The notes under the pieces: model-generated | What the model was told of the DNA's origin: nothing | The model's database searches: none | Seen by the model: only the letters and a program-made list of their open reading frames with translations | NCBI GenBank assembly: GCA_045603485.1 | Contig: JAZUMF010000105.1 | Coordinates: 1,903-65,902 of the forward strand | Direction: 5' to 3' | From: Kiritimatiellia bacterium | GTDB lineage: Bacteria; Verrucomicrobiota; Kiritimatiellia; RFP12; JAAYLN01 | Length of the DNA stretch: 64,000 nucleotides | Shown: piece by piece, positions 1 through 64,000 of the stretch | Numbering within the stretch: position 1 is the stretch's first letter | How the letters are laid out: each line of letters opens with the position of its first letter | Program-made: the position numbers and the translations under genes

Positions 1-1268
1 GCGGTTCGCGAGGTTGGATTCTAAAGGTTTCGGCAAATGGTAACGGCTTTTTACAATGCACCGGGATCCAGCAAAGCGGGACAAATGTGGCAGGCTCAGT
101 AACTTCACGCCGTTTTTTGGATATGGATGCCCCAATTAAGAATGCAGCAGGGGCAGAATTTAAAATCAACAAGTTGGCAAATTCGCTTTTTTATAAAAAT
201 ACGGCAATTGATACCGTTAGGCTTCCATCTTCAATTACGGTGTTATCCTACAATCTATTTAGGGAGGCGCCTAATCTTAAGCAAGTGTATATGGACAGTA
301 GAAAGATTAAGTCGTTTGATTATTATCCCTTTTATAATTGCGACGCTCTAACAAATATTTCAACATTGGTCTTTGATGAAGTTACTTTGATTAGAGAAAG
401 CGCTTTCTATAGCTGTGCCAATTTAGTAGGCGATATTGTCATAAACAATGACAAAGTTACTTTAGAGCATAGTATTTTCAGAGATAGTCCCAAGATCAAG
501 TCTTTTACTATAAATGGAGACTACAAGGGTAACATTCCAAGTTCAATGTTTTATGGTTGTAAAGCTTTGACCTATGTTCAGTTTTCGACATCTGAAGTAT
601 CTCGCGTGACAAGCATTGGAGAGATGGCCTTTTATAATTGCACGGCCTTGGTTACTCTCAAGCCATTTGTTTTTGATAGTTTAACTTCAATAGGAAAGCA
701 GGCCTTTGATGGCTGCAAAAATTTGAAGGGTGATTTTGTCAATACATACAAAGGCAATGTTTCTATCGGTGCTAATACATTTTACTTGTCTAAAGTTTCC
801 AGTGTTAGATTTGATGGCAATATTACATCTATTGGATCAAGATTTTTGCAGGAAGTTAAGTCTGTAACAAATCTCTATTTTGGCTCTACCAGTTCCACCA
901 TGGATGTTGGAGAATGCTTTATCTATGGATGCACGGGGCTTAAGACATTATATATGCCGAGTCGTCCAAAATCATTCGGTAAGTTGTCATTTGGAACTTT
1001 GAATAACCGACAAATGGTTATTTATTCGCATAAGTATGACAATGGTGTCGGCGGTTGGCTAGGTGCTGGCAAGTACACACCATGGAAAAGTCTCTCGGCT
1101 GCCGATAAAAACTCGTGGTTGAATTTAGCCGATAAAACAAAAGAAGCTAGTGGATGGCCAGTGAATAAAAACCCAGCAGGGGTGACGCTCGGGGCGTCAA
1201 TTGTTTCATCAACCCCACAGTGGATTGTAACTATTCCTTTTCATGGCTTGGTTTTCGAGGTTGAGTAA
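1..1268 (+). CDS. BspA-type leucine-rich-repeat (LRR_5-like) surface protein, 5'-partial
   Basis: ORF 87..1268 starts at GTG, and the same frame has no stop back to nt 3, so the N-terminus lies outside the window. It has repeated ~23-aa units with a FY(N/G)C(T/K)(A/N)L consensus (FYNCDALTNI, FYSCANLVG, FYGCKALTYV, FYNCTALVTL, FDGCKNLKG, IYGCTGLKTL). Sampled GC is ~35% versus ~58% in ribosomal genes. Confidence 0.6.
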   Translation, partial: GSRGWILKVSANGNGFLQCTGIQQSGTNVAGSVTSRRFLDMDAPIKNAAGAEFKINKLANSLFYKNTAIDTVRLPSSITVLSYNLFREAPNLKQVYMDSRKIKSFDYYPFYNCDALTNISTLVFDEVTLIRESAFYSCANLVGDIVINNDKVTLEHSIFRDSPKIKSFTINGDYKGNIPSSMFYGCKALTYVQFSTSEVSRVTSIGEMAFYNCTALVTLKPFVFDSLTSIGKQAFDGCKNLKGDFVNTYKGNVSIGANTFYLSKVSSVRFDGNITSIGSRFLQEVKSVTNLYFGSTSSTMDVGECFIYGCTGLKTLYMPSRPKSFGKLSFGTLNNRQMVIYSHKYDNGVGGWLGAGKYTPWKSLSAADKNSWLNLADKTKEASGWPVNKNPAGVTLGASIVSSTPQWIVTIPFHGLVFEVE

Positions 1269-1688
1269 AAATAAACAAGTGTAATCGTGTGACACTTAAA
1301 GGTTGCTGCTGCAAAGGCGCAGAGATTTTGTGATACCGACTATTTCTTGTGTTAGTATAGGGAAGCTGGGCTATAGTGTCAAGTCTAATAGTCTGACACT
1401 TAAAGGTTGCACTTAAAGGTTGAAAATTTCTCCCGCGGAGAGCGCAGAGAAAATTGTGAGATTTTGTTCCGCACTGTAATCTCATGCGGTGGATGGTGGC
1501 GGACGGAGCAGCCACCGCAGAACTCTTAGAGAGAAACTGAAAAGGCCTGTCCCCTTAAAAGGTTTTCCCGCAAAAACGCTGAGGAATTGCAGCTTGGTTC
1601 TTAAAGGTTATTAGGTGGCAAGTTTGACAGTAAAGACAGTTTGCGAGTTTTACAGTTTTAATTGGTAAGGCCTGTCCCCAGAAAAGTT

Positions 1689-1723
1689 AGTAAATAGGTA
1701 ATAGTAAATAGGTAATAGGTAAT
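1689..1723. repeat. Heptad array (AGTAAAT/AGGTAAT) x5
   Basis: agtaaat aggtaat agtaaat aggtaat aggtaat. The paralogous array at 1947-1988 has 6 units. Confidence 0.85.
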
Positions 1724-1946
1724 AATGAAGAATGAATAATTTTTGTAGTTTTTAGGTTAAGTTTTTTGTGCCTTTTGCGAAGTACACGAAATTGGGAAGG
1801 CCTGTCTCCTTATAAAATTTTATCGCAGAGAATGCAGATAAATTGCAGCTTGGTTCTTAAAGGTTATTAGGTGGCAAGTTTGACAGTAAAGACAGTTTGC
1901 GAGTTTTACAGTTTTAAGTGGTAAGGCCTGTCCCCTTAGAAAAGTT

Positions 1947-1988
1947 AGTAAATAGGTAATAGGTAATAGGTAATAGGTAATAGGTAAT
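1947..1988. repeat. Heptad array AGTAAAT + (AGGTAAT)x5
   Basis: Perfect 7-nt periodicity, one more unit than the array at 1689-1723. Confidence 0.85.
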
Positions 1989-2202
1989 AATGAAGAATGA
2001 ATAATTTTTGTAGTTTTTAGGTTAAAACTGAAAAGGACTGTCCACTAAAAACTTTTACCGCAAAAAACGCAGAGATTTGTGATACCGACTATTTATTGTG
2101 TCAGTATAGTGAGGTTTTGTTGTTGTGTCAAGTGTAATAGTGTGACACTTAAAGGATGAGTCGTAGAATAGGGATAGTATAGGACTCGAAGGGAATATAC
2201 TA

Positions 2203-4608
2203 TCAGAGAGATGTTAGGGTGATGTTTTTTATGGTGAGATTGGATTTGCCATCGTAAATGATTGCAAATCGGAATGGTAGATTTGTTGTATGGGTAAAAT
2301 CGAGTGTTGCCGTTTCTAGGCCATTGGGGGAGGATTTGAATGGGGCATTGCCGTATTCGTTGCCTCCTGCGACGCCAACCTTTAGTTGGCAGCCATCGCC
2401 TCCTTGGGCTTTTACTTCAAGGCGGTATTTGCCTTGTGGAATTGGGAGATATGGCCCATGCAGCGCTTCTCCTTTGGGTGTGTGTGCTGTATTGAATTCA
2501 ACGCTTCCATCCTTGAGTACGCTTGTACCATTATGATACATATTTGCCGGGATTATCTCTATTGTTGAATTTGCTTTGAGGGGGTATTCTCCAGCGGAGA
2601 TCAGGGCATGGATTGGCGTTGATACTCCTTTTGGCAATGGTACAGATCCGCCTAGCGGCGGGTCGAATTGAGCCTCATGCCAGCCATTTTCTTTGTCTAG
2701 TATCAGATAGCGCATTCCTTGACGGGCTTGTGTCGGAGCTCGAAGCTTTAGGTTTATTTCGCCTTGCCGTGCCGTTTGAATTGAGCGTAAAACTTTACTG
2801 CTATCCCATTGGACTGATGCAGGATAATTTAGGTATGACAGCGGTTTGCTGTCGGCGTGAATGATATCTGTCTTTTTTTGCGGTAGGATTTCAAAGGCGG
2901 TAATCCCTTCACTTTGGGTTATTAGATTTAACCATGGGCTGGCGGCTAATTTTTTAAGTGCAACTCCTGCCGGAAATGGGGAGACTTTTGTGGGGTAGGG
3001 TTGTTCATGAAAGAGAATGTAGGTTACCCCAAACTTACGGAGTCTTGCTATTTGCTCATCTGTAAGTTCGCCTTCATTGAGGGAGGAGAGAGGTCCGAAC
3101 ACTTCGGGGTAGTAATCTTGCGGAACTGACGGTGAATAGCCGTTTATGAGGCGTAGGCGCGAGTTCATTGCGCCATGCTCGTAGACTGACGACCAGTGGG
3201 ATTCGCCGGGCCAAATTGGCAGGCAGATGGCTTTTGGGGATGCTGCCAGGGGTGCTTTTTCAGTTACAGCCTGATAGGCTTGGGCATAGTCTTTGATTTG
3301 GCATGCTCTTATGCGGAACCATGTCATATACTCAACTGTCATTACGAGTGCAATTATCGTTGCCGCATAGATAAAGATTTTTGACTTTACCGTGGCGTCA
3401 ATTGACTTTTTCCGTGCGAGTAATGAAGAGGTAATCGCGACGAGGGCTGCAATTACTGTTGGGAGGAGGCAATAGATTTTAGCGGCTTGTCTAATCATTG
3501 TGTACTTTGGAACGAGGCGTCGTGCGGCGCGTAGGGGTAGCGCGCACATTGGTCCGTCAACGCCTAATGCCAGAAGTATTACTCCGAGCGTCATGAGTCC
3601 AAAGAGGGTTAGTGCTAAATAGCGTTTCCATTCTTTTGTTAATTTGCCTAATGACGGGATAAATGCAATTGCAAGGAGAGCCAGCGCAAGAAATGAGATG
3701 CCTATGTAGTTGTGGCTGAATGCGCCTGAGAGATGTCGGCGTGAGAAGAGCCCTTGCTTTATCGGTGAGAAGAGGGCTATTTCCTGTAATGTGCGGCCAT
3801 TTGCCATATTCGAGGTTTCCAGATGGCTCGCCGAGAGTTGCGAGAGCGCGACGGCTGCAACTCCAAGGGCTGCGAGTGGGATAAGCGCTATGACGATTTT
3901 CTTTAACGGGGTTTCGTTTTGTTCTTTAAGTAGCCAAAAGCCTATCAGCGCAAATGGGGTGGCAAGCGCGGAAAAGTAAAAGACATGGAGGTCCGAGCAG
4001 TATGCGAAGAAGATGGATAGACCGGCAATTATGCCACCTTTTATTTTGCCGCTTCTTGCTATTTGATCCAGTCCGTAAAAGAGCCACGGGACGAGGCAAT
4101 AGGCAAAGCCTGTGGGGCTGCCGCTTATAATCGTTATCCAGCGGTATGGGAATGCCGAGAGCGCTACGGCTATCGCTGTTGAGATGATTTCGGAGTGTGT
4201 TAGCCGCCTGACTAGGAGATAAAGCCCTAGTAGGCACATCAGGTGTGAGAAAAGTGTTGCGAGATTCCAGCCGGCGGCATGGCCCCAAATTGGAGATGCC
4301 GCCGCGTAGACTAAGGAGAAGGGGATGTAGTAGGTGTCAAACTTGAACCTTTCCGCATCCCCCTTTGTATTGAATTCGTATACATTTGCAAAGGGGGGCG
4401 TTTTGCCCGCAATCATATCGCGGCATAGCCAAAAGTGATAAAGGAGCTGAATGTGGTCTCCAGGTACCATCGCCGTTATTGCAGGCTCGTCTGCGCCTCT
4501 CCACTCTGCGTATGGGATTGCCTTTGTGAAGTTAGCCGGTATGGGCCAAGTGATTGTCGCCCACACGAGTATGCCAAGAAGAGATGTTACGAGAAGACCT
4601 TTTTTCAT
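2203..4608 (-). CDS. Large polytopic membrane protein (YfhO/GT-C-like, tentative)
   Basis: 801 aa. The first ~430 aa contain about a dozen hydrophobic helices; the ~370-aa C-terminal domain looks soluble. The architecture resembles the YfhO family; no motif-level proof. Confidence 0.4.
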   Translation of the reverse strand: MKKGLLVTSLLGILVWATITWPIPANFTKAIPYAEWRGADEPAITAMVPGDHIQLLYHFWLCRDMIAGKTPPFANVYEFNTKGDAERFKFDTYYIPFSLVYAAASPIWGHAAGWNLATLFSHLMCLLGLYLLVRRLTHSEIISTAIAVALSAFPYRWITIISGSPTGFAYCLVPWLFYGLDQIARSGKIKGGIIAGLSIFFAYCSDLHVFYFSALATPFALIGFWLLKEQNETPLKKIVIALIPLAALGVAAVALSQLSASHLETSNMANGRTLQEIALFSPIKQGLFSRRHLSGAFSHNYIGISFLALALLAIAFIPSLGKLTKEWKRYLALTLFGLMTLGVILLALGVDGPMCALPLRAARRLVPKYTMIRQAAKIYCLLPTVIAALVAITSSLLARKKSIDATVKSKIFIYAATIIALVMTVEYMTWFRIRACQIKDYAQAYQAVTEKAPLAASPKAICLPIWPGESHWSSVYEHGAMNSRLRLINGYSPSVPQDYYPEVFGPLSSLNEGELTDEQIARLRKFGVTYILFHEQPYPTKVSPFPAGVALKKLAASPWLNLITQSEGITAFEILPQKKTDIIHADSKPLSYLNYPASVQWDSSKVLRSIQTARQGEINLKLRAPTQARQGMRYLILDKENGWHEAQFDPPLGGSVPLPKGVSTPIHALISAGEYPLKANSTIEIIPANMYHNGTSVLKDGSVEFNTAHTPKGEALHGPYLPIPQGKYRLEVKAQGGDGCQLKVGVAGGNEYGNAPFKSSPNGLETATLDFTHTTNLPFRFAIIYDGKSNLTIKNITLTSL

Positions 4609-4624
4609 ACCTACTTTGTTTTGC

Positions 4625-5128
4625 CTAGTCGTCTGACCGTGTTAGTGTGATGAGACGGCTGTCTGGATTGCCTTCCGGAATTGCGATGTTTATGTGGAGT
4701 GTGTCGGCAGGGAGGGCGCCTTCGGCACGGTCGGGCCATTCAATGCAGATCAAATCGCCTGATTGCAGATATTCATCGAACCCGAGGGCATCGAGGTCGG
4801 TCGCCGCTTTGAGCCTGTACAAGTCCATGTGGACCAGTCGGCCTCCGCCAGGGAGCGAATACTCTCCAACTAGGGTGAAGGTCGGGCTGGTGACTGGGCG
4901 TTTTACACCCAGTTCAGCCGCCAACGCCTGTGTGAATGTCGTTTTGCCGGCACCAAGGTCACCCTCTAGGGCAACGACAGTTGGAGTATTGCGAAGCATT
5001 TCAGCCATTTCTCTGGCAAAGGCCCGCATTGCGGCCAGATTTTCAATTTTGACGATTTTCTTCATTTGTCTTGTAGATGTATGGTCGCCACTTGTTAGAG
5101 TCTGAAACGACGCTACTTCTTTGGCCAA
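4625..5128 (-). CDS. tsaE: tRNA t6A37 biosynthesis ATPase TsaE (YjeE)
   Basis: 167 aa with a P-loop [28 protein letters not shown] and a IEWPDR-type C-terminus, all typical of TsaE. Confidence 0.8.
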
Positions 5129-6417
5129 AATTCGTCGGTGTATTTTGACGCAATACCGACTTCAAAGGGCTCAAAGCATTCCGCCAAAATCGACCAGCCG
5201 CGATCGAGGGCTTGCTCGAGCGGTATATTGACAGCCAAGTCCATCATTCCGGCTTCAAAGAGCTTGCCGTACTTAAGGAGTTTTTCATCCCACGCCGACA
5301 TGCGGAAGCCCATCGCCGCCTTTTCTTGCGTCTCCTTGAAGGATGAGTAGAGGCGAATCATGGCATCCATGATTGTGCGGTGATCTTTGCGTGTCTTGTT
5401 GTTGACTTGCTGCTTTAGACGCGAGAGTGAGCCGAATGGTTCAATTCTTCCGTTTTTGAGGTAGAACTGACCTTCTGTGATGTAGCCTGTGTTATCTGGT
5501 ACAGGGTGGGTGACATCGTCGCCCGGCATTGTTGTAGCCGCAAGGATGGTGATGGAGCCGGCACCCTCAAAGTCGACCGCCTTTTCGTAGCGTGACGCGA
5601 GCTGGCTGTAAAGGTCGCCGGGATATCCGCGGTTGGAGGGGATTTGCTCCATTGTGATGGCAATCTCTTTAAGTGCATCTGCAAATGAAGTCATATCGGT
5701 CAGGAGAACGAGTACGCGCTTGCCTTCAAGTGCAAATTGCTCTGCGACCGCAAGTGAAATATCAGGGACGAGAATGCACTCTACAATCGGGTCTGCCGCC
5801 GTGTGAACGAACATGACGGTACGGGAGAGGGCTCCCGACTTCTCAAGCGTATCGCGGAAGTAGAGGTAGTCGTCGTATTTAAGCCCCATGCCGCCTAAGA
5901 TGATGACATCAACCTCGGCCTGGAGGGCGATTCGGGCAAGAAGCTGATTGTAGGGTTCGCCTGCTCGTGCGAAGATGGGGAGCTTTTGCGATTCGACAAG
6001 GGTGTTGAAGACATCAATCATCGGAATGCCCGTGCGAACCATGTGGCTTGGAATAATGCGCTTTGCAGGGTTGACTGAGGGCGTTCCGATGGGAATCAAG
6101 CCATCTTCAAGGGCTGGGCCATTGTCGCGAGGGCGTGCGGCACCTGTATAGACGCGCCCCAGGAGCGCGTCGGAGAAGGGAACTTCCATCGGGTGACCGA
6201 GAAATCTCACGGACGCATCGGTTGCGATTCCGCGCGTTCCGGCAAAGACCTGAAGTGAAACTCTGTCTCCGTCAAGCTTGATTACCTGAGACAGAGAAGT
6301 GCCATTGCGCGAGGTGACTTCGGCAAGCTCGTGGTATGCGGCGCCTTCGGCACGAAGGTTGATGACCGAACCGGCAATATTATCAATGCGATGATATGTC
6401 TTATGCATGGCGTGCAT
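5113..6417 (-). CDS. atpB: V-type ATP synthase subunit B
   Basis: Has a non-catalytic nucleotide-binding fold and [17 protein letters not shown] motifs, and sits directly downstream of the A subunit. The true start is probably an internal Met (MHAMHK/MHKTYH, ~6408-6417) rather than the ORF-track start at 6465, which overlaps atpA. Confidence 0.85.
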
Positions 6418-8143
6418 TCTCCTCAAGAAGCTTTTCAATCTTTTCCTTAAAGGTCTTGCAGGCATCTGTATCAGGTGCCGTTTGGTGCCAATCCTTAAAG
6501 TTTTGTGTAATTGTCAGGAAGAAGCGACGGGCATCATCCTTACTGTCGAAATCAAAATCAGAGGCGATAATCTTTTCGAGCAGATCAAAGACTTCCCGTT
6601 GGCGAACGACCGGCATAGCCGAGTCCACCTCGTTGAATGAGTCCTGTTGCAGATATACGGCATCAAGGAGCTCCGACTTTAGGTAGACGAGGAAGTCCGC
6701 CATTGCGGTACCTTCTTCGCCAACGACCTTAGTCATCTGGAGAACTTCATTGCCGCGACGCAATATGGCGCGAAGTTTTTCTACGCGATCCTGCTCGACA
6801 ACGCTGGAATACTTGCTCCAGCTGTCAAGCGGGTCAATGGCTGGGTAGCGGCGAGCGTCGGAGCGGGCGCGTGAAAGACCGTGGAATGCACCGACTACCT
6901 TGAGGGTCGCTTGCGTGACAGGCTCGTCAAAGTTACCACCTGCAGGTGAAACGGTGCCGCCGATTGTTACGGAGCCAATCGAGCCGTCACGAAGTCTTAC
7001 GCGGCCGGCACGCTCGTAGAAGGCGGCAACGACGGATTCAAGATAGGCAGGGAATGCCTCTTCGCCTGGGATTTCCTCAAGTCGGCCTGACATTTCGCGA
7101 AGGGCTTGAGCCCAGCGTGAGGTCGAGTCAGCCAAAAGAAGGGCGTTGAGACCCATTTGGCGGTAGTAGGAAGCAATCGTGACCGCCGTGTAGACCGAAG
7201 CTTCTCGAGCTGCAACCGGCATTGATGATGTGTTGCAGATAATGACGGTACGATCCATCAGCGAGCGACCCGTGCGAGGATCCTTCATGGCTGGGAATTC
7301 GCGAAGAGTTTCAACGACCTCGCCGGCGCGCTCTCCGCAGGCGGCGATAATTACAACATCAACCTCTGCGTGGCGGCTTGTGACCTGTTGAAGAACCGTC
7401 TTGCCAGCACCGAAGGGGCCGGGAATGCAGTAGGTGCCGCCAAGTGCAACGGGGAAGAATGTGTCGATTGTACGCTGCTGGGTAATCATCGTCTCGGTAG
7501 GGCTGAGACGCTCCTCAAAGCAGCTGAGCGGTACCTTGACAGGCCAACGCTGAATAAGTGTAACCTCCTGCTCCAGGCCGGAATCATTAGCGAGAGTGGC
7601 AATCTTGTCGGTGACTTTATAGGTTCCCTTTGCGGCAATCTCGCGGACTGTCCATGCGCCATCAAGTCCAAACGGTGCCATGATTCGGTGAGCAAAGATA
7701 CCTTCCGGAACGGTTCCCAATGTGTCGCCGGCATAGACTTTGTCGCCGACCTTGACGGACGGGGTGAATTCCCATGAGCTGTCTCTGGGGATAGGCGGGA
7801 GATAGGTGCCGCTCTGCAAAAAGAAGCCACACTCCTCCGCTAGACGGGGAAGCGGATTCTGCAATCCGTCAAAGACCTGTCCGAGAAGACCGGGGCCGAG
7901 CTCGGCAGAGAGTAGGTCGCCCGAGAATTCAACGAGACCGCCGACGGCAAGGCCTGTGGTATCTTCAAAGACCTGCATGTCAGCGAGTGAGCCACGAATG
8001 CGGACGACTTCAGACATTAGGCGACGGGTTGTGCCATTATCGTCCAGAAGCGCATATCCGACCTCGTTTTGTGCGACAGCACCGGAAAACGCCACGGAAA
8101 TCATATTTCCGTTGACCATAGAAATTGTACCAGTTGTTTTCAT
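6401..8143 (-). CDS. atpA: V-type ATP synthase catalytic subunit A
   Basis: 580 aa with Walker [13 protein letters not shown] and the non-homologous insert typical of A subunits. Confidence 0.9.
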
Positions 8144-8652
8144 CGTTTAGTCAGAGCCTTAAAGGATTCAGCTCCTTTGGCGGCATCAGCCGCAAGAAGC
8201 TTTTCGTTGATTTGGATTTTGGCTGCAAAAGCCAGGATGACATTTTCCGAGAGTGGCTGAACACCCTGGAGGGAATCGAGAATAGTCCAGCGCAGGTGGG
8301 CTATAGCCCGTTCGCGCTGGAGCGGGTCGCTAAGTGCGAATGCGGCAGTAATTGCAGGAGCGATGGTGCCGTCGCATCCGGCTGTTTCAAGCCTGGGAGC
8401 CTTGGACGGCTGCTCTCCACGGCGGCGGGTACGCTCAATAGCGACCGCATTTCGGATCTGAGCATCTGCATCGCGCCATGCTCGAACGAATGGATGAGAG
8501 TCGTCGCAGTCATTAAGAATGGCGTTGACCGCACGAGCAATTGAGCCGGTAAGTTCAGAGTCGCAGGCAGCGCGGAAGCCTTCGAGCGTCATCTTCGCAC
8601 TTTGTCCCTCAAGGAGGAGGGGTAGTGAGGATATGAAGTAATCGAGGTTCAC
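8140..8652 (-). CDS. Hypothetical protein in the V-ATPase operon (between E and A; DUF2764-like position)
   Basis: 170 aa with no recognisable motif. Its position between E and A is where spirochaete and chlamydial V-ATPase operons carry a conserved hypothetical gene. Confidence 0.45.
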   Translation of the reverse strand: MNLDYFISSLPLLLEGQSAKMTLEGFRAACDSELTGSIARAVNAILNDCDDSHPFVRAWRDADAQIRNAVAIERTRRRGEQPSKAPRLETAGCDGTIAPAITAAFALSDPLQRERAIAHLRWTILDSLQGVQPLSENVILAFAAKIQINEKLLAADAAKGAESFKALTKR

Positions 8653-8679
8653 GATTGCGTTCCTAACTTAATGATTGAC

Positions 8680-9285
8680 TTATGCATCCTTGGCAAGGGC
8701 TGCAAGTTCGGGGCGAAGAAGCCGTGCCAAGGCGTCAGTCACGGCATCGGCGGTAAAGCATTGCTCAATGCGGCCGCCATCGGTGCGGATAACGAAACCG
8801 TTCGCGAAGGCGGGGCTGTTGATAACCTTGATTCCGTCAGCGGCGCTCTTTGCTTTGAGCTCATCAAGAAGCTTTGCCGCTAAATCTGCCGCGCTATTGC
8901 CAAGCTCAACCTCAATTGCCTTTTCACCCTTTGCCAAGTAGGTATCGATAGCCTTGGTAATCCATGCCTTGAGTGTTTCGGTATTGTTGAATTCAGCCTT
9001 AACACCATCCGCAAGGAAAGAGACGACAATCTTTTGGAGGTCTTGAGCGAGTTGCAGCTTGACATCACGGACCGCTTGCTTAACGGTAGCTTCAGCGCGG
9101 GATGAAAATGCGGCGGCATCACGCTTGGCCTCGGCACGAAGCTTCTCGGCTTCTTCCTCAGCCGCTTTGCGAATATTGGCTGCATCCTTTTGCGCAGATT
9201 CAATGATAGACTTAGCTTCAGCGTTGGCCTTTTCAAGACCTTCGCTTTTGATTCTTTCTAATAGTGCTTGTAATTCGTCAGCCAT
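8680..9285 (-). CDS. atpE: V-type ATP synthase subunit E
   Basis: 201 aa, highly charged and alanine-rich N-terminal coiled coil (MADELQALLERIKSEGLEKANAEAK...) with a globular C-terminus. Position and composition are typical of subunit E. Confidence 0.65.
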   Translation of the reverse strand: MADELQALLERIKSEGLEKANAEAKSIIESAQKDAANIRKAAEEEAEKLRAEAKRDAAAFSSRAEATVKQAVRDVKLQLAQDLQKIVVSFLADGVKAEFNNTETLKAWITKAIDTYLAKGEKAIEVELGNSAADLAAKLLDELKAKSAADGIKVINSPAFANGFVIRTDGGRIEQCFTADAVTDALARLLRPELAALAKDA

Positions 9286-9669
9286 ATTTACTCCTTAATA
9301 AAATAAATGACGCCAATCAAGTCATAATTATAATATTATACCATAAATGGAAAATTAAGACGAAAAGATTATAAATCGAAGAGTGAAAAGCGATTGCAAA
9401 AGTCAATTCCAAATTGACCTTTTATAAGGTGTGCAATTTGTAAATCAGGGCATGATTGACCACTCATTTGTTCCAATGAAATTCATTATTTCGCGCCCAA
9501 AGGGTGATTACGCCTTTTACAGGCGCCTGATTTCACTCGTCACAGCCGCTATAATCTCCCTGCCGCAAGACAAAAAGTCTTGAAAGGGACAATTCATTCA
9601 GAAGCGAGCTGGATTTTTTGCGCTCTTGTTTGTCAATATGTTATATTTGAGATTTGAGGAGATATTAAG

Positions 9670-10389
9670 ATGGTATCAGAGCTTTTTGGAAATGTTATTA
9701 AGGAGTTGCTGCATTTTTGGTGGTTTTTTGTAATTGCAATTGGTCTTAAGATTTTGATTTGTATCGCAAAAAGTCCATCCGGCAAGGGCTCTCGCGGAGA
9801 GAAAATAGCGCCATTAGCAATCTTTCAAAGTCTTGCGTCTCTTAAGGGGGCTCGCGGAGAGAGAATTGTTTCAAGGCGGTTGCGTGATGGTCTGCCGGAG
9901 GAATATAAGATTTTAAATGACATTTACCTTCCGCTTTTAGATGGAACTACAACACAGATTGATCATATCGTTGTATCGCAATATGGTATCTTTGTCGTAG
10001 AAACAAAGGCTTATAGCGGATGGATTTTCGGGGATGGGAAAAGTCCCTGCTGGACTCAGACGATATACAACAAGAAAAGTAAATTTCAAAATCCAATCAG
10101 GCAAAACTATAGGCACATTTGCGCATTGGCTGAGACTCTCGGTATCGATAAATCATATTTTATCAGCGTTGTCGTCTTTACCGGTGACTGTGAATTTAAG
10201 GGTGAGATGCCTAAGGGTGTCATATATTCCCAAGGTGCAGTAGATTACATCCGTCAGTTTACCGCTCCGTTGATTCTTGTTAGGCAGCTTGATGAAATTG
10301 TTTCTGCGATTGAGGAATGGCAAGCTTCAATCAGCGAGGAGCGAAAAGCCAAGCATGTCGAGAATTTGAAAAAACGCCATAACATTTAG
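9670..10389 (+). CDS. NERD (nuclease-related domain) protein with N-terminal TM helix
   Basis: GARGERIVSRRL...YKILNDIYLP....IDHIVVSQYGIFVVETKAYSGWIFG matches the NERD core. The N-terminal ~35 aa are hydrophobic. Sampled GC is ~37%. An internal near-duplicate KGSRGEKI/KGARGERI is present. Confidence 0.7.
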   Translation: MVSELFGNVIKELLHFWWFFVIAIGLKILICIAKSPSGKGSRGEKIAPLAIFQSLASLKGARGERIVSRRLRDGLPEEYKILNDIYLPLLDGTTTQIDHIVVSQYGIFVVETKAYSGWIFGDGKSPCWTQTIYNKKSKFQNPIRQNYRHICALAETLGIDKSYFISVVVFTGDCEFKGEMPKGVIYSQGAVDYIRQFTAPLILVRQLDEIVSAIEEWQASISEERKAKHVENLKKRHNI

Positions 10390-10496
10390 GTTAAATCTTG
10401 CCAATGACCTAAGGGCGACTTTAGGATGACTCAGAGGGGTGGCGGTGCTTCAGGCGCAAACGCTTTTAGGCGAGGGGCTTCTTCTGCTGAAACTCT

Positions 10497-10730
10497 TCAA
10501 TCCGAAAAGTGAAAACCGTCAAACCCGTTTTTGAACATAGCAATCAAGCTTTTTATGACTGCTAAAAAGAGGTAGAAGCCGGCGATTGATTCAAATATAA
10601 ACGGTATCCAAGAAGGTGTTGGGTCATTGAGACAAAACAACGAATAAAGGGCGATCGTGCCACTTATAATCGCATACTCCCACGCGCCTTGGCATGTTTT
10701 TGGAATAAGTTTGAATCTTCTTTTCTTCAT
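10497..10730 (-). CDS. Small two-helix membrane protein (hypothetical)
   Basis: 77 aa with two hydrophobic segments, convergent with the NERD gene. ORF only; no homology recognised. Confidence 0.3.
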   Translation of the reverse strand: MKKRRFKLIPKTCQGAWEYAIISGTIALYSLFCLNDPTPSWIPFIFESIAGFYLFLAVIKSLIAMFKNGFDGFHFSD

Positions 10731-10956
10731 GAAGTAATAATATAAAATTTAAAGAGGAAAAGCAAATGGAATAATGGAGAGTGAAGCCATCATCTCGGCA
10801 AAAAGTGATTTGCCTTTTCATCGCTTGATAAATCCAACATTCTAGACATCTTATTAACGGAAATTTTTTAGTTCTACGACACTGAAAACTATTACGCACT
10901 TACGGCAATCTATACCGAGCGGTATTTATAATGACCGAATAGATAAATATCGGTAT

Positions 10957-11064
10957 CTTACCTTTTACCTCTTACTTCTTACCTTTTACCTTTTACCTTT
11001 CTTTAGGTTTTAGGTAATAGGTAATAGGTAATAGGTTCCGACAATTCGCAAGGCGAATTGGCGG
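10957..11064. repeat. Hairpin element copy A: (CTTACCT-like heptads) - loop - (AGGTAAT)3 - GGTTCCGACAATTCGCAAGGCGAATTGGCGG
   Basis: Direct reading. The left arm is rich in TTACC and the right arm is its complement, GGTAA. The terminal CAATTCGC/GCGAATTG forms an 8-bp stem. Confidence 0.8.
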
Positions 11065-11421
11065 GACACTATGGATACTGCAACACATTTCACTTTTTAC
11101 CTCAATAGGATAAAATTTATGATAGGCGAACTTGAAATCTGCCATTTTCTACACCCATAGATAACACGGCTTTTTTATCATCGCGAACATACATGCAGGA
11201 AGTATGGATTCGATGCCGGATGATATGCTTTCGGCGTTTCCTGCAAGAATCGCTTTTCTCTGTGCGACCAGGGAAGAATCAATTCGCCTTATCGGAATAC
11301 CGCATGCGGTAAACTTATATCCCTTTTGTGAATTTTTCATCAACAACGCCGCAAAATCCAAAAATTCCAATTGCGTCTATCACGTAACAAAAACGAGTTC
11401 GAGACATGAAAACGTGTACGC

Positions 11422-11778
11422 TTATTTCGGATTCAGCTTTTTGAGCGATGCGACCAGGAGACGAATCAGCTCTTCGCAGTCGGTGTAGAGGGACTGATAC
11501 GAATCGCCATCAGGGATGAAACCGGTTTCGTGCAGCAATTCAAGCCAATACAACGTTTCACCGGCTTCTTTGAGTGCGATGGTCTGTTTGGAAATGAAGT
11601 CGTTTCTGGATTGCGCGTACTTGGCTTCCGCCAGATTAGCCCCTATCGACGTGCCGCACCGAAGGATCTGCTTTGACATCGTCGATTCGCGTTTTCCGCG
11701 CAGATATTTATGGAGATTGACGATACGGATGGCAAACGCCTTGGCCTTTGTCAGCATCACCGGGTCGGACATACACAT
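11422..11778 (-). CDS. Four-helix-bundle protein (TIGR02436-type; Avd / 23S-IVS protein family)
   Basis: 118 aa. ...SIGANLAEAKYAQSRNDFISKQTIALKEAGETLYWLELL... matches the conserved core of four-helix-bundle (bAvd-like) proteins. Confidence 0.75.
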   Translation of the reverse strand: MCMSDPVMLTKAKAFAIRIVNLHKYLRGKRESTMSKQILRCGTSIGANLAEAKYAQSRNDFISKQTIALKEAGETLYWLELLHETGFIPDGDSYQSLYTDCEELIRLLVASLKKLNPK

Positions 11779-12107
11779 CTCCTTTCTTAGGAAAACGACA
11801 AACTCCGCACTTCTTACCTTTTACCTCTTACTTCTTACCTTTGTTTAGGTTTTAGGTTAGAGGTAATAGGTAATAGGTAATAGGTTCCGACAATTCGCGC
11901 TTTCCGCGCAGATATTTATGGAGATTGACGATACGGATGGCAAACGTCTTGGCCTTTGTCAGCATCACCGAGTCGGACATACACATCTTCTTTCACAAGA
12001 AAACGACAAACTCCGCACTTCTTACCTTTTACCTCTTACTTCTTACTTCTTACCTTTGTTTAGGTTTTAGGTTAGAGGTAATAGGTAATAGGTAATAGGT
12101 TCCGACA
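11685..12107. repeat. Tandem direct duplication, 208 bp + 215 bp (~93% identity)
   Basis: Units 11685-11892 and 11893-12107 both begin ATTCGCG(T/C)TTTCCGCGCAGATATTTATGGAG. Each contains the 5' 31 codons of the four-helix-bundle gene plus one hairpin element. Unit 2 has an extra TTCTTAC heptad. Confidence 0.85.
11811..11898. repeat. Hairpin element copy B
   Basis: cttcttaccttttacctcttacttcttacctttgtttaggttttaggttagaggtaataggtaataggtaataggttccgacaattcgc. Confidence 0.8.
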
Positions 12108-12122
12108 ATTCGCAAGGCGAAT
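12018..12122. repeat. Hairpin element copy C, abutting the tRNA-Ser 3' end
   Basis: Same element with one extra heptad. It ends in the CAATTCGC-aagg-GCGAATTG hairpin immediately 3' of the tRNA CCA. Confidence 0.8.
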
Positions 12123-12214
12123 TGGCGGAGGGGGTGGGATTCGAACCCACGATGGCCGTAAGACCATGCCTGATTTCGAGTCAGGTACGTTCAACCAGGC
12201 TCCGCCACCCCTCC
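12123..12214 (-). tRNA. tRNA-Ser (anticodon CGA), CCA encoded
   Basis: The reverse complement gives GGAGGGG acceptor pairing with CCCCTCC. The anticodon stem-loop is CCTGA-CTCGAAA-TCAGG with U33 and A37. There is a long variable arm and a GGTTCGAATCC T-loop. Total length is 92 nt. Confidence 0.85.
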
Positions 12215-12288
12215 GCGCTAAAAAGGCTCTAAAAAAGAACCTTTATTATGATACTAAAAAGGGTTGTCTTAGTCAACTTAAAATTCGT

Positions 12289-13134
12289 TTAGATATTTAC
12301 ATCAATCCATACAGGGATGTGGTCAGAGAGGCACATATAGTAATCAGGTGCATAGCGGTCGAAGGTGCGGACTGCATCTTTGGCTAAGCCTTTGACGAGG
12401 ATGTGGTCTATTGCGTTGATTGCCGGCTTTGGGGTGTAGGGCTTATAGCCGTCAGGGAAGCAGTAGTGGCAACCATGACCTTCATCGCGATGTTCTACAG
12501 CAAGGTCGTAGCAATGTTCGAAACCGCAGCTGAATGCCGCTTCTAGGGCCTGTGAGGTGCGGGTGGCGTTTAGGTCACCCATTAGAATTGCAGGGCAATT
12601 GTATTTTGCCTGAAACTTGTCTATCGCATTGATTGCAAGATTGATTTGATAGGCCCTTGCTTCGTCGGAAAAGGCTTGGTAGGATTTGGATTCGGGATTT
12701 GAGACTTTGTACCACAGGTGTGTTGTCGTTAGAATGAATAGCGCGCCTGTCTCTTTGATGCGAAATACTCCCAGATTATAGGATTTTGTTTTGCTGTTAT
12801 TGAAGATGCCTTCGTATTCGGGAATGTTGTCGGGATAAATCAGGAAGGTTGAGTCGACGAGTTCAAAGAGGTCTGTGCGATAAATTATAGGTGTGTCTCT
12901 TCCCCAGAGGAGAGCGTATGGTAAATTATTGTCTGAGAAGAGCTGCATGAGTTTGTCTGCCATGCGTGCAGTTACTTCTTGAAGTCCTAAGACATCGGGC
13001 TTTGTTTCAAGGTAGTATTTAAGAAAGCCTGGCATTCTTGCCTCTGGCGAGCAATCTTGACCGATTTTTTCCCATTCGGGCATATTTCTGTCGCAGGCCC
13101 ACTGGTTTGTGCTCATTATGCGTAACTTTTTCAT
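12289..13134 (-). CDS. Endonuclease/exonuclease/phosphatase (EEP) family protein
   Basis: 281 aa with an N-terminal LRIMSTN, LGLQEV, and a C-terminal SDHIPVWIDV, all typical of EEP-fold hydrolases. Confidence 0.7.
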   Translation of the reverse strand: MKKLRIMSTNQWACDRNMPEWEKIGQDCSPEARMPGFLKYYLETKPDVLGLQEVTARMADKLMQLFSDNNLPYALLWGRDTPIIYRTDLFELVDSTFLIYPDNIPEYEGIFNNSKTKSYNLGVFRIKETGALFILTTTHLWYKVSNPESKSYQAFSDEARAYQINLAINAIDKFQAKYNCPAILMGDLNATRTSQALEAAFSCGFEHCYDLAVEHRDEGHGCHYCFPDGYKPYTPKPAINAIDHILVKGLAKDAVRTFDRYAPDYYMCLSDHIPVWIDVNI

Positions 13135-13150
13135 GGTAATTTCCAGTTTT

Positions 13151-14377
13151 TTATCGGCTTAAATAGATAAGGCTTTCAAAATGCGCCGTTCTCGGGAACA
13201 TGTCAAAGACTTTAGCCTTCTTTATCTTGAAGCCTTTTTCCGCAAGAGACGAGAGGTCGCGTGTGAGGGTCGCGGGATCGCACGAAACATAGATCAGCTT
13301 TTGCAGTTGTGAGGAGGCGAGTGCCTGTACCGTTTCAGGCTCCATGCCTTGACGAGGGGGGTCTGCAATGACGACGGCGTCATTTAGAGGTATGTCATCG
13401 AGACCGTTCTTTGCGAAGCCCGCAACCGTATCGCAGATGAAGGTGACGCCGCTGAGACCAAGGTTTTTTGCATTTCGCTTTGCCGCGGCTATGGCATTGC
13501 GCCCGCTTTCTACGCCAATGATGTTTTTGAAGCCGTCCGCGGCTGCCGCAAGCGCAAAAACGCCTACACCGCAGTAGAGGTCAAGGAGGGTGTTGCAAGG
13601 CGTTTCTGAGACGATTTCCTTTAACCACTGGCGTACTTGCTCGACAAGCGCGTAAGCGACTTGCGGGTTTACCTGGTAAAAGCCGTCTGTTGGAACCTGG
13701 AGGTCGCCGACGGGGGAGTGTTCGGTTAGGCAGCCGATGTCGGACGGCGCTTTGCCTTCCCACGATAAGACGCCGTCCGCTTCTGTATGTCGAAATGTAA
13801 TTGATGCTCCATCGGGGAGAGAGTATGCGGCATGCTGTCTCATGCGAGACCAAGCATAGTTGATTGATGGATTTGCAAGCGGACAGCGTTGTATGTCGAC
13901 GACGGTCTTGTTGTCTTCACCCAAATAACCGATTTTGCATTGGGCTCCCCTGCGCTGCACATGAAGGACGATTTTATTGCGGTAGCCAAGTGGAGCGGGT
14001 GAAGCGAAGGGGGGGAGAAAGACTTCGGGGGCGGCGAGGTTGCGAAGGAAGTTTTTTAGCTGGCTGTTTTTTAGGTCAACTTCTGCCTTGTAATCAACAT
14101 GGTCGTAGACGCAGCCAGGAACAAGGATTCCTTCTTCCGTACGGCAACATGGCTCAATTCGATTGGCTGACGGTGTGAGAACCTTGATGAGAGTGGCGTT
14201 TTGAAAGCGCTTTTTATTTGAGACTATCTTTGCAAGGACTTTTTCGCCCGGGAGTGTGCCGGGAATGAAGGTGACGATTCCGTCGTCTTTTGCAATGCCG
14301 GCCCCACGATATGCGACATCGACAATCGTGAATTCCTGTATTCTGCCTTGACCTTGCGAAGTATGTTGCGTTTCCAT
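13151..14377 (-). CDS. rlmD: 23S rRNA (uracil-C5)-methyltransferase RlmD/RumA family (TRAM + SAM MTase)
   Basis: N-terminal TRAM-like domain, a Cys cluster (CCRTEEGILVPGC..C), SAM motif LLDLYCGVGVFAL, and DPPRQG. Confidence 0.8.
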   Translation of the reverse strand: METQHTSQGQGRIQEFTIVDVAYRGAGIAKDDGIVTFIPGTLPGEKVLAKIVSNKKRFQNATLIKVLTPSANRIEPCCRTEEGILVPGCVYDHVDYKAEVDLKNSQLKNFLRNLAAPEVFLPPFASPAPLGYRNKIVLHVQRRGAQCKIGYLGEDNKTVVDIQRCPLANPSINYAWSRMRQHAAYSLPDGASITFRHTEADGVLSWEGKAPSDIGCLTEHSPVGDLQVPTDGFYQVNPQVAYALVEQVRQWLKEIVSETPCNTLLDLYCGVGVFALAAAADGFKNIIGVESGRNAIAAAKRNAKNLGLSGVTFICDTVAGFAKNGLDDIPLNDAVVIADPPRQGMEPETVQALASSQLQKLIYVSCDPATLTRDLSSLAEKGFKIKKAKVFDMFPRTAHFESLIYLSR

Positions 14378-14383
14378 TGCGTC

Positions 14384-15232
14384 TTAGATGATTCGAGTGA
14401 GCATTTGCTCCGCCAAATCGGAGAGTGCTGCCGTTGCTTGAGAGCCTTTAATGGTCGAAAGCGCCGCGACTGCTTCTGTTGTGAATTGCTTGGCTTTTTC
14501 ACGGGCTTCTTCAACTGTCCAAAGGCGGAGGCATGAGGGCTCTTCGTTTTCTTCATCGGCGTCGAGGATGTCGTCGATTATCTGGAAGGCTACACCTAGC
14601 GCTTCGCCATAGTGACCTAAAGCTTCAATCTCATCGTCGGTTCCGCCGCCGGCGATTGCGCCGAGCAGCATTGAGGCTTTGAAGAGGTCCGCCGTTTTGT
14701 GGAGTTGAATATAGCTTAGCCGCTCTGCATCAAGCGGTGTATTGGCTATGTCTTCAACCTGTCCGCCAACTACACCTGCCGGGCCTGCCGCCTTAGCCAA
14801 AACTCTTACAAGGTTGTTTGTCCGTTCAGGAGAGAGTTTTGTCGGCTGCGATATGACATCAAATGCGTGAGCCTGTAATGCGTCACCAGCCAGTATCGCT
14901 AGCGCTTCACCGTATTTGATATGGACGGTCGGGCTGCCTCTGCGGAGGGCGCTGTCATCCATCGACGGGAGGTCGTCATGGATGAGGGTGTAGGAGTGCA
15001 GATATTCAATCGCCGCCGCAGCTTGGAGCGCCGCTTCGGGATCGCCGTCGTCGCTTGCCGCTGCCTCTGAGGCTGTCAGCACTAATAACGGGCGTATGCG
15101 CTTGCCACCTGTGGATACGGCATAACGCATTGCTTCTGCAAGTGCTTTGGGAACATTTTCGGACGGCAACAACCGCAAAACGACCTCTTGGGCTCGTTCG
15201 CGCTGCAGGCCAAGATAGTCTTTTGTCGCCAT
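14384..15232 (-). CDS. ispA: Polyprenyl diphosphate synthase (FPP/GGPP synthase, IspA family)
   Basis: First DDxxD LIHDDLPSMDD and second FQIIDDILD motifs. The start is placed at internal MATKDYL to avoid a 77-nt overlap with the upstream gene. Confidence 0.8.
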   Translation of the reverse strand: MATKDYLGLQRERAQEVVLRLLPSENVPKALAEAMRYAVSTGGKRIRPLLVLTASEAAASDDGDPEAALQAAAAIEYLHSYTLIHDDLPSMDDSALRRGSPTVHIKYGEALAILAGDALQAHAFDVISQPTKLSPERTNNLVRVLAKAAGPAGVVGGQVEDIANTPLDAERLSYIQLHKTADLFKASMLLGAIAGGGTDDEIEALGHYGEALGVAFQIIDDILDADEENEEPSCLRLWTVEEAREKAKQFTTEAVAALSTIKGSQATAALSDLAEQMLTRII

Positions 15233-15236
15233 TTTT

Positions 15237-16130
15237 TTACTTGACCGTGTAGCGTGTTGCTTTGCCCAAGGCTTTCCAGAGAGACTCTTGGTCGGTCGCG
15301 GCGATAATCGCATTGCGGTTTTGGACCTTCATGAAGGACTCTGTAAGTCCGGCGATGAGGCGCAGATAAAACGCGCTTACCGCTGTTGGAATAGTAAAGA
15401 AGCAAATGATGTTAGCGGTATGGTCGTTGTCGAACTTGATGCCCTTTTTGCTGGTGCCGAGTGCGAGCGTTAAGCCGCCGCCTTCAACACCGCGCACATG
15501 GGGGAACGCCAAGCCGTTTTCCATACCTGTCGAGAGGATGTTCTCGCGCTCTATGGCTGCAGTGACAAGCTTTGCCGCATCATCGACGAAGCGTGCGTCC
15601 TGCATAATGGTCGCAAGCTCGATAATGGCGTCGTCGCGTTTTGTCGCCTTGAGCTCAGGAATCATAAGGGACTGGGCGGAGAAGCGGGCAATGCCGATTT
15701 TGCGCGGCTCGGAGCGCGTCTGATTTTCACCGACCCACCGTGCAGAGTCGGAGGTTTCATAGAGGATTCGGGCGCAACTCGGGCAGGTTTGGATCTGATT
15801 GGACTGCAGGTCGTGCGCCTGACGGACGGTTTGCACCAAACCGAGTGGAAGGCGCATACCGCAAATTGCACAGGAGCCGTTGTGCATCGGTGCCATAACG
15901 ATGTGGTCTTTCTTCAAAAGACGAAGGACGAAATCTTTTGTCGATTGTGGAAGACCTGAAGCTAAATCTTCGATATTTTTACGGAGACGCTCAAGGTGCG
16001 AGCCATCGCCTGTCGTTTTGTGTTCGTCAAGAATCAATACCAATTCCTGAAGCTGTAATAGATGATTTACTAAACTCTGCATAGTGCTTAATGTTTTACA
16101 TTTATTTTGAAATTTTGTCAAGATTTTCAT
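15237..16130 (-). CDS. Fusion protein: coiled-coil + C4 zinc-ribbon (COG1579-like) N-terminus with PTS EIIA-2 (EIIA-Ntr/PtsN-like) C-terminus
   Basis: The N-terminus has CAICGMRL...CPSCARILY, two CxxC pairs after a coiled coil. The C-terminal ~150 aa are ...GLAFPHVRG...IICFFTIP..., matching the EIIA fructose/nitrogen family with its conserved His. Confidence 0.6.
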   Translation of the reverse strand: MKILTKFQNKCKTLSTMQSLVNHLLQLQELVLILDEHKTTGDGSHLERLRKNIEDLASGLPQSTKDFVLRLLKKDHIVMAPMHNGSCAICGMRLPLGLVQTVRQAHDLQSNQIQTCPSCARILYETSDSARWVGENQTRSEPRKIGIARFSAQSLMIPELKATKRDDAIIELATIMQDARFVDDAAKLVTAAIERENILSTGMENGLAFPHVRGVEGGGLTLALGTSKKGIKFDNDHTANIICFFTIPTAVSAFYLRLIAGLTESFMKVQNRNAIIAATDQESLWKALGKATRYTVK

Positions 16131-16213
16131 TGAAAAAATTATCCCTTTTGTCTTTGTCCGTAAAAAATGGTATCTTTATAGAAAGTTTCGTTTATGATTG
16201 AAGGATTTGAAAG

Positions 16214-18160
16214 ATGAAGAACTGGTATACAGCAAAAGCTTCTCATGGCACCATTGTCAACGATGATGTCATTCGCCGTACTCGCGCTATTTGTGCAGAC
16301 CGGCAAAAACGCCTTAGCACGATTAAGACGCGCGAGGATGCGGAGGCTTATATCAATGAAGTACGGGCAAAAATCAGAAAGGCATTTCCACTTCCGGCCG
16401 AAAAGACGCCTCTTAACCCTCAAATTACCAGAACGACTGACATGGGGGATTACACTATTGACTGTGTGATTTTTGAAAGTCGCCCGAGATTCCCAGTTTC
16501 GGCTGCATTGTATACACCCAAAATGCCGGGGCCTCATCCCGCAATTTTGTTTTTAATAGGTCACTCGCAAACAGGTAAGGCTGCCGACCAATATCAGCTT
16601 TCATGCCGCATGTATGCACAGATGGGATATACCGTTCTTGCCGTCGACCCAATCGCACAAGGAGAGCGTTATCAGTTTATCGGTGTGCCAGGAGCCGAAT
16701 CTCTTTCTGGTGCCTGCTGTTCAGAGCACAATACCCTAGGGAAGCAGCTATTGCTTTGTGGCGATTTTTTTGGCGCCTGGCGTTCATGGGATGCAATTCG
16801 CGGTGTTGATTTCTTGTTAAGCCGTCCTGATGTAGATGCAAGCCGTATTGCCGTGACAGGTACATCTGGCGGTGGTACTATGACTACATTCGCATTTACC
16901 CTTGACGAGCGTTTGGCCATCGCCGCTCCAAGCTCTTATATCACGACTTGGCAGCGCAATATCGAAAATGAGCTTCCAGTCGATTCTGAACAGGCCATTC
17001 CACGCCTCTTGGGGCAGGGGCTTGAGATGACCGATTTGCTTATTGCAGCGGCTCCCCGTCCCGTGAGAATTATGGCTCAAATAAACGACTTCTTTGACGC
17101 GCGAGGCTCTGAAACCGCCTACAATGAGGTTAAGCGCATTTATGAGCTCTTGGGCGCAGGAGATGATGTAAGCTTGATTGTCGGCCCAGATCTCCACGGA
17201 TATACCCATGCTCACCGCATGGCGGCATCGGAGTTTTTCAACTCACAATTCGGAGTCAATGCAACCCCCGTTGAGCCTACCGATAAACTTGGCGATGAAT
17301 TACGCTGTACTGAAACAGGGCAGCTTTCTGACAATCCGAAGTGGCGTCTGGTCCATGACTTTATTGTCGATGAAGCTGAAAGGCTTCGCAAGTCCCGTCG
17401 CGAGCTTTCGCTTGAAGAGCTGCGCTCATATTTTGCAAATGCCCTTGGGCTTCCTGCTGTTGATTCGGTTGCCATACCGCCTTACCGGATGCTTCGCCCA
17501 ATGGATGCTCCCAACTATAAGGTCGGACGCTTCCGTTTGGAAAAGGATGACGGCGTTGATGTTATCTTGCGCTTAGTAGCCGATGATTATATGCTGCATA
17601 TCCCAATGTGTGAAAAGGCGCGCCTTTTAATTCCCCACATGGATTCGTTGCTTGAACATGAGGATATGCCGATAGGGGAAGGCCTTGATGTACTTTTGGA
17701 TATCAGAGGCATTGGCGAACTTGAACCGTCTTCTGGTCCGCAAGTCGGGCGCGATTTCTTCCATCCATATCAGTATGATTATTATTATGATTCGGTTTAC
17801 CGCATGCTCGGAGAGTCATACCTTGGAGGACGCGTCCGTGATATTTTCTCTGCCGTAGCTCTCTTGCGCAGCAAGGGCTGCAAGGATTTGACGCTTCGCG
17901 GTCATGGACAAGGGGCAATTCCAACGGCGATTGCGGCTCTCTTCTTGGATTGCAAGGTTGAGCTTGCGGCGGCGCCGGTCTCGTGGGAAAATATGGCATT
18001 GTCGCGTGCCAATGTATGGCCTCAGGCGGTTTTGATTGAGAATGTTCTTGCAACAACGGATTTGCCTGATTTATACAAAGCTTTAGGCGACCGCCTCACG
18101 ATTTTATCAAATTGGGATATGGTAAAGCCCGTTTTTGAAGAGGGCGTTGATGACCGATAG
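16214..18160 (+). CDS. Alpha/beta-hydrolase fold esterase (acetyl-xylan-esterase/peptidase S9-like) with long C-terminal extension
   Basis: 648 aa. FLIGHSQTGK and VTGTSGGGTMT are nucleophile-elbow-like motifs, and the spacing fits an alpha/beta hydrolase. The family assignment is tentative. Confidence 0.5.
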   Translation: MKNWYTAKASHGTIVNDDVIRRTRAICADRQKRLSTIKTREDAEAYINEVRAKIRKAFPLPAEKTPLNPQITRTTDMGDYTIDCVIFESRPRFPVSAALYTPKMPGPHPAILFLIGHSQTGKAADQYQLSCRMYAQMGYTVLAVDPIAQGERYQFIGVPGAESLSGACCSEHNTLGKQLLLCGDFFGAWRSWDAIRGVDFLLSRPDVDASRIAVTGTSGGGTMTTFAFTLDERLAIAAPSSYITTWQRNIENELPVDSEQAIPRLLGQGLEMTDLLIAAAPRPVRIMAQINDFFDARGSETAYNEVKRIYELLGAGDDVSLIVGPDLHGYTHAHRMAASEFFNSQFGVNATPVEPTDKLGDELRCTETGQLSDNPKWRLVHDFIVDEAERLRKSRRELSLEELRSYFANALGLPAVDSVAIPPYRMLRPMDAPNYKVGRFRLEKDDGVDVILRLVADDYMLHIPMCEKARLLIPHMDSLLEHEDMPIGEGLDVLLDIRGIGELEPSSGPQVGRDFFHPYQYDYYYDSVYRMLGESYLGGRVRDIFSAVALLRSKGCKDLTLRGHGQGAIPTAIAALFLDCKVELAAAPVSWENMALSRANVWPQAVLIENVLATTDLPDLYKALGDRLTILSNWDMVKPVFEEGVDDR

Positions 18161-18195
18161 ACTTTCTTTTGCCTTATAAGATTGGGAATTGTTTT

Positions 18196-19233
18196 ATGTG
18201 CGTTCTTTGTGGATATATCAGCAAAGAGAAAAATGTTGCGCCAAAACTCCTTGACTATGGTGAAAGCATAGAAGGGCTTTGGAGCGGTTTTTATACTGGC
18301 GTAGGAGTACTGGGCGACGATGGAGTTATCCGTCATCGTAAAACCACCGGCTGCTCATCAGTTTGGCGTGAGCGGTTTTCGACTGAAGATTTGCCCGGCA
18401 AAACGGGCTTTTTTCATAGCCGTACAAATAGCGGCGGCGACACAAGATATGCCCATCCATTTGTATCATGCGATGGTACCACAATGCTTGTCGGGCAAGG
18501 GCATGCAGGATGCTTTGCCAAATATAATGACAAGATTGTTGATATAGCCAATAATCTTCTTGATGAAGGGGTTGTCTTTTCAAGTGCAGACCCTGACCTT
18601 GAACGCAAAAAGTATCAAGTTCTGAAAGATGGCTCACAGGTTCATGTGTCGGATATTGTTACCGAGTATGCAGCCTCGCTATATCGAAAATGCGGAGATC
18701 CTTTGGAGGCTGTCCGTAAAACGGCAACCGATATTCTCGAAGAGGCGATTTCTCTCTTTATTTTCCGTGATAAGCCAGGACATATATATGTTTCAAATAT
18801 GAATGCACGCCTGGCAATCCGCCGCATTCCTGATGGAATCTTTATGACAACCAGCCTGTTGCTCTTTGATAAAGTCTATGGCGAGTCGTTGGAGATGCCG
18901 TCAAATGCTGTTGCAGATATTTCATTGGATTCTGCAACCTTTAAGCCGCTAGTTGATAACCTAACTGTGGGAGCATTAGGGAATCCTAAACAGTTGTATC
19001 AAGATGTCTATGACTTTATAAAGTCAAATGACGGAGTTTCTTTGCCGCAAATAATGGATTCCGTTGTTAAAAAGCATTGTGCCGCAGACGATGTAGAGCC
19101 ACTTTTCTTGCAAGGACTACCGCATCAAATTGTTGAGCAAATGTATGCCGAAGGCATAATCAATTATGAAACAAAAAAGGTCCCTGGGCCATCGTGTTGT
19201 AGCTATCCTGGAGCCAGAACATTGTTCTATTAA
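18196..19233 (+). CDS. Class II (Ntn) glutamine amidotransferase-domain protein
   Basis: The internal start MCVLCGY places the Cys nucleophile directly after Met, as in GATase-2/Ntn hydrolases. The ORF-track start at 18169 is 9 codons upstream. Confidence 0.5.
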   Translation: MCVLCGYISKEKNVAPKLLDYGESIEGLWSGFYTGVGVLGDDGVIRHRKTTGCSSVWRERFSTEDLPGKTGFFHSRTNSGGDTRYAHPFVSCDGTTMLVGQGHAGCFAKYNDKIVDIANNLLDEGVVFSSADPDLERKKYQVLKDGSQVHVSDIVTEYAASLYRKCGDPLEAVRKTATDILEEAISLFIFRDKPGHIYVSNMNARLAIRRIPDGIFMTTSLLLFDKVYGESLEMPSNAVADISLDSATFKPLVDNLTVGALGNPKQLYQDVYDFIKSNDGVSLPQIMDSVVKKHCAADDVEPLFLQGLPHQIVEQMYAEGIINYETKKVPGPSCCSYPGARTLFY

Positions 19234-19289
19234 AAAAAAATGACCTTTCGCGAAAGCAAAAGGTCATTCTTTTCTTTATGAAAGAAGGC

Positions 19290-19469
19290 AATTACTTGCC
19301 GACAATGATACCATCGCCGTATATAGCACTCTCGAGAGAGATACCCATAAAGGTGCCATAATAAACATTGTTAGCGTTAGGACCTTTAGTAGGGGTGCGG
19401 AATGACACGCATCCGGTAGAAACTACTGCAATAGCAATTGCAACGGCAGCGATTAGAATTTTGCTCATC
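19290..19469 (-). CDS. Small lipoprotein (59 aa, TRL-like?), below the ORF-track size cut-off
   Basis: Manual translation gives MSKILIAAVAIAIAVVSTGCVSFRTPTKGPNANNVYYGTFMGISLESAIYGDGIIVGK, a signal peptide plus lipobox-like STGC. Confidence 0.4.
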
Positions 19470-19738
19470 GTAATCTCCTTTTTATATATCAGGATACGAA
19501 ATCAGTTCCATTAAAGATTCGGAACACGCATTCCAATAGAAATCTTTATAAAACCAAATTCGTCTATAGTTTATATTTAGCATAAAGTTTTTGTCAAGTG
19601 ATAATTTCGCATTGTATTGCTACGAATAGCTTTTTTTGCTAATATGCCTTCTCAAGTGACAGGCCTTGCATAAACAATATTGCCAAATACCCCACTTTTT
19701 GGTAATATATTTACTTAAGGGACAGGCATCCAAAACAA

Positions 19739-20455
19739 CAAGGAAAACCAAGAGTCAAGAATATAGTCGAAAGCTACTACCATATAGTAAGCAGATGTAT
19801 CTTCAGTCAGTTTTTGCTGGGGGATACGGATAAAGACATGTTCGTCAAGATGATGCGTACAATAGCCTATTTCAGTGGAATAGATATACTCAACTATTGC
19901 GTGATGGACAACCACTTTCATCTCCTCGTTCATGTACCTGAGCCATCAAAGCCTACAGAAGCACTATTACTAAAACGCATATCCGCACTCTACGGTAGAC
20001 TCCACGCAGCTGACCTTAAGAGCCGCTGGTATGAACTAAAGAAGCAAAACCGACCAGATATTGTCGAAGAAGAGCAGGCGGCATTCATTCGCCGCATGGG
20101 AGATATAACACCATTTATGCAGTGCCTAAAGCAACGCTACTCAGCCTGGTACCGCGCAAGACACGACTACAAACAAGGCACAATGTGGGAAGGTCGTTTC
20201 CGCAGCACACTAGTAGAAGGCACCTCAGAAACCCTCTCCTCAATCTCAGCCTACATCGACCTAAATCCCGTCCGCGCAGGCATAGTAGACGACCCCAAAG
20301 ACTACAAATGGGCAGGCTTTGCCAATGCGCTGAAAGGCGATAGCAAATCAATGGAAGGCATAGCAAAGATGTATGACAAAACAGCTAGTGACACATCCTT
20401 TGCAGATTTGGCGAAAGAATATCGTCTAAAGAAGTCGGAGGCCAAGCGGTCTTAG
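19739..20455 (+). pseudogene. RAYT/IS200-like transposase, degenerate copy (ATG replaced by CAA; 3'-truncated at 20430)
   Basis: It aligns codon-for-codon with the intact copy, but the start is CAA GGA instead of ATG AGA. After ...EYRLK the frame runs into the inverted 3' flank of copy 2, giving KSEAKRS*. Confidence 0.6.
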
Positions 20456-20485
20456 GAAGACAACATTCACACACAACTCCTTGGC

Positions 20486-21343
20486 TCACAGAACGACATG
20501 GCTACGATCCGACTTTGAGCCTATGATGGCGCCGTGTGTGAAGTGGCGTATTTTGCAGCGAAGTATTACCGATAACGGTAACTCGCCTTTTTCATCTATT
20601 ACTTCTTGTACCTTTTCTGGCTCTATTGCATCGGAGCCGCGTACATAGAGTTTTAGACGATATTCTTTTGCCAAATCTGCAAAGGATGTGTCTTTAGCTG
20701 TTTTGTCATACATCTTTGCTATGCCTTCCATTGATTTGCTATCGCCTTTCAGCGCATTGGCAAAGCCTGCCCATTTGTAGTCTTTGGGGTCATCTACTAT
20801 GCCTGCGCGTACGGGATTTAGGTCGATGTAGGCTGAGATTGAGGAGAGTGTTTCTGAGGTGCCTTCTACTAGGGTGCTACGGAAGCGCCCTTCCCACATT
20901 GTACCTTGCTTGTAGTCGTGTCTTGCGCGGTACCAGGCTGAGTAGCGTTGCTTTAGGCACTGCATAAATGGTGTTATATCTCCCATGCGGCGAATGAATG
21001 CGGCCTGTTCTTCTTCGACAATATCGGGGCGATTTTGCTTCTTTAGCTCATACCAGCGGCTTTTAAGGTCAGCTGCGTGGAGTCTTCCATAGAGTGCCGA
21101 TATGCGTTTTAGTAATAGTGCCTCTGTGGGCTTTGATGGCTCTGGTACATGAACGAGGAGATGGAAGTGGTTATCCATTACGCAATAGTTGAGTATATCT
21201 ATTCCGCTGAAATATGCTATTGTACGCATCATCTTGACGAACATCTCTTTATCTGTATCCCCCAGCAAAAACTGACTGAAGATACATCTGCTTACTATAT
21301 GGTAGTAGCTTTCGCCTGCGTTCTTGACTCTTGGTTTTCTCAT
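20486..21343 (-). CDS. IS200/IS605-like Y1 (HUH) transposase, RAYT-like, with C-terminal extension
   Basis: 285 aa with HUH motif HFHLLVH at ~aa 60 and Tyr-containing YSAWYRARHDY at ~aa 135, then a ~135-aa C-terminal extension. Confidence 0.7.
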   Translation of the reverse strand: MRKPRVKNAGESYYHIVSRCIFSQFLLGDTDKEMFVKMMRTIAYFSGIDILNYCVMDNHFHLLVHVPEPSKPTEALLLKRISALYGRLHAADLKSRWYELKKQNRPDIVEEEQAAFIRRMGDITPFMQCLKQRYSAWYRARHDYKQGTMWEGRFRSTLVEGTSETLSSISAYIDLNPVRAGIVDDPKDYKWAGFANALKGDSKSMEGIAKMYDKTAKDTSFADLAKEYRLKLYVRGSDAIEPEKVQEVIDEKGELPLSVILRCKIRHFTHGAIIGSKSDRSHVVL

Positions 21344-21560
21344 TGTTGTCTCCTTGTGGTGAATGTGGCAGACTTTGGGTCTGTCCCTCGGTCAAATATA
21401 TTACCAAAAAAGAAGATGCTTGGCAATAATTTTGTATAGCACTTTCTCGGATGCCTGTCCCCTAGGCAGATATATTACCAAAAAGTGGGATATTTGGCAA
21501 TATTGTTTATATAAGGCCTGTCCCTCAGTAAAGATGTTAGCAAAAAAGGCGGAGCGAATT
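21344..21560. repeat. Three tandem ~60-bp REP-like units upstream of the intact RAYT gene
   Basis: (G)TCTGTCCCTCGG-TCAAATATATTACCAAAAAAGAAGATGCTTGGCAATAATTTTGTAT is followed by GATGCCTGTCCCCTAGGCAGATATATTACCAAAAAGTGGGATATTTGGCAATATTGTTTAT and then AAGGCCTGTCCCTCAGTAAAGATGTTAGCAAAAAAGGCGGAGCGAATTGGCAACATTAATGTG. Confidence 0.75.
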
Positions 21561-21620
21561 GGCAACATTAATGTGGTTTTGATATAATACTCACCATCTT
21601 GACTTTTTGAAAGGACTGCT

Positions 21621-22973
21621 ATGAAACTCAATCTTAACTTTGACAATGTTATTGGAAAAATCAAGCCTATGCATGCCGTCGGGCAGCCTCCCTTTACCGG
21701 GGGATTCCAGTCTTTGAATTTTAAACCGATACAGATATTGAAGGATGCCCATGTCCCATATTCTAGGCTTCACGATGTTGGCGGTGCCTTTGGAGGAAAT
21801 CGTTTCGTTGACATACCAAATATCTTTAGGGATTTTGATGCCGATGAAAACGACCCTGCATCTTATGATTTTGCATTTACCGATGTCCTTATCAAGGCGA
21901 TGATGGAATATGATGTACCGCCATATTTCAGATTGGGCGTTACTATTGAAAATCAAAGCTTTGTTAGGGCTTACCGTATCCACCCTCCAAAGGATTATGG
22001 CAAGTGGGCAAGAATTTGCGAGCACATTGTCCGCCACTATAATGAGGGATGGGCTGACGGCTTCCACTTTGGAATTAAGTATTGGGAGATTTGGAATGAG
22101 CCTGAGAATCGTGAAATTCCAAAATTAAATCAATTGTGGACTGGTACCGCCGAGCAGTATTATGAGCTTTACGATGTTGCCGCCAAGCATTTGAAGAATT
22201 GCTTTGGCGACAAGATTAAGGTCGGCGGATATGGCGCTTGCGGTTTCTATGGCATATTCGGCGACCCTGAGAAGTATGGCCTTAATGTCGAGAGGAGAAC
22301 CGAGGAGCGTTACAATAGCGCCAAGGAGGACTATCGTATAAACTTCTTCTTGGGCTTCATGGAATATCTAAAGGCGCACAACACTCCGATCGACTTTTTC
22401 TCATGGCATACATACGGCACAATTGATGTTATCTTGGTTGAGGCTGATTTTGTTGATAACACCTTGAATAAATATGGTTTTGGGAATATTGAGACACATC
22501 TTAACGAGTGGAACCTATCCCACGACCGCAATAAGAATAAGGGCACATCATTTGCGTCATCAAATGTAATGGCGACTATGATCGGTATGCAGTACAAGAA
22601 GACCGACATGCTGATGTATTATGATTCACGATTCGCCGCAATCAGCGCTTACGCTGGCTTGTACGATGTTACAACGCTTGAGCCCTCCTGCGTTTATTAT
22701 TCACTTAAAGCCTTTGGCGAGTTATATACCTTGGAAAACCAGGTTGAATGCGCTCTTGGCAAGGATGGGGTATTCGCCGTTGCCGCTAAAAACGGCGACA
22801 AGGAGATGGTAATCCTATCAAATCTTGAGGATGACATCGTCATTGAAACCGAGCTTTCCCAAGATTTCAGCGCATACTTGATTGATAAGGACAACTTTAT
22901 CGTCAAGACCGATTTAAATCCTAAGGAATTCACTCTTAGGAAGAATGATGTCATTGTCTTGAAGAACTACTAA
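21621..22973 (+). CDS. Clan GH-A glycoside hydrolase (GH39/GH30-like)
   Basis: 450 aa with a (beta/alpha)8-type pattern and YWEIWNEPEN (the acid/base Glu in an NEP motif). Confidence 0.55.
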   Translation: MKLNLNFDNVIGKIKPMHAVGQPPFTGGFQSLNFKPIQILKDAHVPYSRLHDVGGAFGGNRFVDIPNIFRDFDADENDPASYDFAFTDVLIKAMMEYDVPPYFRLGVTIENQSFVRAYRIHPPKDYGKWARICEHIVRHYNEGWADGFHFGIKYWEIWNEPENREIPKLNQLWTGTAEQYYELYDVAAKHLKNCFGDKIKVGGYGACGFYGIFGDPEKYGLNVERRTEERYNSAKEDYRINFFLGFMEYLKAHNTPIDFFSWHTYGTIDVILVEADFVDNTLNKYGFGNIETHLNEWNLSHDRNKNKGTSFASSNVMATMIGMQYKKTDMLMYYDSRFAAISAYAGLYDVTTLEPSCVYYSLKAFGELYTLENQVECALGKDGVFAVAAKNGDKEMVILSNLEDDIVIETELSQDFSAYLIDKDNFIVKTDLNPKEFTLRKNDVIVLKNY

Positions 22974-22989
22974 TCAATAGGATTGTAAG

Positions 22990-23919
22990 ATGCACTCAAT
23001 ACTAAGGTTTATAGCAGTCATCGTGCTGTCCGCGTTTGCTTTTATAGCTTCTGCGGCTCAAAAGAACGACGAAGCGCTCAAGGTTCTTGCAATCGGGAAC
23101 TCATTCTCTGTTTGCGTTCTTAAGGAGATGCCGAAGATTGCGACCGACCTTGGATGCAAGCTTGACTTTTGCTCAATGTATATCGGCGGTTGCACACTTG
23201 GCAAGCATGCCGGTAATTTGAATAAGACAAATGCCTCGCCTTATTCGATTACATGGAGCTATGTTTCATGTGAACATGGCTCTGAGCCTTTCAAGGATGC
23301 CTTGACCGAAGCAAATGGGAAATATTACAGCAATATTGTGAAGATGCTCAAGGCTGACAAGTGGAATGTTGTCACGATTCAGCAAGGCAGCCATCAAAGT
23401 TGGAGGCCTGGCAGCTACGAGCCCCACGGTACAATGCTTATCAACGCAATCAAAAAGCACGCGCCTCAGGCAAAGATATATGTTCAGCAGACCTGGTCCT
23501 ATACCCCTTGGGATAACCGCCTTAAAAAATGGGGTATAGATCAGAATCAAATGTTTGATGGTATCGAAAAGGCTTACGGGGAGTTCGCAAAATCCCATGG
23601 TCTTGACTTGATTCTAACGGGCAAGGCTATTCAGCTTTTCCGGAAGGAATTGCCTGTCAAATATACCGAAAACTCAAATGCTGACGATGTCGTCGGCGTG
23701 AACAAATTCAAGAAATTTGAAAATGGCAAGTATTGGATTAGTGGCGATCCCTTTCACCTCAACAAGAAGGGTGTCTACTTCCAAGCTCTGGTTTGGACAG
23801 CAAAGCTTTTTGGTGCGGATGTCACCAAATGCAACTATGTTCCAGAACACCTTAAAAAGACGCCAGAAACTGTTGAGCTGATGAAGAAAATCGCTTGCGA
23901 AGTTGCAAAGCAAAAGTAG
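22990..23919 (+). CDS. Secreted SGNH/GDSL-like hydrolase (DUF4886-like)
   Basis: Signal peptide, then LKVLAIGNSFS (GDS(L)-type block I) and a later DPFHLNKKG block. Confidence 0.6.
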   Translation: MHSILRFIAVIVLSAFAFIASAAQKNDEALKVLAIGNSFSVCVLKEMPKIATDLGCKLDFCSMYIGGCTLGKHAGNLNKTNASPYSITWSYVSCEHGSEPFKDALTEANGKYYSNIVKMLKADKWNVVTIQQGSHQSWRPGSYEPHGTMLINAIKKHAPQAKIYVQQTWSYTPWDNRLKKWGIDQNQMFDGIEKAYGEFAKSHGLDLILTGKAIQLFRKELPVKYTENSNADDVVGVNKFKKFENGKYWISGDPFHLNKKGVYFQALVWTAKLFGADVTKCNYVPEHLKKTPETVELMKKIACEVAKQK

Positions 23920-23976
23920 TTCCTGAAAGGTCAAAATACCATTTCCAGAGGAATTTCTTCTTCCTGCTCTTTAGAA

Positions 23977-24016
23977 AACCGCTTTTCGTAATCTGTTATT
24001 CAATTACGAAGAGCGG
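23977..24016 (-). terminator. Hairpin overlapping the stop codon of the OadA-like gene, followed by U-run on the minus transcript
   Basis: AACCGCTTTTCGTAAT / ATTACGAAGAGCGGTT form an inverted repeat (one mismatch, 10-nt loop). The minus strand reads ...GGUUUUCUAA after the stem. Confidence 0.45.
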
Positions 24017-25684
24017 TTGTCCTTTAGATACCGAAGCACCTTGCTCTACGAGGAACTTTACGACCTTGCAATCGCGAGGAACCGACACATTATTGAGCAG
24101 CTTCATAGCCTCGACCGCGCAAACAGTATCGCCTTCTTTGCAAGTGGCTCCCTCTTCAATCCAGTTTGGCTTATCATTTGCCGGGCGGCGATAGAAGGTT
24201 CCAGCGAGAGGCGAGCAGACGGTATTTTCGTCTGTGGCTGGTTGAGAGGCTGGCTCTTGAACGGCAGGTTTCTCTGCGATGGTTGCGGACTGGCTCTGCC
24301 GGCGCATCTCCAAATCTGCCGGGATTGGAGCTCGAGATGCTTTCGGTGCTGCACGCCATTTGAAATAATCCAACGCGACCTCGGGGAAGAGACAGTATGA
24401 AAGGATGTCTTCTTCTGCCTTGATATACTTTGAATCAAGCGCAGCCGCTGCCAAGGGCAAGCCCGGCTCAAGAGAATCTGCCGGGCGGCGATCTATGCGC
24501 TTGCCGTCTGGCAAAATCTTTTCAACGACTTCCGCTTTGACAGGCGCTGGCGAGCGGCCATACAAGCCGCGCACATAATTGCGCGTCTCTTCGGTCACCA
24601 TACCATAACGCTCGCCCTTGAGAACATTGAGAACGGCCTGAATTCCGATAATCTGGCTCGTAGGCGTGACGAGCGGAGGATAGCCCATATCTTCGCGGAC
24701 GCGGGGAAGCTCTTCAAGAACTTCATCTAGACGGTCAAGAGCATTCTGCCCCTGAAGCTGAGAGCGAAGGTTTGAAATCATTCCACCCGGAATATGGTGA
24801 ATCAGGACACCGGCATCGACAAAATCGGGAGATGCGCTTGCAGGCTCGCGAAGAGGACGGAGCTTTTTGAAATGAAGGGATATTTTGCGAATGGCATCCA
24901 AATCAAGTCCCGTATCAAAGCCTGATGACTTGAGAATAGCGTCCATTGTCTCGACCGGTGGCTGACTTGAGACACCTGAAAGAGACGAGACGGAGCAATC
25001 TACCGCACCGGCACCGGCTTCAGCCGCTGCAAGATATGCCGCAACTGCCATGCCGCTTGTCATGTGAGAGTGGACCTGCAGCGGAATAGAGACCTTTGCT
25101 GAAATTGCCTTGACGAGACGAGAGGCTTCGGCTGGGGTCAGAATTCCAGCCATATCCTTGATACAGATTGAATCGGCTCCAAGCTGCTCGAGCTCGCCCG
25201 CCAAACGAACATACATTTCTTCAGTATGAACTGGGCTAAAGGTATAACTTAGCGTTCCTTGGGCATGGGCGCCGACAGACTTTACCGTCTTGATCGCACA
25301 CTCGAGGTTACGGGTGTCATTAAGGGCGTCAAAGATACGGAAAATATCAATACCGTTCTTTGCCGCAAGCTCAATGAAGCGACGAAGAACATCATCGGGG
25401 TAATTTTTATAGCCGAGGATATTCTGACCACGAAGAAGCATTTGCAAGGGCGTCTTCGCATGAGACTTAATGAGGCGTAGGCGCTCCCATGGGTCTTCAC
25501 GCAAAAAGCGTAGGCAGACATCAAAGGTTGCTCCGCCCCAGCACTCTAGCGAATAGTATCCTGCCGTATCAACGGTATCGACTATCGACAAGATATCCTC
25601 TGTGCGCATACGGGTTGCCCAAAGTGACTGATGCGCATCGCGAAGAGTTGTATCGGTAATTCTGATTAAAGGCTTATTCTTCAT
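23996..25684 (-). CDS. Biotin-dependent carboxyltransferase 5S-type subunit with fused biotinyl (BCCP) domain (OadA / PycB / transcarboxylase-5S family)
   Basis: N-terminal TIM-barrel ITDTTLRDAHQS (HMGL-like) and a C-terminal biotinyl domain with ...CAVEAMKLLN... (AMK biotin attachment motif). Confidence 0.8.
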   Translation of the reverse strand: MKNKPLIRITDTTLRDAHQSLWATRMRTEDILSIVDTVDTAGYYSLECWGGATFDVCLRFLREDPWERLRLIKSHAKTPLQMLLRGQNILGYKNYPDDVLRRFIELAAKNGIDIFRIFDALNDTRNLECAIKTVKSVGAHAQGTLSYTFSPVHTEEMYVRLAGELEQLGADSICIKDMAGILTPAEASRLVKAISAKVSIPLQVHSHMTSGMAVAAYLAAAEAGAGAVDCSVSSLSGVSSQPPVETMDAILKSSGFDTGLDLDAIRKISLHFKKLRPLREPASASPDFVDAGVLIHHIPGGMISNLRSQLQGQNALDRLDEVLEELPRVREDMGYPPLVTPTSQIIGIQAVLNVLKGERYGMVTEETRNYVRGLYGRSPAPVKAEVVEKILPDGKRIDRRPADSLEPGLPLAAAALDSKYIKAEEDILSYCLFPEVALDYFKWRAAPKASRAPIPADLEMRRQSQSATIAEKPAVQEPASQPATDENTVCSPLAGTFYRRPANDKPNWIEEGATCKEGDTVCAVEAMKLLNNVSVPRDCKVVKFLVEQGASVSKGQPLFVIE

Positions 25685-25699
25685 CGGAGACCTCTCTGA

Positions 25700-27376
25700 C
25701 TACTGGAATTGGCGACCCATCTCAACAAACTTTGCATATCTGCGAGCGACAAGCTCTTCGGCTTCAAGCTGCTCGAGCTCGCCAAGCGCGCCTGAAACAG
25801 CACTGCGTAAGAACTCTGCGGCTCCCTTTGGATCTGCCTGTGCGCCACCTTGTGGCTCTGGAACGATACCGTCTATCATACCGAGCTTGAGGAGCTCAGG
25901 GGCTGTAACCTTGAGTGCCTTTGCGGCCTCGGGAGCCTTCTTGCCATCCTTCCAAAGAATTGCAGCGCAGCCCTCGGGAGAGATTACCGAGTAAACGGCA
26001 TTCTCAAGCATCAGGACGCGATCACCCTCAGCAATACCGATAGCGCCACCGCTACCGCCCTCACCCGTCACAACGGCGATAAATGGCGTACGGAGGCGTG
26101 CCATTACACACAGGTTACGACCAATAGCCTCGGCCTGACCGCGCGCCTCGGCCTCAAGGCCTGGATAAGCTCCCGCCGTATCGACCAAGCTGACAACCGG
26201 CAATCCCCATGCTTCCGCAAGCTTCATAAGGCGCATTGCCTTGCGGTAGCCCTCTGGATTAGCCATACCAAAATTGCAATCGATATTTTCTTCAGCATTG
26301 CGACCCTTTTGGTGGCCGATTAACATAACCTTATAGCCGCCAATCTCGGCAAGTCCGCCAATCAATGCCCTATCATCGCGGCATTGACGGTCGCCGTGCA
26401 GTTCAACAAATGAATCAAAGGCATTTGCGATATAGTCGCGGATAGTGGGGCGAGCGGGATCGCGGGCAAATTGAACCGTCTTCCATGGGTCTGCAGCCTC
26501 CCACGCATCCTTGCTAGGCAAAGGCGCAATAGCCGTCGGCTTCTGATTGGGATGGGCAAACGACAAAACATTCGCGAGCCAATCGCGAAGCTCACTGCGG
26601 CGAACAATCGCATCGATAAAACCGTGCTCAAGCATATATTCAGCCGTCTGGAAATCATCGGGCAATGCCTGTTTAATCGTATTCTCAATCACACGGCGAC
26701 CGGCAAAGCCCACAAGCGCACGAGGCTCGGCGACGACGATATCGGCAGTCAGCGCAAAGGAAGCCGAGACTCCACCAGTCGTAGGGTCGGTCAAAACAGA
26801 AATATAAGGAAGCCCCATCTCTTGCAAGCGGGCGATAGCGGCACAAGTACGAGCCATCTGCATCAAGGAAACCACGCCCTCCTGCATACGGGCTCCACCT
26901 GACGCGCAAAAGATAACCAAAGGCAAATGCTCGGCAATGGCTCGCTCGGCGGCAAGAACAATCTTCTCTCCTGCGCCGCTGCTGAGAGAGCCGCCAAAAA
27001 AGCGGAAGTCCATTACGCAGACAACGCATTTACTTCCCTTAATCGTCGCCACACCGGATAAAACCGATTCCTTCAGGCCGGTTTTAGCTGCTGTAGCCAT
27101 TGCCTTATCACGGTAACTACCGCTGGCATCAGCAAAATTCAAAGGATCTGAAATGGAGATATCGCTGTCAATCTCAATGAAACCATCCTCATCGACAAGC
27201 TGGGCAATGCGGGCGCGGCATGAAAGCCTTGCAGGGGCTCCGCATTGTGGGCAGACATCGACACCTTTTGGAAATTGTTCACGGGGATAATGCCTGTTAC
27301 ACTTCGGGCAGACAGCCCAAAGCTCATTTGCGTCTCTTAGATTCAAGATACGCTCTGAATTATCAACCCAAGCCAT
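25700..27376 (-). CDS. accDA: Acetyl-CoA carboxylase carboxyltransferase, fused beta-alpha (AccD-AccA)
   Basis: 558 aa. It has the AccD N-terminal zinc ribbon CPKCNRH...CPQCGAP, then the beta-subunit core, followed by the AccA core (...AGAYPGLEAEARGQAEAIGRNL...). Confidence 0.85.
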   Translation of the reverse strand: MAWVDNSERILNLRDANELWAVCPKCNRHYPREQFPKGVDVCPQCGAPARLSCRARIAQLVDEDGFIEIDSDISISDPLNFADASGSYRDKAMATAAKTGLKESVLSGVATIKGSKCVVCVMDFRFFGGSLSSGAGEKIVLAAERAIAEHLPLVIFCASGGARMQEGVVSLMQMARTCAAIARLQEMGLPYISVLTDPTTGGVSASFALTADIVVAEPRALVGFAGRRVIENTIKQALPDDFQTAEYMLEHGFIDAIVRRSELRDWLANVLSFAHPNQKPTAIAPLPSKDAWEAADPWKTVQFARDPARPTIRDYIANAFDSFVELHGDRQCRDDRALIGGLAEIGGYKVMLIGHQKGRNAEENIDCNFGMANPEGYRKAMRLMKLAEAWGLPVVSLVDTAGAYPGLEAEARGQAEAIGRNLCVMARLRTPFIAVVTGEGGSGGAIGIAEGDRVLMLENAVYSVISPEGCAAILWKDGKKAPEAAKALKVTAPELLKLGMIDGIVPEPQGGAQADPKGAAEFLRSAVSGALGELEQLEAEELVARRYAKFVEMGRQFQ

Positions 27377-27400
27377 AAAATACCTCCACTGGCGGAATAG

Positions 27401-27961
27401 TTACTTTACAAGGTTCATGAATTCTGCTCGCGTTGCAGCATTTCGCCTAAACGAGCCAAGGACTGCCGAAGTTGTCATAACGGAATTCTGCTTCTCGACA
27501 CCGCGCATCATCATACAAAGGTGACGGCACTCCATGACGACGCCGACACCTTGAGCGTCAACCGCCTTCTGAATCTCCTCAGCAATCTGCTGAGTCATTC
27601 TCTCCTGAATCTGAAGCCGGCGGGCATAGACCTCCATAATCCTAGCCAGCTTTGAAACTCCCAAGACCTTGCCGTTTGAGACATAGCCGATATGGCAACG
27701 GCCGTAAAAAGGGAGCAAATGGTGCTCGCAAAGACTATAAACCTCAATATCACGAACTATCACCATATCATTTGAGGTCGTCGTGAAAATTGCCCCATTC
27801 ACCTCTTTCGCTATATTCTTTCTATAGCCTGAGGTTAAAAATTCGTATGCTTTCGCTACGCGTGATGGGGTCTTAATCAAGCCCTCGCGATTGGGATCCT
27901 CGCCCAACTCTATTAAGAGCTCTCTTACAAGCTCTTCAATCCTTTTATGGTTAACTTTCAT
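27401..27961 (-). CDS. folE: GTP cyclohydrolase I
   Basis: 186 aa with ...[17 protein letters not shown]... containing the Zn-binding CEHH and catalytic motifs. Confidence 0.9.
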
Positions 27962-28121
27962 CTATACTATTTTACCAATAAAACGGCATTGTGGCAAACG
28001 CTGCATCGCAATCCGCCCTTATCATGACCTCGGCAAGTGCATTTAACTTCACCTTACCCCTAACCGTTGCGACGATTTTGGGCTAGGAGCAAAACGATTT
28101 TTCCCCTTACTCGATTCCGCG

Positions 28122-29870
28122 TCAGGGGATTGCTACTGTCGCATGGGGTGGAATCGTTATTTTATTTCCGTTGACAAGGCCATAGACAGTAGTTGCTGTC
28201 GGATTGGTGACAAAATCCTTCTTCAGACTCCACCTTAGCTTTCGAGATGCCGTTATGTAGTCGTATATCGCGATATTGGTTGTGTACCAGATGTCGTCGT
28301 GGCCGGCCATTGCAGCACAAAATTCCTCAATGACATTCCAGTTTCTCCTCCCGTCAAACTCAAAGGAATGGCCCCAGATATAGCAGAGCAGAGGCTCAAG
28401 ACCGGGCTCTGAATCGAGGAATCGCTTTCCTATCTCTGCGATATTGCCATTGTAATGTGCTGTTGGATGCCAGCTGTAAAAGTCTTTTGGCAAGGCAAAG
28501 ATATCAGTCGGTGGCGGCGTGGTGAGGCGCGCATAAGCGACATCAAATGCCGAAAGGATTGTATCAGATTCGGTTGTCTTGGACGACGCGCCGCAAGGAT
28601 AAGCAAACCCCCTGACAGGCTGATTGAGGATACCCTCCAAGGCTTCCTTGTCGCGAGAGATATCTTGAAGAACAACCGGCCAAGGCACGCTTGAATAGGT
28701 TTCGTGCTGGGCTCCATGGAGCGCAATCTCATGGCCCTTATAGAGTGAAGGCAATTCCTCCTGCGTCACATTGCATTGAGGGCGACCTTCGCTGTCGCGT
28801 TGAATATCAGCAGGAATTACCTTTAACCTCCCCTTTGAGTTTACATTAAAGGTGCCGCGCATGCCATACCTGTTAAAGATTTCGACCAGACGGCGATCTG
28901 CCGCATGGGCGTCGTCATATGAAAATGTCAAAGCCTTACGCTTCCAATTTGGATAGGTAAGCGCAAACTCTCCATCCACTTCGGCATGGTCGCCTGTATC
29001 TATTACAACGGCTTGCTCTGGCTGCTTGGCGCCAATCGTCTTGAGGTCTACGACGGTTCCCGGAGGCAGGATTATCGGTGTATTGTTCTTGGTGCCGTAT
29101 TCATCACCCCAATTTGCGTAAAGGGGAATTGAAGAGCAATTCTCAACAACCGTACCATCAAGTGTGATCTTAACGCTCCGCATTGCCGATATGTAATTGC
29201 ACATATCAAGGTTTGTCACATACCAGATATCCTTGTTGTTTGAGAGTATTTGACCGACCTCCTCAATAACACTCCAGTTATCGTCGCGATTAAATTCGTA
29301 GCTGTGGCCAAAAATGTTCAGAAATAGCAACTTACCGCCCCATGCGGTATCGGACAGGAGCTGCTTTGAGAATGCCGCCGAATTTTCTCTATGATGAATC
29401 GTAGAAAACCAGCGCATAAAATCATTTGGCAGTGTAAAGGATTTAGAGCGTGCGCCCGGGCGGGCATAAAGGAAGCCGGCCTCGCGCATTCCGGAAACCG
29501 CATAAGGAGAATGATGACCGTAAGGCGATGCAAAGCCAACGACAGGCCTGCCGAGAATATCCTCAAGCTTTGAGCGGCCGTCCTGAAGCTCTCTCTTGAG
29601 CTCTTCCGGCGGCAAATCGTTAAGATGAAGATGACTGAAGCCGTGAGATGCGACCTCGTGCCCCTCATAGAGAGATGCCATTTCCTCTGCCGTTATAAAG
29701 CGTTCGCCGCCAAGGCGTCCAGGCGAAATATTGAAGGTACCCTTGAAATTGTATTTGTTAAAGATGTCAACCAGACGGCGATCCTCTGTCGTTCCATCGT
29801 CATACGAAAATGAGAGGGCCTTTTTACGCCAACCAGGGAAAGTGAAGTAAAGTTCCATACAACATCTCAC
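28122..29870 (-). CDS. Polysaccharide deacetylase with two tandem NodB (CE4) domains
   Basis: FSYDDGTTEDRRLVDIFNKY...GHEVASHGFSHLHL and a second copy LTFSYDDAHAADRRLVEIFNRY...GHEIALHGAQHETY, giving two DD / H..H motif sets. Confidence 0.7.
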   Translation of the reverse strand: MRCCMELYFTFPGWRKKALSFSYDDGTTEDRRLVDIFNKYNFKGTFNISPGRLGGERFITAEEMASLYEGHEVASHGFSHLHLNDLPPEELKRELQDGRSKLEDILGRPVVGFASPYGHHSPYAVSGMREAGFLYARPGARSKSFTLPNDFMRWFSTIHHRENSAAFSKQLLSDTAWGGKLLFLNIFGHSYEFNRDDNWSVIEEVGQILSNNKDIWYVTNLDMCNYISAMRSVKITLDGTVVENCSSIPLYANWGDEYGTKNNTPIILPPGTVVDLKTIGAKQPEQAVVIDTGDHAEVDGEFALTYPNWKRKALTFSYDDAHAADRRLVEIFNRYGMRGTFNVNSKGRLKVIPADIQRDSEGRPQCNVTQEELPSLYKGHEIALHGAQHETYSSVPWPVVLQDISRDKEALEGILNQPVRGFAYPCGASSKTTESDTILSAFDVAYARLTTPPPTDIFALPKDFYSWHPTAHYNGNIAEIGKRFLDSEPGLEPLLCYIWGHSFEFDGRRNWNVIEEFCAAMAGHDDIWYTTNIAIYDYITASRKLRWSLKKDFVTNPTATTVYGLVNGNKITIPPHATVAIP

Positions 29871-29922
29871 TTGTTAAGTTAATTACACTTTAGGTCAATT
29901 ATATCATAATCTTGAGGATATA

Positions 29923-32310
29923 ATGATAAATGCTATAATTGATAAGACTTGGAAGTTGATTATGAATAAAAACGACACCTTGACAATGACAAAACCCGCC
30001 TCTTGGCATGGAGACTTCGGGAAAGATTCTACGCCGTTGGGTAATGGTAAAACAGGGGTCTTAATTCGGGGTGCCGTCCGTTACGAAGAGATTATTTTTA
30101 ATCGCGCCGATTGCTGGTCCGGCGCCTTTGCAAAACCACTACCCGATGTCTCGTCTTCTCTCGGTGAAATGCGCCAATTGATAGACGAAGGCGATTATGC
30201 GAAGGCCAACGACCTTATGTACAAAAGACTTCGCGAATCGGGATATGGCAGCAGCACAGGCAGACCTATAATCCTAGGCGCACTTTATTTAGATTTCAAA
30301 GCGACCGGACTCTTCTCAAATTACAAGCGCATCCTGCATATGGATACAGGAGAGTGCGAAATTGCATACAGTCAAAAGTCTCGTCATACAAGCAGGCGCT
30401 GTCTCGTTTCGCGTGCAGACGACACTTTTTATTATGAATTTTCCTCCAATGAAGATACCGAAGTATCATTAAGCTTTGACTGCTATAATGATCACACGCC
30501 GCATACCGAAGAGTGGAGAGAAACCATCCAAAAAAACCTGACGCGAAGCTATTACGATAACGGCTTTGACTATCAGGTCGATCTATCAGACATTTCTTAT
30601 CTTGTAAAGATTCGCATTTACGGTGCAAATGTCATTAGAGACAATGACGCCTTTAAGTGGAGTGCAAAAAATTTTAGGATTGCGATAAAATGCGCATCAG
30701 GTAGAAAAACGGTAAAAAAACTTACCTCGCCAGCCGACTTTGACTACAGACAGGTCCTCGCAAGCCACGCCAAGCTCCACGGTAAACTCTATAAAAGTTG
30801 CGACATAAGGCTTTGCAAAGGCAAAAGCCTCACCAATGAAGCTCTACTATGCGAAGCCTTTCAAGATAAAGCGAGCCCTGAACTCATTGAAAAGATGTGG
30901 CGGTTTGGACGCTTCCTCTTTATTTCAGGAACCGCCAAGGATGGTCTGCCATTCCCCCTCTACGGGCTATGGCATCACAACCATCGCCCATTATGGGCGC
31001 AACATGTGGCAAATGAAAATGTCGAAATTATTCATTGGCACATCAATGCCGGCGGGCTGGCCGAATTATGCAAGCCCTTAATAGACTATTACTATGACGG
31101 CATGGAAAGTTTCCGCGAAAACGCCAAAAAACTCTTTGGCTGCAAAGGAATCTTTATCGGCAGCTACACCTCGCCGATTTGCAAATCACTCTCGGTTTTC
31201 GTCCCGGTAATACTCCACTTCACCGGAGTTGCCGGCTGGCTTTCACAGCATTTTTACAAATATTATAAAATGACAGGAGACAAGAGGCTCCTCAAAGAAA
31301 AGATTCTGCCATTTATGGTTGCGGCGGCAGACTTCTACCTCGATTACATAACATACGATAAAGATGGCAAAGTGCTTTACTACCCATGCGTTTCACCTGA
31401 AAACTCCCCAAAAAACCTCATTCGTGAGGCAAAAGGGCAAATGGGCCATCCGGCACCCGTTACAAAAAATGCCGTTATTGAGCTTGCCATTGTAAAAGAG
31501 CTATTCAAAAATCTGATTACTCTCATCGATGAAACCGGGCTCTATGCAGACTATCGCACAAAACTGAAAGCCGTCCTAGAACGCTTCGGAGACTATCAGG
31601 TGAATAAAGACGGAGCATTAAAGGAGTGGGCGCTTGACACCCTCGAAGACAACTACTCGCACAGGCATCTATCCCACATTTATCCCCTATTCCCCGGCAA
31701 TGAGATTTCAAAAGGTAATCCACTCTACGATGCGGTTGAGCGGGCAGTCGATTTAAGAGAGCTTGGCGCGCAGTCGGGATGGTCACTCTCACATACCGCA
31801 TCCATTTATGCCACATTAGGCCGCGGAGAACAAGTGATAGAAATGCTCGACACAATGCTGAAAGGAGCTACCCTCGACAACCTCTTCACATTGCACAACG
31901 ACTATCGCAATATGGGTGTAACACTTGAAATGGACAATGCTCCAGTCCAACTCGATGCCAATATGGGACTAGTCAACGCAGTGCAAATGATGCTTTTTAT
32001 TGAGGGAGATAATACGATTTCGCTGCTTCCCGCACTTCCCACGCGGCTATCCCAAGGGCGTGCCAGCAAACTCCGATTTACCCTCGGCGAACTGTCGTTA
32101 GATTGGAATCTCGACAAGCGATATCTTTCAGCGACCGTCAAGCTACGCAAAAGTGGAAGGATAAAAATTATTTTACCTCCCTTTGCTACAGATTTCACCG
32201 TCTCAACTCATGGCGGAACAACAGAAACAAATCCAGACAACGGCATAAGCTTCTCTGGCACCAAGGGCGATAGGATAATTATTGCGACTTCGCACTGTGC
32301 CAAAATTTGA
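29923..32310 (+). CDS. GH95-like glycoside hydrolase (alpha-L-fucosidase/galactosidase family), tentative
   Basis: The N-terminal TPLGNGKTGVLIRGAVRYEEIIFNRADCWSG resembles the GH95 N-terminal signature (PLGNGxxG...E.i.lNe.tlWSG). Its 795-aa size fits. Confidence 0.55.
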   Translation: MINAIIDKTWKLIMNKNDTLTMTKPASWHGDFGKDSTPLGNGKTGVLIRGAVRYEEIIFNRADCWSGAFAKPLPDVSSSLGEMRQLIDEGDYAKANDLMYKRLRESGYGSSTGRPIILGALYLDFKATGLFSNYKRILHMDTGECEIAYSQKSRHTSRRCLVSRADDTFYYEFSSNEDTEVSLSFDCYNDHTPHTEEWRETIQKNLTRSYYDNGFDYQVDLSDISYLVKIRIYGANVIRDNDAFKWSAKNFRIAIKCASGRKTVKKLTSPADFDYRQVLASHAKLHGKLYKSCDIRLCKGKSLTNEALLCEAFQDKASPELIEKMWRFGRFLFISGTAKDGLPFPLYGLWHHNHRPLWAQHVANENVEIIHWHINAGGLAELCKPLIDYYYDGMESFRENAKKLFGCKGIFIGSYTSPICKSLSVFVPVILHFTGVAGWLSQHFYKYYKMTGDKRLLKEKILPFMVAAADFYLDYITYDKDGKVLYYPCVSPENSPKNLIREAKGQMGHPAPVTKNAVIELAIVKELFKNLITLIDETGLYADYRTKLKAVLERFGDYQVNKDGALKEWALDTLEDNYSHRHLSHIYPLFPGNEISKGNPLYDAVERAVDLRELGAQSGWSLSHTASIYATLGRGEQVIEMLDTMLKGATLDNLFTLHNDYRNMGVTLEMDNAPVQLDANMGLVNAVQMMLFIEGDNTISLLPALPTRLSQGRASKLRFTLGELSLDWNLDKRYLSATVKLRKSGRIKIILPPFATDFTVSTHGGTTETNPDNGISFSGTKGDRIIIATSHCAKI

Positions 32311-32366
32311 CAAAAATACCCTTTAGAATGTAAAATTTACTATCTCTAATTTTAAGGAAAAATTAC

Positions 32367-32588
32367 ATGCCCAACGACGATTCAATTGAAGTCACTGGTA
32401 CCGTAGTCAAGGTTCTCCCGGCTACAATGTACCGCGTCAAACTCGAAAACGGCCACGAGCTTCTTGCTCATGTTTCTGGCCGTATGCGTAAGCATTTCAT
32501 CAAAATCACAACTGGCGACAAGGTCACCTTGGAGATTTCACCGTACGATTTGTCCAAGGGCCGCATCACCTATAGGCATAAGGCATAG
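32367..32588 (+). CDS. infA: Translation initiation factor IF-1
   Basis: 73 aa, ...[47 protein letters not shown]..., a classic S1-like IF-1. Confidence 0.9.
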
Positions 32589-32596
32589 TAACTGCT

Positions 32597-33441
32597 ATGG
32601 CGCGGGCTTCCGTTATAATAGGATTATGCTCGTTGCTTGCGGCGACCGCATTGGCAAGTGGATTACCTCCATTCTCCGATTACGAAGTCATCCTCAATCG
32701 CAAGCCGTTTGGAGATCCGAAGATTGTCGCTCAATCGGCTGGTGTGGACAAGGCTACTGAGGCTGCAATAGCAGAGGAAAATAGAGCCAAGCAAACCTTG
32801 GCTAGACAGTTGCATCTCGTCGCAGTCAACATAATGCCAAGCGGAGCCATAGTCGTAGGCCTCGTCGATAAAACGACCAATCCATCGCGCAGTATGCTCC
32901 TTGCCCCCGGTGAATCGGAGGCGGGCTACAAGGTTGTCGAAGCAAATGTCAATGAAGAAACCGCCAAGATTGAAAAGGACGGTACGATAATCACCCTAAA
33001 GCTCGGCAAAGGGCTTGTCGAAGAACAGGCCACGGCTGAAGAAGGTGCCGAGGGTCAGCCCGGCACACCCGTAGAGACTCCCCTGGCGCAGCCGCCAGTC
33101 AATCCGCCCCCTCGCGCAGACGGAGCACAGCCGCAGGTGCCGCACAGGTCTCTTGTGAGACCAGGGTTTCGAAACTTCCGTGGTGGCGCCGGCTTCCGAC
33201 AAAGGAAGATGGAGCAGAATCGGCTTGAAGAGCAGCAGCGCGAGGCTACCGAACAAAAGCTTGCCCATGCGGCAACGGTGGCTGCCGAGAAAAAAATGAA
33301 TGAGAAGCTTAATGCCCGTGAGCGGGAAATGAATCTTCGTCTTATCCGTCAAGGTCAGCAACCGCTTTCAGAGATAGAGCTGACACCCGAAGAAGAACGA
33401 ACTCTAATTGACGAAGGTGTAATACCAGAGCAATCCCAACA

Positions 33442-33445
<4 letters not shown>
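32597..33445 (+). CDS. Secreted hypothetical protein (N-terminal beta-rich domain, Pro-rich linker, C-terminal charged coiled coil; GspC/PilP-like?)
   Basis: Signal peptide, low-complexity PGTPVETPLAQPPVNPPP, and an E/Q/R-rich C-terminus. Any domain guess is weak. Confidence 0.35.
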
Positions 33446-37776
<4,331 letters not shown>

Positions 37777-37780
<4 letters not shown>

Positions 37781-38481
37781 TTAATCGCATCGACAATTTC
37801 AGCCGGCGAATCTGAATTTCTAAGAAGCTCAAGGAGAGTCTTATCGTTCAGAAGCATACAGAGACGCGCCAATGTGCGGAGGTGTACCTTATCCTCGTGA
37901 CAAACCAAGGTGAAGAATAAATCGGTAGGCTTGCCGTCGGGCGCGCCGAAGTGAATTGGGGTTGCAGTGCGACCGAGGAGAAGAAACGATTCGCTTGCGA
38001 GATAGGGATCGTGACAGCGGGGATGAAGAATGGCAAATCCGCCGGCCATAGCTGTTGAGCAAAGCTCCTCGCGCCGTCTTAAGCTTTCAAGCAAATCCTT
38101 CGGGTCGTAAAGCAACCCCAGTTCGTCCGCCATCCTGACCGACTCCGATATCACCGATGCCTTTGTGCGCGCGTTAAAATTCAGGTTTATGCGCTCTATT
38201 GAAAGAAGCGATGTCAAAGACAAGGCAACTCCGTCCTTGCGATGGTCGTGAGCGGCATTCTTTTCATAATCGCCCAGCTTGCGCTCATTCATTGCAAGAA
38301 TATGGCGCGACGCCCACGCGTCCAAATCATCTTCCCTAAAGCTCGGTCGGGAAATATCGCCGATGTAGGGCAGCTCCCCTTCTCTTGCATACGCAATTAT
38401 ATCACGACTCGGCATATGCAGATAAGCCGCGGCATCATCCAAATTTAATTGCCTTATAGCCATCAGTACCAGACCCTCCAA
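37777..38481 (-). CDS. Fusion: HTH_17 (excisionase/MerR-like) DNA-binding domain + PTS EIIA-2 (EIIA-Ntr-like) domain
   Basis: The N-terminus is LNLDDAAAYLHMPSRDIIAYAREGELPYIGDISRPSFREDDLDAW, an Xis-family HTH pattern. The C-terminus is ...GGFAILHPRCH...DLFFTLVCHEDKVHLRTLARL (the EIIA-2 fold with its His). Confidence 0.6.
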
Positions 38482-39215
38482 AGGGTTAGACCTTGAGGAG
38501 GTGCAGATGGAACACGCGCTGTGCGACTAGCGCAGGAATCAAGCAATTCGGTAATTCGCTCAGGTCTCTCCTGACCATGCCCAATGCGAATAAGCATCCC
38601 TACCATGCTGCGTACCTGTTTATAGAGAAAGCCGTTGCCACGGACGCGCAGAGTGATAAAACTGCCGCGTTTTGAAATTTCAAAATCGGTGATAGTCCTG
38701 ACCGTTGAATCAATCTCCCGTTGTGGATTTGCCATAAATGGACGAAAGTCATGCTCCCCGACAAACCTTGCTGCCCCCTCCCGCATCAAATCAAGATTAA
38801 GAGGTCGATGGACCTGCACGGCATAAAGTCGCTCTTGCGGCGCCAGGATTTTACCATTGAAGATGCAATAACGGTACTCCTTGGAGTGGGCCGTCCGTCT
38901 TGCATGAAAGTTATCGCCGACCTTCTTTACCGAAGTAATTCTGATGTCTTGCGGAAGCCTGGCATTGAGCGCAAAGAGAATTGAACGCACAGTCATTCGT
39001 GTATCAAGGTCGAAATGTGCGACTTGCCCACGCGCATGCACCCCGCGGTCTGTACGACCACTTCCGTGAAGCTTAACGCGCACACCCGCCATTGCCTCTA
39101 TGGCAAGCTCTATTACCTCTTGCACCGTCGTGTGACCAGGTTGGACCTGCCATCCTGCATAGTTTGTGCCGTCGTAGGCAATGGTTAGACAAAAACGCAT
39201 AACGCTTACTCGCAA
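38463..39215 (-). CDS. truA: tRNA pseudouridine(38-40) synthase
   Basis: LTIAYDGTNYAGWQVQPG and GSGRTDRGVHARGQVAHFD with the catalytic Asp. Confidence 0.85.
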   Translation of the reverse strand: MRVSVMRFCLTIAYDGTNYAGWQVQPGHTTVQEVIELAIEAMAGVRVKLHGSGRTDRGVHARGQVAHFDLDTRMTVRSILFALNARLPQDIRITSVKKVGDNFHARRTAHSKEYRYCIFNGKILAPQERLYAVQVHRPLNLDLMREGAARFVGEHDFRPFMANPQREIDSTVRTITDFEISKRGSFITLRVRGNGFLYKQVRSMVGMLIRIGHGQERPERITELLDSCASRTARVPSAPPQGLTLWRVWY

Positions 39216-39739
39216 AGGCGGGCAATTTCAGGGTCTTTTTCCTTAATCTCTTCGGGCGTCAATCCTTCAAGCTCATGAGGAAAGACTATCCACTCGTTTG
39301 TGGCTTTTAAGAAGAAATCAGGCTCTATTTCCGTTTTGTTGTTGTGCGGCTTGTAGTATAAGGTCGCTATTTTAGGCTCGCACCCGGCCTCTGCAAGCAA
39401 CTGCTTTAGACGCCATGCCGTCTGCCCGCTGTCAAAAACATCATCAACGACAAGTATCTTCTTACCTGGGGTCAAAAAGGTGTTGAACTTTTCCGGCAAA
39501 TCAATCGAAAAGGTCGAAGTTTGCGACATGCCTGAATAGGACGAGCACTTAACCGGAAGATTTGCACATTGATGTCCCTTAAAGACAAAAAATTCATGAA
39601 CGGAAATCGCAATAGGCGTACCGCCGCGCCAAAGACCCACAAGTAAGTCAGGACGGTAGCCTGTATCCCAAATTGACTTTGCGAATGCAAAGGCATCCCG
39701 ATTTTGCTGGTCAGCTGAAATGTAAACCTTCTTTGACAT
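39206..39739 (-). CDS. Purine phosphoribosyltransferase (xanthine-guanine PRT-like)
   Basis: PRPP-binding ILVVDDVFDSGQT; the size and C-terminal region resemble Gpt. Confidence 0.6.
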   Translation of the reverse strand: MSKKVYISADQQNRDAFAFAKSIWDTGYRPDLLVGLWRGGTPIAISVHEFFVFKGHQCANLPVKCSSYSGMSQTSTFSIDLPEKFNTFLTPGKKILVVDDVFDSGQTAWRLKQLLAEAGCEPKIATLYYKPHNNKTEIEPDFFLKATNEWIVFPHELEGLTPEEIKEKDPEIARLCE

Positions 39740-39753
39740 AGCCCTACCCTAGA

Positions 39754-41118
39754 TTACTTGCCTTCTTCAGTGAAGAAATAAACGGTTGGATGAGTTTTCC
39801 TTAAAAGACGCACCGTTGGCATAATCGCCGAGAGCGGAGTCTTTGCCGGTGCAAAAACGAGAAGCACAGGTAGCCCCGCCCCGTTTTCGGCAATAGTGGC
39901 AGCCGCCGCCTCTGGAGTCTTTGCTGTAAATGTTTTAGAGGAAAGAATTGGCTCAAGCGAATCAGTTGAAGTCCAATCCTCCAAAATCTTAGTCATGGAA
40001 ATCAAAGGCACGCCATTGGTCTCTAAACCAAAGTGAATTTCCCACGGTTGCGAAGGACGATCCTTAACCTTACGCCAGGTTGGACTTGGCATAAAGCCCT
40101 TGTAATAGACAGAATCTGCATTTGGGGTGGCGACCCGAATACCCTTGTCACCCTCAAGAAGCGCAAGCATTTGAGCTTGCTCAATTGCAGTCGCCAAAGA
40201 AATCTTATCATCAAAGACTATCTCGACAAATGGAGTAAAGCCCCCATCAACCGCGCCCTTCATCCTCGCGATGACATTTGAGGCCGCAAGCGTTGAACTG
40301 ACGCCTACCTCATTAAGATCGTAAACAACTCCATTGTCGCCATTCTTTACCGTAAGAACATAATCCTTTACATGGCGAAGACCGTCATTGCGTTTAAGGG
40401 GCCGAAAACGCAGCTTATAAAGACCGAAAGGCTTGAGCTTGGAATCAGGTGAAAGTAAAAAACGCTCATATACATCCGATTGCGGACAACGCATCGGCAT
40501 ATCGAGCACCGTTTGTGGCTCGTTGTATGATGAAAGAACCGAATTAGGAGCCAATGAATCGCAAAGGCGCGTGCCCTCCTTACCTTCAGGATCGTCAGGC
40601 GAACCGCAGAATATAAAGTAATCAACGGCTAAAGGCGCACGCGTTTGCATATCGATGATAAACCGTTGAATAGGGACATAAGTCGTATTGGTCTCGGAAA
40701 AAGGAGCGACATCCACTAAAATGCGCTCACCCTTAGGCCAAAAGCTCATAGTCCTGGAATCGACATTCTTACCCCTCGGCACGCCAAGAGCCTCTATTGC
40801 CCTCGCTATGGCGCCAGGTCGTGCAAAGGTACGAAAGAGAGCCTCATAGCTACGGTCGCTAAGCTCGCCAATAATAGGAAACTCAAGAGTCACCCCTGAT
40901 TGCACATCACACATCTCGGCAAGGACAACAACCTCGCCGGCCTTCTTATCAAGACGAAGAGCACGCTCTGCAATTATGCCAGCCTCCTTGGATTGCGCCG
41001 CCGTCCACTTATCGACAAAATCAAGATTGACCTTTTGCATATCGTTGGTCTCGTAGATAGTCGCAAAAGCGGAAAAAGCCACAAGACCAAAGAAAATAGA
41101 ACCCAAGAAACTCTTCAT
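39754..41118 (-). CDS. Secreted hypothetical protein
   Basis: Signal peptide MKSFLGSIFFGLVAFSAFA; no recognised domain. Confidence 0.35.
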   Translation of the reverse strand: MKSFLGSIFFGLVAFSAFATIYETNDMQKVNLDFVDKWTAAQSKEAGIIAERALRLDKKAGEVVVLAEMCDVQSGVTLEFPIIGELSDRSYEALFRTFARPGAIARAIEALGVPRGKNVDSRTMSFWPKGERILVDVAPFSETNTTYVPIQRFIIDMQTRAPLAVDYFIFCGSPDDPEGKEGTRLCDSLAPNSVLSSYNEPQTVLDMPMRCPQSDVYERFLLSPDSKLKPFGLYKLRFRPLKRNDGLRHVKDYVLTVKNGDNGVVYDLNEVGVSSTLAASNVIARMKGAVDGGFTPFVEIVFDDKISLATAIEQAQMLALLEGDKGIRVATPNADSVYYKGFMPSPTWRKVKDRPSQPWEIHFGLETNGVPLISMTKILEDWTSTDSLEPILSSKTFTAKTPEAAAATIAENGAGLPVLLVFAPAKTPLSAIMPTVRLLRKTHPTVYFFTEEGK

Positions 41119-41147
41119 CTTAACACCCCTTTATGACAAGCTCGACA

Positions 41148-42350
41148 CTACACCTTGTATGATGCGACAGCGCGGGCAAATGCCTCCCTTGAGCGCTCAA
41201 TCACATCAGTCTCAACGCTATAGCTAAGACGCATAAAACCAGGGCACCCAAAGCCGGAGCCTGGCACTGCCAAAACTCCATGCTCAAGCAAATGACCGAC
41301 GAACCTCACATCATCGCCGCCGGGCACCTCCGGGAATACATAAAATGCGCCGTTGGGCCGAACATACTTCAAACCGACCTCATCCAAAATCGCAAGCATC
41401 TTCTCGCGGCGCTCAGCGTATATAGAAAGGTCAACACCGCAGTTCAAAACCCGCATTGCAAGCTTTTGTCCAATGATAGGGGCATTGACGAAGCCAAGCG
41501 TACGAGTAGTCAAAACAACGGCCGCTAAAAACTGGTCAATGTTAGGCAAATCGGGATTCGCGACAAGATAGCCGACACGCTCACCGGCCATCGACAAACT
41601 CTTCGAAAACGACCCCAAAACAATCGCGAACGGAGATTTAGAAAGAACCGGCGGCACCTTTGCATTATCGTATGCAAGAAAACGGTAAGGCTCATCAGAA
41701 AGAATAAAAATCGGCCTCTCTCGATTTTCATTTATGCGGTTCACCATATCACCCAAAGCTTGCACAGACTCCTCAGAATATACACAGCCGGTCGGGTTAT
41801 TTGGCGAGTTGAACATAATCACGCGGGTATTAGGCGTAATCGCAGCCTCCATCGCCGCCAAATCGATATCAAAAGTATCGCGCTTAGCCGGCACAGGAAT
41901 AAGCTTACCGCCAAAATGACGGCAATATGAGCCGTATTCAACAAAGTATGGAGATGGCACCAAAACCTCATCCCCAGGATTCAGCACAGCGCGGAAGAAA
42001 GATGTGATAGCCCCGGCAGCACCGCACGAAACGACAACATGCTTAGCCGCAAGCGAAGGCACCTCCTGCTCAACGGCAAGCTTTGCAGCCAACGCCTCCC
42101 TAAATGGCATAAATCCCGCATTCGACGGATACCCCAATGCGCGCGGCTTCAAAAGATCGTCAGCCAAAGCATGCAATGCCACCGCCGCCTCATCTGGTGG
42201 CGGCAAGTCCGGATTACCAAGACTGAAGTCAAAAACATTCTCGTCGCCGATCTTCTTACGAAGCTCCGCGCCTGCCTCAAACATACGGCGAATCCACGAA
42301 GAACTACCAATCGCCGATGCAATTTCATCAGCCACAACTTTAATTGCCAT
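41148..42350 (-). CDS. Class I/II PLP-dependent aminotransferase (aspartate aminotransferase-like)
   Basis: The PLP-Lys region is SFSKSLSMAGERVGY. The start is set at internal MAIKVV to limit overlap with the upstream gene. Confidence 0.75.
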   Translation of the reverse strand: MAIKVVADEIASAIGSSSWIRRMFEAGAELRKKIGDENVFDFSLGNPDLPPPDEAAVALHALADDLLKPRALGYPSNAGFMPFREALAAKLAVEQEVPSLAAKHVVVSCGAAGAITSFFRAVLNPGDEVLVPSPYFVEYGSYCRHFGGKLIPVPAKRDTFDIDLAAMEAAITPNTRVIMFNSPNNPTGCVYSEESVQALGDMVNRINENRERPIFILSDEPYRFLAYDNAKVPPVLSKSPFAIVLGSFSKSLSMAGERVGYLVANPDLPNIDQFLAAVVLTTRTLGFVNAPIIGQKLAMRVLNCGVDLSIYAERREKMLAILDEVGLKYVRPNGAFYVFPEVPGGDDVRFVGHLLEHGVLAVPGSGFGCPGFMRLSYSVETDVIERSREAFARAVASYKV

Positions 42351-42705
42351 TCTCTGCATCCTTCTCTCTGGCATCTGCCAGCATACGCTTAACAATAGTA
42401 TTTGACGACTTTAAAAAACGGGAACCGCGTGTAATCTTACAAAGACTGACACCCAGCTTCTTTGAAATATCACGCTGCTTTTCACCTGCCTCAAGCATCT
42501 TGAAAATAAGCCACCGCGAATATAAATCACGCTGCTCCCCTACAGTCAAAAAATCGATAAAAGCCTGCTCGACCTCTTCCGGCTTTGACAGCTTAGAAAA
42601 TGCCGTTGCAAGCTCAGAACGAGCTTCCTTTAACTCCTTTGACAACTGAGGAGAATCAATAGTTTTAACTTTCTTGTCTCCACTCTTCATACTATTATAA
42701 TACAA
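42340..42705 (-). CDS. TrpR-like protein (YerC/YecD family)
   Basis: 121 aa. EQRDLYSRWLIFKMLEAGEKQRDISKKLGVSLCKITRGSR matches the TrpR/YerC HTH core. Confidence 0.65.
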   Translation of the reverse strand: MYYNSMKSGDKKVKTIDSPQLSKELKEARSELATAFSKLSKPEEVEQAFIDFLTVGEQRDLYSRWLIFKMLEAGEKQRDISKKLGVSLCKITRGSRFLKSSNTIVKRMLADAREKDAENGN

Positions 42706-42958
42706 TCATTTCACACTTAAAACAAGCGAAATGGTGCAAATCGAGGAAGAAAGGACTTGGCAATAACCCTGTACTGCAACAACGAGCATTTGGAAACAAC
42801 AAAAACTACTATTCCCCCGCATAAATCGCTCTGAGTTGCCCAAGATAAAAAAGATCAAACGACCCAGTCAATCCACTACCCCTTGATTAAACCTCTTTTA
42901 CCGCCGTAATCAGGGCATAGCAACCACAGAATGCCACATACTTGGATTGGCTATCACA

Positions 42959-44446
42959 CTAGGAATTGCGCGGAGTCCTTTTATGGTGACGCGGTCTGTC
43001 GCCGCTATCACGATGCGAACCGTGGCTATTATTTGAATCGTGACGATTCTCTCTCTTCTTGGCTGGAGGGAGTGGTGCAAAAAGCGGATCGTCGTCCTGG
43101 AGCATAGTGGTCTTGAGAGGCTCTCCGATATACTCCTCAATATCGGGAATCACAAAAGACTCGTCTTCATCGGCAAAGGATACTGCCGTTCCTACCTGTC
43201 CAGCTCTTCCTGTACGACCTATGCGATGAACATAATCCTCTGCCTCGTATGGAAGCTCAAAATTGACTACGAGACCAATGTCGGCTATGTGGAGACCGCG
43301 CCCTGCCACATCAGTTGCAACAACGAGCTTTGTCGCCCCTGACTTGAAATTTTCAAGGACATGCATTCTTGCAGCTTGACTTACATTACCGGACAAAAGA
43401 TCGCAAGAAAAACCCTGAGAACGCAATCTCTCGGCCAAAGCGTCAGTACTTGTTCGACGATTGCCAAAAACAAGAACGCGCTCACCCTTATGCTCTTTAA
43501 GCAAATTGCAGAGAACCGTAAACTTTTGAGAGGAGGTTACGATAAAGACTCTTTGGTCGATATTCTGATTGGTGGTGCGCTCAGGCTCAATCTCAACCTT
43601 TACGGGATCTGGCATCCACTGCGAAGCCAATCGCATTACTTCATCGTTGAGCGTTGCACTGTAAAGCAATGTTTGCCTATCCTGAGGTAAAGCGCGGATG
43701 ATTTTGCGGACATCAGGGATAAAGCCCATATCGAGCATTCTGTCGGCTTCGTCGATTACGAGCGTATCAATCTTTGATAAATCGACGACATGCTGACGAA
43801 TGAAATCTATTAAACGGCCCGGCGTTGCTGCGAGGAGATCAACGGGACCCTCCTGGAGCATTTTTTGCTGTTTTGAGTAATCCATTCCTCCGAAAACGGC
43901 CATAGAGCGTAAATTGCAGTATTTACCCAAGGCCTGAGCGTCGGAACATATCTGAACGCAAAGCTCTCTTGTGGGTGCAATAACCAAAGCTCTTGGAGTT
44001 GCTGAATTATTCTGGCGTTTATCGGGAGTCCGCAAATATCGGGTCAATATTGCAACTAGGTATGCCGCTGTTTTGCCGGTTCCTGTCTGGGCACGACCTG
44101 CAACATTCAAGCCTGACATTGTCTTATCGAGACTGGCGGCCTGAATGGGAGTGCAATATCTGAAGCCTAAATCTGAAATCGCATGCATGATTTCAATAGG
44201 CAAATCAAAATCATGGAAGCGCTTCTTACCTTCTTGGGGCTCAACCTGGAAGGATTCGATAGACCAATTCGAAACTCGGTTCTTCTTTGGCTTATCTAAA
44301 AGCCGAGACTCCTTACGCCGCGAACCTGACGGTTTCTTGGAGGAAGGAGTCTTGTTTGAGGGAAATGCCCCGCCTTTTTTTGGCGAGGCATCCTTTGATG
44401 ATCTTCCCTTTTTGAAGAGGGAAACAATTTTTGCAAAAAAGCCCAT
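42959..44446 (-). CDS. DEAD-box ATP-dependent RNA helicase with basic N- and C-terminal tails
   Basis: Q-motif, AQTGTGKT, DEAD, SAT and HRIGRTGRAG are all present. Confidence 0.85.
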   Translation of the reverse strand: MGFFAKIVSLFKKGRSSKDASPKKGGAFPSNKTPSSKKPSGSRRKESRLLDKPKKNRVSNWSIESFQVEPQEGKKRFHDFDLPIEIMHAISDLGFRYCTPIQAASLDKTMSGLNVAGRAQTGTGKTAAYLVAILTRYLRTPDKRQNNSATPRALVIAPTRELCVQICSDAQALGKYCNLRSMAVFGGMDYSKQQKMLQEGPVDLLAATPGRLIDFIRQHVVDLSKIDTLVIDEADRMLDMGFIPDVRKIIRALPQDRQTLLYSATLNDEVMRLASQWMPDPVKVEIEPERTTNQNIDQRVFIVTSSQKFTVLCNLLKEHKGERVLVFGNRRTSTDALAERLRSQGFSCDLLSGNVSQAARMHVLENFKSGATKLVVATDVAGRGLHIADIGLVVNFELPYEAEDYVHRIGRTGRAGQVGTAVSFADEDESFVIPDIEEYIGEPLKTTMLQDDDPLFAPLPPAKKRENRHDSNNSHGSHRDSGDRPRHHKRTPRNS

Positions 44447-44841
44447 TAGCGCTTGGAGAACTGGAAGCGACGGCGTGCACCGGGCTGACCTGGCTTCTTA
44501 CGTTCCTTCATACGAGGATCGCGGGTAAGGCAACCTGCAGCCTTGAGGGTTGCGCGGTATGCTTCGCGGTCTGCCTCGCAGAGGGCGCGTGCAAGAGCGT
44601 GGCGGATAGCGCCAGCCTGACCAGATGTTCCGCCACCGGAGGTGTAAGCGATGACATCAAACTTCTCAGTTGTTTCGGTGAGGTTAAGGGGCTGTGCCAT
44701 AAAGGCGCGGGTTGCCTCACTTGGGAAGAGCTCTGCAACTTCACGGCCGTTTACGGACCACTTGCCGGTTCCGGCAGCTAAGCGAACGCGAGCGACAGCG
44801 GTCTTCCTGCGACCAGTAGCTTGTGCGATAATCGTGGACAT
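44446..44841 (-). CDS. rpsI: 30S ribosomal protein S9
   Basis: 131 aa with a C-terminal ...[12 protein letters not shown], typical of S9. Confidence 0.9.
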
Positions 44842-44871
44842 AATTTCCTCTTTCGTTACTTTGCCGGACGA

Positions 44872-45303
44872 TTAGATGAGCTCAACGGCACGGGGCTTCT
44901 GTGCGGCATGAGTGTGCTCAGGGCCAACGAAAATACGAAGGCGCTTCATCATGCGGCGGCAGAGGTGATTGCCAGGAAGCATACCGAAAACAGCCTGCTC
45001 GACGAGGCGCTTTGGCTCGCGCTCACGAACCTGCTCAGCCGTCATTGTGCGACGGCCGGCACGCCATCCGGTGTAGGTCTGGTAAATCTTCTGCTGCTCT
45101 TTTGAGCCTGAAAGCTTTACTTTCTCAGCGTTGATGACAACGACGAAATCACCGGTGTCAACCATTGGTGAGAAGGTGGGCTTATTCTTGCCACGAAGAT
45201 GGTTTGCAATCTCGACAGCGAGGCGGCCGAGGGGTTTATCAGCGGCGTCAACGAGAATCCACTCGCGGTTGGCACCGGGATCTTTGGGAAGGAAGGACTT
45301 CAT
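44872..45303 (-). CDS. rplM: 50S ribosomal protein L13
   Basis: 143 aa; N-terminal MKSFLPK...REWILVDAADKPLGRLA. Confidence 0.9.
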   Translation of the reverse strand: MKSFLPKDPGANREWILVDAADKPLGRLAVEIANHLRGKNKPTFSPMVDTGDFVVVINAEKVKLSGSKEQQKIYQTYTGWRAGRRTMTAEQVREREPKRLVEQAVFGMLPGNHLCRRMMKRLRIFVGPEHTHAAQKPRAVELI

Positions 45304-45331
45304 GATCTTACTTCTTTTCCTAAGGGGTTAG

Positions 45332-45736
45332 TTATGCCTTGGCGGGTTCTTCGACAGGCTCGGGGGTGACGACAGCCTTGGGAGCCGCGACCCACTCGAG
45401 GATGGCCATCTCTGCAGCGTCACCACGACGGGTACCCGTCTTGATGATGCGAGTATAACCACCGGGACGACCGTCCATAGCGGGGACAACAGCGTCAAAG
45501 AGCTTGCTGACAGCCTCAGGATTGCGGAGGCGAGCAGCAGCGAGACGACGAGAAGCAAGCGTTCCCTTACGGGCGAGCGTTACCATCTTCTCTGCATCAC
45601 GACGAGCCTGCTTGGCCTTGGGAAGGGTCGTGATGATACGATCGTTTAGAATCAAGTTTGCGACAAGTGATTCCATCAAAGCTTTACGATGGGACATCGA
45701 CCTGCCGAATTTCTTAGCAATGCATTTATGTCGCAT
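45332..45736 (-). CDS. rplQ: 50S ribosomal protein L17
   Basis: MRHK...GRSMSHRKALM is the L17 N-terminal signature. Confidence 0.9.
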   Translation of the reverse strand: MRHKCIAKKFGRSMSHRKALMESLVANLILNDRIITTLPKAKQARRDAEKMVTLARKGTLASRRLAAARLRNPEAVSKLFDAVVPAMDGRPGGYTRIIKTGTRRGDAAEMAILEWVAAPKAVVTPEPVEEPAKA

Positions 45737-45765
45737 GACAGCACTCTTTTCTCAAAAATGTGTTA

Positions 45766-46818
45766 CTAGGCGTTGCGGTAGGGAGCAAGGAGCGCGGGGT
45801 CAATCGCGTTGATATCTGCCAAACCAAGATCTTTGAGCTTGTCACGAATTTCATCAAGTGACTTTTGACCAAAGTTACGGTACTGGAGCATCTCTTCCTC
45901 TGACTTGCAGGCAAGGGCACCGACTGTCTCGATCTTCTCTCTGTTCAAGCAGTTCGAAGAACGGACGCTAAGCTCAAGCTCGCTAATCTTCATAGCAAGG
46001 ATAGCGCGAATCTTTTCGGCATCCTTTGATGCACCATTGGATGAGGCAGAAGACTGAACACCCACTTTTTCAATGCGCTCGGGAAGGGCTTCAGACGAGA
46101 TTACCGTGCCGACGAATACATCAAAGTGGCGACGGATCAACTCTGCACCGGTGTGCAAAGCCTCGTCAGGGGTAATACGACCATCGGTCCAAACCTCGAG
46201 GACAAGCTTCTCATAGTCTGTTCTGTCGCCAACACGCTTCGCATCTGCGGAGAAATTGACGCGGGTAACAGGTGAGTGGATGCTGTCTATTGGAATGAGA
46301 CCAATAATCTGATCGTCAGGACGATTCCAATTGGCGGGATGGAAACCATAACCCTTTGCAATCTCGGCTTCGAGCTCAAACTCGCCACCAGCGGCAACTG
46401 TGGCGATAGGAAGCTCAGGGTTGACGATTGTGACGGCATTTTGAGCCTCGAAATCGCCAGCCGTGACTGTGCAAGGTCCCTTCTTGCTGATGGTGATCCG
46501 CTCAGGAATCGAGCCAACAGTCTTGATAAGAACCTGCTTAAGGGCGATGATGATGTCCGTCACGTCTTCTGCAATGCCCTTAACTGTGGTAAACTCGTGG
46601 TCTGCACCCTTGATGCGGACTGCGGTGATTGCCACACCCTCGATTGAGGAGAGGAGAACGCGACGGAGTGCAATACCGACCGTCTGCGCGTAGCCGTTCT
46701 CAAATGGACCAGCCTCATAGCGAGCATAGTTGTCGGTAGCTGTAGCTTCGTCTTTCTGCACGCCCTCGGGCATATAAAACTTAATCTCTGACATGGTGGA
46801 AACCCTTTCGCTCTCCAC
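45766..46818 (-). CDS. rpoA: DNA-directed RNA polymerase subunit alpha
   Basis: 350 aa with an N-terminal dimerisation domain and a C-terminal alpha-CTD (...LELSVRSSNCL...); sits in the alpha operon. Confidence 0.9.
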   Translation of the reverse strand: MESERVSTMSEIKFYMPEGVQKDEATATDNYARYEAGPFENGYAQTVGIALRRVLLSSIEGVAITAVRIKGADHEFTTVKGIAEDVTDIIIALKQVLIKTVGSIPERITISKKGPCTVTAGDFEAQNAVTIVNPELPIATVAAGGEFELEAEIAKGYGFHPANWNRPDDQIIGLIPIDSIHSPVTRVNFSADAKRVGDRTDYEKLVLEVWTDGRITPDEALHTGAELIRRHFDVFVGTVISSEALPERIEKVGVQSSASSNGASKDAEKIRAILAMKISELELSVRSSNCLNREKIETVGALACKSEEEMLQYRNFGQKSLDEIRDKLKDLGLADINAIDPALLAPYRNA

Positions 46819-46850
46819 GCTAGGCGATTAACTCGCCTGGCGTGAGTAAA

Positions 46851-47480
46851 CTACCTGGAGTAGAGTTCGACGATCGCCTGCTCGTCTGCGACGGGGGCGA
46901 TTTCTTCGCGGGTTGGAACGCTGAGGATCTCGCCGCGGAAAGCCTTGGGATCAATGCTAATCCAAGAAGGCATCTGAGCCTGTGTGGCGGCCTCAAGTGA
47001 ACGAGCGGCCTCGTCACGACTACGCTGACGATTGCGGACCTCAATCACATCGCCGACCTTGACGCGCATCGAAGGGATGTTTGCCGTGTGGCCATTGATA
47101 GCAATGTGCTTGTGAAGTACAAACTGACGAGCAGCTGGACGGGAGGGAGCCAAACCCATACGATAGACTACATTGTCAAGACGCATCTCGAGGTTGACGA
47201 GAAGGTTGACACCAGTAACACCCTTGGCGCGGAGGGCGTTCTCGAAGAAACGATGGAACTGACCTTCCTGCATGCCATACTGGCGACGTAGTTTCTGCTT
47301 TTCACGGAGCTGAATGCCGTAATCTGAAGCCTTGCGGCCTCTCTTGGCGCCATGGACGCCAGGGGCATTGCGCCCCTTATCTATTGCGCACTTGCCAGAG
47401 TAGCAACGTGCACCCTTGAGGAATAATTTTGTGCCGGCTCTGCGACACATCCTGCAAGAAGGACCGGAATACCTGCCCAT
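46851..47480 (-). CDS. rpsD: 30S ribosomal protein S4 (Zn-ribbon type)
   Basis: MGRYSGPSCRMCRRAGTKLFLKGARCYSGKCA. Confidence 0.9.
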   Translation of the reverse strand: MGRYSGPSCRMCRRAGTKLFLKGARCYSGKCAIDKGRNAPGVHGAKRGRKASDYGIQLREKQKLRRQYGMQEGQFHRFFENALRAKGVTGVNLLVNLEMRLDNVVYRMGLAPSRPAARQFVLHKHIAINGHTANIPSMRVKVGDVIEVRNRQRSRDEAARSLEAATQAQMPSWISIDPKAFRGEILSVPTREEIAPVADEQAIVELYSR

Positions 47481-47984
47481 TTATACTCTCCTGCGTTTAC
47501 GAGCACGGCAGCCGTTATGAGGTACTGCAGTGCAGTCGCGAATCATGCTCACCTGGATGCCAGCATTCTGGATGGCACGAACTGCAGACTCGCGTCCGGC
47601 ACCTGCGCCATGAATACGGACTTCAACCTCGTGCATACCCTTGGCAACAGCCTGACGGGCAGCATCCTGTGCAATCATCGTAGCAGCAAAGGCCGTAGAC
47701 TTGCGTGAACCGCGGAAACCAGCCTTACCAGCTGAGCTCCAGGAGATCACACCGCCACGAGCGTCTGCAATTGAGACGATTGTGTTGTTGAAGGTCGCCT
47801 TAATGAAGGCAATCCCGGCAGGAATGCTCTTGCCGCGGGACTTCTTGCCCTTAGCCTTTGCATCCTCGCCATCGGCGGTAGAGGCGGCCGCGACATCAGG
47901 CCCGCCCATGTTCAAGACAGCCATTGCCTCGCTTCTTGCTTCGTCAACAGGCTGTTCTTCCTTACGATCGATTTCTTCGCTCAT
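47481..47984 (-). CDS. rpsK: 30S ribosomal protein S11 (with ~35-aa acidic N-terminal extension, or internal start)
   Basis: Core ...[16 protein letters not shown]...[13 protein letters not shown]... Confidence 0.85.
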
Positions 47985-47998
47985 GCGTCAATCCTCCG

Positions 47999-48400
47999 TT
48001 ATGCGCCGGCCTTCATTGCCTTACGCTCTTCCTTGTCACGAACCGCGCTCACGGTCTTCTTTCCACCCTTGCGGGTACGAGCGTTCGTCTTTGTGCGCTG
48101 ACCACGGCAGGGCAATCCGCGACGGTGACGCTGACCGCGGTAAGAGCCCGTGCTGATGAGGCGACGGATATTCTGGGAAACTTCACGACGAAGATCGCCT
48201 TCGACGCGATAGTTCTCCTGAATGAACGCAATAATCTGACGGAGCTCGTCAGCAGTTAGCAACTCTGCGTGCTTCGACGCATCAATGTTGCATGCGGCCA
48301 CGATCTCGTTGGCCCTTTTAGGACCGATTCCATGGATGTAGCGTAGAGCATAATCTACGCGCTTCTTTCCAGGAACGTCCACACCTACTATTCTTGGCAT
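47999..48400 (-). CDS. rpsM: 30S ribosomal protein S13
   Basis: MPRIVGVDVPGKKRV... and a basic C-terminus. Confidence 0.9.
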   Translation of the reverse strand: MPRIVGVDVPGKKRVDYALRYIHGIGPKRANEIVAACNIDASKHAELLTADELRQIIAFIQENYRVEGDLRREVSQNIRRLISTGSYRGQRHRRGLPCRGQRTKTNARTRKGGKKTVSAVRDKEERKAMKAGA

Positions 48401-48414
48401 GGTAATATCTCCAG

Positions 48415-48528
48415 TTATCCTTGACGCTGTTTATGACGGGGATTGGTGCAGCACACACGCACAACACCCTTGCGTCGCACAATCCTGCAACGCTCGCAAA
48501 TCCTACGAACTGAACTCTTCACCTTCAT
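48415..48528 (-). CDS. rpmJ: 50S ribosomal protein L36
   Basis: Manual translation gives [37 protein letters not shown] (37 aa, Zn-ribbon type). It is not in the ORF track because it is under 60 aa. Confidence 0.9.
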
Positions 48529-48647
48529 GGCGTGTTCTCCGCTTACTCTTTCCCTAATTGAAAAAAACTAGACAAATAGTTTACCTAAATTAGCAAATTT
48601 TGTCCACTAAAAAATTTACGAGGCATTCCGAACCCTTTCGGTCCCCT

Positions 48648-49403
48648 TTAATCTTCCCTAGGAGTGAGGATTTCCGCACCTCCGGGGACGATTGCAATCG
48701 TATGCTCAAAATGCGCTGCGGGGAGCCCATCTCGAGTTACGACCGTCCACTCGTCACTCAGCACCTCTATACGAGGAGAGCCTCGTGTCAGCATCGGTTC
48801 TATGCAAAAGACCATTCCTTCCTCAAGTACTGGACCTCGACCCGGTTTGCCGAAGTTTGGAACTTGGGGCTCTTCATGCATTGAGCGACCAATGCCGTGA
48901 CCGACAAACTCGCGAACTACTCCGCATTTGCCGGCACGAGCGACCTGCTCTACTGCAGCCGAGACATCAGAAAGCCTTCTTCCTGGTGCCGCTGCCGCAA
49001 TTCCTGCCGCAAGGGCAGATTTTGTCACCTGAAGCAACTCTTCCGTTTCAGGCGGCACATCACCTATCGCAACTGTCACGGCATTGTCGCCATGATAGCC
49101 ACGATAATTCACAACCACATCCAGACTGACGATATCACCTAAGCGAATAACTCTTTTTCCGGGTATGCCGTGAATAACCTCCTCGTTTACCGATACGCAA
49201 AGAGCTCCCGGGAAACCGCAGTAGCCAAGCGTTGAACTTTCTGCTCCAAGACCTCTTGTGGTCTTGAGACAAATCGCATCAATATCGGCGGTAGTCATAC
49301 CGGGCTCGAGGCTTTCCCGGCAGACTCGAAGTACTTCAGCCGCTAAACGACCTGCTTCGCGCATGCCGTCAAGGGCTTTGCCTTTTTTAAGGGCGATTTT
49401 CAC
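48648..49403 (-). CDS. map: Methionine aminopeptidase type I
   Basis: 251 aa with metal ligands in ...HGIGR...FCIEPM... contexts. Confidence 0.85.
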   Translation of the reverse strand: MKIALKKGKALDGMREAGRLAAEVLRVCRESLEPGMTTADIDAICLKTTRGLGAESSTLGYCGFPGALCVSVNEEVIHGIPGKRVIRLGDIVSLDVVVNYRGYHGDNAVTVAIGDVPPETEELLQVTKSALAAGIAAAAPGRRLSDVSAAVEQVARAGKCGVVREFVGHGIGRSMHEEPQVPNFGKPGRGPVLEEGMVFCIEPMLTRGSPRIEVLSDEWTVVTRDGLPAAHFEHTIAIVPGGAEILTPRED

Positions 49404-49404
49404 C

Positions 49405-50058
49405 TTACTCCGAAATGGCTTTTGCGACCTTTGCCGCTACTTCGTCGGCATCGCCTACACCGTCAATCTTGGTCAAAACACCCTTTGATTCATACCAGCC
49501 GAGCAATGATGCTGTCTTTTCGTGGTAAATCTTGAGGCGATTGGCAACATTTTCCGGGGCGTCATCCGGGCGCTGAACGAGTTCAGCTCCGCAGGCATCG
49601 CAAATTCCGTCAACTTTAGGCTTCATGGTTTCGACATGGAATCCGGCACCGCACTTTGGACAGGTGCGACGGCCTGAAAGGCGACCAACTAGGATATCTT
49701 CGCCAACCTCAAGCCAAATTGCCTTTGAAACCTTCTCCCCGTTCTTGGCAAGCTCTGCTTCAAGGAACGCAGCCTGCTTTTCATTACGGGGATAGCCGTC
49801 AAGAAGAAAATATTCGTACTCGCCCTTGCACTTGCCAAGCTGTTCGATAACAAGCGCGCCGACGATTTCGTCTGAAACCAGCTCGCCTTTTTTCATCGTC
49901 TCGGCGACGGACTTGGCGAGGGGTGAATCCGCATTGGCAGCGGCAGCGCGAAGCAAATCGCCAGTTGAGACATGCTTCAAGGGAAGAGTCTTCACAAGAC
50001 GAGCCGCTACGGTACCTTTACCGGAGCCGGGGGCTCCAAGAATTGCAACAATCTTCAT
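49405..50058 (-). CDS. adk: Adenylate kinase (Zn-lid type)
   Basis: GAPGSGKGT P-loop and a lid with CPKCG...CDACG. Confidence 0.9.
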   Translation of the reverse strand: MKIVAILGAPGSGKGTVAARLVKTLPLKHVSTGDLLRAAAANADSPLAKSVAETMKKGELVSDEIVGALVIEQLGKCKGEYEYFLLDGYPRNEKQAAFLEAELAKNGEKVSKAIWLEVGEDILVGRLSGRRTCPKCGAGFHVETMKPKVDGICDACGAELVQRPDDAPENVANRLKIYHEKTASLLGWYESKGVLTKIDGVGDADEVAAKVAKAISE

Positions 50059-50062
50059 TAAA

Positions 50063-51424
50063 TTATCTCCTTGCCTGAATGCGACCGTGCTTTAAGAAGC
50101 CATCATAGTGACGCATTGTAAGATAGGATTCCATCTGGCGAAGCGTATCAAGCGCAACACCGACGATAATCAAAAGTGATGTACCACCGAAGAAGCTTGC
50201 CATTTCCCAAGGAAGCTGCAGGTGTGCATTAAGAAGGTTGGGGAAGATAGCAACGATGATTAGTCCGATTGCGCCAATCAATGTGACGCGGGACATTGTG
50301 TGGTCGAGGAACTCTGCAGTTGCACGACCAGGACGAATGCCAGGGACATAACCACCGGTGCGCTTCAAATCGTCAGCAATGCGTACGGCATTGAATTGGG
50401 TAGCGACCCAGAAGAAAGAGAAGAAGAGAACGAGCAAAGAGAAGGAGATGATGTATGCCCAGCTGGTACCGTTGACAAGAGCCTGACCAATGCTGTTGAG
50501 CCACATAAACTTGGGAGCGGTGATCTTGGTCAAGAGCATACCGGGTATGCTGAGAATCGGACCGGCAAAGATGATGGGCATAACGCCAGAGAAGTTTACG
50601 CGAAGCGGCATATAGTTTGCCATGCCGCCGTAAGCACTTGCTCCGGCAGAACGACGGGCCGAATGAATCTGAACCTTGCGGACACCTTGCGTTAGCATCA
50701 CAGTACCGGCACAGACAAGGAAACCTACGAGGAGAAGAAGGATAAGCTCGAAGAAGGAATTGGTCGCCTGCTTTGAGAAATAACGGCTCCATGCATCATA
50801 GATAGCCATCGGAAGGCGGGAGCAGATGTTAATCATGATGATTAGCGAAATGCCGTTACCGATACCGCGGGCGGTAATCTGATCGCCGAGCCACATTACG
50901 AGCATTGCCGCTGTGGTCATGGAGATAATGGTGAGAATCTCAAATCCGAATCCAGGATTTGATACGAGTGTAATTCCTTCCATTCCAAGATAGGCGGGAT
51001 TTTCAAGACCGCGTGCGATGAACCAGCCTTGGAAAATGCAAATTACAATCGTGAAATAACGAGTCCACTGATTGAGTCTCTGGCGACCTGCCTCACCGTC
51101 ACGCGCCATACGCTCAAGAGCGGGAATAATGGCCGTCATAAGCTGCAAGATAATTGATGCACTGATGTACGGCCATATTCCTAAAAAGCCAACCGAGCAC
51201 TTCCCGAGTGCACCACCCGAGAAGACATCAAGCATTCCCATTAGACCACCTGTGGTTCCAGAAGCCTCACGGAAGCGTTCAAGTGCTTCTGCCAATGCGC
51301 TCCAATTAACACCTGGTGTCGGTATCATCGAAACCAAACGGCAAATGGCAACGAGACCGAGCGTAAAAAGGATGCGTTTCTTTAACTCTGGAACTTTGAA
51401 TGTATTGGCGAATGCTTGTAGCAT
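50063..51424 (-). CDS. secY: Preprotein translocase subunit SecY
   Basis: 453 aa with 10 TM segments; positioned after rplO. Confidence 0.9.
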   Translation of the reverse strand: MLQAFANTFKVPELKKRILFTLGLVAICRLVSMIPTPGVNWSALAEALERFREASGTTGGLMGMLDVFSGGALGKCSVGFLGIWPYISASIILQLMTAIIPALERMARDGEAGRQRLNQWTRYFTIVICIFQGWFIARGLENPAYLGMEGITLVSNPGFGFEILTIISMTTAAMLVMWLGDQITARGIGNGISLIIMINICSRLPMAIYDAWSRYFSKQATNSFFELILLLLVGFLVCAGTVMLTQGVRKVQIHSARRSAGASAYGGMANYMPLRVNFSGVMPIIFAGPILSIPGMLLTKITAPKFMWLNSIGQALVNGTSWAYIISFSLLVLFFSFFWVATQFNAVRIADDLKRTGGYVPGIRPGRATAEFLDHTMSRVTLIGAIGLIIVAIFPNLLNAHLQLPWEMASFFGGTSLLIIVGVALDTLRQMESYLTMRHYDGFLKHGRIQARR

Positions 51425-51448
51425 GGCTGGTTCCCCGATTTAGGTTGA

Positions 51449-51883
51449 TTAGACTACTTCGCACTTGCCGCCGGCAGCCTCGATCTTGGCCTTGGCGGAC
51501 TCAGAGAAGGCGTGAGCCTTGACTGTGAGAGCAACCTTGATTTCACCGGCGCCAAGAATCTTGACACGGCAGCCATCAAAAAGACCCTCTGCTGCGAGCA
51601 TGCAAGGTGTGACCTCGCTACCAGCCTCAAACTTATTGAGGGATGCGACATTGACACCAAAGAAGGGGCAACGGGCTGGGTTCTTGAATCCGCGCTTTGG
51701 AAGGCGACGGAGAAGCGGCATCTGGCCACCTTCGAAGCCGAGCTTCGACTTGTGACCCTTGCGAGCATACTGACCCTTATGACCGCGACCTGATGTTTTA
51801 CCGAGACCAGAGGCGCGACCGCGACCGCGACGCTTGGCAGTCTTACGGGCTCCTGGTTCGTTTGTTAGGCTATGCAAATCCAT
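51449..51883 (-). CDS. rplO: 50S ribosomal protein L15
   Basis: ...[21 protein letters not shown]... Gly/Arg-rich N-terminus. Confidence 0.9.
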
Positions 51884-51937
51884 TGTGTATATCTCCGGGG
51901 CGACCCATTGTCATGAAGTCGCCCTCTATTATTGGGA

Positions 51938-52447
51938 TTAGGCGCGAGATTCTGCAAGAGCCTCTGCAGAGCGGAGCTGACGGAGAGCGTCAACTGTTGC
52001 CTTGACAACATTGAGGCGGTTCTTGCTACCGAGCGACTTGCCCACGACGTCACGGACGCCAGCGGCTTCGAGGACGGGGCGCATGCCGCCGCCACAGATA
52101 ACACCCGAACCGTCGGGAGCGGGCTTGAGGAGTACGCGACCGCCGTCTGCGTTGCCGAATACCTCATGAGGAATCGTACGACCCTTCATGGTGACAGGCA
52201 TCATATCGCGACGGGCTGCTTCGCCACCCTTGCGGATTGCCTCGGAAACCTCATTGGCCTTACCGAAGCCGAAACCGACGCGACCTTCGCGGTCACCGAC
52301 TACGACGACAGCTGAGAATGACATGCGACGACCGCCCTTGACGGTCTTGGCGCAACGGTTGACGAAAACTACGCGCTCATCAAACTCGTTTGCAGCCTGG
52401 GGTGCATTCTGGCGCGGACGGCGCTTTTCACCTTGTTCCATAGCCAT
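51938..52447 (-). CDS. rpsE: 30S ribosomal protein S5
   Basis: ...[18 protein letters not shown]...; no rpmD (L30) gene follows it. Confidence 0.9.
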
Positions 52448-52450
52448 GGC

Positions 52451-52837
52451 TTACTTAGCCTCCTCTTCGGTTTCAGTGGCGGAGATAGCTTTCTCCGAAA
52501 TCTTGAGACCAGCCTCGACGGCAGACTCAACGAGAGCCTGGACGCGACCGTGGAAATCAAAACCGCCACGATCGACGACGACGAGAGAAATACCCTTGGC
52601 CTGAGCGACCTCAGCGGCCTTGCGACCGGCCTCAGTAGCGGCGGCAACATTGAGTTTGCCGTCCTTGCCAACGGTTGAGAAGGCTGCGAGAGTCTTCTCG
52701 GCTTCGTCATCGATGAACTGAACCGTGATATTGCGGTTTGAGAAGTACAGGGACATGCGGGGACGAGCAGCTGTGCCCTTCACCTTCTGGCGAAGGCGCT
52801 GATGGCGAACCCGACGCTGTTCAATGCGATTCTTCAT
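52451..52837 (-). CDS. rplR: 50S ribosomal protein L18
   Basis: Position, size and basic N-terminus. Confidence 0.85.
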   Translation of the reverse strand: MKNRIEQRRVRHQRLRQKVKGTAARPRMSLYFSNRNITVQFIDDEAEKTLAAFSTVGKDGKLNVAAATEAGRKAAEVAQAKGISLVVVDRGGFDFHGRVQALVESAVEAGLKISEKAISATETEEEAK

Positions 52838-52862
52838 GTGATTAAAAACCTTTCAGGCCGCG

Positions 52863-53402
52863 TTAGGCCATCTTCTTACCCTGCTTGCGGCGGATAACTT
52901 CGCCGACATACTTAACACCCTTGCCTTTGTAAGGCTCAGCGGGATAGAAGCTACGAATGCGAGCTGCAGCGAGACCGACGAGCTCCTTGCTTGCACCTTC
53001 GACGGTGACGATAACGCCATCCTTGCCGACGGTAGCCTTGATGCCTTCAGGAATGGTGTATTCCTTGGCAGAAGCGAAGCCGAGGGAGAGAAGAAGCTTG
53101 TTGCCCTGAAGGACGGCCTTGAAACCGGTACCTTCAATGGAAAGCTCCTTTTTGAAGCCCTTGGAAACGCCCTCAATCATGTTGGCGCAAAGGGTGCGGC
53201 TGAGGCCGTGGAGGCTCTTCTGCTCGCGGCTGTCATCCTTGCGGGTATAGATGACAAAGCCATCCTTGACCTCTGCATTGATGCCAGCGGGAATCTCACG
53301 GCTGAGTTCGCCGAGCTGACCCTTGACAGTAACCTTGCCGTCTGCAACTGTGACGGTGACGCCAGATGGAATTGCTACTGGTTGTTTTCCGATTTTCGAC
53401 AT
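52863..53402 (-). CDS. rplF: 50S ribosomal protein L6
   Basis: The start is set at MSKIGKQPV (typical L6); the ORF-track start at 53474 would add 24 aa and overlap rpsH. Confidence 0.85.
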   Translation of the reverse strand: MSKIGKQPVAIPSGVTVTVADGKVTVKGQLGELSREIPAGINAEVKDGFVIYTRKDDSREQKSLHGLSRTLCANMIEGVSKGFKKELSIEGTGFKAVLQGNKLLLSLGFASAKEYTIPEGIKATVGKDGVIVTVEGASKELVGLAAARIRSFYPAEPYKGKGVKYVGEVIRRKQGKKMA

Positions 53403-53415
53403 GGCTACTTCCTTT

Positions 53416-53808
53416 TTACCAAACCTTGCAAAGAATTTCGCCACCGATACCGGCCTTGCGAGCCTGACGACCACTCATAATTCCCTTTGAAGTGGAGAGA
53501 ATTGTGTGTCCGAGACCGCCGAGGACTATCGGAATGTCGGCAACAGTGCAGTAGCGGCGGAGGCCGGGACGGCTTGTGCGACGAAGACCGCGGATAACAG
53601 GGTTGCCATCCTTGGCGTAGCGAAGCGATATTGTGAACTCGCGCTTGCCGGGACCTTCAACGATGTCGGAGATGTAGCCGTACTCTTTGAGAACACGGGC
53701 AATCTCGCACTTCATCTTTGAGGTTGGAATTGCGACTTCGGGAAGATGCGCCTTCTGCGCATTGCGGATGCGTGTAAGCATATCCGCGATTGGATCTGAC
53801 ATACTCAT
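53416..53808 (-). CDS. rpsH: 30S ribosomal protein S8
   Basis: MSMSDPIADMLTRIRNA. Confidence 0.9.
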   Translation of the reverse strand: MSMSDPIADMLTRIRNAQKAHLPEVAIPTSKMKCEIARVLKEYGYISDIVEGPGKREFTISLRYAKDGNPVIRGLRRTSRPGLRRYCTVADIPIVLGGLGHTILSTSKGIMSGRQARKAGIGGEILCKVW

Positions 53809-53820
53809 TGTGTCGTTCTC

Positions 53821-54006
53821 CTACCAGCTGGCCTTGGTGACGCCGGGAATCTGCCCGGACAGCGCCAGTTCACGGAAGCAAAGACGGCAGAGCTTGAACT
53901 TGCGGATAACTGAATGCGGACGACCGCAACGAGAGCAGCGGGTATAGCCGCGAGAGCTGAACTTAGGCTTGCGTGAAGCCTTGACGATCAAACATGTCTT
54001 AGCCAC
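53821..54006 (-). CDS. rpsN: 30S ribosomal protein S14 type Z (Zn-binding, 61 aa)
   Basis: CSRCGRP...CRLCFRE gives four Cys. Confidence 0.9.
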
Positions 54007-54017
54007 AGGTTGACTCC

Positions 54018-54563
54018 TTACTTATTCTTGTTCCTGCCAGCGAAAGGCAGACCGAGGAGAGTGAGAAGCTCTTTAGCCATCTTATCATCGCCGGTCGTGC
54101 AGATCGTGATATCCATACCCTTTTCAACGGGAACCTGTGTCGCGTCGATTTCAGGGAATGTGGTCTGGTCCTTAAGACCAAATGTGTAATTGCCACGGCC
54201 GTCAAAGCCGCGGACGGGGAGACCGCGGAAGTCGCGGATACGGGGAAGCGTGACATTGAAAAGACGATCGAGAAACTCGTACATCTTCTCGCCGCGGAGT
54301 GTAGACTTCGCACCGATTACCATACCTTCACGCAACTTGAAGTTTGACACGCTCTTGCGAGCGCGGCAAAGCAAAGGCTGCTGACCGGTGATGGCTGCAA
54401 GCTCTTCAACGAGCTTTTTCTGAACGTCCTTTTCGACAATGCCGAAGCCCATGTTAATGACGACCTTCGAAACCTTGGGGACGAGCATAACATTCTTGAG
54501 GTCGAGCTTCTCGACCAGCTTAGGCACCACTTCTGTGGTATATTTATCCTTCAACCTGGACAT
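54018..54563 (-). CDS. rplE: 50S ribosomal protein L5
   Basis: MSRLKDKY... size and position. Confidence 0.9.
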
Positions 54564-54576
54564 AAGTTCCTCTCAA

Positions 54577-54891
54577 TTAGAATATGCGGCCAGTACCCTT
54601 GGCCTTGCGGACGAACTTGTCGCCCTCCTTGACGCGCGAAATGCGGACGCCCTTCTTTGCACCCTCATCGTAAGGCATAAGCTTGCAAAGGCGAATTGGA
54701 GCCTCAAACTCCTGAAAGCCGCCGTTGGGGTTCTCCTGAGAGCGACGAACCGCACGCTTTACGATGTTAATGCCTTCGACAACCGCCGTATCATCAGCAG
54801 GCTTGACAGACTTGACTGTACCGGTCTTGCCGGCATACTCGCCAGAGATGACAATTACGGTGTCGCCCTTCTTAATTCTTGCGATGCTCAT
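54577..54891 (-). CDS. rplX: 50S ribosomal protein L24
   Basis: KOW motif IKKGDTVIVISG. Confidence 0.9.
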   Translation of the reverse strand: MSIARIKKGDTVIVISGEYAGKTGTVKSVKPADDTAVVEGINIVKRAVRRSQENPNGGFQEFEAPIRLCKLMPYDEGAKKGVRISRVKEGDKFVRKAKGTGRIF

Positions 54892-54912
54892 TATATAAGC
54901 TCCTATTCCGTA

Positions 54913-55278
54913 TTAGACCACTTCGGGCGCCATAGAAACAACCTTGGCGCAGACGGAATCGCGAAGTTCACGAGCGACGGGCCCGAATACGCGGGTACCG
55001 ATCGGATTGAACTTTGCATCAACGATAACGCAAGCGTTCTGGTCAAAGGAGAGTGTAGAACCATCCTTGCGGCGGATGGGAGCAGCTGTACGGACGATAA
55101 CCGCCAAGCAAACTTGACCCTTCTTGACAGCACCAGTCGGTGTGGCTTCACGGATAGAAACCTTGATTACATCACCGATGTGGGCAAATTCCTTGCGCTG
55201 ACCAAGCACGCGGAAGCACTTTGCAATCTTTGCACCAGTATTATCCGCAACGACGAGATTGGACTCTTCACGAATCAT
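54913..55278 (-). CDS. rplN: 50S ribosomal protein L14
   Basis: MIREESNLVVADNTGAK. Confidence 0.9.
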   Translation of the reverse strand: MIREESNLVVADNTGAKIAKCFRVLGQRKEFAHIGDVIKVSIREATPTGAVKKGQVCLAVIVRTAAPIRRKDGSTLSFDQNACVIVDAKFNPIGTRVFGPVARELRDSVCAKVVSMAPEVV

Positions 55279-55287
55279 GACAACCCC

Positions 55288-55563
55288 CTATTCCTTGGAC
55301 TCGGCGATTTTCGCCGTTACGCGCCAACGCTTTGTCTTGCTGATGGGGCGGCATGCGACAATCTCGACCATGTCACCGACATTGCAAACATTATTTGCGT
55401 CTTCGCAGTGGTATTTCTTGAACTGACGTACGACCTTGCCGTACACAGGATGCGGGAGGCGACGCTCGCCACGGACGACGACTGACTTGTCGCCGCTCTT
55501 GCTGATGACGATGCCCTTGCGGGTGTCCCTAACGCCGCGCTGATTTTTGACTTCTTCGCTCAT
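55288..55563 (-). CDS. rpsQ: 30S ribosomal protein S17
   Basis: ...RKGIVISKSGDKSVVV... Confidence 0.9.
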   Translation of the reverse strand: MSEEVKNQRGVRDTRKGIVISKSGDKSVVVRGERRLPHPVYGKVVRQFKKYHCEDANNVCNVGDMVEIVACRPISKTKRWRVTAKIAESKE

Positions 55564-55565
55564 GG

Positions 55566-55760
55566 CTACTTGTGCTCCTTCTCGGATGCAATCGTAAGCA
55601 TGCGGGCGACATCACGCCTCATGCCGCGGATCTTGCCGTAGTTATCAACGGTAATGCCGCTTTGCTTCCTCATGCGCATGGTGGAAACCTCGCGCTGGGT
55701 CTCGCGGACCTTCTGCGCCAGCTCTTCGGCGCTGAGTTCTCTTAGATCTTTCGCTTTCAT
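55566..55760 (-). CDS. rpmC: 50S ribosomal protein L29
   Basis: MKAKDLRELSAEEL. Confidence 0.85.
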   Translation of the reverse strand: MKAKDLRELSAEELAQKVRETQREVSTMRMRKQSGITVDNYGKIRGMRRDVARMLTIASEKEHK

Positions 55761-55803
55761 TGTTGGCTCCGGCGCCCCTTGCAGGGCGCGTGGTCACTAT
55801 TGG

Positions 55804-56217
55804 CTATTGTTCGCGGGACACAAGCTGCGTCCTGATACCGAGTTTCGTGTCGGCGAGGCGTAAGCACTCGCGTGCGATTGCCTCGGGGACGCCGCCAATT
55901 TCGAAGAGAACCTTACCAGGGAGGACAACGGCAACCCAAAACTCGGGGTTACCCTTGCCGCCGCCCATACGGACGCCGATAGGCTTCTTCGTGACAGGTT
56001 TGTCTGGGAAAATACGAACCCAAAGCTTACCCTTACGCTTCATGAATCGGTTCATGACAACGCGGCATGCTTCAATCTGGGTGCTCTTGATCCAACCGCG
56101 GGAAAGAGCCTTGATACCGTAATCACCGTATGCAAGTGTAGCACCAGATGTTGCAAAACCTTTGCGGTTACCTTTAGTCTGCTTGCGGTATTTAACGCGC
56201 TTAGGCATTAGGGGCAT
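55804..56217 (-). CDS. rplP: 50S ribosomal protein L16
   Basis: [10 protein letters not shown] (internal Met likely the true start). Confidence 0.9.
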
Positions 56218-56878
56218 GGTTCTTCCTCCTTTGCGAGGTCATACGAGGCTTGAAATCCTCTGGCTTGCAAATCCAAACCTTAACACCGATCTTACCGGCT
56301 GTGGTGTTAGCTTCAGCAAAACCGTACTCGATATTTGCACGAAGTGTGTGAAGAGGAATCTTACCTTCCTTCATCCACTCGACGCGTGAGAGTTCGGCAT
56401 TGTTGATACGACCGGAGCAACGAACCTTGATGCCGTCGACACCCATATCCATTGCGACCTTCTCGGCGCGCTTGAGAGCACGGCGAAGAGCAACGCGGTG
56501 TTCGATCTGAGAAGCAATGTTCTCTGCTACGAGCTGAGCATTGACATCGGCATCACGGACTTCGTGAATCTCGAAATAGATCTGCTTGCCAGTCATCTTG
56601 GCAAGACGCTGTGAAAGCTTGTCAATGTCGGTGTCGCCCTTCTTGCCAACGATAACGCCGGCACGGGCGGAATAAATGTTGATGCGGACGCGGTTTGCGT
56701 AACGCTCGATCTCAACCTTGGCAATAGCCGCGGCCTTGAGCTCCTTCGTAACGGCTTCGCGAATCTTCTGGTCCTCTGCAAGAAGATCACCAAAGTGCTT
56801 CTTGTCGCTGAACCACCTCGAACGCCACTGCTTATCCAGGGCGATACGGAAGCCGATCGGATTAACTTTCTGTCCCAA
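56201..56878 (-). CDS. rpsC: 30S ribosomal protein S3
   Basis: [11 protein letters not shown] with KH domain. Confidence 0.9.
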
Positions 56879-56895
56879 TTTGGGCTCCTTCCTAA

Positions 56896-57237
56896 TTAAA
56901 GTTTGACACTATCGGTCAAGATAACCTTGACGTGGCACAAGCGACGGGCGATCGGACTTGCCGAGCCACGGGCGCGGGGCCAATGGCGGCGCATGCGGGT
57001 GCCTTCGTCGAAGACGGCGAGCTTGACGACGAGACCGTCAACGTCAAGACCGTGGTTGTTAGCGGCATTGGCGACTGCGGACTTGATAGTCTTCTCGAGG
57101 TGGAATGCAGCCTTCAGTGGGCTGAAAGCCGTAATATTGAGGGCCTCTGAAACTGACTTGCCCTGAACTTCGCGCGCCAAAGGACGACCCTTCTGGGCCG
57201 AGAGACGCACATTGCGAGTAATTGCGGAAACTTCCAT
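56896..57237 (-). CDS. rplV: 50S ribosomal protein L22
   Basis: Size and position; ...RLSAQKGR... Confidence 0.85.
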   Translation of the reverse strand: MEVSAITRNVRLSAQKGRPLAREVQGKSVSEALNITAFSPLKAAFHLEKTIKSAVANAANNHGLDVDGLVVKLAVFDEGTRMRRHWPRARGSASPIARRLCHVKVILTDSVKL

Positions 57238-57252
57238 GTCAATACACCTGCT

Positions 57253-57531
57253 TTACTTGGTTGCCTTGACCGTGGTTGCACCGTGAGCCTTGAATAGGCG
57301 GGTGGGGGCAAATTCGCCGAGTCGGTGACCGACCATATTCTCGTTCACGAAAACGGAAACATGCTGCTTGCCGTTGTGAACATTGAATGTCAGACCAACG
57401 AACTCAGGCAGAATCATTGACCGGCGAGACCAGGTCTTGATAGGCTGCGGACGACTGCTCTGCTTCTGCTGCTCGGCCTTGGCGAGGAGCTTGGCATCGA
57501 CAAAAGGCCCTTTCTTAATTGAACGTCCCAT
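57253..57531 (-). CDS. rpsS: 30S ribosomal protein S19
   Basis: [12 protein letters not shown]. Confidence 0.9.
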
Positions 57532-57534
57532 CTG

Positions 57535-58359
57535 TTACTTCCTCCGCTTCATAATGACCTTATCCGAAGCCTTACGAGGCTTGCGGGTCTTGCCGCCCTT
57601 GGCAAGCTTGCCCCACGGAGAGCGTGGGTTTCCGCCACCAGAGGTACGGCCTTCGCCACCGCCCATGGGGTGGTCGACAGGGTTCATGGCAACACCGCGA
57701 ACTGTAGGACGAATGCCCAACCAGCGTTTACGGCCTGCCTTACCAAACTTAACACCTTCCCATTCGCCATTGCCGACGGAACCGACTGTTGCAAGGCAAC
57801 GGGCAAGAACGCGACGGATTTCGCCAGAGGGGAGACGGAGTGTGACCCAATCTCCATCCTTGGCCTGTACCTGGCAAGCGTTGCCGGCACTACGGGCGAT
57901 GCGGGCACCTGCACCTGGAACGAGCTCTACGGCATGAACTGACATTCCCAAAGGAATCTTTGAGAGAGGAAGTGCATTACCGACTGTTGGCTCGGCATCA
58001 GGACCGGAAAGAAGAAGCTGACCGACCTTCAAGCCTTCAGGGGCGAGGATGTAGCGCTTTTCGCCGTCCAAGTAATTGAGAAGTGCGATATTCGCTGTAC
58101 GGTTTGGATCATACTCAATCGTAGCAACCTTGGCAGGAATACCAACCTTGTCGCGACGGAAGTCGATGATACGATAGCGACGCTTGCAGCCGCCGCCGTG
58201 GTGACGGGTCGTGATGCGACCCTGATTGTTGCGACCAGCGGTCTTGCGCTTGGCAACGGTCAAGCCACGCTCTGGCGTAGCCGTAGAAAGCTCGGAGAAA
58301 TCCTGTGAAACACGGAATCTCTGACCTTCTGATCTTGGTTTATAACTCTTCAAGCCCAT
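57535..58359 (-). CDS. rplB: 50S ribosomal protein L2
   Basis: ...[13 protein letters not shown]... Confidence 0.9.
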
Positions 58360-58377
58360 TTTTTAGCCTCCGGCAGA

Positions 58378-58656
58378 TTAGACTGCCTCGATGCGCTCGC
58401 CGGCCTTGAGGGTGACAATCGCGCGCTTCCAATCGGAAGCCTGCACGATGCGGCGATTGCGGAGCATGCGCTTTTTGCCCGCATAGTTCTGGGTGTTCAC
58501 AGCGAGGACGTGAACGCCAAACATGGCTTCAACGGCCTTGCGAATCTCAAGCTTGTTAGCTTCAGGGGCGACCTCGACGATGTACTGGTTCGCCTCTGCG
58601 AGCAGCGTGCCCTTCTCAGACACCTGTACCTTCTTAATCACATCGGCAGGACTCAT
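58378..58656 (-). CDS. rplW: 50S ribosomal protein L23
   Basis: Size and position; ...KVQVSEK... Confidence 0.85.
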   Translation of the reverse strand: MSPADVIKKVQVSEKGTLLAEANQYIVEVAPEANKLEIRKAVEAMFGVHVLAVNTQNYAGKKRMLRNRRIVQASDWKRAIVTLKAGERIEAV

Positions 58657-59288
58657 GCCGACACCTCCTTGCTCATACGGGCCTTGAGAAGCTCAAGACC
58701 TTCCTTTGTAGCGAGGATTGAGCGAGCCTGAAGGAGAGAGTAGACATCAACCTGCTTGGCTGTGAGAACCTCGACATCAGGAATGTTGCGGATTGCAAGC
58801 TCAACCTTCTCATCAAACTTATCGGTGATAACAAGGACGCGGCCCTCAAGACCCATGGTCTTGACGAGGGTGGCTACAGTCTTTGTCTTGCCATCGGTGG
58901 GGAGAGCATCAATGACACTGACCTTGCCCTCGGCAATCTGAGCGCTCAGAGCATGGCGGAATGCCAAGCTGGCGACCTTCTTGTTAATCTTCTGGTCATA
59001 GGAATGGGGCTTGGGGCCCATTGCAATGCCGCCGCCGACCCAAACCGGTGAGCGTGTGAAACCAGAGCGAGCACGACCGGTGCCCTTCTGCTTCCAAGGC
59101 TTCCTGTTTGTACCGCTGACTTCGCCCTTGCCGAGCGTCGAAGCGGAACCCGCACGACGCGCTGCGAGAGTAGCAACGACAACATCCTTGACCGCCTGGT
59201 CGCCCTTATCGAGGACCAGGAGCTCATCTGCGAAATCGATTTCGCCGAGCGTTGCGCCTTCTGCGCTGAATGATTTAATCTTGCTCAT
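58653..59288 (-). CDS. rplD: 50S ribosomal protein L4
   Basis: ...RKPWKQKGTGRARSG... Confidence 0.9.
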   Translation of the reverse strand: MSKIKSFSAEGATLGEIDFADELLVLDKGDQAVKDVVVATLAARRAGSASTLGKGEVSGTNRKPWKQKGTGRARSGFTRSPVWVGGGIAMGPKPHSYDQKINKKVASLAFRHALSAQIAEGKVSVIDALPTDGKTKTVATLVKTMGLEGRVLVITDKFDEKVELAIRNIPDVEVLTAKQVDVYSLLQARSILATKEGLELLKARMSKEVSA

Positions 59289-59291
59289 TGC

Positions 59292-59921
59292 TTACGCCTT
59301 CTTCAGTGCCTTGCGCACGATAACAGTGGCACCCGAAGGACCGGGAACTGCACCGCGGACAAGCAATACATTGTCGTCCTTACGGACCTGGACAACCGCA
59401 AGGTTACGGGCTGTGACTTTTACCGCGCCCATGTGACCCGGCATACGCTTGCCCTTGGCGATCCAACCTGGAAGGTCACGCTCACCGATTGAACCAATAC
59501 GGCGCTTAGAGTGACCACCGTGGCCGTGAGGACCACCACCCATACGGTAGCGACGAACAACACCGGCGAAGCCGCGACCCTTGGAGATCGCTGTAACATC
59601 GACGAGAGCCGTGCCATCAAAAATATCTACTCCGAGAGTATCACCGACCTTAACCTCGGCACCTTCGGGATCGAACTCGTGTAATTCCTTACAAGGGGCG
59701 ACACCTGCCTTCTCGAAGCGAGTGCGAACCGCCTTGGTGAGACGCTGTGGCTTTTGGGGACCAAAACCAACCTGGACGGCATCATAGCCGTCGGCGCCAT
59801 CCTTCGTCTTAACCTGGACGACTGGGCAGGGGCCGACCTCGAGGACGGTTACGGGGACACGACGGCCCTCCGCATCCCAAACCTGGGTCATGCCAATCTT
59901 CTTGCCAATTAGACCATTCAT
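59292..59921 (-). CDS. rplC: 50S ribosomal protein L3
   Basis: MNGLIGKKIGMTQVW. Confidence 0.9.
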   Translation of the reverse strand: MNGLIGKKIGMTQVWDAEGRRVPVTVLEVGPCPVVQVKTKDGADGYDAVQVGFGPQKPQRLTKAVRTRFEKAGVAPCKELHEFDPEGAEVKVGDTLGVDIFDGTALVDVTAISKGRGFAGVVRRYRMGGGPHGHGGHSKRRIGSIGERDLPGWIAKGKRMPGHMGAVKVTARNLAVVQVRKDDNVLLVRGAVPGPSGATVIVRKALKKA

Positions 59922-59939
59922 CGTAATTCACCGCTTTCT

Positions 59940-60248
59940 TTAGATGCGGATCTGGATATCGACGCCAGCGGGGAGGTTGAGCTTTTTGAGCTCGTCAACC
60001 GTCTTCGCCGTCGGGCTGACGATGTCTACCAGACGCTTGTGAGTACGCATCTCGAACTGATCCATCGACTTCTTGTCGACGTGGGGACTGCGGTTAACAG
60101 TCCAACGCTCGATGCGAGTGGGCAGGGGGACCGGACCGACGACACGGGCGCCCGAACCGCGGGCTGTGTCGATAATGCTTAATACGGCCTGATCCAAAAC
60201 CCTGTGATCATAGGCCTGCAACCTTATGCGTATGCGCTGACTTTGCAT
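59940..60248 (-). CDS. rpsJ: 30S ribosomal protein S10
   Basis: [20 protein letters not shown]. Confidence 0.9.
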
Positions 60249-60259
60249 GCTTTTACCGC

Positions 60260-62377
60260 TTACCTGTTTAACAACTGTTCCTTGACCGAGCGGGGCGCAA
60301 CTGCAAACTCGCCTGGCTCCATCGTATAGCTTGCGCGACCACGCGAAAGCGAACGAATGACCGTGGAGTATCCAAAGAGCTCCGCCAGTGGAACTTCGGC
60401 AGACACGACCTTCGTGTCACCGCGTTCCTCCATGTCGCGCACCTGACCGCGGCGCGCGTTTACGTCACCGATTACCTCACCGACATACTCGGCTGGGGTC
60501 ACAATGACGAGCCTCATGATTGGCTCTAGCAATTCCGGGGTCGCAGCTGTAGCGGCTTCGCGGAAAGCCATTACGGCAGCTGAACGGAAGGCTATTGGAG
60601 ATGCGCTATCCGGCTCACCCAATTCTACTCCCGTGACCTTGACTGCTAAATCCATCATCGGATAACGAGCAAGCACACCCGTGCTGACGCCATCCGTGAG
60701 TCCCGCTTCGACAGCCTCACGAAGCTCTTCCGAGAGTTCACGACAGGCGCTGTCTGCGTCTATCGCAATCCCCTCCCCGCGCTTACGGGGGCTGATTTCA
60801 ACCGCGACTCCTGCAAACAAACGCTTGCCTGCAATCTCGCGGTCAAAGACCGCCTTGCCGGCACCCTGTGCCGAGACAGTCTCGTAGTAGGAAACCATGG
60901 GCTTGCCGGTATTGGCCGCCACATGGAACTCGCGACGCAAGCGATCCACCAAAATCTCAAGGTGAAGCTCGCCCATGCCGCTTAAAATCGTCTGCCCGCT
61001 CTCGGCATCCTCGCGCACGACGCAGGTCGGATCCTCCGACGCCAGCAATTCAAGCGAAGATGTGAGCTTATCGCGATCTGCACGCGATTTGGGCTCGATT
61101 GCCATAAACATCACAGGCTCTGGAGCAGTGATGCTCTCCAAGACAATCGGAATATTCTCTGCGCACAATGTGTCGCCGGTCGTTGCTCCCTTGAGACCAA
61201 CAATGGCGCCAATCTCACCCGCACCAAGCTCCTCAACCTCAATCTGAGAATCAGCCTGAAGTCTGACAAGCTTGAGGATACGCTCGCGCTTGCGAGTGCG
61301 GGGATTGTAAACATTCTGACCTTTTTTCAAAACGCCAGAGTATACTCGTGCAAAGAAAAGGCGACCGACAAAAGAATCTGTCGCAATCTTAAAGACCAAA
61401 GCGGTGAGAAGAGGGTCTGTGCACTCACGGGACTTCTTCTCCTCAGTCTTTGGATCCATACCCTCAATCGCCGGTCTGTCAGCCGGTGAAGGGAGGAAAT
61501 CGACAACTGCGTCAAGGAGAGGCTGCACACCCTTGTTCTTGAGCGAAGAACCGCAAAGAACCGGAACCACGCGACCTGAAAGCGTAGCCCTGCGAATTGC
61601 AGGGCGAAGCTTCTCAGCTGAAATCTCGGGATTCTCAAGGTACTCCTCAATAAGCTCCTCGTCGTCGCCAGCAATCACTTCAACCAATTCGGCACGAGCA
61701 AGCTTGGCATCATCGAGAAGCTCATCGGGAATATCAACAACCTCAATAGTCGACCCGTTGTCGGAATCATTGTAAACAAGAGCCTTCATCTCAAGAAGGT
61801 CAATCGTTCCCTTGAAAGCATCAGCGGCTCCCCAAGGAAGCGCCATAGGAACGGGAACGGCACCAAGCTTTGTGCGGATCTCTTCAACAGCTTTGCTGAA
61901 GTCGGCACCCATGCGGTCCATCTTGTTTACAAAGACAATACGAGGAACATGATAACGGTCAGCCTGATGCCAAACCGTCTCAGATTGGGGCTGCACGCCG
62001 CCAACCGCACAGAATACGCAGACCGCGCCGTCGAGAACACGGAGACTGCGCTCAACTTCCATCGTAAAGTCAACATGACCAGGAGTGTCAATGATGTTTA
62101 TGGAGTGATCCTTCCACCCGCAAGAGATAGCAGCCGACTGGATTGTGATGCCGCGCTCACGCTCCTGCACCATAAAATCAGTCACTGTATTTCCATCATC
62201 GACATTACCGATGCGATGCGAATTACCTGCGTAGAAAAGGATACGCTCGGTAGTCGTGGTCTTACCGGCATCGATATGAGCGACAATGCCAATATTGCGG
62301 ATAATAGACAAAGCGGAGGCAACGCCAACTGCACCGGCGTTCCCCTTCTTGTTTGTCTTATCCGCAAATTGAGCCAT
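60260..62377 (-). CDS. fusA: Elongation factor G
   Basis: 705 aa, [15 protein letters not shown] with G1-G5 motifs. Confidence 0.9.
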
Positions 62378-62398
62378 TATTCCGTCACTCTCGCTCTC

Positions 62399-62869
62399 TT
62401 ACCATGCGTAGTGTGCAAAAGCCTTGTTGGCCTGAGCCATACGGTGGGTGTCATCGCGCTTCTTGATGACATTGCCCTCGCCCTTGTAAGCCTCGAGAAG
62501 CTCAGCTGCTACAGCCTTGGGCATAGGCATACCGCGGCGGGCGCCTGCATACTGAAGCATCCAGCGAAGAGCCATTGAAAGCTGGCGGGCCGGACGAATC
62601 TCAACAGGAACCTGATAGGTGGTACCGCCGACGCGACGAGACTTGACCTCAACTTTCGGCTTCATGTTGCCGATAGCGGTATCAAGCACCTGAAGTGCGT
62701 CTTCACCGGTCTTCTCACCAATCTCTTCGATTGCGCCGTAAACGATACGCTCTGCTGTGGTCATCTTACCGCTCTTCATGATGGTGCGGATAACCTTAGC
62801 GACGAGCTCGCTGTTGTACTTTGGATCAGGCGTAATGCTACGCTTGTAGGATTTGCTCCTTCTTGACAT
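62399..62869 (-). CDS. rpsG: 30S ribosomal protein S7
   Basis: MSRRSKSYKRSITPDPKY. Confidence 0.9.
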   Translation of the reverse strand: MSRRSKSYKRSITPDPKYNSELVAKVIRTIMKSGKMTTAERIVYGAIEEIGEKTGEDALQVLDTAIGNMKPKVEVKSRRVGGTTYQVPVEIRPARQLSMALRWMLQYAGARRGMPMPKAVAAELLEAYKGEGNVIKKRDDTHRMAQANKAFAHYAW

Positions 62870-62890
62870 TTTCTACCTCGCGGATGAATG

Positions 62891-63295
62891 TTACTTGGAG
62901 GCCTTCGCGCGCTTGACGCCGTACTTAGAACGGCTGACCTGGCGGTTAAGCTTATTCGTGTTGGACGGACCTGCGCCACCGAGGGTGTCGAGGGTACCGC
63001 GGACGATGTGATAACGCACGCCAGGAAGGTCCTTGACGCGGCCGCCGCGAACGAGCACAACGCTGTGCTCCTGAAGATTGTGACCTTCGCCGGGGATATA
63101 GGCGGTCACTTCATAACCCGATGTGAGACGCACACGGGCCACTTTGCGCAAAGCAGAGTTAGGCTTCTTAGGTGTCTGCGTCTTAACAAGCAGGCACACG
63201 CCACGACGCTGGGGACAGCTCTTGAGTGCTGGCGACTTCGACTTGTTCGTCAGCTGTTTGCGTCCTTTGCGCACAAGTTGGTTAATTGTAGGCAT
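62891..63295 (-). CDS. rpsL: 30S ribosomal protein S12
   Basis: [12 protein letters not shown]...[11 protein letters not shown]. Confidence 0.9.
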
Positions 63296-63761
63296 TCGTT
63301 TTAATCCTTCCCTTTGGAAAAAAGGACAATTAGTTTACCACAGACGGCATCAACACGCAAGTGAAATTCCGCCTGAGCGCGAAATACACCTTAATCGGCT
63401 TGCCGTATCCGATTATCTGGCATCTCCATTTTTTCAAACTTAAATGCCGTATATTCAGTTTTTAAGCGTTGACCCGGACATCCTGTTCCTCTTACAACGC
63501 ATTCTTAAATTATACTAAATTAGTAAAATTGATGCAAGATTTTTTTAAGCGGCATTACTCACATAGCATTTACCGGCGGTATTGACGCTTATAGAACCCG
63601 CGAAATAATAACAACGGCAAGAGCAATACATACCGCAATCTTCAGTGCCGTACCTGCCAGAAAGCCGAGAAGCGAGCCTAATCCACTGTATCTGACTATT
63701 ACCCTATATATATAGTAAGTTTTTTTTAATAGCGAATCGGTAAAATGAGGTCAGCCACACT

Positions 63762-64000
63762 CTACTTCATACGCTCAATCTTAAACTCATCGATATTCTT
63801 GATCTCAGAGTTAAAGTTTACTCCAACAAGGGTAATCCTCTTGCCAGATTCAAGGAAACGCTCAAAGTATTTCTTCTCCTTAATCTGAGCAAGGGCCTCG
63901 TCAGCTGACGCGTTACGCTTAAACTCCATAATGTAGACATGGTCTGGAGTTTCCATTACCGCGTCAATGCGGCCTTCATTGGTACGGACCTCGGGAGTTA
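63762..64000 (-). CDS. C-terminal fragment of a PD-(D/E)XK nuclease-family protein (DUF1703-type, usually fused to an AAA-ATPase-like N-domain); 5' end beyond the window
   Basis: The frame is open to the window end. ...IDAVMETPDHVYIMEFKRNASADEALAQIKEKKYFERF... matches the conserved C-terminal block of this family. Confidence 0.5.
   Translation of the reverse strand, partial: TPEVRTNEGRIDAVMETPDHVYIMEFKRNASADEALAQIKEKKYFERFLESGKRITLVGVNFNSEIKNIDEFKIERMK

Follow-up and report, generated by a model that had tools for sequence, protein, structure and literature searches.

Layout of the gap between two convergent genes

The window analysed here is a 64-kb stretch of DNA from an uncultured Kiritimatiellae bacterium of the ruminant gut. 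The source-named homologues of its 801-aa membrane protein are Kiritimatiellae, and related loci were found in MAGs from yak, sheep and other ruminant guts. Exact-protein look-up of the 801-aa ORF and of the V-ATPase B ORF of the window returned no match, probably because of the choice of start codon. A gap of ~930 bp (1269–2202) lies between the convergent LRR and membrane-protein genes. As the two genes converge, the gap is the promoter of neither, in keeping with an initial sequence-only reading that had argued against a simple promoter. The LRR gene and the gap have a G+C content of 33–44%, compared with 50% in the window, and the plus strand of the gap shows a strong G>C skew. The gap and its borders contain the following features.

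Stop codon at 1268, plus strand: BspA-type LRR gene (Pfam LRR_5, E 3e-43)
1276–1305, plus strand: alpha1, left copy of the 30-bp junction box CAAGTGTAATnGTGTGACACTTAAAGG, right after the LRR stop codon
1313–1379, minus strand: beta1, leader box GCGCAGAGATTTTGTGATACCGACTATTT with a sigma70-like site
1382–1377 (−35, TTGACA) and 1359–1354 (−10, TATACT), minus strand: promoter-like site of beta1
1380–1409, plus strand: alpha2
1410–1422, plus strand: 13-nt additional copy of the end of alpha2, CACTTAAAGGTTG
1423–1533, plus strand: module X, with short repeats of the GCAGAGA type, TTGTGAGATTTTGTTCCGCAC and a pair of genome-specific GC hairpins
1534–1583, plus strand: C1 box, core AAGGCCTGTCCCC at 1542–1554, reading GGGGACAG on the other strand
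1584–1760, plus strand: D1 unit, made up of a link segment, the D-core (1620–1661, an ACAGTTT-type hairpin arm), an internal C box (1667–1679), TAGGTAA heptamers and an AT-rich tail
1789–1838, plus strand: C2 box, core at 1797–1809 with one mismatch
1839–2025, plus strand: D2 unit, 95% identical to D1, with D-core at 1876–1917, internal C box at 1923–1935, 5.6 TAGGTAA heptamers at 1951–1989 and an AT-rich tail
2025–2074, plus strand: C3 box, core at 2033–2045 with two mismatches
2063–2128, minus strand: beta2, second leader box with a sigma70-like site
2131–2126 (−35) and 2108–2103 (−10), minus strand: promoter-like site of beta2
2129–2158, plus strand: alpha3, right copy of the junction box
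2173–2204, minus strand: 9-bp hairpin GATAGTATA..TATACTATC that overlaps the membrane-protein stop codon
4608 to 2203, minus strand: gene for the 801-aa membrane protein, with a weak DUF6541 match only

Direct repeats occur between 1270 and 2200 in far greater density than chance predicts. The C core AAGGCCTGTCCCC is present in five copies (at 1542, 1667, 1797, 1923 and 2033), all on the plus strand and one of them inside each D unit. These are the five REP-like boxes of the sequence-only reading, and every feature it listed for this repeat-packed, non-coding region can be found in the sequence. Allowing up to two mismatches, AAGGCCTGTCCCC occurs 9 times in the window against 1.1 expected. The motif GTGACACTTAAAGG, described as having three copies (1289, 1393 and 2142), has a fourth at 1406, giving 4 against 0.18 expected. 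The three GCGCAGAGA..TTGTGA boxes comprise a long form at 1316 and 2066 and a short form at 1441. Two tandem units of ~180 bp had also been proposed. Two units at 95% identity are indeed present (1575–1679 versus 1831–1935 and 1688–1760 versus 1953–2025, 95% in each comparison), but their true period is 256–265 bp and each contains a box, which makes them C+D units.

The repeats available for recombination are alpha (27–30 bp), C (20–50 bp) and the joined beta–alpha (97 bp). Inverted box pairs are absent from the array except for weak AT-rich ones. It also has no terminal inverted repeats, its ends being 30-bp direct repeats, and this sets it apart from a MITE, which would have terminal inverted repeats of 15–30 bp and a short target duplication.

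As judged from its reading frames, the gap is non-coding. Two ORFs had been called spurious, and this holds for both: ORF 127–351 lies inside the LRR gene in a different frame, while ORF 1231–1515 matches no family and is not preserved in the homologous array of L024. The D units contain no ORF of at least 30 aa except one of 34 aa with a TTG start across C2 and D2. A conserved short ORF in each unit, as in a tandem small-peptide or type I toxin (LDR-like) locus, is absent, and the ORFs differ between the window and L024.

Several other candidates were dropped. They comprise DnaA boxes or a replication origin, a dif site, an integron attC site, a retron, a DGR and an ORF-less group II intron: no motifs matched, neither a reverse transcriptase nor an integrase lies nearby, and Rfam gave no match to intron domain V. 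A sigma54 promoter built from the TGGCAA motifs was ruled out by their spacing and by the −12 element.

Empty and filled alleles and copies of the modules elsewhere

Two sister strains, L004 and L005, carry an empty allele that consists of the LRR stop codon, AAATAAA, one alpha box and the end of the membrane-protein gene, with the ~850 bp between alpha1 and alpha3 wholly missing. They come from two independent ENA metagenome assemblies and belong to the same species as the window. Their membrane protein falls into the same 90%-identity cluster as that of the window (P0125), and their DNA is 91–99% identical to the window in the compared stretches. We treated the empty allele as real because a repeat of 27–30 bp is not collapsible at k=141 and both assemblies have the same junction. 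The ~850 bp from alpha1 to alpha3 are therefore an insertion/deletion at the strain level.

Filled alleles were found in L024, from the same project as L005, which reads alpha1–beta1–alpha2–X′–C–C–D until its contig ends, and in L025, which reads into beta1. The strain comparison suggested by the sequence-only reading thereby returned both forms. Three Logan contigs (L001, L006 and L007) all end at position 2126 of the window and carry TGT, three bases specific to the filled-type right junction. The array accounts for these short-read assembly breaks, all three of which fall on one base.

The alpha1 box of L024 is identical to alpha3 over 27 nt (CAAGTGTAATAGTGTGACACTTAAAGG), so that one crossover there would yield the exact empty allele. 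L003, from a different species (membrane-protein gene about 74% identical to that of the window), has a shorter gap, 385 bp, which holds a single C-like box, a single D-core and, next to the same gene end, a single beta–alpha. Since L003 carries beta–alpha at this position, the right end of the array predates the species. We infer that the empty allele arose by deletion, the simpler reading, and that recombination was the probable cause. The distant orthologous loci L002, L008 and L009/L010 have unrelated DNA downstream of the membrane-protein gene and so provide no alignment for covariation.

The hairpin at 2173–2204 falls within a block of ~300 bp (~2121–2420) that is 93–97% identical between the window and L003. 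This block takes in alpha3, the hairpin after the stop codon and the final ~70 codons of the membrane-protein gene; the rest of this gene is about 60–75% identical between the two, and L002 has no such high-identity block. It resembles a recent recombination tract that ends at the array.

The modules recur at other loci. A 400-bp part of the window (1295–1689) aligns colinearly, with 75% identity, to the 2.2-kb contig L020, in which the order C–beta–alpha–X–C–D–C lies behind another LRR_5 gene. Module X is also present in L020, L024 and L029, and in L029 it is found together with C modules behind a gene for an ABC-transporter ATPase. L026 contains a mini-element of ~130 bp, C–(TTACCT)n/(AGGTAA)n hairpin–C, placed between convergent genes and bracketed by a 56-bp direct duplication of the target. 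Long direct duplications likewise surround inserts at a tRNA-Ser locus (~110 bp). In the 285 kb of sequence compared, alpha, beta and the C–D link occur at LRR-flank loci only, with three arrays placed behind LRR_5 genes.

A 19-base D-core pattern identified 12 loci in 185,579 species genomes, against an estimated ~4 by chance, and all 12 are similar beyond the search pattern. Ten of them lie in ruminant-gut Kiritimatiellae MAGs, several sharing a genome. The other two come from short contigs assigned to bins of other families; one of these contigs, L020, has the same array. At most loci the D-core forms the right arm of a long hairpin of tandem 7–8-mers (z = −3.3 in L014), often between a tRNA and a four-helix-bundle gene. 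The D units of the array look like half-hairpin remnants of these tandem-7–8-mer hairpin elements. Viral contigs gave no match to the D-core pattern, and the alpha-box pattern had none in the genome, metagenome and viral collections. Matches to the C core in viral contigs and in L027 and L028 were rejected as a phage terminator or chance.

The junction boxes raise the question of whether the array is what remains of one or several elements that integrated site-specifically. In that case alpha would be an att core that a tyrosine or serine recombinase duplicated on integration, the element would since have been mostly lost, and the empty allele would represent the unoccupied attB. The 30-bp direct repeats exactly at both ends, together with a clean empty site, fit such an origin. 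The differences among alpha1, alpha3 and the empty-allele alpha also fit a single crossover in CAAGTGTAAT, and like duplications surround the inserts at the tRNA-Ser locus and in L026. However, no recombinase gene is found in or adjoining the insert, and with a third alpha placed just 104 bp from the first, the integrated circle would have been impossibly small. The alpha pattern is missing from viral contigs, and the beta–alpha of L003 at the same gene points to an ancestral array end and to deletion as the source of the empty allele. We consider this origin improbable, the least credible of those weighed here.

Promoter-like sites and the case for an RNA locus

Each beta/alpha junction carries TTGACA-17-TATACT on the minus strand, scoring 11/12 in both instances. 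The hexamers and the 17-nt spacing are invariant in 5/5 copies (two in the window, one each in L003, L020 and L024), representing three or more lineages, whereas only 6/17 positions of the spacer are invariant. In the five-copy alignment the upstream alpha box is conserved, and the leader is moderately conserved, poorly in L003. This pattern is suggestive of a real promoter and makes some transcription of the array plausible. Both sites face the 3′ end of the LRR gene, away from the membrane-protein gene. The predicted beta1 transcript would extend for ~80 nt to the alpha1 hairpin, followed by the T-run GTTTATTTTT at the LRR stop codon. A terminator scan returned nothing at the alpha hairpin, which is weak. 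If active, the conserved promoter could exert antisense control on surface-protein expression.

The sequence-only reading had also offered an ncRNA locus as an explanation, for which we obtained no direct support. Rfam 15 at the gathering score identified only the tRNA at 12126–12214 in the window, and at E ≤ 10 over 1150–2350 it gave two chance-level matches only, neither of them relevant. Array segments, candidate transcripts and C boxes, folded as RNA and as DNA, were no more stable than shuffled sequence (z −0.7 to +1), and no conserved folding emerged. The proposed hairpins, GTGTCA-N12-TGACAC at 1375–1398 and 2124–2147 and two GC-rich ones at 1470–1490 and 1495–1516, can be read in the sequence, but the segments that hold them fold like shuffles. 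The GC hairpins are not kept in the homologous arrays of L020 and L024, which have unrelated AT-rich sequence instead.

The region could nevertheless be mainly a small-RNA or antisense-RNA locus: ncRNAs made from beta1 and beta2 would control the LRR surface-protein operon at its 3′ end, and the repeats would be by-products of the duplication of that unit. The invariant hexamers and spacing beside a variable spacer, the short transcript predicted for beta1 and the placement of three arrays behind LRR_5 genes all speak for this. By contrast, the locus is wholly missing from the empty-allele strains, not all C and X modules lie near LRR genes, and the two candidate transcripts fold like shuffles (z −0.7 and 0.0). 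Taken with the empty Rfam result, the poorly conserved leader of L003 and the weak alpha hairpin, this leads us to regard an RNA locus as unlikely, although it stands ahead of the other alternatives.

Y1 transposase genes, the shared box and known systems

The remaining copies of the C core in the 64-kb window are confined to 19.65–19.73 kb and 21.37–21.53 kb, where they flank transposase genes.

19655–19731, minus strand: left inverted repeat, with CCTGTCCC boxes and a weak TATTACCAAA/TTTGGCAATA hairpin
19743–21343: two convergent copies of a class-2 Y1 (RayT/TIRYT-like) transposase gene, at 19814–20455 (plus strand) and 20486–21343 (minus strand)
21376–21530, plus strand: tandem ~74-bp units, each a C-like box and a weak hairpin, upstream of the right Y1 copy
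21449–21525: right arm of the flanking inverted repeat, within the tandem ~74-bp units

This Y1 locus is 18 kb from the gap. The two arms of the flanking inverted repeat (19655–19731 and 21449–21525) span 77 nt with 90% complementarity and enclose a rearranged gene pair rather than one intact gene. The pair arose by a 688-nt inverted duplication. Both copies are C-terminally truncated relative to the intact 328-aa P0154, one breaking off at residue 277 and the other at residue 231, and an ATG is missing from the left copy.

The 285-aa copy at 20486–21343 (minus strand) has the motifs H59-F60-H61 (NHFH), W150-E151 and Y172-IDLNP and matches Pfam Y1_Tnp (E 1e-14). Among the NCBIfam models it scores 53 bits with REP_Tyr_transpos (REP-associated tyrosine transposase) and 29 bits with IS200, both below the model cut-offs (80 bits for REP_Tyr_transpos). 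It belongs to a large family of proteins of ~325 aa that carries the JGI name 'REP element-mobilizing transposase RayT'. Quentin et al. (2018) assign the Y---NP motif set to TnpA_Y1 class 2 (PMC6006769), and the motifs of the copy fit best with subclasses 2.1/2.3 of that scheme. Subclass 2.1 has been equated with the TIRYTs of Di Nocera et al. (PMC6006769), and subclasses 2.1 and 2.3 were reported without identifiable REP-like structures (PMC6006769). No TIRYT has to date been assayed for binding or cleavage of its repeat (PMC3733652).

The box CCTGTCCC has 6 exact copies in 64 kb against 1.2 expected, always in the array or in the Y1 flanks, and it flanks the Y1 genes in inverted orientation. 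The inverted repeats that flank TIRYT genes share GGGGWSAS (PMC3733652, PMC6006769), and the other strand of the C box, GGGGACAG, is an exact fit to this consensus. On the reverse strand GGGGACAG is found at 21454–21461, and copies that differ by one base start at 19719 and 21517. In the stretch upstream of the right gene copy GGGGACAG lies on the sense strand, matching the published figure description. L026 supports the association in a second genome: 200 bp downstream of a 3′ remnant of the same Y1 gene lie three GACTGTCCC boxes that face the other way. The similarity between the array and the Y1 flanks is confined to the box of 12–13 nt. In the units beside the Y1 genes, TTGCCA-17-TAATAT resembles a promoter, but we take its two halves for the arms of a weak palindrome.

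Could the resemblance be coincidental, and the gap no more than neutral sequence that grew by tandem duplication and slippage in the long 3′ spacer of a horizontally acquired AT-rich LRR island, with neither a function nor mobility factors of its own? The G+C content of 33–44%, like that of the LRR gene and below the genome value of about 50%, is in agreement with such an origin, as are the heptamer and octamer microsatellites and the fast turnover of content among the window, L020, L024 and L003. Against it speak the recurrence of the modules at unrelated loci and in several genomes, the pairing of the box with Y1 genes in two genomes and the invariant promoter hexamers. We judge this explanation rather improbable.

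With a probability of roughly 55%, we favour reading the gap as a clade-specific, REP/BIME-like cluster of TIRYT-associated boxes amid other modules, set in the terminator zone of convergent genes. The RNA locus, the integrated element and the neutral spacer are compatible with this cluster, and each is rated below it. That the array is made of small mobile or repeat elements, as the sequence-only reading had proposed, is borne out by the recurrence of its modules elsewhere, their presence and absence among strains and the box common to the Y1 flanks. Relatives do not conserve the region as single-copy sequence, and further copies of its modules exist.

In the mechanism that we propose, segments bounded by C boxes would be seeded on single-stranded DNA by the Y1 enzyme or by intact paralogues encoded at other sites of the genome; such mobilization is deduced from the joint occurrence of box and gene and from published work on related enzymes. 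The array would then grow and shrink through ordinary recombination between its direct box copies, giving rise to the 256-bp C+D duplication and, in the sister strains, to a clean loss of ~850 bp with a single alpha kept. The two minus-strand sigma70-like promoters, if they fire as we infer from their sequence, would drive non-coding transcription that heads for the 3′ end of the LRR gene and is antisense to it.

Some observations sit poorly with this cluster. For the alpha, beta, X and D modules no link to the transposase emerged, and the five boxes share one orientation and are poor palindromes, which counts against a REP reading. The shortness of the shared box, the truncation of both local Y1 copies, the lack of alpha-pattern matches in the collections and the report of no REP-like structures for subclasses 2.1 and 2.3 count against it too. 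Long direct repeats, of 30 bp here and 56 bp in L026, border the inserts, whereas, to our knowledge, transposition of the IS200/IS605-type Y1 kind makes no target duplication. Conceivably, the C, alpha and tRNA-end boxes are the joints of a cassette-shuffling system, in which a large class-2 Y1 (TIRYT-like) enzyme or an unknown partner makes long target duplications. Hairpin-bearing non-coding segments and small gene cassettes would be inserted into the terminator regions of gut Kiritimatiellae, with four-helix-bundle (Avd/23S-IVS-protein family) genes beside tRNA-Ser among the cargo; the duplicated target would measure 30 bp in the gap, 56 bp in L026 and about 110 bp at the tRNA. We regard this system as speculative and give it little weight; if true, it would involve a transposition chemistry undescribed for HUH Y1 enzymes.

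Read as a REP/BIME-like cluster, the array changes no major concept, and its value is mainly for annotation and strain typing. It would also mark a recombination hot spot beside a surface LRR-protein gene cluster, with ~850 bp gained or lost and a tract of ~300 bp exchanged between lineages.

Modular repeats are familiar from other bacteria. Pneumococcal BOX (boxA–boxB–boxC) and enterobacterial ERIC elements are built from distinct sub-boxes whose numbers vary by copy and strain; they are non-coding, intergenic and possibly transcribed, form stable stem-loops and reach more than 100 copies per genome. The array shares with BOX and ERIC the modular sub-box build and the non-coding, intergenic setting, but has no sequence relationship to either.

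The REP/BIME/REPIN elements and RAYTs of E. coli and Pseudomonas (PMC3116915, PMC3337134, PMC5581495) come closer. Like the array, they consist of short extragenic boxes at gene 3′ ends and between convergent genes, form mosaic clusters, vary in copy number among strains and are accompanied by a Y1 transposase gene flanked by the same boxes. A canonical REP, by contrast, is an imperfect palindrome of 20–40 nt that folds into a stem-loop, whereas the C boxes and the segments between them fold no better than shuffles (z −0.5 to +1.0). The array also lacks a GT[AG]G-tagged imperfect palindrome, its only GTAG motifs (1746 and 2011) lying in the AT-rich tail and not at the foot of a stem, and it has neither inverted REP pairs nor a significant hairpin. 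RAYTs measure ~150–165 aa, as opposed to ~325 aa for the Y1 protein here, which has a long insertion between HUH and Y.

The TIRtrons, which are repeats around genes for TIRYTs (TIR-associated tyrosine transposases) together with repeat families derived from them (PMC3733652, PMC6006769), differ from the array in that its boxes all have one orientation and are interleaved with alpha, beta, X and simple-repeat arms, and in that the local Y1 genes are rearranged and truncated. They agree with it in having a Y1 HUH gene with the class-2 motifs NHFH, WE and Y---NP, and in the inverted repeats around this gene that carry GGGGWSAS (here GGGGACAG). The five boxes clustered 18 kb from the Y1 genes, the only others within the 64-kb window, and those at other loci of related genomes may correspond to the single, dimeric or grouped repeat copies that TIRtrons have elsewhere in a genome. 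The TIRtron surveys apparently do not cover Kiritimatiellae (PMC3733652, PMC6006769). REP/RAYT and TIR/TIRYT systems as such are already known, and the array would be a further member; new are the unstudied phylum and the mosaic architecture of direct repeats, which together provide a concrete, testable case of TIRYT-type repeats, a barely studied branch of REP/RAYT, in an uncultured gut phylum.

The membrane-gene end and the array's strand asymmetry

Between the window and L003, a related contig of another lineage carrying the same membrane-protein gene, a block of ~300 bp (window 2121–2420) reaches 93–97% identity; outside this block, the gene shows about 60–75% identity to L003. The block spans alpha3 (the right 30-bp junction box of the array), the post-stop hairpin and, within the gene, the final ~70 codons. 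It looks like a recent recombination tract between the two lineages.

The array itself is strongly asymmetric between strands: throughout window 1400–2200 the plus strand shows a GC skew of +0.28 to +0.43. Its repeat units (AGGTAA, ACAGTTTG and GCAGAGA) are poor in C.

Strain-variable and clustered gene loci

The tRNA-Ser(cga) gene is followed by a four-helix-bundle gene, in a locus (window 10956–12214) that is strain-variable.

Window 11422–11778, minus strand: four-helix-bundle gene (PF05635)
L020 30–140, 1940–2050 and about 2090, reverse-strand reading: ~110-bp repeat

The window gene is surrounded by three copies of a tRNA-3′-end-like hairpin joined to a long (TTACCT)n/(AGGTAA)n hairpin. 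The gene's 5′ end occurs again in a tandem duplication of 208 bp. The version in the related contig L001 carries a CTCTCT/AGAGAG-type hairpin, while in L004, which holds the empty array allele, the cassette sits behind a different tRNA, tRNA-Ser(tga). In four further contigs (L006, L013, L021 and L022), an (AAACTGT)n/(ACAGTTT)n hairpin precedes a paralogue of the gene.

Tandem clustering of LRR genes is visible in L023 and in the filled-allele contigs L024 and L025. The 2.2-kb contig L020 contains three copies of the ~110-bp repeat, each ending in TTGGTTTTACCCACACTTTTTAAGG, upstream of LRR genes; the repeat is probably a 5′ region common to tandem LRR genes. L019 and L020, short contigs with Kiritimatiellae-type repeat modules in GTDB genome records, are assigned to Acutalibacteraceae and Christensenellaceae MAGs, and both are probably mis-binned.

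Y1 transposase genes and remnants

Y1-related sequence was found at the following sites, together with a mini-element.

L026 8933–9180: mini-element
L026 3892–4420: Y1-remnant site
Window 19743–20430 and 20652–21339: arms of an inverted duplication (688 nt, 95% identity, 221 nt between arms)

The mini-element of the related contig L026 consists of two C boxes around a heptamer hairpin and lies between direct repeats of 56 bp that duplicate the 3′ end of a gene. Elsewhere on this contig, a Y1 gene 3′ remnant is followed by three GACTGTCCC boxes. The 688-nt duplication in the window yields two convergent, truncated transposase gene copies, whose intact relative P0154 is 328 aa long; they are of the class-2 Y1 type, resembling RayT/TIRYT.

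Follow-up and report, generated by a model that had tools for sequence, protein, structure and literature searches.

The 3' flank of a tRNA-Ser gene in a Kiritimatiellia bacterium carries three copies of a long imperfect palindrome built of 7-nt repeats, and the locus raises the question of what this repeated element is. A preliminary description of the 64,000-nt stretch of DNA analyzed here (GCA_045603485.1, JAZUMF010000105.1:1903-65902; referred to below as the window) proposed that it was either a MITE-like family or a set of repeated att-like scars. Our analysis suggests that the "element" is best explained as the structured 5' leader of a small four-helix-bundle (4HB; PF05635) gene cassette seated on tRNA-Ser 3' ends, a reading to which we assign a probability of about 0.55. 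PF05635 genes are very numerous, and most members have no known function. To our knowledge, beyond the diversity-generating retroelement (DGR) accessory protein Avd, only the intervening sequence (IVS) of 23S rRNA is usually cited as a context for them. The module described here is a second conserved way for 4HB genes to ride on a stable-RNA gene, with a defined RNA/DNA leader, and offers a concrete system for how such genes spread and are expressed. We found neither a 4HB cassette linked to a tRNA gene nor its leader described in Rfam or in the papers searched.

Architecture and folding of the three copies

The three copies were found at the positions first described, with slightly different extents: copy A at 10957-11066, copy B at 11808-11898 and copy C at 12016-12130. 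The architecture common to all consists of heptad arms, a loop, (AGGTAAT)3 and a GC-rich hairpin. Allowing up to three mismatches, (AGGTAAT)3 gave 16 overlapping matches in the 64-kb window and none in 100 shuffled sequences, and all of the matches were confined to the tRNA locus and a region at 1688-1989. On both strands, each copy was predicted to fold as a long imperfect hairpin, far better than shuffled sequence (z-scores of -3.6 to -7.7). Antisense folding was slightly better in six of eight copies, but the two strands folded about equally well overall, so a sense RNA is not favored over DNA or an antisense RNA.

The tRNA-Ser(CGA) gene occupies 12123-12214 on the minus strand (ARAGORN; Rfam tRNA, 56 bits) and encodes its CCA. 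It was the only feature of the locus to reach the Rfam gathering threshold; miRNA-like and sX4 matches stayed far below. An 8-bp hairpin had been placed immediately 3' of the CCA. The actual structure, hairpin 1, is longer and reads TTCCGACAATTCGC-AAG-GCGAATTGGCGGA(G), or UCCGCCAAUUCGC-CUU-GCGAAUUGUCGGA on the tRNA strand (12100-12130, minus strand). It starts inside the tRNA 3' end, with its right arm (12117-12130) overlapping the last 8 nt of the gene, CCA included, and the same hairpin follows tRNA-Ser(TGA) in L137, L131 and L147. The copy C heptad palindrome (12016-12099, minus strand) is composed, in tRNA orientation, of (TATTACC)3 TCTAACC TAAAACC, a loop, (AGGTAAG/AAGTAAG)5 and then GAAGTGCGGAG. 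Copy B, on the same strand, comprises a heptad palindrome with the left arm of hairpin 1 only (11885-11898), and serves as the working leader of the intact 4HB gene. This gene (11422-11778, minus strand) has AAGGAG in front and encodes a 118-aa protein that matches PF05635 (2.3e-25) and TIGR02436 (1.9e-30), which places it in the family of the IVS ORFs. Its nucleotide identity to the L137 gene is 94.6%.

Copy A lies about 350 nt past the 4HB stop codon. Its heptad palindrome (10957-11035, minus strand) has about 74% ungapped identity to that of copy B, with no 4HB gene following, and its hairpin 1 (11036-11066, minus strand) terminates with CCCGCCA, left over from a tRNA 3' end. Retention of the hairpin by copy A was thus confirmed, while the identity with the tRNA 3' end, described as 7-8 nt, came down to the 6 nt TGGCGG. 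The spacer between copy A and the 4HB gene (11067-11421, minus strand) matched no protein family and had all reading frames broken; about 60 nt of it (11095-11150) are common to L124. The G+C content was 35-45% over 9290-12122, a segment that includes the NERD gene, compared with 52-58% in the flanks.

Tandem duplication and heptad number

Copies B and C did not arise as separate insertions. TRF detected one 208-bp tandem repeat of two units at 11685-12113 (period 208, 2.0 copies, 93% matches; repeat families D1 and D2), and the two copies, being its units, are not independent. At the duplication junction, CGACAATTCGCG (11888-11899) matches CGTCGATTCGCG (11680-11691, inside the 4HB gene) at 10 of 12 positions. 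The duplication was joined at the microhomology ATTCGCG, which connects hairpin 1 to about codon 30 of the 4HB gene. As a by-product, a duplicated 4HB 5' fragment of 33 codons (11888-11986, minus strand) is fused to copy B, giving a 44-aa ORF at 11852-11986; the D2 repeat pairs 11680-11838 with 11888-12046 at 94%. After this event, copy C precedes the truncated 4HB duplicate and copy B the intact gene.

The heptads are intergenic tandem 7-nt units in head-to-tail order (TRF period 7), as in STRR-like repeats. The arms contain 2-3 and 4-5 units in L137, copy B and copy C, and the count in copy A differs between the window and L124. These differences among A, B, C, L124 and L137 show that heptad numbers drift by slippage.

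The tRNA-linked module in related bacteria

Exact-protein matches to the EEP, 4HB, methyltransferase and NERD proteins of the window were not found; homologues, together with the V-ATPase E protein, gave access to the relatives. For the methyltransferase next to the locus, the more distant homologues were 46-50% identical and carried Kiritimatiellae source names, which places the host in the Kiritimatiellae. Because the comparison loci were all recovered through the 4HB gene or the hairpin pattern, leaders lacking both would have escaped notice.

Scanning metagenomes with the hairpin retrieved L137, in which hairpin 1 and the palindrome, both as in the window, follow tRNA-Ser(TGA) and lead to a 4HB gene. 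This locus is 94.6% identical in nucleotide sequence to 11453-11898 of the window and comes from another assembly. L147 and L131 also have tRNA-Ser(TGA) with hairpin 1, followed by other heptads or by none. A 23-nt pattern, GGTAATAGGTTCCGACAATTCGC, matched nothing in the metagenome or viral contigs, and no viral carriers of the 4HB gene were found. Most 4HB homologues lay on very short contigs; one exact 4HB protein was listed for 37 collection blocks, and in 28 of these the contigs were below 2 kb. The module explains the assembly breaks at tRNA-Ser genes in these metagenomes.

Two 4HB homologues with 80-81% identity showed the layout again: the CCA of tRNA-Ser(TGA) or a tRNA remnant, a GC hairpin, heptads and the 4HB gene. 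This layout is common to three lineages, represented by the window with L137, by the group of L164, L165, L163, L168, L169 and L171, and by L173. The tRNA-attached cassette was found again in related Kiritimatiellae-like bacteria, as well as in one further assembly. In tRNA orientation, the order of the module is tRNA CCA, hairpin 1, hairpin 2 with the heptads, a short RBS region and the 4HB gene. Hairpin 1 is GC-rich with an 8-14-bp stem (12-14 bp in the window), and in two of the three types it pairs with the tRNA's own CCGCCA. It reads AGCGTGCC-GAA-GGCACGCT in the L164 group and CCGCCAGTTCGCC-GCA-GGCGAACTGGCGG in L173. In hairpin 2 the 5' side follows T[ACT]T[AT]ACC and the 3' side [AG]A[AG]GTAA, each heptad contributing about six pairs and one mismatch; the L164-group and L173 leaders contain TCTAACC/TATTACC/TTTTACC units, a GC-rich loop and GAGGTAA/GAAGTAA units. 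A GAAGTGCGGA box follows hairpin 2 in two of the three lineage types and is absent from L173. The three leader types found one another by nhmmer with E-values of 1e-8 to 1e-12, and all of them folded as hairpin 1 plus hairpin 2 (z -4.8 to -7.8). L137 had a small third hairpin over the RBS.

All leader homologues recovered elsewhere by way of the 4HB gene or the hairpin pattern have the same orientation, with a tRNA 3' end or its remnant on one side and a 4HB gene on the other. This indicates the leader of a gene cassette and not an autonomous non-coding element. The same distribution speaks against the MITE-like family proposed earlier: the leader occurs at one locus in the 64 kb, where nhmmer found no further copy, and the homologues recovered elsewhere are all at tRNA ends upstream of 4HB genes. 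No short direct repeat of the kind left by target-site duplication surrounds any copy, and the left flank of A is unrelated to those of B and C.

The link to tRNA genes is specific to this clade and is not a trait of the 4HB family, since distant 4HB genes (about 62-63% identity) from Paludibacteraceae and Clostridia lie in ordinary gene neighborhoods with no tRNA called. A general association of (AGGTAAT)n with 4HB genes was also rejected. Among 119 loci, a 4HB gene was present in only two and adjacent to the array in only one.

Conservation of the leader

Variation between lineages indicated that the leader is under constraint. In hairpin 1, the pair CAATTCGC/GCGAATTG of the window corresponds to CAGTTCGC/GCGAACTG in L173, a compensatory change from A-T to G-C. 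In L164 the sequence of hairpin 1 is replaced completely, by AGCGTGCC/GGCACGCT, with the position kept. A role of the trailer as a primer-binding site complementary to the tRNA 3' end was considered and dropped, because the L164-type hairpin lacks such complementarity. The 4HB genes themselves have diverged widely. Those of the window and L173 share 80% protein identity but, at four-fold sites, only 36%, close to saturation; the four-fold value for the window and L164 is 58%. The heptad classes persist despite the synonymous saturation of the first comparison, which simple microsatellite drift would not predict.

This observation bears on the simplest alternative, that the heptads are an ordinary STRR-like microsatellite expanded on either side of a tRNA trailer hairpin, with a function at most in terminating or pausing tRNA transcription. 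Intergenic heptamer repeats whose function is not known have been described in Beggiatoaceae, cyanobacteria and Bacteroidetes (PMC4679880). Like those STRR/TAACTGA-type repeats, the units here are intergenic tandem 7-mers, often near genes, with fast change in copy number (PMC4679880). (AGGTAAT)3 arrays are widespread, occurring in cyanobacteria, Bacteroidota, Clostridia and others, and heptad number varies even between near-identical copies, as this alternative would expect. Nonetheless, we think it unlikely, because the heptad classes and the order of the two hairpins persist where synonymous sites are near random. Unlike STRR-type repeats, the leader has a constant two-arm palindromic form and occupies a set place within a conserved module. 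Its arm order is also reversed: the palindromic arrays of other phyla were GGTAAT-first in 13 cases against 0, whereas the leader is TTACC-first. Finally, neither hairpin is followed by a U-tract and no terminator-like site was found in the leader, contrary to a terminating function. With the leader, tandem heptamer repeats, long noted in several phyla, gain a case under constraint at a fixed position.

Differences between strains at the tRNA-Ser flank

The tRNA-Ser 3' flank had been called a hotspot for insertion and rearrangement, and three close relatives (L120, L124 and L121) diverge from the window exactly there. L120 is 97.8% identical over 7.5 kb, and the homology ends right after CCGCCAATT, the sequence running on into a different palindrome with 8-nt periodicity. 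In L121 (about 76% identical), the tRNA is followed by a bare T-run and then by the next gene, which suggests CCA plus a T-run as the empty site. L124, which is 98% identical on the other side of the locus, lacks 10482-10940, runs directly into copy A and diverges again past it. The missing interval is a strain-specific segment with a 77-aa hydrophobic ORF (10497-10730, minus strand). Copy A of L124 differs from that of the window in heptad number, and its hairpin 1 is a perfect 14-bp stem. This hairpin is preceded by GGAAGTCCGCGAGTTCGAAACTTGGCTCTTCCGCCA, which reads as the decayed variable arm, T-arm and acceptor end of a tRNA-Ser. The notion of att-like scars therefore fits copy A, for which this decayed tRNA 3' part shows it, and the suggestion that the hairpin travels with the tRNA end was borne out. 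In the window, 10431-10480 was tried as a tRNA-like candidate and found no support from Infernal even at E-values up to 10.

Presence of the module also varied between tRNA genes. It is located at tRNA-Ser(CGA) in the window and at tRNA-Ser(TGA) in L137, and it is missing at tRNA-Ser(CGA) in L120 and L121. L163 and L165 share 882 bp at 100% identity with both flanks different. This unit extends from CGGGGGTTCGAATCC, within the tRNA T-arm, to GGCCATTCGAAACCGGGTCG, the point at which the L164 contig also breaks off. In L124, L173 and L171 the module comes after what is left of a tRNA 3' end, and the remnants of the first two have T-loop-like TTCGAAA motifs. The cargo after the same 4HB module differs, being AbiEi_4, RelB or other genes. 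Together these comparisons show that the module is gained and lost between strains, duplicated and left as scars, on different tRNA-Ser genes. From these dynamics, the window can be read as two accreted modules, one of tRNA, C/B and 4HB and the other of a tRNA remnant and A, with the 208-bp duplication coming later.

Integrase-less, cis-mobilisable islets flanked by att-like tRNA fragments accrete in tandem at tRNA genes. The sequence pattern at this locus is probably best read as such an islet accreting at tRNA-Ser 3' ends. As in those islets, the left-hand limit falls within the tRNA T-arm or at the 3' end of the tRNA (here at CCGCCAATT), tRNA 3' remnants separate the modules, presence varies between strains, and no recombinase gene is found inside. 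An integrase was encoded neither in the islet nor by any of the 21 window ORFs scanned. The module would then spread through recombination events at the 3' end or in the T-arm of the tRNA, with the enzyme supplied in trans, since the islet has no integrase of its own. The likeness is incomplete. The 4HB module is very small (about 0.5-0.9 kb), its repeated part extends about 100 nt past the tRNA into the hairpins, and no cognate integrase or parent element was identified. Its right end is only T-loop-like: the 882-bp unit ends in a TTCGAAAC-like sequence with no displaced acceptor end, which counts against a classical att model, as the missing 4HB gene of copy A counts against the islet reading. 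Because the window junction is just CCGCCAATT, microhomology or homologous exchange between tRNA-Ser paralogues could also explain it.

Another explanation is an integron-like recombination site at tRNA-Ser. Periodic hairpins between promoterless small genes (4HB, small membrane proteins, AbiEi and RelB) would be recognized as folded single strands by an unspecified recombinase. Both the window and L137 have co-oriented small genes parted by periodic hairpins or heptad runs, and the genes after the same 4HB module do vary. A palindrome of 8-nt period also occurs after the tRNA in L120 and at the array end in L137. The details fit poorly. The ends of the palindrome are GGAACC and GAAGTGCGGA, not an RYYYAAC/GTTRRRY pair, and a GTTAGAT was seen in L164 only, with no partner. 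The palindrome lies 5' of its gene instead of 3', the set of arrays is small, and an integron integrase is absent from the islet and the 21 scanned ORFs. We consider this explanation quite improbable.

A further mechanism involves two Y1_Tnp genes 8 kb away, at 19814-20455 and 20486-21343, which matched REP_Tyr_transpos with 52-53 bits, below the 80-bit cut-off. The leader could be a REPIN/PATE-like hairpin handled by these IS200/RAYT-like transposases, with the TATTACC heptads as the recognition or cleavage motif and the arrays growing on hairpins in single-stranded DNA. The leader is an imperfect palindrome, as REP/REPIN sequences are. The repeat family around the Y1 genes carries ATATATTACCAAAAA...TTTGGCAATA, TATTACC included, and its AGGCCTGTCCCC units adjoin AGGTAAT arrays at 1668-1989. 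However, 19814-21343 is flanked by GCCTGTCCC...TATTACCAAAAA units and not by the tRNA element, which has no GCCTGTCCC unit, so the family flanking the RAYT-like genes differs from the tRNA-linked leader. The leader also lacks the GTAG/CGTC tag of REP/REPIN sequences, had no dispersed copies in the 64 kb and is found only at tRNA ends with 4HB genes. No Y1 gene was called at the other loci, all on short contigs, and copies B and C came from ordinary tandem duplication. Taken together, these points make handling by the Y1 transposases very doubtful.

As a speculative extension, mini-cassettes without promoters (4HB, small membrane proteins and toxin-antitoxin-type genes) may form arrays at the tRNA-Ser genes of this clade. 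The hairpins of 7-8-nt repeats would bound the cassettes and act as recombination sites for a cassette-capture system not yet described, in which HUH/Y1 enzymes of the same genome might take part, and the Avd-like 4HB protein would be its commonest passenger or a heptad-binding cofactor. We hold this broader scheme to be unlikely.

Possible expression and comparison with 23S rRNA intervening sequences

Returning to the 4HB cassette and its leader, we examined how the gene might be transcribed. A promoter-like site, TTGACT-17-TATCAT, lies upstream of the tRNA at 12248-12276 on the minus strand, and an identical sequence is located 5' of the tRNA in L120 and L121. It was the sole promoter-like site on that strand through the tRNA-4HB stretch. 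Scanning of the window, L164 and L137 showed nothing resembling a promoter or a terminator in the interval from the tRNA to the 4HB gene; in L137 and L164 the promoter of the tRNA itself likewise escaped the scan. Nor was there an intrinsic terminator: both hairpins lack a U-tract behind them, the sequence after hairpin 1 being GGAACC or ACC. In L173, which retains only a tRNA remnant, TGGTATAAT comes directly after the palindrome. These features suggest that read-through from the tRNA promoter probably drives the cassette; the case for co-transcription and processing rests on the lack of consensus promoters.

A possible scheme is that the cassette, having no promoter of its own, would be transcribed from the tRNA promoter by read-through. 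The two hairpins would then part tRNA maturation from the mRNA and shield the new mRNA 5' end, and the long imperfect duplex would be a plausible RNase III site. This scheme parallels the intervening sequences of 23S rRNA, whose ORF is the source of this protein family's name and which offer the closest analogy among the systems compared. The IVSs of Coxiella and Leptospira belong with the same protein family (S23p/PF05635). The Coxiella IVS, a selfish element of the 23S rRNA, contains an S23p ORF and is cut out by RNase III (PMC4990558). In both systems the ORF is co-oriented within a stable-RNA transcription unit, has no promoter of its own and is associated with a long duplex. They differ in position and geometry. 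The IVS ORF is inserted inside a 23S helix, whereas the site here is the tRNA trailer, and RNase III cleavage of the leader would follow by analogy. The IVS stem encloses the ORF, whereas one hairpin lies 5' of the ORF here. A stem made of tandem heptads is a further feature of the tRNA-linked leader that distinguishes it from the 23S rRNA IVS.

Arm order of heptad arrays in other phyla

Matches to (AGGTAAT)3 in genome contigs (loci L001-L119) revealed a strict bias in the order of the two arms. Of the 103 arrays from other phyla in this set, 13 had a run of the complementary unit, with a period of 7, on the downstream side of the GGTAAT array, and none had one upstream. This order is the reverse of that in the element beside tRNA-Ser, in which the TTACC arm comes first.

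Other periodic repeats in related loci and in the window

A second kind of imperfect palindrome, with 8-nt periodicity (AACTGNNN ... CAGTTTNN), was seen at L120 7560-7661 and L137 1455-1560, and the two copies were 81% alike. In L120, the 97.8% identical relative, it lies immediately 3' of tRNA-Ser(CGA), and in the metagenome contig L137 it stands at the end of the cassette array behind tRNA-Ser(TGA). L137 also carries further heptad runs, GAATAAT/GAAGAAT and GAATGTT/GAATGGT, at 945-980 and 1405-1450, which flank an ORF for a 116-aa membrane protein downstream of the gene for the four-helix-bundle (4HB) protein.

Within the window, a non-coding stretch of 0.9 kb (1270-2200) consists of nested direct repeats, and no inverted repeats were found inside it. 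Units beginning with AGGCCTGTCCCC start at 1543, 1668, 1798, 1924 and 2034, CACTTAAAGGTTG repeats are also among its components, and AGGTAAT arrays occupy 1688-1724 and 1951-1989. The AATGAAGAATGAATAAT motif also occurs 3' of these arrays, at 1725-1740 and 1990-2005. Members of the AGGCCTGTCCC repeat family, present in this stretch as well, bracket in inverted orientation a pair of Y1_Tnp (IS200/RAYT-like) genes in the region 19655-21525. The pair forms a 688-nt inverted duplication, the arms of which (19743-20430 and 20652-21339) are 95% complementary. The L120 contig ends inside one of the AGGCCTGTCCC-family repeats at this duplication.

Surroundings of the tRNA-Ser gene and the 4HB module

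The segment that separates the tRNA from the V-ATPase genes (9290-12122) has a low GC content, 35-45% versus 52-58%. A NERD-domain gene within it (9670-10389) weakly resembles the N-terminal, nuclease-like portions of the defence kinases MAD6 and PglW. Adjoining copy A of the element, about 60 nt are conserved between window positions 11095-11150 and positions 105-165 of L124, a 98% relative, with the pattern TTTACCTCAA.AGGA.AAAATTTATGATAGGC...GAAATCTGCCATTTTCT. The flanking DNA differs between the two on both sides, and the block corresponds either to a cassette boundary or to the end of an ORF that has been broken.

In L163 (2675-2860) and L168, loci of another lineage with the same module layout, an anticodon-arm sequence like that of tRNA-Ser(TGA) (GGCGGTCTTGAAAACCGG) is followed by about 150 nt of unrelated DNA and then by a T-arm/acceptor end. 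ARAGORN called no tRNA at this site, where a tRNA immediately 5' of the 4HB module has been split or disrupted. In the window, Infernal detected no tRNA at 10434-10448 (GAGGGGTGGCGGTGC), where 14 of 15 positions agree, in inverted orientation, with the tRNA-Ser gene at its 5' end. Chance alone would yield about 0.2 matches of this kind, and this one lies just ahead of 10481, where the homology with L124 stops.

Follow-up and report, generated by a model that had tools for sequence, protein, structure and literature searches.

Two PtsN-type EIIA domains fused to a zinc ribbon and to a helix-turn-helix domain in an uncultured Kiritimatiellia bacterium

The two genes in the window

The window analysed here is a stretch of 64,000 nt (contig JAZUMF010000105.1, positions 1,903–65,902, assembly GCA_045603485.1) from an uncultured Kiritimatiellia bacterium. 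Two open reading frames on its minus strand each encode an EIIA domain of the phosphotransferase system (PTS) behind a different N-terminal module, that is, a zinc ribbon in ORF1 and a helix-turn-helix (HTH) domain in ORF2 (Table 1). The original prediction had placed both fusions at these coordinates with these domains, and Pfam and the family profiles give the same assignments. The true start of ORF1 is likely Met17 at 16082, giving a protein of 281 aa, since most homologs open with MQSL... and the 16 codons ahead of it are rich in AT and unconserved. ORF2 likely starts, as in its homologs, from the ATG at 38463, which overlaps the truA stop codon (cTGATGg) and gives 228 aa. An IGIPH motif at 11291–11305, considered as a possible third EIIA, was rejected as part of a spurious 94-aa ORF. 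Scans of the sequence for sigma-70- and sigma-54-type promoters returned no excess over shuffled sequence.

Table 1. Features of the two EIIA fusion genes and their immediate neighbours, in window coordinates
Feature	Position	Strand	Remarks
Polyprenyl synthase (ORF1 context)	14384..15232	-	ATG 4 nt past ORF1 stop
ORF1 (zinc ribbon-EIIA protein)	15237..16130	-	297 aa as longest ORF
ORF1 PtsN-type EIIA domain (PF00359)	15240..15695	-	signature RE...ST...G(L)AFPHVRG
ORF1 putative phospho-acceptor His codon	15498-15500	-	His211 of ORF, His195 from Met17; LAFPHVRG motif
ORF1 C4 zinc ribbon (Pfam Zn_ribbon_9)	15756..15896	-	Pfam and profile alignment
ORF1 zinc-ribbon Cys codons	15870-15872, 15861-15863, 15783-15785, 15774-15776	-	
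ORF1 N-terminal helical module	15909..16082	-	three helices, residues 2-58 from Met17, conserved LxQLQEL motif
ORF2 (HTH-EIIA protein)	37777..38481	-	234 aa from TTG
ORF2 PtsN-type EIIA domain	37780..38208	-	Pfam and PDB profile
ORF2 putative phospho-acceptor His codon	38023-38025	-	His153 of ORF, His147 from ATG; AILHPR motif
ORF2 HTH_17 (excisionase/MerR-like winged helix-turn-helix) domain	38305..38448	-	Pfam
truA (tRNA pseudouridine synthase; ORF2 context)	38463..39215	-	directly upstream, overlaps ORF2

Domains of the two proteins

The C-terminal ends of both proteins are EIIA-2 domains of the PtsN type, as had been claimed: Pfam PTS_EIIA_2 covers residues 157–288 of ORF1 (E=7.4e-20) and residues 92–234 of ORF2 (E=8e-25), and PtsN structures are the best matches. 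As a single sequence, the EIIA domain of ORF1 has no match in a PDB search, and the family profile is needed, which retrieves PtsN (2a0j of N. meningitidis at 1e-15, 3urr and 4gqx of Burkholderia at 2e-15, 1a6j of E. coli at 2e-11) and mannitol EIIA at 1e-9. The EIIA domain of ORF2 matches E. coli PtsN (1a6j) at 2e-12 as a single sequence and at 2e-18 with its family profile, and that profile reaches mannitol EIIA at 9e-4. On this evidence both domains are classed as Ntr-type, closer to PtsN than to the EIIA of the mannitol/fructose family. The PtsN equivalog of NCBIfam (TIGR01419, cut-off 138.7) is reached by neither protein, ORF1 scoring 29.2 bits and ORF2 52 bits, and ORF2 obtains only 48.6 bits with NF008145 (cut-off 221 bits).

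The active-site signature RE..ST..G.A.PH.R is common to PtsN and both families. The phosphorylatable histidine was said to be retained in the motifs AFPHV (ORF1) and ILHPR (ORF2), and it proves invariant in 86 zinc ribbon-EIIA and 24 HTH-EIIA sequences; in the profile-to-PDB alignments the ORF1-family residue is aligned with the PtsN histidine. A distant zinc ribbon-EIIA member, P0255, has Phe where the others have His, so that phosphorylation is not obligatory everywhere in this family.

In the N-terminal half of ORF1, Zn_ribbon_9 (PF02591) is matched by residues 86–123 at E=3e-6, with 27.6–28.8 bits falling just below the gathering cut-off of 29.1 bits, and the same model is matched by 32/32 diverse members of the family (best E=4e-13). 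All four cysteines are invariant in the 86-sequence alignment, and their spacing, CXXC-X25-CXXC in ORF1 and X20 in most homologs, lies within the CXXC-X18-26-CXXC of the family. When compared with the PDB, the family profile finds the zinc-ribbon proteins CT398 of C. trachomatis (4ilo, E=2.9e-14), HP0958 of H. pylori (3na7, E=2e-12) and MSMEG_4306 (5y05, E=2e-5), aligning with CT398 residues 162–244 and HP0958 residues 149–249 and taking in the core VVP..N..CSGC....L.......VR......C..C.RILY. Judged by these profiles, the zinc-ribbon call is solid at the family level. The helical module in front of the ribbon is the counterpart of that portion of the FlgZ/CT398 coiled-coil hairpin which adjoins the zinc ribbon; the LxQLQEL motif has a weak match to the CT398 N-terminus (1.6 bits, not significant). 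The description of this half as a COG1579-like coiled coil stands as far as the homology of helices and ribbon goes, and not as to length, the module being short, with three helices and ~58 rather than ~150 residues.

For the whole ORF1 protein, an AlphaFold2 (AF2) model based on an alignment of 86 diverse sequences reached pLDDT 90.9 and pTM 0.86, and was kept in place of a model made with only 21 close homologs (pLDDT 53). From these two values both domains are predicted to lie in a defined mutual arrangement, and ORF1 is predicted to be a compact two-domain structure. In Foldseek the model fits PtsN structures at TM 0.79–0.84, PtsN ranking first; it also recovers CT398 (4ilo), and matches the anion exchangers AE2 and Band 3 as well.

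The N-terminal module of ORF2 is matched by HTH_17 (PF12728) at residues 12–59 (E=2e-6; 28.2 bits, cut-off 27), and most of the HTH-EIIA family members listed carry PF12728 in precomputed Pfam. The family profile has a weak match (E=0.04) to the DNA-binding domain of RacA (5i41). In a second HTH_17-EIIA subfamily (L066), PF12728 is found at E=1e-17, and the gene forms an operon with a Na+/H+ exchanger-CBS gene that follows it after 4 nt.

Families, gene context and described systems

At 50% identity the zinc ribbon-EIIA family falls into about 35 clusters; it is present in at least 73 species, as counted in a genome scan with a 9-sequence alignment. Its hosts are mostly Kiritimatiellia, Pontiellaceae and other Verrucomicrobiota, with some Thermodesulfobacteriota. 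When the most divergent member was used as the query, both domains were found in 120/120 matches, and even members of only 29% identity keep the two-domain architecture. Both zinc ribbon-EIIA and HTH-EIIA are fixed architectures of conserved families and not one-off fusions. A literature search found no paper describing the zinc ribbon-EIIA fusion, which thus appears to be undescribed so far. It had been asked of both architectures whether they are already widespread and annotated with a known role: they are widespread within the lineage, and neither protein is characterised.

As regards gene context, the polyprenyl synthase gene is co-oriented and probably co-transcribed with ORF1, and the pairing is retained at 70% identity and gone at about 65%. 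No conserved neighbour of zinc ribbon-EIIA genes was found, any one neighbour family occurring in at most 4/52 loci; on both counts the polyprenyl synthase and an RlmD-like methyltransferase were rejected as operon partners of ORF1. The lack of a conserved operon partner fits a global rather than a locus-specific regulator. An rpoN gene lies 8–9.5 kb upstream of the zinc ribbon-EIIA gene in only 3 loci, and operon linkage was rejected in favour of clade synteny, with an RND efflux operon and a DNA-alkylation-repair gene lying between. At least 3 genomes bearing zinc ribbon-EIIA have a sigma-54 gene, and no ORF with an RpoN box was found in the 64-kb window. For ORF2, adjacency to truA is retained at 61% identity and gone at 44%, and neither truA nor a gene for a BadF-type ATPase/SIS-domain (MurQ-like) fusion, considered as operon partners, is kept beyond close relatives.

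Neither motifs nor tblastn gave convincing evidence of phosphorelay genes, whether for EI, HPr or HPrK, within the window or across ~1.2 Mb of related loci; the candidate HPrK matches were rejected as generic Walker A ATPases. That an upstream relay exists is therefore an assumption, drawn from published work on relatives. It has been reported that EI and HPr are present, and PTS transporters absent, in relatives from the PVC group (PMC2405797), and a regulatory "rudimentary PTS" acting as a global cascade has been proposed for Kiritimatiella glycovorans (PMC5148204). The EIIA domains most closely related to those of the ORF1 family occur as fused pairs of EIIA_2 in Na_H_Exchanger proteins, so the wiring of an EIIA(Ntr) domain to its output is a theme of this lineage. 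In these exchangers an EIIA(Ntr)-like domain is likewise attached to its output, which is a membrane transporter and not a nucleic-acid- or protein-binding module as in ORF1 and ORF2.

Canonical PtsN (EIIA-Ntr) is, as the original prediction had it, a free-standing protein; it measures about 150–165 aa and has many targets on which it acts in trans, and in Proteobacteria the position of ptsN in the rpoN operon is a hallmark. The EIIA domains of ORF1 and ORF2 share with it the fold, the active-site signature and the putative phospho-acceptor histidine, and like it are presumed to be regulators and not transport parts. However, unlike stand-alone PtsN, each is fused to an N-terminal output module, and unlike the proteobacterial genes, those of ORF1 and ORF2 are not linked to rpoN.

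The C4 ribbon of ORF1 and its adjoining helices are homologous to those of FlgZ/HP0958, CT398/CdsZ and MSMEG_4306 (COG1579/DUF164). Those proteins measure about 250 aa and consist of a long antiparallel coiled coil, of about 150 residues, and a ribbon at the C-terminus, whereas in ORF1 the coil is shortened to about 58 residues and the ribbon is N-terminal to the attached EIIA. A survey of 349 DUF164 proteins published in 2011 found the domain at the C-terminus in every case, and just three of the proteins had another defined domain (PMC3372290). The ligands known for the FlgZ/HP0958/CT398 family are sigma-54 (RpoN), ATPase regulators (FliH/CdsL) and mRNA; RpoN is bound by both HP0958 and CT398, and HP0958 requires its zinc ribbon for RpoN accumulation and binds flaA mRNA (PMC5947703, PMC3372290). 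In CT398 the long coiled coil alone suffices for RpoN binding (PMC5947703), and since most of such a coil is absent from ORF1, the link to sigma-54 is weakened.

ORF2 has closer precedents, and the HTH-EIIA architecture is not new. Chlamydia genomes annotate a "PTS IIA protein + HTH DNA-binding domain", e.g., Cpn0061 (ptsN_2) of C. pneumoniae (PMC5723314). ORF2 has the same two-part architecture by that annotation string only, and the chlamydial protein also comes from a PVC lineage with a transporter-less PTS; a literature search found no functional study of the chlamydial ptsN genes. Another, classical precedent is MtlR, a PTS-controlled regulator with two HTH domains, two PRDs, an EIIB-like domain and an EIIA-like domain with His599 (PMC8560693). 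ORF2 resembles MtlR, LicR and ManR of Firmicutes in being, by its predicted domains, a protein with a DNA-binding domain and an EIIA with a conserved histidine. These PRD-containing transcriptional activators run to about 650–700 aa, with a pair each of HTH domains and PRDs, an EIIB(Gat)-like domain and an EIIA-like domain of the Mtl/Fru family, in contrast to ORF2, which has HTH_17, an Ntr-type EIIA and, by Pfam, no PRD and no EIIB; at only 228 aa it has no room for PRDs. The claim that this architecture cannot be placed in described systems is not supported, given the chlamydial annotation, the MtlR-type regulators and the PTS suggested for Kiritimatiella glycovorans.

Proposed switch, alternatives and significance

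We consider, with slightly better than even confidence, that ORF1 and ORF2 are the terminal phospho-acceptors of a transporter-less regulatory PTS, in which phosphorylation of the histidine would switch the fused module. The relay would run from PEP to EI, then to HPr/NPr and on to the EIIA domains of both proteins; here we infer the presence of EI and HPr in this genome and the phosphorylation of the two histidines. Each EIIA would be covalently joined to the module under its control, as against proteobacterial PtsN acting in trans. ORF2 would then behave as a one-component-like transcription factor, in which the phosphorylation state of His147 alters DNA binding or oligomerisation of HTH_17. 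ORF1 would be a "mini-FlgZ" fused to PtsN that retains the ribbon and the ribbon-proximal helices, and the phosphorylation state of its His195 would switch ligand binding by the ribbon on or off, the direction being presumed; the presumptive ligand would most likely be the sigma-54/RNA polymerase complex or a transcript. In this way the PEP/pyruvate (carbon or energy) state of the cell would be coupled to gene expression. The phosphorylation-controlled DNA or RNA binding suggested at the outset is thus a plausible inference. It is doubtful, though conceivable, that zinc ribbon-EIIA is a Rosetta-stone fusion in which the PTS phosphorylation state gates the availability of sigma-54/RNA polymerase or the fate of specific mRNAs.

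The same architecture could also arise if the N-terminal modules were passive devices for docking, oligomerisation or localisation and the EIIA domains still acted in trans like PtsN; for example, the ribbon and hairpin would merely dimerise ORF1 or tether it to a complex. Coiled coils and zinc ribbons are common protein-protein interaction devices (PMC5947703), MtlR is tethered to a permease by its EII domains (PMC8560693), and PtsN has many trans targets (e.g., GlmS, YcgO and SsrB), its control of YcgO touching cation/proton transport in E. coli (PMC11808508); the absence of a conserved neighbour is equally compatible with this explanation. However, the ribbon core is conserved to the level of CT398 and HP0958, which argues for a retained specific ligand and not for generic dimerisation, a high pTM points to a fixed placement of the domains within the molecule, of the kind typical of a regulated module, and HTH_17 is a DNA-binding fold, so that passive modules are given roughly one chance in five. 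A further explanation dispenses with the relay: the EIIA domains would be phosphorylation-independent sensor or structural domains which bind a ligand or partner, the histidine being kept for some other reason. It is favoured by the failure to find relay genes in the window or linked loci, by P0255 without the histidine, by the occurrence of the EIIA_2 fold in the cytoplasmic domains of non-PTS anion exchangers (the AE2 and Band 3 matches above) and by scores under the PtsN equivalog cut-offs. Yet the entire signature is retained and not the histidine alone, which is itself present in 86/86 and 24/24 aligned sequences, and EI and HPr without transporters in PVC relatives, together with the regulatory PTS proposed in Kiritimatiella, speak for a relay; we regard this explanation as rather improbable.

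Automatic annotation makes both proteins ordinary sugar-PTS EIIA subunits. The source labels read "PTS sugar transporter subunit IIA", which is the only database label of zinc ribbon-EIIA proteins, and "mannitol/fructose-specific IIA", and ORF1 scores 57 bits with the NCBIfam fruA subfamily-domain model vs 29 bits with the PtsN model, both values being far under the cut-offs. Against such a role, no EIIB or EIIC gene was found among the Pfam-scanned ORFs of the window or in the homolog contexts with Pfam calls, PtsN ranks ahead of mannitol/fructose EIIA in profile and fold comparisons for both families, both proteins bear non-transport N-terminal modules, and PVC relatives are without PTS permeases (PMC2405797), all of which leaves it very unlikely. 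That the fusions are artefacts of mis-assembly, of a frameshift joining two genes or of an over-long ORF call draws some support from starts that are probably over-called, by 16 codons in ORF1 and by 6 in ORF2. It is refuted by recurrence: two-domain proteins of conserved length turn up in hundreds of independent assemblies, and in 73 species or more. The domain junction runs without a break and is conserved in the alignments, and the single-chain AF2 model is confident; an artefact may be set aside almost entirely.

To our knowledge, nearly all that is known of PtsN-type regulators comes from Proteobacteria, and the genetic link between ptsN and rpoN, long noted, has never been explained in mechanism. 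Here the PtsN-type domain is physically joined to its outputs, namely ion exchangers, an HTH domain and a FlgZ/CT398-like zinc ribbon, and the zinc-ribbon fusion provides a concrete hypothesis tying PTS-Ntr signalling to sigma-54 or RNA. If the Rosetta-stone reading were true, a PtsN-type EIIA and the FlgZ/CT398 partner of sigma-54 would act together, which would give a physical explanation for the ptsN–rpoN link, and the stand-alone forms of PtsN and FlgZ/CT398, in Chlamydia as in other bacteria, might by extension be interaction partners. If the fusion merely tethers, it would extend the catalogue of domain architectures only modestly. Since the protein sequence itself spells out each output, the PVC group, including Chlamydia, offers a direct way to test what a transporter-less PTS targets.

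Domain composition and predicted structure

The two EIIA(Ntr) fusions described in the original prediction are confirmed by their Pfam domains, and both are real ORFs with verified coordinates (see the table). In the zinc ribbon-EIIA protein (ORF1), PTS_EIIA_2 occupies residues 157-288 (E=7e-20) and Zn_ribbon_9/PF02591 residues 86-123 (E=3e-6), the latter at 27.6 bits, slightly under the 29.1-bit gathering cut-off; PF02591 is matched by 32/32 diverse family members. In the HTH_17-EIIA protein (ORF2), HTH_17 occupies residues 12-59 (E=2e-6, over the cut-off) and PTS_EIIA_2 residues 92-234 (E=8e-25). Because homolog alignments point to shorter starts, translation probably begins at Met17 (16082, MQSLVNHL...) in ORF1 and at the ATG at 38463, overlapping the truA stop codon, in ORF2. 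Neither protein reaches a curated NCBIfam cut-off, and the PtsN equivalog TIGR01419 (cut-off 138.7) gives 29 bits for ORF1 and 52 bits for ORF2.

A profile of 124 N-terminal positions of ORF1 was compared with solved structures and matched Chlamydia trachomatis CT398 (4ilo, E=2.9e-14, chain residues 162-244), Helicobacter pylori HP0958/FlgZ (3na7, E=2e-12, chain residues 149-249) and MSMEG_4306 (5y05, E=1.9e-5). On the strength of these profile matches and of the PF02591 result, the module is assigned to the final coiled-coil stretch and C4 zinc ribbon of the COG1579 family. Numbered from Met17, C71, C74, C100, C103 and R105 are invariant in the family alignment (n=86), as is the EIIA signature R179-E180...T185...A192-x-P194-H195-V196-R197. 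For the EIIA domain, the full-family profile is closest to PtsN structures (2a0j 1e-15; 3urr and 4gqx 2e-15; 1a6j 2e-11), with mannitol EIIA (1a3a, 1e-9) behind them, and in the alignment the family His falls on the phospho-His motif of PtsN.

In ORF2, His147 from the ATG (His153 of the ORF; AILHPR motif) is invariant among 24 family sequences of 41-78% identity, together with R131, E132, T137 and core HTH positions. Its EIIA domain matches E. coli PtsN (1a6j) at 2e-12 as a single sequence and 2e-18 as a family profile, the latter giving 9e-4 against mannitol EIIA; by these comparisons the domain is clearly Ntr-type. The N-terminus weakly matches the RacA MerR-like winged HTH (E=0.04), consistent with HTH_17. 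Since the EIIA domains of ORF1 and ORF2 share just 26% identity, they read as old paralogs, not a recent duplication.

AlphaFold2 with 86 diverse sequences predicted a compact fold for ORF1 (pLDDT 90.9, pTM 0.86; a shallow alignment gave only pLDDT 53), that is, helices at residues 2-24, 30-42 and 46-58, a ribbon of strands 63-67 and 106-109 with helix 80-91, a linker, and EIIA from 130 to 281. The high pTM implies that the two modelled domains have a defined mutual arrangement. When the model was searched against the PDB by Foldseek, PtsN ranked first (target-normalised TM 0.79-0.84) and CT398 was found at E=1.3e-3 across 101 columns; no PDB chain spanned both halves, the top query-normalised TM being 0.46.

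Coordinates of the features (window positions unless a related locus, L, is named)
Feature	Location	Strand	Description
ORF1	15237-16130	-	297 aa, zinc ribbon-EIIA
ORF2	37777-38481	-	234 aa, HTH_17-EIIA
BcrAD_BadFG-type ATPase/SIS fusion	35948-37780	-	610 aa; sugar-kinase-like and MurQ/GKRP-like; 4-nt overlap with ORF2 stop
tRNA-Ser	12123-12214	-	
Variable region by tRNA-Ser	9670-12214		compare L001:7665-14445, L002:7683-10980
NERD-domain protein	9670-10389		in variable region
23S_rRNA_IVP protein	11422-11778		four-helix bundle; in variable region
Y1_Tnp ORF pair	19814-20455; 20486-21343	+; -	convergent, IS200-like
ORFs without Pfam match	2203-4608; 18169-19233; 39754-41118; 32597-33445; 8140-9285	-; +; -; +; -	801, 354, 454, 282, 170 and 201 aa
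rpoN	L028:608-2059; L035:83-1249; L038 around 564		three related loci
Second HTH_17-EIIA protein	L066:2944-3600	+	218 aa, GVGVPHVR motif, HTH_17 E=1e-17; divergent; Pontiellaceae MAG
Na+/H+ exchanger-CBS gene	L066:3604-5331	+	4 nt downstream of the preceding gene
EIIA relatives outside ORF1 family (proteins P0299, P0306, P0319, P0327; also P0297, P0298, P0304, P0308, P0318, P0322)			

Distribution and genomic context

Both architectures recur widely and are not chance fusions. The ORF1 search returned 3498 proteins at E<=1e-3, of which the best 120 are 275-305 aa long and mostly carry both Pfam domains in precomputed annotation. Exhaustive HMMER over 1.84 billion 50%-identity representatives gave 1843 matches, mostly by virtue of EIIA and no other part; those below 1e-30 number just 41, equivalent to about 35 clusters of full-length proteins (271-296 aa) with identity down to 29%. 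When the most divergent family member (P0291, from a Thermodesulfobacteriota MAG) was the query, Zn_ribbon_9 and PTS_EIIA_2 occurred together in 120/120 matches listed. With each species represented by one genome, a scan found the gene in at least 73 species, mostly labelled Kiritimatiellia, Kiritimatiellales, Pontiellaceae, 'Lentisphaerae' or 'Verrucomicrobiota'; about 7 are Thermodesulfobacteriota or delta-proteobacterial MAGs, and one non-MAG record, presumably an isolate, is Pontiellaceae bacterium B12219. The best match among the species listed (77% identity) is a yak-rumen Kiritimatiellae MAG. On this distribution, the source of the window is placed within the PVC group as an uncultured, Kiritimatiellia-like bacterium. 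L027, a 5-kb contig assigned to Clostridium (Clostridium sp. CAG:138), carries a gene of 51% identity, but it is probably mis-binned Kiritimatiellia and not a true Firmicutes occurrence. For ORF2, 256 proteins were found, the best 120 being 211-271 aa long at 41-98% identity, most with HTH_17 and PTS_EIIA_2 together.

The window is core chromosome, with the ribosomal S10/spc/alpha operons, EF-G, SecY, Adk, RpoA, tgt and truA, besides V-type ATPase A and B subunits, carboxylases and glycoside hydrolases. Motif and Pfam scans found no EI, HPr, HPrK, EIIB, EIIC or rpoN within the 64 kb. ORF1 is followed after 4 nt by a polyprenyl synthase; next come genes for an RlmD-like methyltransferase and an Exo_endo_phos protein, and then tRNA-Ser. 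ORF2 and its neighbours share one orientation, with an unknown ORF, a phosphoribosyltransferase-domain (HPRT-like) gene and truA before ORF2 and the BadF-type ATPase/SIS fusion after it. A conserved neighbourhood was ruled out for both: the synthase pairing is kept at 70% identity and lost at about 65%, truA is kept at 61% with no shared neighbour at 44%, and no neighbour family of ORF1 occurred in more than 4 loci when the eight nearest neighbours were clustered over 52 species-level loci. Because sequence is strongly conserved while gene position floats free, both proteins fit global regulators better than locus-specific ones. Sigma-70- and sigma-54-type promoter-like sites showed no excess over shuffled expectation.

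A linkage of rpoN to the zinc ribbon-EIIA family was likewise rejected. In three related loci rpoN lies on the same strand 8-9.5 kb upstream, with an OEP/HlyD/AcrB RND efflux operon and a DNA_alkylation repair gene intervening; sigma-54 is therefore present in some genomes with the family.

Several other features of the window were recorded. The BadF-type/SIS fusion could be a kinase/etherase for amino-sugar recycling. The strain-variable region by tRNA-Ser looks like an integration hot spot: in locus L001 it holds about 8 unannotated genes as well as a phage integrase, and L002 has 23S_rRNA_IVP, SdpI and GH28 genes. A Y1_Tnp gene similar to the convergent pair is found near truA and HTH-EIIA in two related loci (L084 and L085). 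Among the ORFs without Pfam match, those of 170 and 201 aa, adjoining and transcriptionally upstream of V-type ATPase A/B, may be divergent V-ATPase subunits.

A proposed transporter-less regulatory phosphotransferase system

The closest EIIA relatives outside the ORF1 family are of two kinds: proteins of 600-900 aa in which Na_H_Exchanger is joined to a pair of PTS_EIIA_2 domains, and shorter ones with tandem EIIA and no other Pfam domain. In L066, the second HTH_17-EIIA gene lies 6.4 kb from the zinc ribbon-EIIA gene of the same genome and forms with the adjacent exchanger-CBS gene an obvious candidate regulator-target pair. These fusions and this pair match the proposal of Spring et al. (2016) that 'a rudimentary phosphotransferase system' of Kiritimatiella glycovorans acts as a global regulatory cascade, sensing PEP and pyruvate and signalling to 'homeostasis of pH and sodium' (PMC5148204). 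They also echo E. coli, where the YcgO antiporter is regulated by PtsN in trans (PMC11808508). In PVC relatives (Chlamydiales, Planctomycetes), EI and HPr are reported to occur without PTS transporters (PMC2405797; PMC13104625).

On the reading with most support, both proteins would serve as the terminal acceptors of such a transporter-less regulatory PTS, with a PtsN-type domain hard-wired to an output; we infer phosphorylation, through EI and HPr of the host genome. ORF2 would then resemble a one-component transcription factor, the activity of its HTH depending on whether His147 is phosphorylated. In ORF1, on this reading a 'mini-FlgZ', the phosphorylation state of His195 would switch the zinc ribbon in one direction or the other, and the likeliest ligand of that ribbon would be sigma-54/RNA polymerase or an RNA. 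Among the known relatives, HP0958/FlgZ has FliH and RpoN as binding partners and stabilises the latter; accumulation of RpoN depends on the Cys residues of its zinc ribbon, which also binds flaA mRNA. CT398 binds RpoN with no more than its coiled coil, uses coil and ribbon together for FliH and CdsL, and is found in a complex that includes RpoN and core RNA polymerase (PMC5947703, PMC3372290). Against the sigma-54 version stand the absence from ORF1 of most of the RpoN-binding coil of CT398 and the lack of linkage to rpoN.

Among the alternatives, it is rather unlikely that the N-terminal modules are passive tethering or dimerisation devices. Phosphorylation-independent EIIA domains are quite improbable given the invariant His of both family alignments; in their favour, Phe replaces the active-site His in one zinc ribbon-EIIA protein (P0255; AFPFARS), which may, judged from this substitution, be a phosphorylation-independent derivative. 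Automatic annotation makes both proteins ordinary sugar EIIA subunits, which is very improbable beside their PtsN-like profiles and the absence of EIIB and EIIC from the scanned ORFs of the window, and fusions that recur so widely are scarcely credible as artefacts.

The original prediction had interpreted both fusions as phosphorylation-controlled DNA or RNA binding, in an architecture that could not be placed in described systems, and this is partly supported. For HTH-EIIA the claim of novelty falls: the architecture is an old annotation without characterised function, an entry in PMC5723314 listing C. pneumoniae Cpn0061 ptsN_2 as 'PTS IIA protein + HTH DNA-binding domain'. MtlR-type activators are also classical HTH regulators with an EIIA-like domain and conserved His (PMC8560693), but they have PRDs and an EIIB-like domain, and ORF2 has neither. 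For zinc ribbon-EIIA the claim appears to stand. In the 2011 census of 349 DUF164 proteins, the domain was always near the C-terminus, with no other defined domain in all but three, and none of the forms described had ORF1's order of an N-terminal ribbon followed by EIIA (PMC3372290); a literature search found no later description of such a fusion. Zinc ribbon-EIIA thus appears to be a conserved, lineage-restricted and undescribed family, best classed as a variant of PtsN-type regulation, and its main value is that a physical connection of PTS-Ntr signalling with a sigma-54/RNA-binding module of the FlgZ/CT398 type becomes testable.

Follow-up and report, generated by a model that had tools for sequence, protein, structure and literature searches.

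A tail-to-tail pair of diverged, 3′-truncated TIRYT-type transposase genes in a Kiritimatiellia-like bacterium

Two 3′-truncated transposase genes lie tail to tail

A 64,000-nucleotide stretch of DNA assigned to a Kiritimatiellia bacterium (contig JAZUMF010000105.1, hereafter called the window) carries two old, diverged RAYT-like tyrosine transposase elements of the TIRYT type, which are arranged tail to tail and are both truncated at the 3′ end. The pair is placed between a lipoprotein gene (left) and a GH39 gene (right) on a Kiritimatiellia-like chromosome. Ordinary mobile-element debris is, on balance, the likelier description of this locus, rather than a fresh palindromic duplication. The central part of the locus comprises three features:

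19743–20430, plus strand: copy 1, a TIRYT pseudogene in which codons 3 to about 231 survive (tblastn with residues 3–231 of the relative P0001: 99%)
20431–20513, no strand assigned: orphan filler of 83 nt, edged by the inverted 8-mers AAGTCGGA (20432–20439) and TCCGACTT (20508–20515)
20514–21343, minus strand: copy 2, a TIRYT gene covering codons 1–277 of about 328, with Shine–Dalgarno sequence and ATG intact and with the HUH residues (H59/H61) and Y172 kept

Alignment of the two arms (19743–20430 on the plus strand and 20652–21339 on the minus strand) yields an inverted repeat of 688 nt with 36 mismatches (94.8% identity) and a spacing of 221 nt. This bears out the tail-to-tail geometry, the roughly 95% identity and the spacing that an earlier sequence-only reading had described, and also its placement of the end of copy 1 homology at 20430, 55 nt from the copy 2 stop codon. 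A second inverted repeat of 77 nt (19655–19731 and 21449–21525, 90%) spans the upstream non-coding units. That reading had taken the sequence past 20430 to be simply the 3′ end of copy 2, but positions 20431–20513 are filler DNA without a detectable relative.

Copy 2 had been called an intact gene. A 285-amino-acid open reading frame (ORF) is indeed present at 20486–21343 on the minus strand, and the annotated ORF continues to 20486. However, homology to full-length relatives ends at 20514 after ...GAIIGSK (codon 277), and the last eight codons of the ORF (SDRSHVVL*) have no counterpart in those relatives. Homologues are about 320–330 amino acids long in 3,508 of 3,508 cases, and P0001, which is 99% identical, has 328 amino acids; copy 2 is without the conserved C-terminal 51. 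It retains 138 nt (codons 232–277) that are absent from copy 1.

Copy 1 is without the 3′ third of the gene, as its proposed truncation implied, with homology ending at about codon 231. Its frame is open and its start codon is absent. The earlier observation that CAA GGA stands where copy 2 has ATG AGA is correct, although the lesion is a deletion and not a substitution: 13–15 nt are missing relative to the single-unit 5′ UTRs of loci L001, L024 and L025, and the missing segment (GAGTTAATCATGA in L001, 13 nt) comprises the end of the Shine–Dalgarno sequence and the ATG. Because both copies are 3′-truncated, neither gene should be annotated as an intact transposase.

The genes encode HUH/Y1 enzymes

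Both Pfam matches and fold place the protein in the IS200-like or RAYT-like HUH/Y1 transposase superfamily, the level at which its original label is right. The Pfam family Y1_Tnp (PF01797) is matched with an E-value of 1.3e-14 and is found in both arms, with 54.8 bits for copy 2 and 45.4 bits for copy 1 against a gathering cut-off of 23. Across 25 family members the HUH motif (H59-F-H61) and Y172 do not vary, and both window copies have them. The segment YSAWYRARHDY, quoted in the earlier reading, is not the tyrosine motif. The invariant tyrosine of catalytic type is Y172 within AYIDLNPVRAG, which a profile alignment matches with the catalytic tyrosine region of ISDra2 TnpA and of Escherichia coli TnpA-REP (4er8). 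The YIDLNP segment is invariant or nearly so, and it contains the Y---NP tyrosine motif (class 2 of Quentin et al.).

A single-sequence search of the PDB was too weak for structural assignment, and profile and fold searches were needed. An AlphaFold model (pLDDT 88, pTM 0.90) has the RRM-like HUH fold and best matches E. coli TnpA-REP 4er8, followed by IS200/IS605 TnpA proteins; each of the 30 best PDB matches is a TnpA-REP or an IS200/IS605 TnpA, with probabilities of 0.99–1.00. Scores against two NCBIfam models fall below the equivalog cut-offs, at 53.4 bits for REP_Tyr_transpos (NF047646; cut-off 80) and 29.3 bits for transpos_IS200 (cut-off 55). The C-terminal extension is itself conserved, and a search for an HTH-like domain (Bac_DnaA_C, HTH_23 or HTH_28) gave no Pfam match at E ≤ 0.01.

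Promoter-bearing units carry terminal inverted repeat cores

Non-coding units precede both copies, and related terminal inverted repeat (TIR) cores are found elsewhere in the window:

19617–19666, plus strand: unit C′ of copy 1, degenerate (TTGCTA...TAATAT...AGTGACAGGCC), aligning with unit C of copy 2 and with L001/L012
19680–19729, plus strand: unit B′ of copy 1, matching unit B of copy 2 at 90% identity in the opposite orientation
21378–21433, minus strand: unit A of copy 2, with TIR core CTGTCCC (plus strand, 21381–21387) and promoter TTGCCA-N17-TAATAT (21426–21398)
21449–21507, minus strand: unit B of copy 2, with TIR core GGGGACAGGC (21453–21461, minus strand) and promoter (21500–21472)
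21515–21560, minus strand: unit C of copy 2, with TIR core AGGGACAGGCC at 21516–21525
1534–2074, minus strand: five TIR-like cores in the same orientation (GGGGACAGGCCTT, minus strand; two degenerate) in a repeat-rich intergenic region

In unit B′, a sigma70-like extended −10 promoter (TTGCCA-N17-TAATAT, 19680–19708) is followed by the TIR core AAGGGACAGGC (GGGACAG at 19719–19725). L012, L026 and L028 also have unit A, and copy 1, L001, L024 and L025 lack it. The outer edge of unit C coincides in part with the −35 hexamer of the GH39 promoter. The motif GGGACAGKC is found six times in the window, where 0.56 occurrences are expected. Unit B (21454–21461, minus strand) and the dispersed copies at 1545, 1670 and 1926 contain GGGGACAG, and most other TIR copies are AGGGACAG, with three G's.

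The full layout of such an element, or TIRtron, consists of a TIRYT gene of about 328 codons preceded by one to three units of about 60–70 nt, each with a sigma70-like promoter and the TIR core (A/G)GGGACAG(G/A)C, and followed by inverted cores about 220 nt past the stop codon. In relatives down to 33% amino acid identity, GGGACAG lies 33–48 nt upstream of the ATG and CTGTCCC 49–290 nt downstream. Both are found in L012, L024, L025, L010, L011, L015/16 and L005, and variant TIRs are found in L003/L017 and L018. The core follows the promoter −10 box by 9–13 nt in several relatives, L015/L016 not being among these. Neither window copy retains its native downstream TIRs, which have been deleted.

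REP sequences, which occur abundantly in a genome, are imperfect palindromes that form short hairpins with a GT[AG]G foot. We rejected an assignment of the flanking units to this type: the TIR cores do not fold, and pairing is weak and confined to the promoter part (ATATTGCCAAA...TTTGGTAATAT). Right-end and dispersed TIR copies are unfolded (z of +0.3 to +1.2), and the GGGACAG core is part of no consistent hairpin. An Rfam search of 19200–21800 returned no match above threshold, and the papers retrieved with the literal motif GGGACAG plus ‘transposase’ were all unrelated.

The outer flanks of the pair recur elsewhere. On the left, the upstream units are colinear beside the same lipoprotein gene in the independent assembly L002 (97.3%), and on the right the GH39-adjacent position is common to L001, L026, L027 and L028 (96–99%). 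Judged by these alignments, both outer junctions are real.

The arms probably diverged under purifying selection

The 36 differing sites of the arms correspond to 30 synonymous and 4 non-synonymous codon changes, with a dS of 0.24 and a dN/dS (omega) of 0.046. Given this dS and a dN/dS of about 0.05, the arms diverged as working genes and not as recent in-place copies. Thus, the earlier suggestion of a recent palindromic amplification or template-switch duplication misfits a divergence of 36 sites that are mostly synonymous. On the branch leading to copy 1 itself, 1 of 13 changes is non-synonymous, and there is no non-synonymous excess. Copy 1 is 96.4% identical to L001, 96.2% to L024 and 94.8% to copy 2, and identities among seven copies are star-like, at 93–97%.

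The premise that RAYTs occur as single copies, on which the pair had been called unusual, is inapplicable to this subfamily: the element is found at full length, with 92–96% identity, in at least four other genomic contexts. A multi-copy or mobile element is further suggested by the short-read contigs, every one of which breaks inside it. RAYT group 1, which is TIRYT-like, is the most IS-like group, and 6.3% of its members have a duplicate of at least 95% identity on the same replicon (PMC5581495). Among related contigs there is none with an intact convergent pair, nor with any pair, and we therefore infer, rather than observe, an ancestral state of two full copies. Scans of GTDB genomes and JGI metagenomes that used the protein as query likewise found no second pair, the closest genome being a Kiritimatiellae MAG with 57% identity.

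Between samples, identity is no higher for copies at the ‘same’ locus than for those at different loci, which makes gene conversion among copies plausible. Such conversion could have introduced synonymous-biased differences into a younger in-place duplication.

Filler DNA forms the central joint

The 83-nt filler provides the stops of both ORFs, namely TAG at 20453–20455 for copy 1 and TCA at 20486–20488, the reverse complement of TGA, for copy 2. No match to it was found anywhere in the window, among 28 related loci or in canonical 3′ regions. The 8-nt inverted microhomology at the joint has a probability of about 0.005 in a 26 × 26-nt neighbourhood, and the hairpin of the filler is weak (z = −1.8). 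A template switch, which does not fit as a recent duplication, may nonetheless have a place here, in that such a switch or a hairpin-mediated event may have made the central joint through this microhomology.

Both junctions read ...AAAG(AAG)TCGGA, like the canonical ...CTCAAAAAGTCGCC near codon 320, which prompted the idea that the filler is a diverged remnant of the 3′ tail of the gene itself. We rejected this candidate: local alignments of the filler, in both orientations, with the 3′ regions of seven relatives were no better than those of shuffled sequences.

Origin of the locus

The explanation that we regard as best, and hold with moderate confidence, is that the locus is the decayed remnant of two convergent TIRtron copies that subsequently underwent a central deletion. 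It starts from the observed anatomy, truncations, divergence pattern, conserved TIR architecture and multi-context distribution, from which we infer the order and mechanism of the deletion. Purifying selection would have acted on both convergent paralogues as they diverged. The centre of the quasi-palindrome would later have been deleted, probably by hairpin or cruciform processing or by replication slippage, which are known to act on long inverted repeats. The 3′ end of each gene, each 3′ region and the inner TIRs would have been lost in this way, leaving the 83-nt filler joined through the 8-nt inverted microhomology. A single deletion does not account for this filler. Copy 1 would afterwards have lost the 13 nt with its ribosome-binding site and ATG. 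The enzyme itself would nick single-stranded DNA at the TIR core through its HUH motif and Y172, and may mobilise TIR-bounded DNA, including the dispersed TIR cluster.

An in-place inverted duplication seems unlikely to us. On this reading, there was a single GH39-adjacent element, whose 3′ part would have given way to its own 5′ part copied in reverse orientation, either by fold-back priming or by a template switch during replication at a short inverted repeat. The arms would then have diverged or been overwritten by gene conversion from other genomic copies, and the star-like identities do suggest exchange among copies. Such an event would also agree with the microhomology that edges the filler exactly at the two breakpoints, with the 5′-type units at both composite ‘ends’ and with an intact pair being seen nowhere else. 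However, it sits poorly with arms that are 5.2% diverged at an omega of 0.046, with a start-less copy that lacks neutral decay, with the asymmetry about the filler created by the additional 138 nt of copy 2, and with unequal unit content (A+B+C versus B′+C′). Moreover, the left units stand beside the lipoprotein gene in a second sample (97%), which argues against a private recent event. We consider it decidedly improbable that the assembly is a chimera produced by the inverted misjoining of two different loci, or of strain variants of a single multi-copy element. Zero independent assemblies span the central joint (20400–20520), the short-read contigs of close strains each break inside the element (in all contigs examined), and the exact proteins of copy 2, of GH39 and of a 354-amino-acid neighbour have no record in public assemblies. 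Yet technical fold-back or palindrome artefacts have identical arms, whereas these differ at 36 sites, and a de Bruijn misjoin would fall inside shared sequence in the same orientation and would not generate a unique filler of 83 nt. Each outer junction has independent support, and both truncated ORFs end cleanly within the filler.

We attach very little probability to a retained functional locus, whether as the source of a hairpin or antisense RNA that damps other TIRYT copies or as a TIR-bounded, non-autonomous composite mobilised in trans. Promoter-like sites face inward on both sides (19680–19708, plus strand; 21426–21398 and 21500–21472, minus strand) and could transcribe the 688 bp of 95%-complementary arms, with no terminator-like site in the filler. 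If so, the product could be long double-stranded RNA that damps the other TIRYT copies of the genome in the manner of a transposon-derived silencing locus. The outer TIR cores have the relative orientation of a canonical element, and the Shine–Dalgarno sequence, ATG and catalytic core of copy 2 are intact. Against this, the pair is conserved at no other locus, and the C-terminal truncation and start-codon loss look like decay.

Implications

The main yield of this analysis is a correction of annotation, in that the pair probably represents a decayed remnant and does not constitute evidence of ongoing palindromic amplification. The 688-bp inverted repeat could give rise to inversion or instability, and short-read assemblies are known to break at it. 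The locus also documents the little-studied TIRYT/TIRtron class in gut or rumen Kiritimatiellia-like bacteria, where it appears to be multi-copy. To our knowledge, no enzymology exists for the TIRYT subfamily. The TIR core, whose GGGACAG is kept across relatives as distant as 33% protein identity, offers a concrete candidate binding or cleavage site for these enzymes.

Comparison with known systems

Long inverted repeats and palindromes undergo central deletions in E. coli, through SbcCD-dependent palindrome instability and replication slippage. The locus resembles such systems in its two roughly 95% complementary arms, asymmetric centre, inverted microhomology and lost inner ends, and differs from them in that the joint also contains filler DNA.

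With the IS200/IS605 TnpA proteins (IS608, ISDra2), the element protein shares the HUH/Y1 fold, the catalytic residues and PF01797. Its motif, in contrast, is Y---NP and not Y---Q, its transpos_IS200 score is below cut-off, and the element ends are inverted repeats instead of asymmetric subterminal hairpins. The RAYT or TnpA-REP proteins (E. coli YafM/RayT, 4er8; REPtron) provide the best structural match and have the same Y---NP and HUH motifs, and in both cases inverted copies of a short repeat, which the genome also has elsewhere, lie on either side of the gene. However, the element protein is twice as long and scores below the REP_Tyr_transpos cut-off, the repeats on either side of its gene are no GTAG-footed palindromic hairpins, and the presence of the element in several contexts means that it is not a single-copy domesticated gene.

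By its sequence features, the element matches the published TIRYT/TIRtron class (Di Nocera et al. 2013, PMC3733652), in which a Y1 gene has terminal inverted repeats instead of REP hairpins. Going by published descriptions, it probably belongs to TnpA-Y1 subclass 2.1 or 2.3 (PMC6006769) and RAYT group 1 (PMC5581495). Subclass 2.1 is reported to have a Bac_DnaA_C/HTH domain, and subclass 2.3 has a median length of 325 amino acids with no HTH reported (Quentin et al. 2018, PMC6006769); the element may belong to subclass 2.3. In contrast to subclass 2.1, no Bac_DnaA_C/HTH Pfam domain was detected in the C-terminal extension of the element protein. The host, a Kiritimatiellia-like PVC bacterium, also sets it apart, as do upstream TIRs embedded in tandem promoter-bearing units, and the window locus is a truncated convergent pair and not a canonical TIRtron. 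In other respects the likeness is close. The element protein of about 328 amino acids is much longer than RAYTs and IS200 TnpA, has additional sequence inserted after the HUH strand and ends in a C-terminal extension that is conserved, and the gene is bracketed by TIRs at roughly fixed distances. The core (GGGGACAG/AGGGACAG) fits GGGGWSAS, the majority type of the published TIR consensus (PMC3733652, PMC6006769), and TIR-like repeats are also dispersed and clustered. The family is more IS-like than classical RAYTs.

Geometry of the inverted gene pair

Comparison of the window with itself reveals a 688-nt inverted repeat whose arms (19743-20430 and 20652-21339, spacing 221 nt) are 95% complementary (94.8% identity, 36 mismatches), together with an outer inverted repeat of 77 nt (19655-19731 and 21449-21525, 90%) that covers the non-coding DNA upstream of each gene copy. 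Pfam Y1_Tnp is matched in both arms (1.3e-14 in copy 2, 1.1e-11 in copy 1). The tail-to-tail arrangement proposed by the sequence-only reading is thereby confirmed as real, and it lies far beyond chance.

19743-20430, plus strand: copy 1, TIRYT (RAYT-like HUH/Y1 transposase) pseudogene
20431-20513: filler
20514-21343, minus strand: copy 2, TIRYT gene, ORF running on to 20486

At the left junction, the lipoprotein gene, unit C′ and the start of unit B′ are colinear at 97.3% with L002, a contig of an independent run. At the right junction, the beginning of GH39, units C, B and A and the gene 5′ end are backed by four contigs at 96-99%; none of the independent contigs compared spans the central joint. 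That the arrangement is an assembly chimera is very unlikely, since fold-back or adapter artefacts would yield identical arms and a k-mer misjoin would not produce a unique filler.

Directly left of the pair lies a 58-aa ORF (19292-19468, minus strand) whose signal peptide (MSKILIAAVAIAIAVVSTGC...) is of the lipoprotein type; it belongs to no Pfam family, and one independent Logan assembly encodes an identical protein. Illumina/Nextera adapter sequence (AGATCGGAAGAGC; CTGTCTCTTATACACATCT) is present in the related loci L001 (1459-1473) and L012 (1-50 and 2510-2535), and an adapter-derived peptide, ...IGRASCRERV, forms the C terminus of the predicted protein P0130. These ends of public metagenome contigs, and P0130, are untrimmed-read artefacts of the source assemblies, not biology.

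Neither copy is intact

The 285-aa ORF of copy 2 (20486-21343, minus strand), previously taken for an intact protein, is truncated. As a query it finds 3,508 homologues, nearly all 320-330 aa long and each covering only 97% of it. The closest, P0001 (99% identical, 328 aa), goes on after ...HGAIIGSK with DFVNEEFEKHRSLFNPKRKTGARGIGLCKEWNGLRLCSVRELKKSPFTFKA, where the copy 2 ORF ends in SDRSHVVL and a stop. DNA homology to full-length relatives (L001, L012, L024 and L025) stops at 20514, and the 51 C-terminal residues missing include F279, F291, R295, R317 and L319, which are nearly invariant in the family alignment.

Homology of copy 1 is limited to codon 3 through codon ~231 and ends at 20430. 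L001, L024 and L025 have a single unit in their 5′ UTRs, and against them copy 1 is short of 13-15 nt that include the ATG and the last part of the Shine-Dalgarno sequence (L001 start region, ACAACAAG[GAGTTAATCATGA]GAAAACC); what had looked like CAA replacing ATG is therefore a small deletion.

Nothing else in the window matches the 83-nt filler (20431-20513), nor does any of 28 related loci or the canonical 3′ region of any of seven relatives. The filler is bounded by an inverted 8-mer (AAGTCGGA ... TCCGACTT), a match that arises in ~0.5% of random trials (26 x 26-nt neighbourhood).

Terminal units and conserved core

Each gene copy is preceded by ~60-70-nt units: three for copy 2 (A, B and C) and two for copy 1 (B′ and C′, the latter degenerate). 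Units B′, B and A carry a sigma70-like extended -10 promoter (TTGCCA-N17-TAATAT with TG before the -10) and, 9-11 nt beyond it, the core (A/G)GGGACAG(G/A)C; in several relatives GGGACAG lies 9-13 nt past the -10 box. In full-length relatives the core recurs in inverted orientation downstream of the gene, and every locus tabulated has an upstream core 33-48 nt before the ATG. Loci L003/L017 and L018 have variant inverted repeats at corresponding positions.

Downstream inverted cores in relatives
L012: +219/+261
L024, L025: about +210
L010: +211/+264/+357
L011: +221/+273
L015/L016: +49
L005 (Verrucomicrobia relative, only 33% identical): +246/+287

The cores do not lie in consistent hairpins, and neither the right-end copies nor the dispersed ones fold, so these repeats are not REP sequences. 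In units B′, A and B (19676-19710, 21398-21430 and 21470-21504, respectively) the promoter part is an imperfect 11-bp palindrome, ATATTGCCAAA-N10-TTTGGTAATAT, spanning the -35 and -10, with weak folding z-scores (-0.7 to -2.1); it could be an operator or a single-stranded DNA hairpin. The top sigma70-like promoter of the region (21559-21588, TTGGCA-N18-TATAAT, 11/12 matches, TG-extended) points towards the GH39 gene. The outer edge of unit C holds its -35 hexamer, so GH39 expression may depend in part on the border of the element.

About 40 nt past the stop codon, relatives conserve a hairpin (CACCCCGCATAGGGGG, CACCCCGCATTGGGGC, CTCTCCCGCAATAGGGAAG, CGCCCCGAATGGGGGAG; L001 1340-1375, L011 1075-1105, L010 6025-6055, L013 and L014) whose stem changes look compensatory. 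L012, L024 and L025 lack it and have a different 3′ region in common; it is also absent from the window, in which both gene copies have lost their 3′ ends.

A repeat-rich intergenic region has a cluster of five same-orientation cores (AAGGCCTGTCCCC; 1534-2074), and GGGACAGKC occurs six times in the window versus 0.56 expected.

1545, 1670, 1926: exact cores
1798, 2036: degenerate cores

This region (1270-2200) is bordered on one side by a BspA-type LRR gene (87-1268) and on the other by a minus-strand gene for an 801-aa membrane protein (2203-4608), and tblastn detected no transposase remnant in it. It also holds a ~255-nt higher-order tandem repeat (1575-1679 / 1831-1935, 95%), a 30-nt repeat with GTGACACTTAAAGG (1276, 1380 and 2129) and a microsatellite-like TAGGTAA/GGTAATA run (1688-1720 and 1953-1990) that differs in copy number between the two higher-order units.

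Distribution and origin of the pair

The element, comprising units, gene, ~220-nt 3′ region and inverted TIR (terminal inverted repeat), is present, with 92-96% nucleotide identity, in at least four contexts other than that of copy 1: adjoining the GH39 gene (copy 2, L001 and L026-L028), in L012, in L024, and in L025 directly after an rpoN-like gene. All copies complete on their own contig in these contexts are full-length. Members of the 90% cluster lie on 1.2-1.9-kb contigs, and all three long contigs with the GH39 gene end inside the element; such short contigs and breaks are the signature of a multi-copy repeat. A second, inverted copy had seemed unusual for single-copy RAYTs. A second copy as such is not exceptional: in RAYT group 1, reported as the most IS-like group, 6.3% of the members share their replicon with a duplicate at least 95% identical (PMC5581495).

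Between the arms 34 codons differ, 30 synonymously and 4 non-synonymously (dS 0.24, dN 0.011, omega 0.046; Nei-Gojobori). Had an in-place duplication been followed by divergence of the arms, a dead copy drifting since then would have gained mostly non-synonymous changes, whereas only 1 of the 13 private substitutions of copy 1, which has no start codon, alters an amino acid (polarized with L001). Copy 1 also shares no more identity with copy 2 (94.8%) than with copies from other samples (L001, 96.4%; L024, 96.2%). The seven copies compared are roughly equidistant (93-97%) in a star-like pattern, which is compatible with gene conversion among them, and for this reason we retain in-place duplication as an unlikely explanation. 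Judged by these comparisons, the arms appear to be old paralogues.

Most likely, two TIRtron copies (TIRYT gene plus TIR-bearing units) ended up convergent in this intergenic gap, which would have created a ~1.3-kb quasi-palindrome. A central deletion would then have taken the 3′ ends of both genes together with their 3′ regions and the inner TIRs, leaving the microhomology-bounded filler, and the start of copy 1 would have been lost afterwards. An ancestral intact convergent pair was not observed among related contigs.

Relationship to known transposase classes

In a 25-member family alignment, H59 is invariant and H61 nearly so in NHFH (the HUH motif), and invariant Y172 sits in AYIDLNPVRAG. 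The YSAWYRARHDY stretch pointed out earlier is not the tyrosine motif. The family profile matches ISDra2 TnpA across the HUH half, with Y172 on the catalytic-tyrosine helix, and E. coli TnpA-REP (4er8) at residues 147-196. An AlphaFold model of P0001 (pLDDT 88, pTM 0.90) has 4er8, a REP-associated tyrosine transposase, as its best PDB match, followed by all IS200/IS605 TnpA structures. Scores fall below the cut-offs of the NCBIfam equivalogs REP_Tyr_transpos (53 versus 80) and transpos_IS200 (29 versus 55). The protein belongs to the HUH/Y1 superfamily and to neither classical family (RAYT, IS200). For the TIRYT as well as for a housekeeping carboxyltransferase, the nearest named relatives are Kiritimatiellae or Lentisphaerae MAGs; the apparent host is a Kiritimatiellia-like PVC bacterium of gut or rumen samples.

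The locus is real but ordinary: two decayed, convergent copies from an element class that is known though poorly studied. The most useful result obtained along the way is the conserved GGGACAG terminal-repeat core, a candidate site, open to testing, for recognition by TIRYT enzymes.

The element and its flanks match the published TIRYT/'TIRtron' class of RAYT-like genes with TIRs on both sides, most of which share GGGGWSAS (PMC3733652), a consensus that GGGGACAG fits. No DnaA_C/HTH domain was detected in the TIRYT protein. Later work equates the class for the most part with TnpA-Y1 subclass 2.1, which corresponds to RAYT group 1 (PMC6006769); in length and insertion pattern, the studied protein is also similar to subclass 2.3 (median length 325 aa).

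Follow-up and report, generated by a model that had tools for sequence, protein, structure and literature searches.

An inverted CTGTCCC box brackets a RAYT-like Y1 HUH gene in Kiritimatiellia and is probably a recognition site of the enzyme rather than a classical REP family

Genes and repeats at the locus

We analyzed a stretch of 64,000 nucleotides (hereafter the window) from a Kiritimatiellia bacterium, which contains two copies of a gene for a RAYT-like protein, short tandem units upstream of each copy, and a separate cluster of short boxes. RAYT-type enzymes are widespread, apparently domesticated transposases, and REP repeats are spread by transposases to which this single-strand DNA-cutting enzyme is related. 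The features of the window that are discussed below are:

1542..2045, plus strand: orphan box cluster, with AAGGCCTGTCCC(C) at 1544, 1669, 1799 and 1925 and a degenerate GGACTGTCCAC at 2035
19617..19731, minus strand: units B' and C', upstream of copy 1, with boxes at 19718-19728 and 19655-19665 read on the minus strand
19733..20455, plus strand: RAYT-like pseudogene (copy 1), truncated after residue ~232
20431..20651, no strand: junction of two convergent truncated gene copies; the 3' flank and downstream boxes of full-length relatives are missing
20486..21343, minus strand: RAYT-like Y1 HUH gene (copy 2), ORF of 285 aa
21378..21449, plus strand: unit A, with box GGTCTGTCCCT at 21378-21388 and a promoter-like TTGCCA-N17-TAATAT on the minus strand (21426-21398) aimed at the RAYT-like gene
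21452..21514, plus strand: unit B, with box TGCCTGTCCCC at 21452-21462 and a promoter-like TTGCCA-N17-TAATAT with extended -10 TG on the minus strand (21500-21472)
21515..21558, plus strand: unit C (outermost), with box GGCCTGTCCCT at 21515-21525, then TAACAT/TTAGCAAAAA
21559..21588, plus strand: GH39 promoter-like site of the divergent gene (TTGGCA-18-TATAAT, 11/12), outside the repeat

Other repeats are found in the window. At 10956-11036, 11812-11885 and 12020-12100, the heptamer TAGGTAA is arrayed with its complement TTACCT(T) in long inverted blocks that could fold into hairpins. These blocks bracket an ORF for a 23S_rRNA_IVP four-helix bundle (11422-11778, minus strand; Pfam E 2.3e-25) together with a 208-bp tandem duplication (11685-12113), and they end beside a tRNA-Ser gene (12123-12214). 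A contig from the same species, L131, loses homology with the window exactly at 10956. TAGGTAA arrays are also found at 1688-1724 and 1951-1989, following two of the orphan boxes. The distant Kiritimatiellia-like genome L046 has intergenic arrays of another heptamer, GAATGAA (12805-12817, 13950-13962, 19863-19875 and 20025-20056), and its motif AATGAAGAATGAA also occurs within the 1.7 and 2.0 kb repeats of the window; intergenic repeats built from heptamers may be characteristic of the clade. A second small repeat family (1276-1409 and 2076-2158) consists of an 83-nt unit present twice at 84% identity. Its 30-nt core CAAGTGTAATNGTGTGACACTTAAAGG, found in three copies, contains a GTGTCA/TGACAC hairpin, and a promoter-like TTGACA-17-TATACT close to the consensus (11/12) lies on the minus strand of each 83-nt copy. 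L131 ends inside the 83-nt copy at 2126, as if the repeat breaks assemblies. On the minus strand between 44000 and 63500, dense short ORFs resemble (by ORF layout alone) the ribosomal-protein S10-spc-alpha operon region; if that is true, the window would be chromosomal and not a mobile element.

Box copies in the window

A preliminary description of this DNA reported a dispersed 11-mer box, GGCCTGTCCCC. Its plus-strand copies at 1544, 1669, 1799, 1925 and 2035 are exactly as described (0, 0, 1, 0 and 2 mismatches). The inverted copies and the direct copies near the gene also exist, with corrected coordinates: the former lie at 19655-19665 and 19718-19728 (given as 19657 and 19719), and the latter begin at 21378, 21452 and 21515 (given as 21379, 21449 and 21524). 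Likewise, there are three tandem units upstream of the gene, at start-to-start distances of 74 and 63 nt rather than a regular ~60 bp.

The box was also said to be commoner than chance, and our counts agree: allowing at most one mismatch, there are 6 matches to GGCCTGTCCCC in the window as compared to 0.82 expected, and none of 100 shuffles reaches 6. For the 12-mer AAGGCCTGTCCC, the corresponding numbers are 6 matches and 0.20 expected in the 64-kb window, while at two mismatches the signal of GGCCTGTCCCC is diluted (21 matches, 12.9 expected). Seven out of nine CTGTCCC 7-mers in the window belong to the two clusters, and the composite of box and ATRTTASCAAAAA is found four times (0 expected). 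We note that these counts are inflated by duplication (a 256-bp tandem duplication at 1.5-2 kb and a 95% inverted one at 19.6 kb), so that the independent occurrences of the box number about five, namely units A, B and C plus two orphan types. In the sequences from the window and from L056 (a same-species contig), the conserved part reads [GA]CCTGTCCC[TC].

The RAYT-like gene and its product

The ORF of copy 2 (21343-20486, minus strand) matches Pfam Y1_Tnp (E 1.3e-14). Its top NCBIfam match is REP_Tyr_transpos (NF047646; 53.4 bits, E 2.5e-14, under the 80-bit equivalog cut-off), whereas transpos_IS200 scores 29 bits against a cut-off of 55 bits, and the predicted fold is nearest to that of E. 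coli TnpA-REP (4ER8). The neighboring gene is thus RAYT-like, as had been proposed, with the NCBIfam match remaining below its cut-off. Copy 2 retains both the HUH motif NHFH (residues 58-61) and Tyr172 within YIDLNP; a Y1 HUH fold with a HuH motif and a catalytic tyrosine in a Y---NP motif is a feature of RAYT proteins (class 2 TnpA-Y1).

Searches with the protein returned 3,390 homologues at E <=1e-10, nearly all of them 320-331 aa long; the few named ones are from Kiritimatiellia or bear the IMG label 'REP element-mobilizing transposase RayT'. A protein-profile scan of viral contigs gave no match. The C-terminal domain has no sequence match in Pfam or PDB, and it was modeled poorly on its own (pLDDT 64). 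The protein is a class-2 (RAYT-type) TnpA-Y1, nearest to subclass 2.3, with a different C-terminal region.

The gene is not intact, contrary to the first reading of it: the ORF has 285 aa as compared to 323-331 aa in most homologues and diverges after residue ~277, where the conserved C-terminal ~50 aa have been replaced (relative to the 99%-identical full-length protein P0001). In copy 1, a deletion of 12 nt, seen by comparison with L001 (another contig with this gene), has removed the ATG. The two copies represent a 688-nt inverted duplication (95%) of the gene and its upstream region, and both are defective.

Boxes bracket the gene in related genomes

The proposed tie between box and gene was confirmed in other species, in which inverted copies bracket the orthologues as REPs bracket RAYT genes. 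Six out of eight independent related loci (L056, L044, L045, L128, L130 and L049; 47-99% protein identity) have the full-length gene bracketed by an inverted motif with a TGTC core, and CTGTCCCT is retained down to 55% protein identity. L056, a 2.5-kb contig with 94.5% nucleotide identity to the window over gene and units, contains units C, B and A ahead of the full-length gene, which is followed by two boxes in the opposite orientation at ~+225 and ~+265 past the stop codon. The other bracketed loci are arranged as follows:

L044 (73% amino acid identity): one box upstream, 34 nt before the ATG; three boxes downstream (+211 to +357)
L045 (69%): one box upstream; two boxes downstream
L128/L129 (58%): inverted pair A[T/C]AGACAGACAATTTTT, upstream and downstream
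L130 (55%): inverted pair TAAAGGGACAG[A/G]CAATTTG, upstream and downstream
L049 (47%): perfect 17-nt inverted pair AATTACCAGACAATTTG, upstream and downstream

The inverted pair extends over 17-23 nt in L130, L128 and L049. In L045, L128, L130 and L049, the top flanking inverted repeat is matched by only 0-1 out of 200 shuffles, and it has the TGTC core in all cases. The same search of the flanks revealed no clear downstream partner box at L127 and L046; upstream of the gene, L046 has two tandem 40-nt units containing GGTGACAGTC. The two arms are nearly identical within a genome (17/17, 18/19 and 18/19 matches) and more alike than arms from different genomes, and between genomes the arms drift along with the protein. 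This pattern, together with the conservation of CTGTCCCT, would fit recognition by a co-evolving protein. Within the clade of the window, the 3' spacer of ~215 nt that precedes the downstream boxes is homologous across species. Since boxes and spacer are conserved with the gene, what is inherited is a whole cassette (boxes, gene, spacer, boxes), arranged as in a REPtron; in the window, the boxes of the 3' side have been lost.

Upstream units as putative promoter modules

Read on the coding strand, the unit consists of TTGCCA-N17-TG-n-TAA[T/C]AT followed after 9-10 nt by AGGGACAG. In a scan with the consensus promoter, 9/12 positions matched in units A, B and B', which also have the extended -10 TG. 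The box of unit A begins 10 nt after the -10 hexamer, and the plus-strand promoter-like sites of units B' and C' (19680-19708 and 19617-19645) each lie 10 nt ahead of their box. Across all complete units (window, L001, L056 and L044), the distance varies only between 9 and 10 nt, and L044 keeps it despite having different hexamers (TTTCAA-17-TATACT). The segment shared by the units, ATATTACC...TTGGCAATA, reads best as a putative duplicated sigma-70-like promoter (TTGCCA-N17-TGnTAATAT) pointing at the gene. With this layout of the unit, the motif ATATTACCAAAAA...TTGGCAATA that had been taken as a part of the repeat is the reverse complement of the promoter-like -10/-35 pair, whose partial self-complementarity gives only a weak AT-rich stem. 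The more distant loci L130, L049 and L046 have a promoter-like site whose -35 either overlaps the box or lies directly beside it; in near and distant relatives, the upstream box is thus always within or beside the core promoter of the gene. Transposase-binding ends and operators, as known from insertion sequences, commonly have such a position.

The units vary between strains. Unit A is present in the window and in L056 and missing from L001, i.e., it is an indel polymorphism. Unit C has its -35 side replaced in the window, whereas the L056 and L001 versions have TTGCCA-N17-TAACAT. The apparent right arm that it has in the window, TTGGCAAC, belongs to the GH39 promoter as its -35 and is non-homologous to the arm in L001 and L056, so the GH39 promoter-like site accounts for the 'TTGGCAACATT' seen in unit C.

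The preliminary description took the boxes for REP/BIME elements mobilized by a RAYT. In a classical family of this kind, the 60-bp units would be imperfect-palindrome REPs with many copies in the genome. Parts of this claim stand (the RAYT-like gene, the inverted flanking and one orphan cluster), and the RAYT-like fold, the inverted flanking arrangement and the location of the orphan cluster between convergent genes, typical of REPs, all speak for it. Three features of classical REPs, the palindrome, the GTAG foot and the alternating arrays, were not seen. According to single-strand DNA folding, the units do not form stem-loops better than shuffled sequences do (z -1.6 to +1.35): unit A folds at -5.6 kcal/mol (z -1.06) and unit B at -7.6 kcal/mol (z -1.60), while unit C, the orphan boxes, the 3' boxes of L056 and the arms of L130 have z of +0.1 to +1.35. 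An AT-rich stem of 11 bp with a single A.C mismatch is possible in units A and B, but its 'arms' coincide with the -35 and -10 hexamers at 17-nt spacing. The copies do not occur as BIME-like inverted pairs either, since all are direct within each array. No GT[AG]G (GTAG/GTGG) or CGTC foot lies beside the stem in the sequences from the window and L056. We regard a classical REP/BIME family as unlikely, and note for annotation that '60-bp REP-like units' are here mostly duplicated promoter modules.

We also considered whether units B and C share a hairpin kept intact by a compensatory change from A:T to G:C, and rejected this because the arm of unit C is the GH39 -35 hexamer; the hairpin hypothesis fails against shuffles as well. 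In both regions, Rfam reported tRNA only, at the gathering threshold and at E up to 1.

A purely regulatory or RNA-level explanation was considered as well, in which the units are tandem promoters and the box is an operator for a host factor, or a 5'-UTR element that pairs with the 3' boxes, with no role in recombination and with the orphan boxes unrelated. The constant 9-10 nt between promoter and box is in line with this, as are the complementarity that the 5' GGGACAG and 3' CTGTCCC would have within one transcript (in the clade of the window) and the co-variation of the arms between genomes, which a pairing model predicts. However, the same core is kept over 47-99% protein identity, which pairing alone would not require, and the upstream box of L130, L049 and L046 coincides with the -35 or precedes it, which places it outside the predicted transcript. 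Moreover, further copies of the 12-mer AAGGCCTGTCCC lie at 1.5-2 kb in a gap between convergent genes, a place in which one would expect neither a promoter nor an operator, and the whole cassette, not the gene alone, changes its context between strains. We consider this explanation improbable.

Orphan boxes, dispersal and mobility

The orphan boxes are all direct and lie between convergent genes, 17.5 kb from any RAYT-like gene and inside the 256-bp tandem duplication; they include an exact 12-mer match to the box of unit C. What they share with the units is only the 10-12-nt box and not the 60-bp unit, and neither a promoter module nor a hairpin was found in the cluster by promoter scan and single-strand DNA folding. 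We tried to explain the cluster as the decayed 3' end of a cassette and rejected this, as local alignments to the 3' flanks of L001, L056, L045 and L044 were no better than those of shuffles. At this locus, the sole same-species contig (L131) stops 77 nt past the neighboring gene, inside another repeat.

The window contains one orphan locus in 64 kb. In the relatives, the inverted-repeat motif is found only at the two flanks of the gene, with no further copies in 5-21 kb each (~80 kb in total). The composite unit is found only beside this gene in 596 Gb from 185,579 species-representative genomes and in 241 million metagenome records, scans that are blind to box-only copies as a searchable pattern needs at least 14 specified bases. 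The metagenome scan returned 76 loci, of which only L056 and L087 are real, and the matched units in both are the RAYT-upstream units. Matches to CTGTCCC-N7-13-ATRTTASCAAAAA in the genome collection were rejected: the 42 matches are single ones from unrelated organisms, and the two from PVC bacteria that we examined are chance matches in coding sequence.

The confinement of the composite unit to this gene in both collections, and the lack of further copies in up to 21 kb of the relatives, argue against the REP/BIME family. Most contigs with the gene are 1.2-1.9 kb long, as if assembly breaks at flanking repeats as it would for REPs, but their 2-6x coverage may simply explain the short contigs.

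In the species of the window, the cassette is found next to the GH39 gene (copy 2 and L001) and with other neighbors (both sides of L056, and copy 1). L087 is a chimera joined via an internal adapter (968-1003), and its left part is possibly a further context of the cassette. Adapters are also found in the public metagenome contigs L001 (1461-1473) and L056 (both ends), which carry this gene (TruSeq AGATCGGAAGAGCGT and Nextera CTGTCTCTTATACACATCT sequences across these contigs and L087). Taken together, the gene occurs in this species as two neighboring copies, both defective, and in at least one further context. The distant relatives have the gene in single copy, with identical proteins at one housekeeping-gene locus in 6 and 12 assemblies, and their boxes appear to show no sign of mobility. 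The box family is at most a candidate for a dispersed one.

These contexts bear on another explanation, an ordinary insertion sequence, in which the gene and terminal inverted repeats form an autonomous element and the orphan boxes are decayed ends. The 17-23-nt arms tight around the gene in L049, L128 and L130 resemble terminal inverted repeats, a promoter at the left end is typical of insertion sequences, and the window's species has two copies plus the other contexts. Against it, the identical proteins in 6-12 assemblies sit at one conserved locus, neither an identical multi-copy pattern nor target-site duplications were seen, and the Y1 HUH transposases of IS200/IS605 work on ends that are not inverted. 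By its Y---NP motif and its fold, the protein also belongs with RAYT-type class 2 and not with IS200 (PMC6006769). An ordinary insertion sequence seems quite unlikely to us.

Proposed role of the box

The CTGTCCC box is probably a recognition site of the enzyme itself, rather than a classical hairpin-forming, genome-wide REP family. On balance, we lean towards the boxes being cognate end or operator sites of a RAYT-like cassette, with end recognition, autoregulation and orphan solo sites. In this model, the RAYT-like Y1 HUH enzyme encoded next to the CTGTCCC(T) box would recognize it as its cognate DNA site, and the box would mark both ends of a gene cassette of ~1.1-1.6 kb, which reads on the coding strand as 1-3 GGGACAG boxes, the gene, the 3' spacer and 1-3 CTGTCCC boxes, the ends being inverted as in a REPtron. 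Each upstream unit of ~60-70 bp in the clade of the window would be a copy of the left end of the cassette, i.e., a promoter with a box 9-10 nt further on, which places the box at the predicted transcription start. At this end, binding by the enzyme could couple end recognition with repression of its own promoter. The tandem units could have arisen by duplication or re-insertion of the left end, and the orphan boxes at 1.5-2 kb may be solo sites, products or relics of enzyme activity that were then locally tandem-duplicated. What the analysis shows directly is how the boxes are conserved, oriented and spaced from the promoter-like sites and how they co-vary with the gene, along with the catalytic residues and fold of the protein; binding or cleavage by the enzyme, the autoregulation and the origin of the orphan boxes are inferred.

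To our knowledge, all characterized Y1 enzymes, including TnpA-REP, recognize hairpins in single-stranded DNA. The main weakness of the cognate-site reading is that no convincing hairpin accompanies the boxes, as compared to the use of hairpins by these enzymes. Further points against it are the loci without a partner box (L127 and L046), the distant relatives with a single gene copy at one locus in up to 12 assemblies and with no additional boxes in 21 kb, the defective copies in the window, and the orphan boxes that share only 10-12 nt with the units.

Comparison with known systems

Insertion sequences of the IS200/IS605 group (e.g. IS608 and ISDra2) resemble our system in having short specific sequences adjacent to the gene, which are likely recognition sites. 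They have subterminal hairpins in the same orientation on one strand, a Y---Q motif, a protein of 130-150 aa and multiple near-identical copies. Our system, in contrast, has inverted ends without clear hairpins, a Y---NP motif (YIDLNP) and a protein of 328 aa, and the gene is single-copy in relatives.

A REPtron is a RAYT/TnpA-REP gene flanked by REP/BIME, of the E. coli yafM type (Nunvar 2010, PMC2817692; Bertels and Rainey 2011, PMC3116915; structure 4ER8). Our system shares with it the Y---NP tyrosine motif, short conserved inverted repeats on both sides of the gene that co-vary with the protein, and what appears to be a single copy at a stable locus in most relatives. It differs in that the boxes are non-palindromic (10-19 nt), have no stable hairpin and no GT[AG]G foot, and form direct arrays, and in that the protein is twice as long (328 aa), with an insertion of ~55 aa and a C-terminal extension. 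Among five REP features, inverted flanking was found, and three (a palindrome of 20-40 nt, GTAG foot and alternating orientation) were absent. The fifth is a high extragenic copy number of tens to hundreds per genome, for which the window offers one orphan locus in 64 kb. The system should therefore not be filed as a REP/BIME family, although it is laid out like a REPtron.

For the TnpA-Y1 subclasses 2.1 (Bertels group 1) and 2.3, Quentin et al. (2018, PMC6006769) reported no REP-like sequences, whether searched for automatically or manually. Subclass 2.3 proteins have ~325 aa, ~110 aa between HuH and Tyr, the motifs NHYH, WE and YVDLNP, and a 55-aa beta3-alphaC insertion (PMC6006769, Table 1). 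Our family is similar, with 328 aa, 113 aa from H59 to Y172, and the motifs NHFH, WEGRF and YIDLNP. Using hhalign against a 324-aa member from Pseudoalteromonas, we obtained a probability of 99.4% over residues 2-192 only, and the beta3-alphaC insertion aligns. There are differences as well: the C-terminal ~135 aa do not align to the Pseudoalteromonas protein (a single representative was compared), and the beta1-alphaA insertion of ~10 aa is a gap in our family (again as compared to one representative rather than to the authors' profiles). Conserved inverted boxes flank the gene here, whereas none were reported for the subclass (PMC6006769), and the hosts are Kiritimatiellia-like rather than Alteromonadales or Chromatiales. 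We note that the subclass-2.3-like Y1 gene of Pseudoalteromonas sp. CuT4-3 (324 aa; L132, NZ_CP142031.1) is accompanied by two direct 27-30-nt repeats GACACCCATCTTAAATTTTGCACTTAA (1374-1486) and by an inverted copy of the repeat that ends 3 nt before the ATG, in a subclass reported as repeat-free in the published survey.

We found no paper in our literature search that connects repeats with RAYT-type genes from Kiritimatiellia or the PVC group. The CTGTCCC(T) box, which is not palindromic, might even be the missing substrate of the large '325-aa' RAYT-like branch (similar to subclasses 2.1/2.3, with more than 3,000 homologues), used as a linear site and not as a hairpin, with the orphan boxes as a hairpin-less element dispersed by a RAYT; this broader proposal is a tentative one, which we would sooner doubt than accept. 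As the survey found no DNA element for subclasses 2.1 and 2.3 (PMC6006769), the box provides a concrete and testable candidate for a substrate or operator of the long RAYT-like subclasses. It brackets the gene across a clade of Kiritimatiellia and sits on the gene's putative promoter, which would represent a REPtron-like organization without palindromic REPs.
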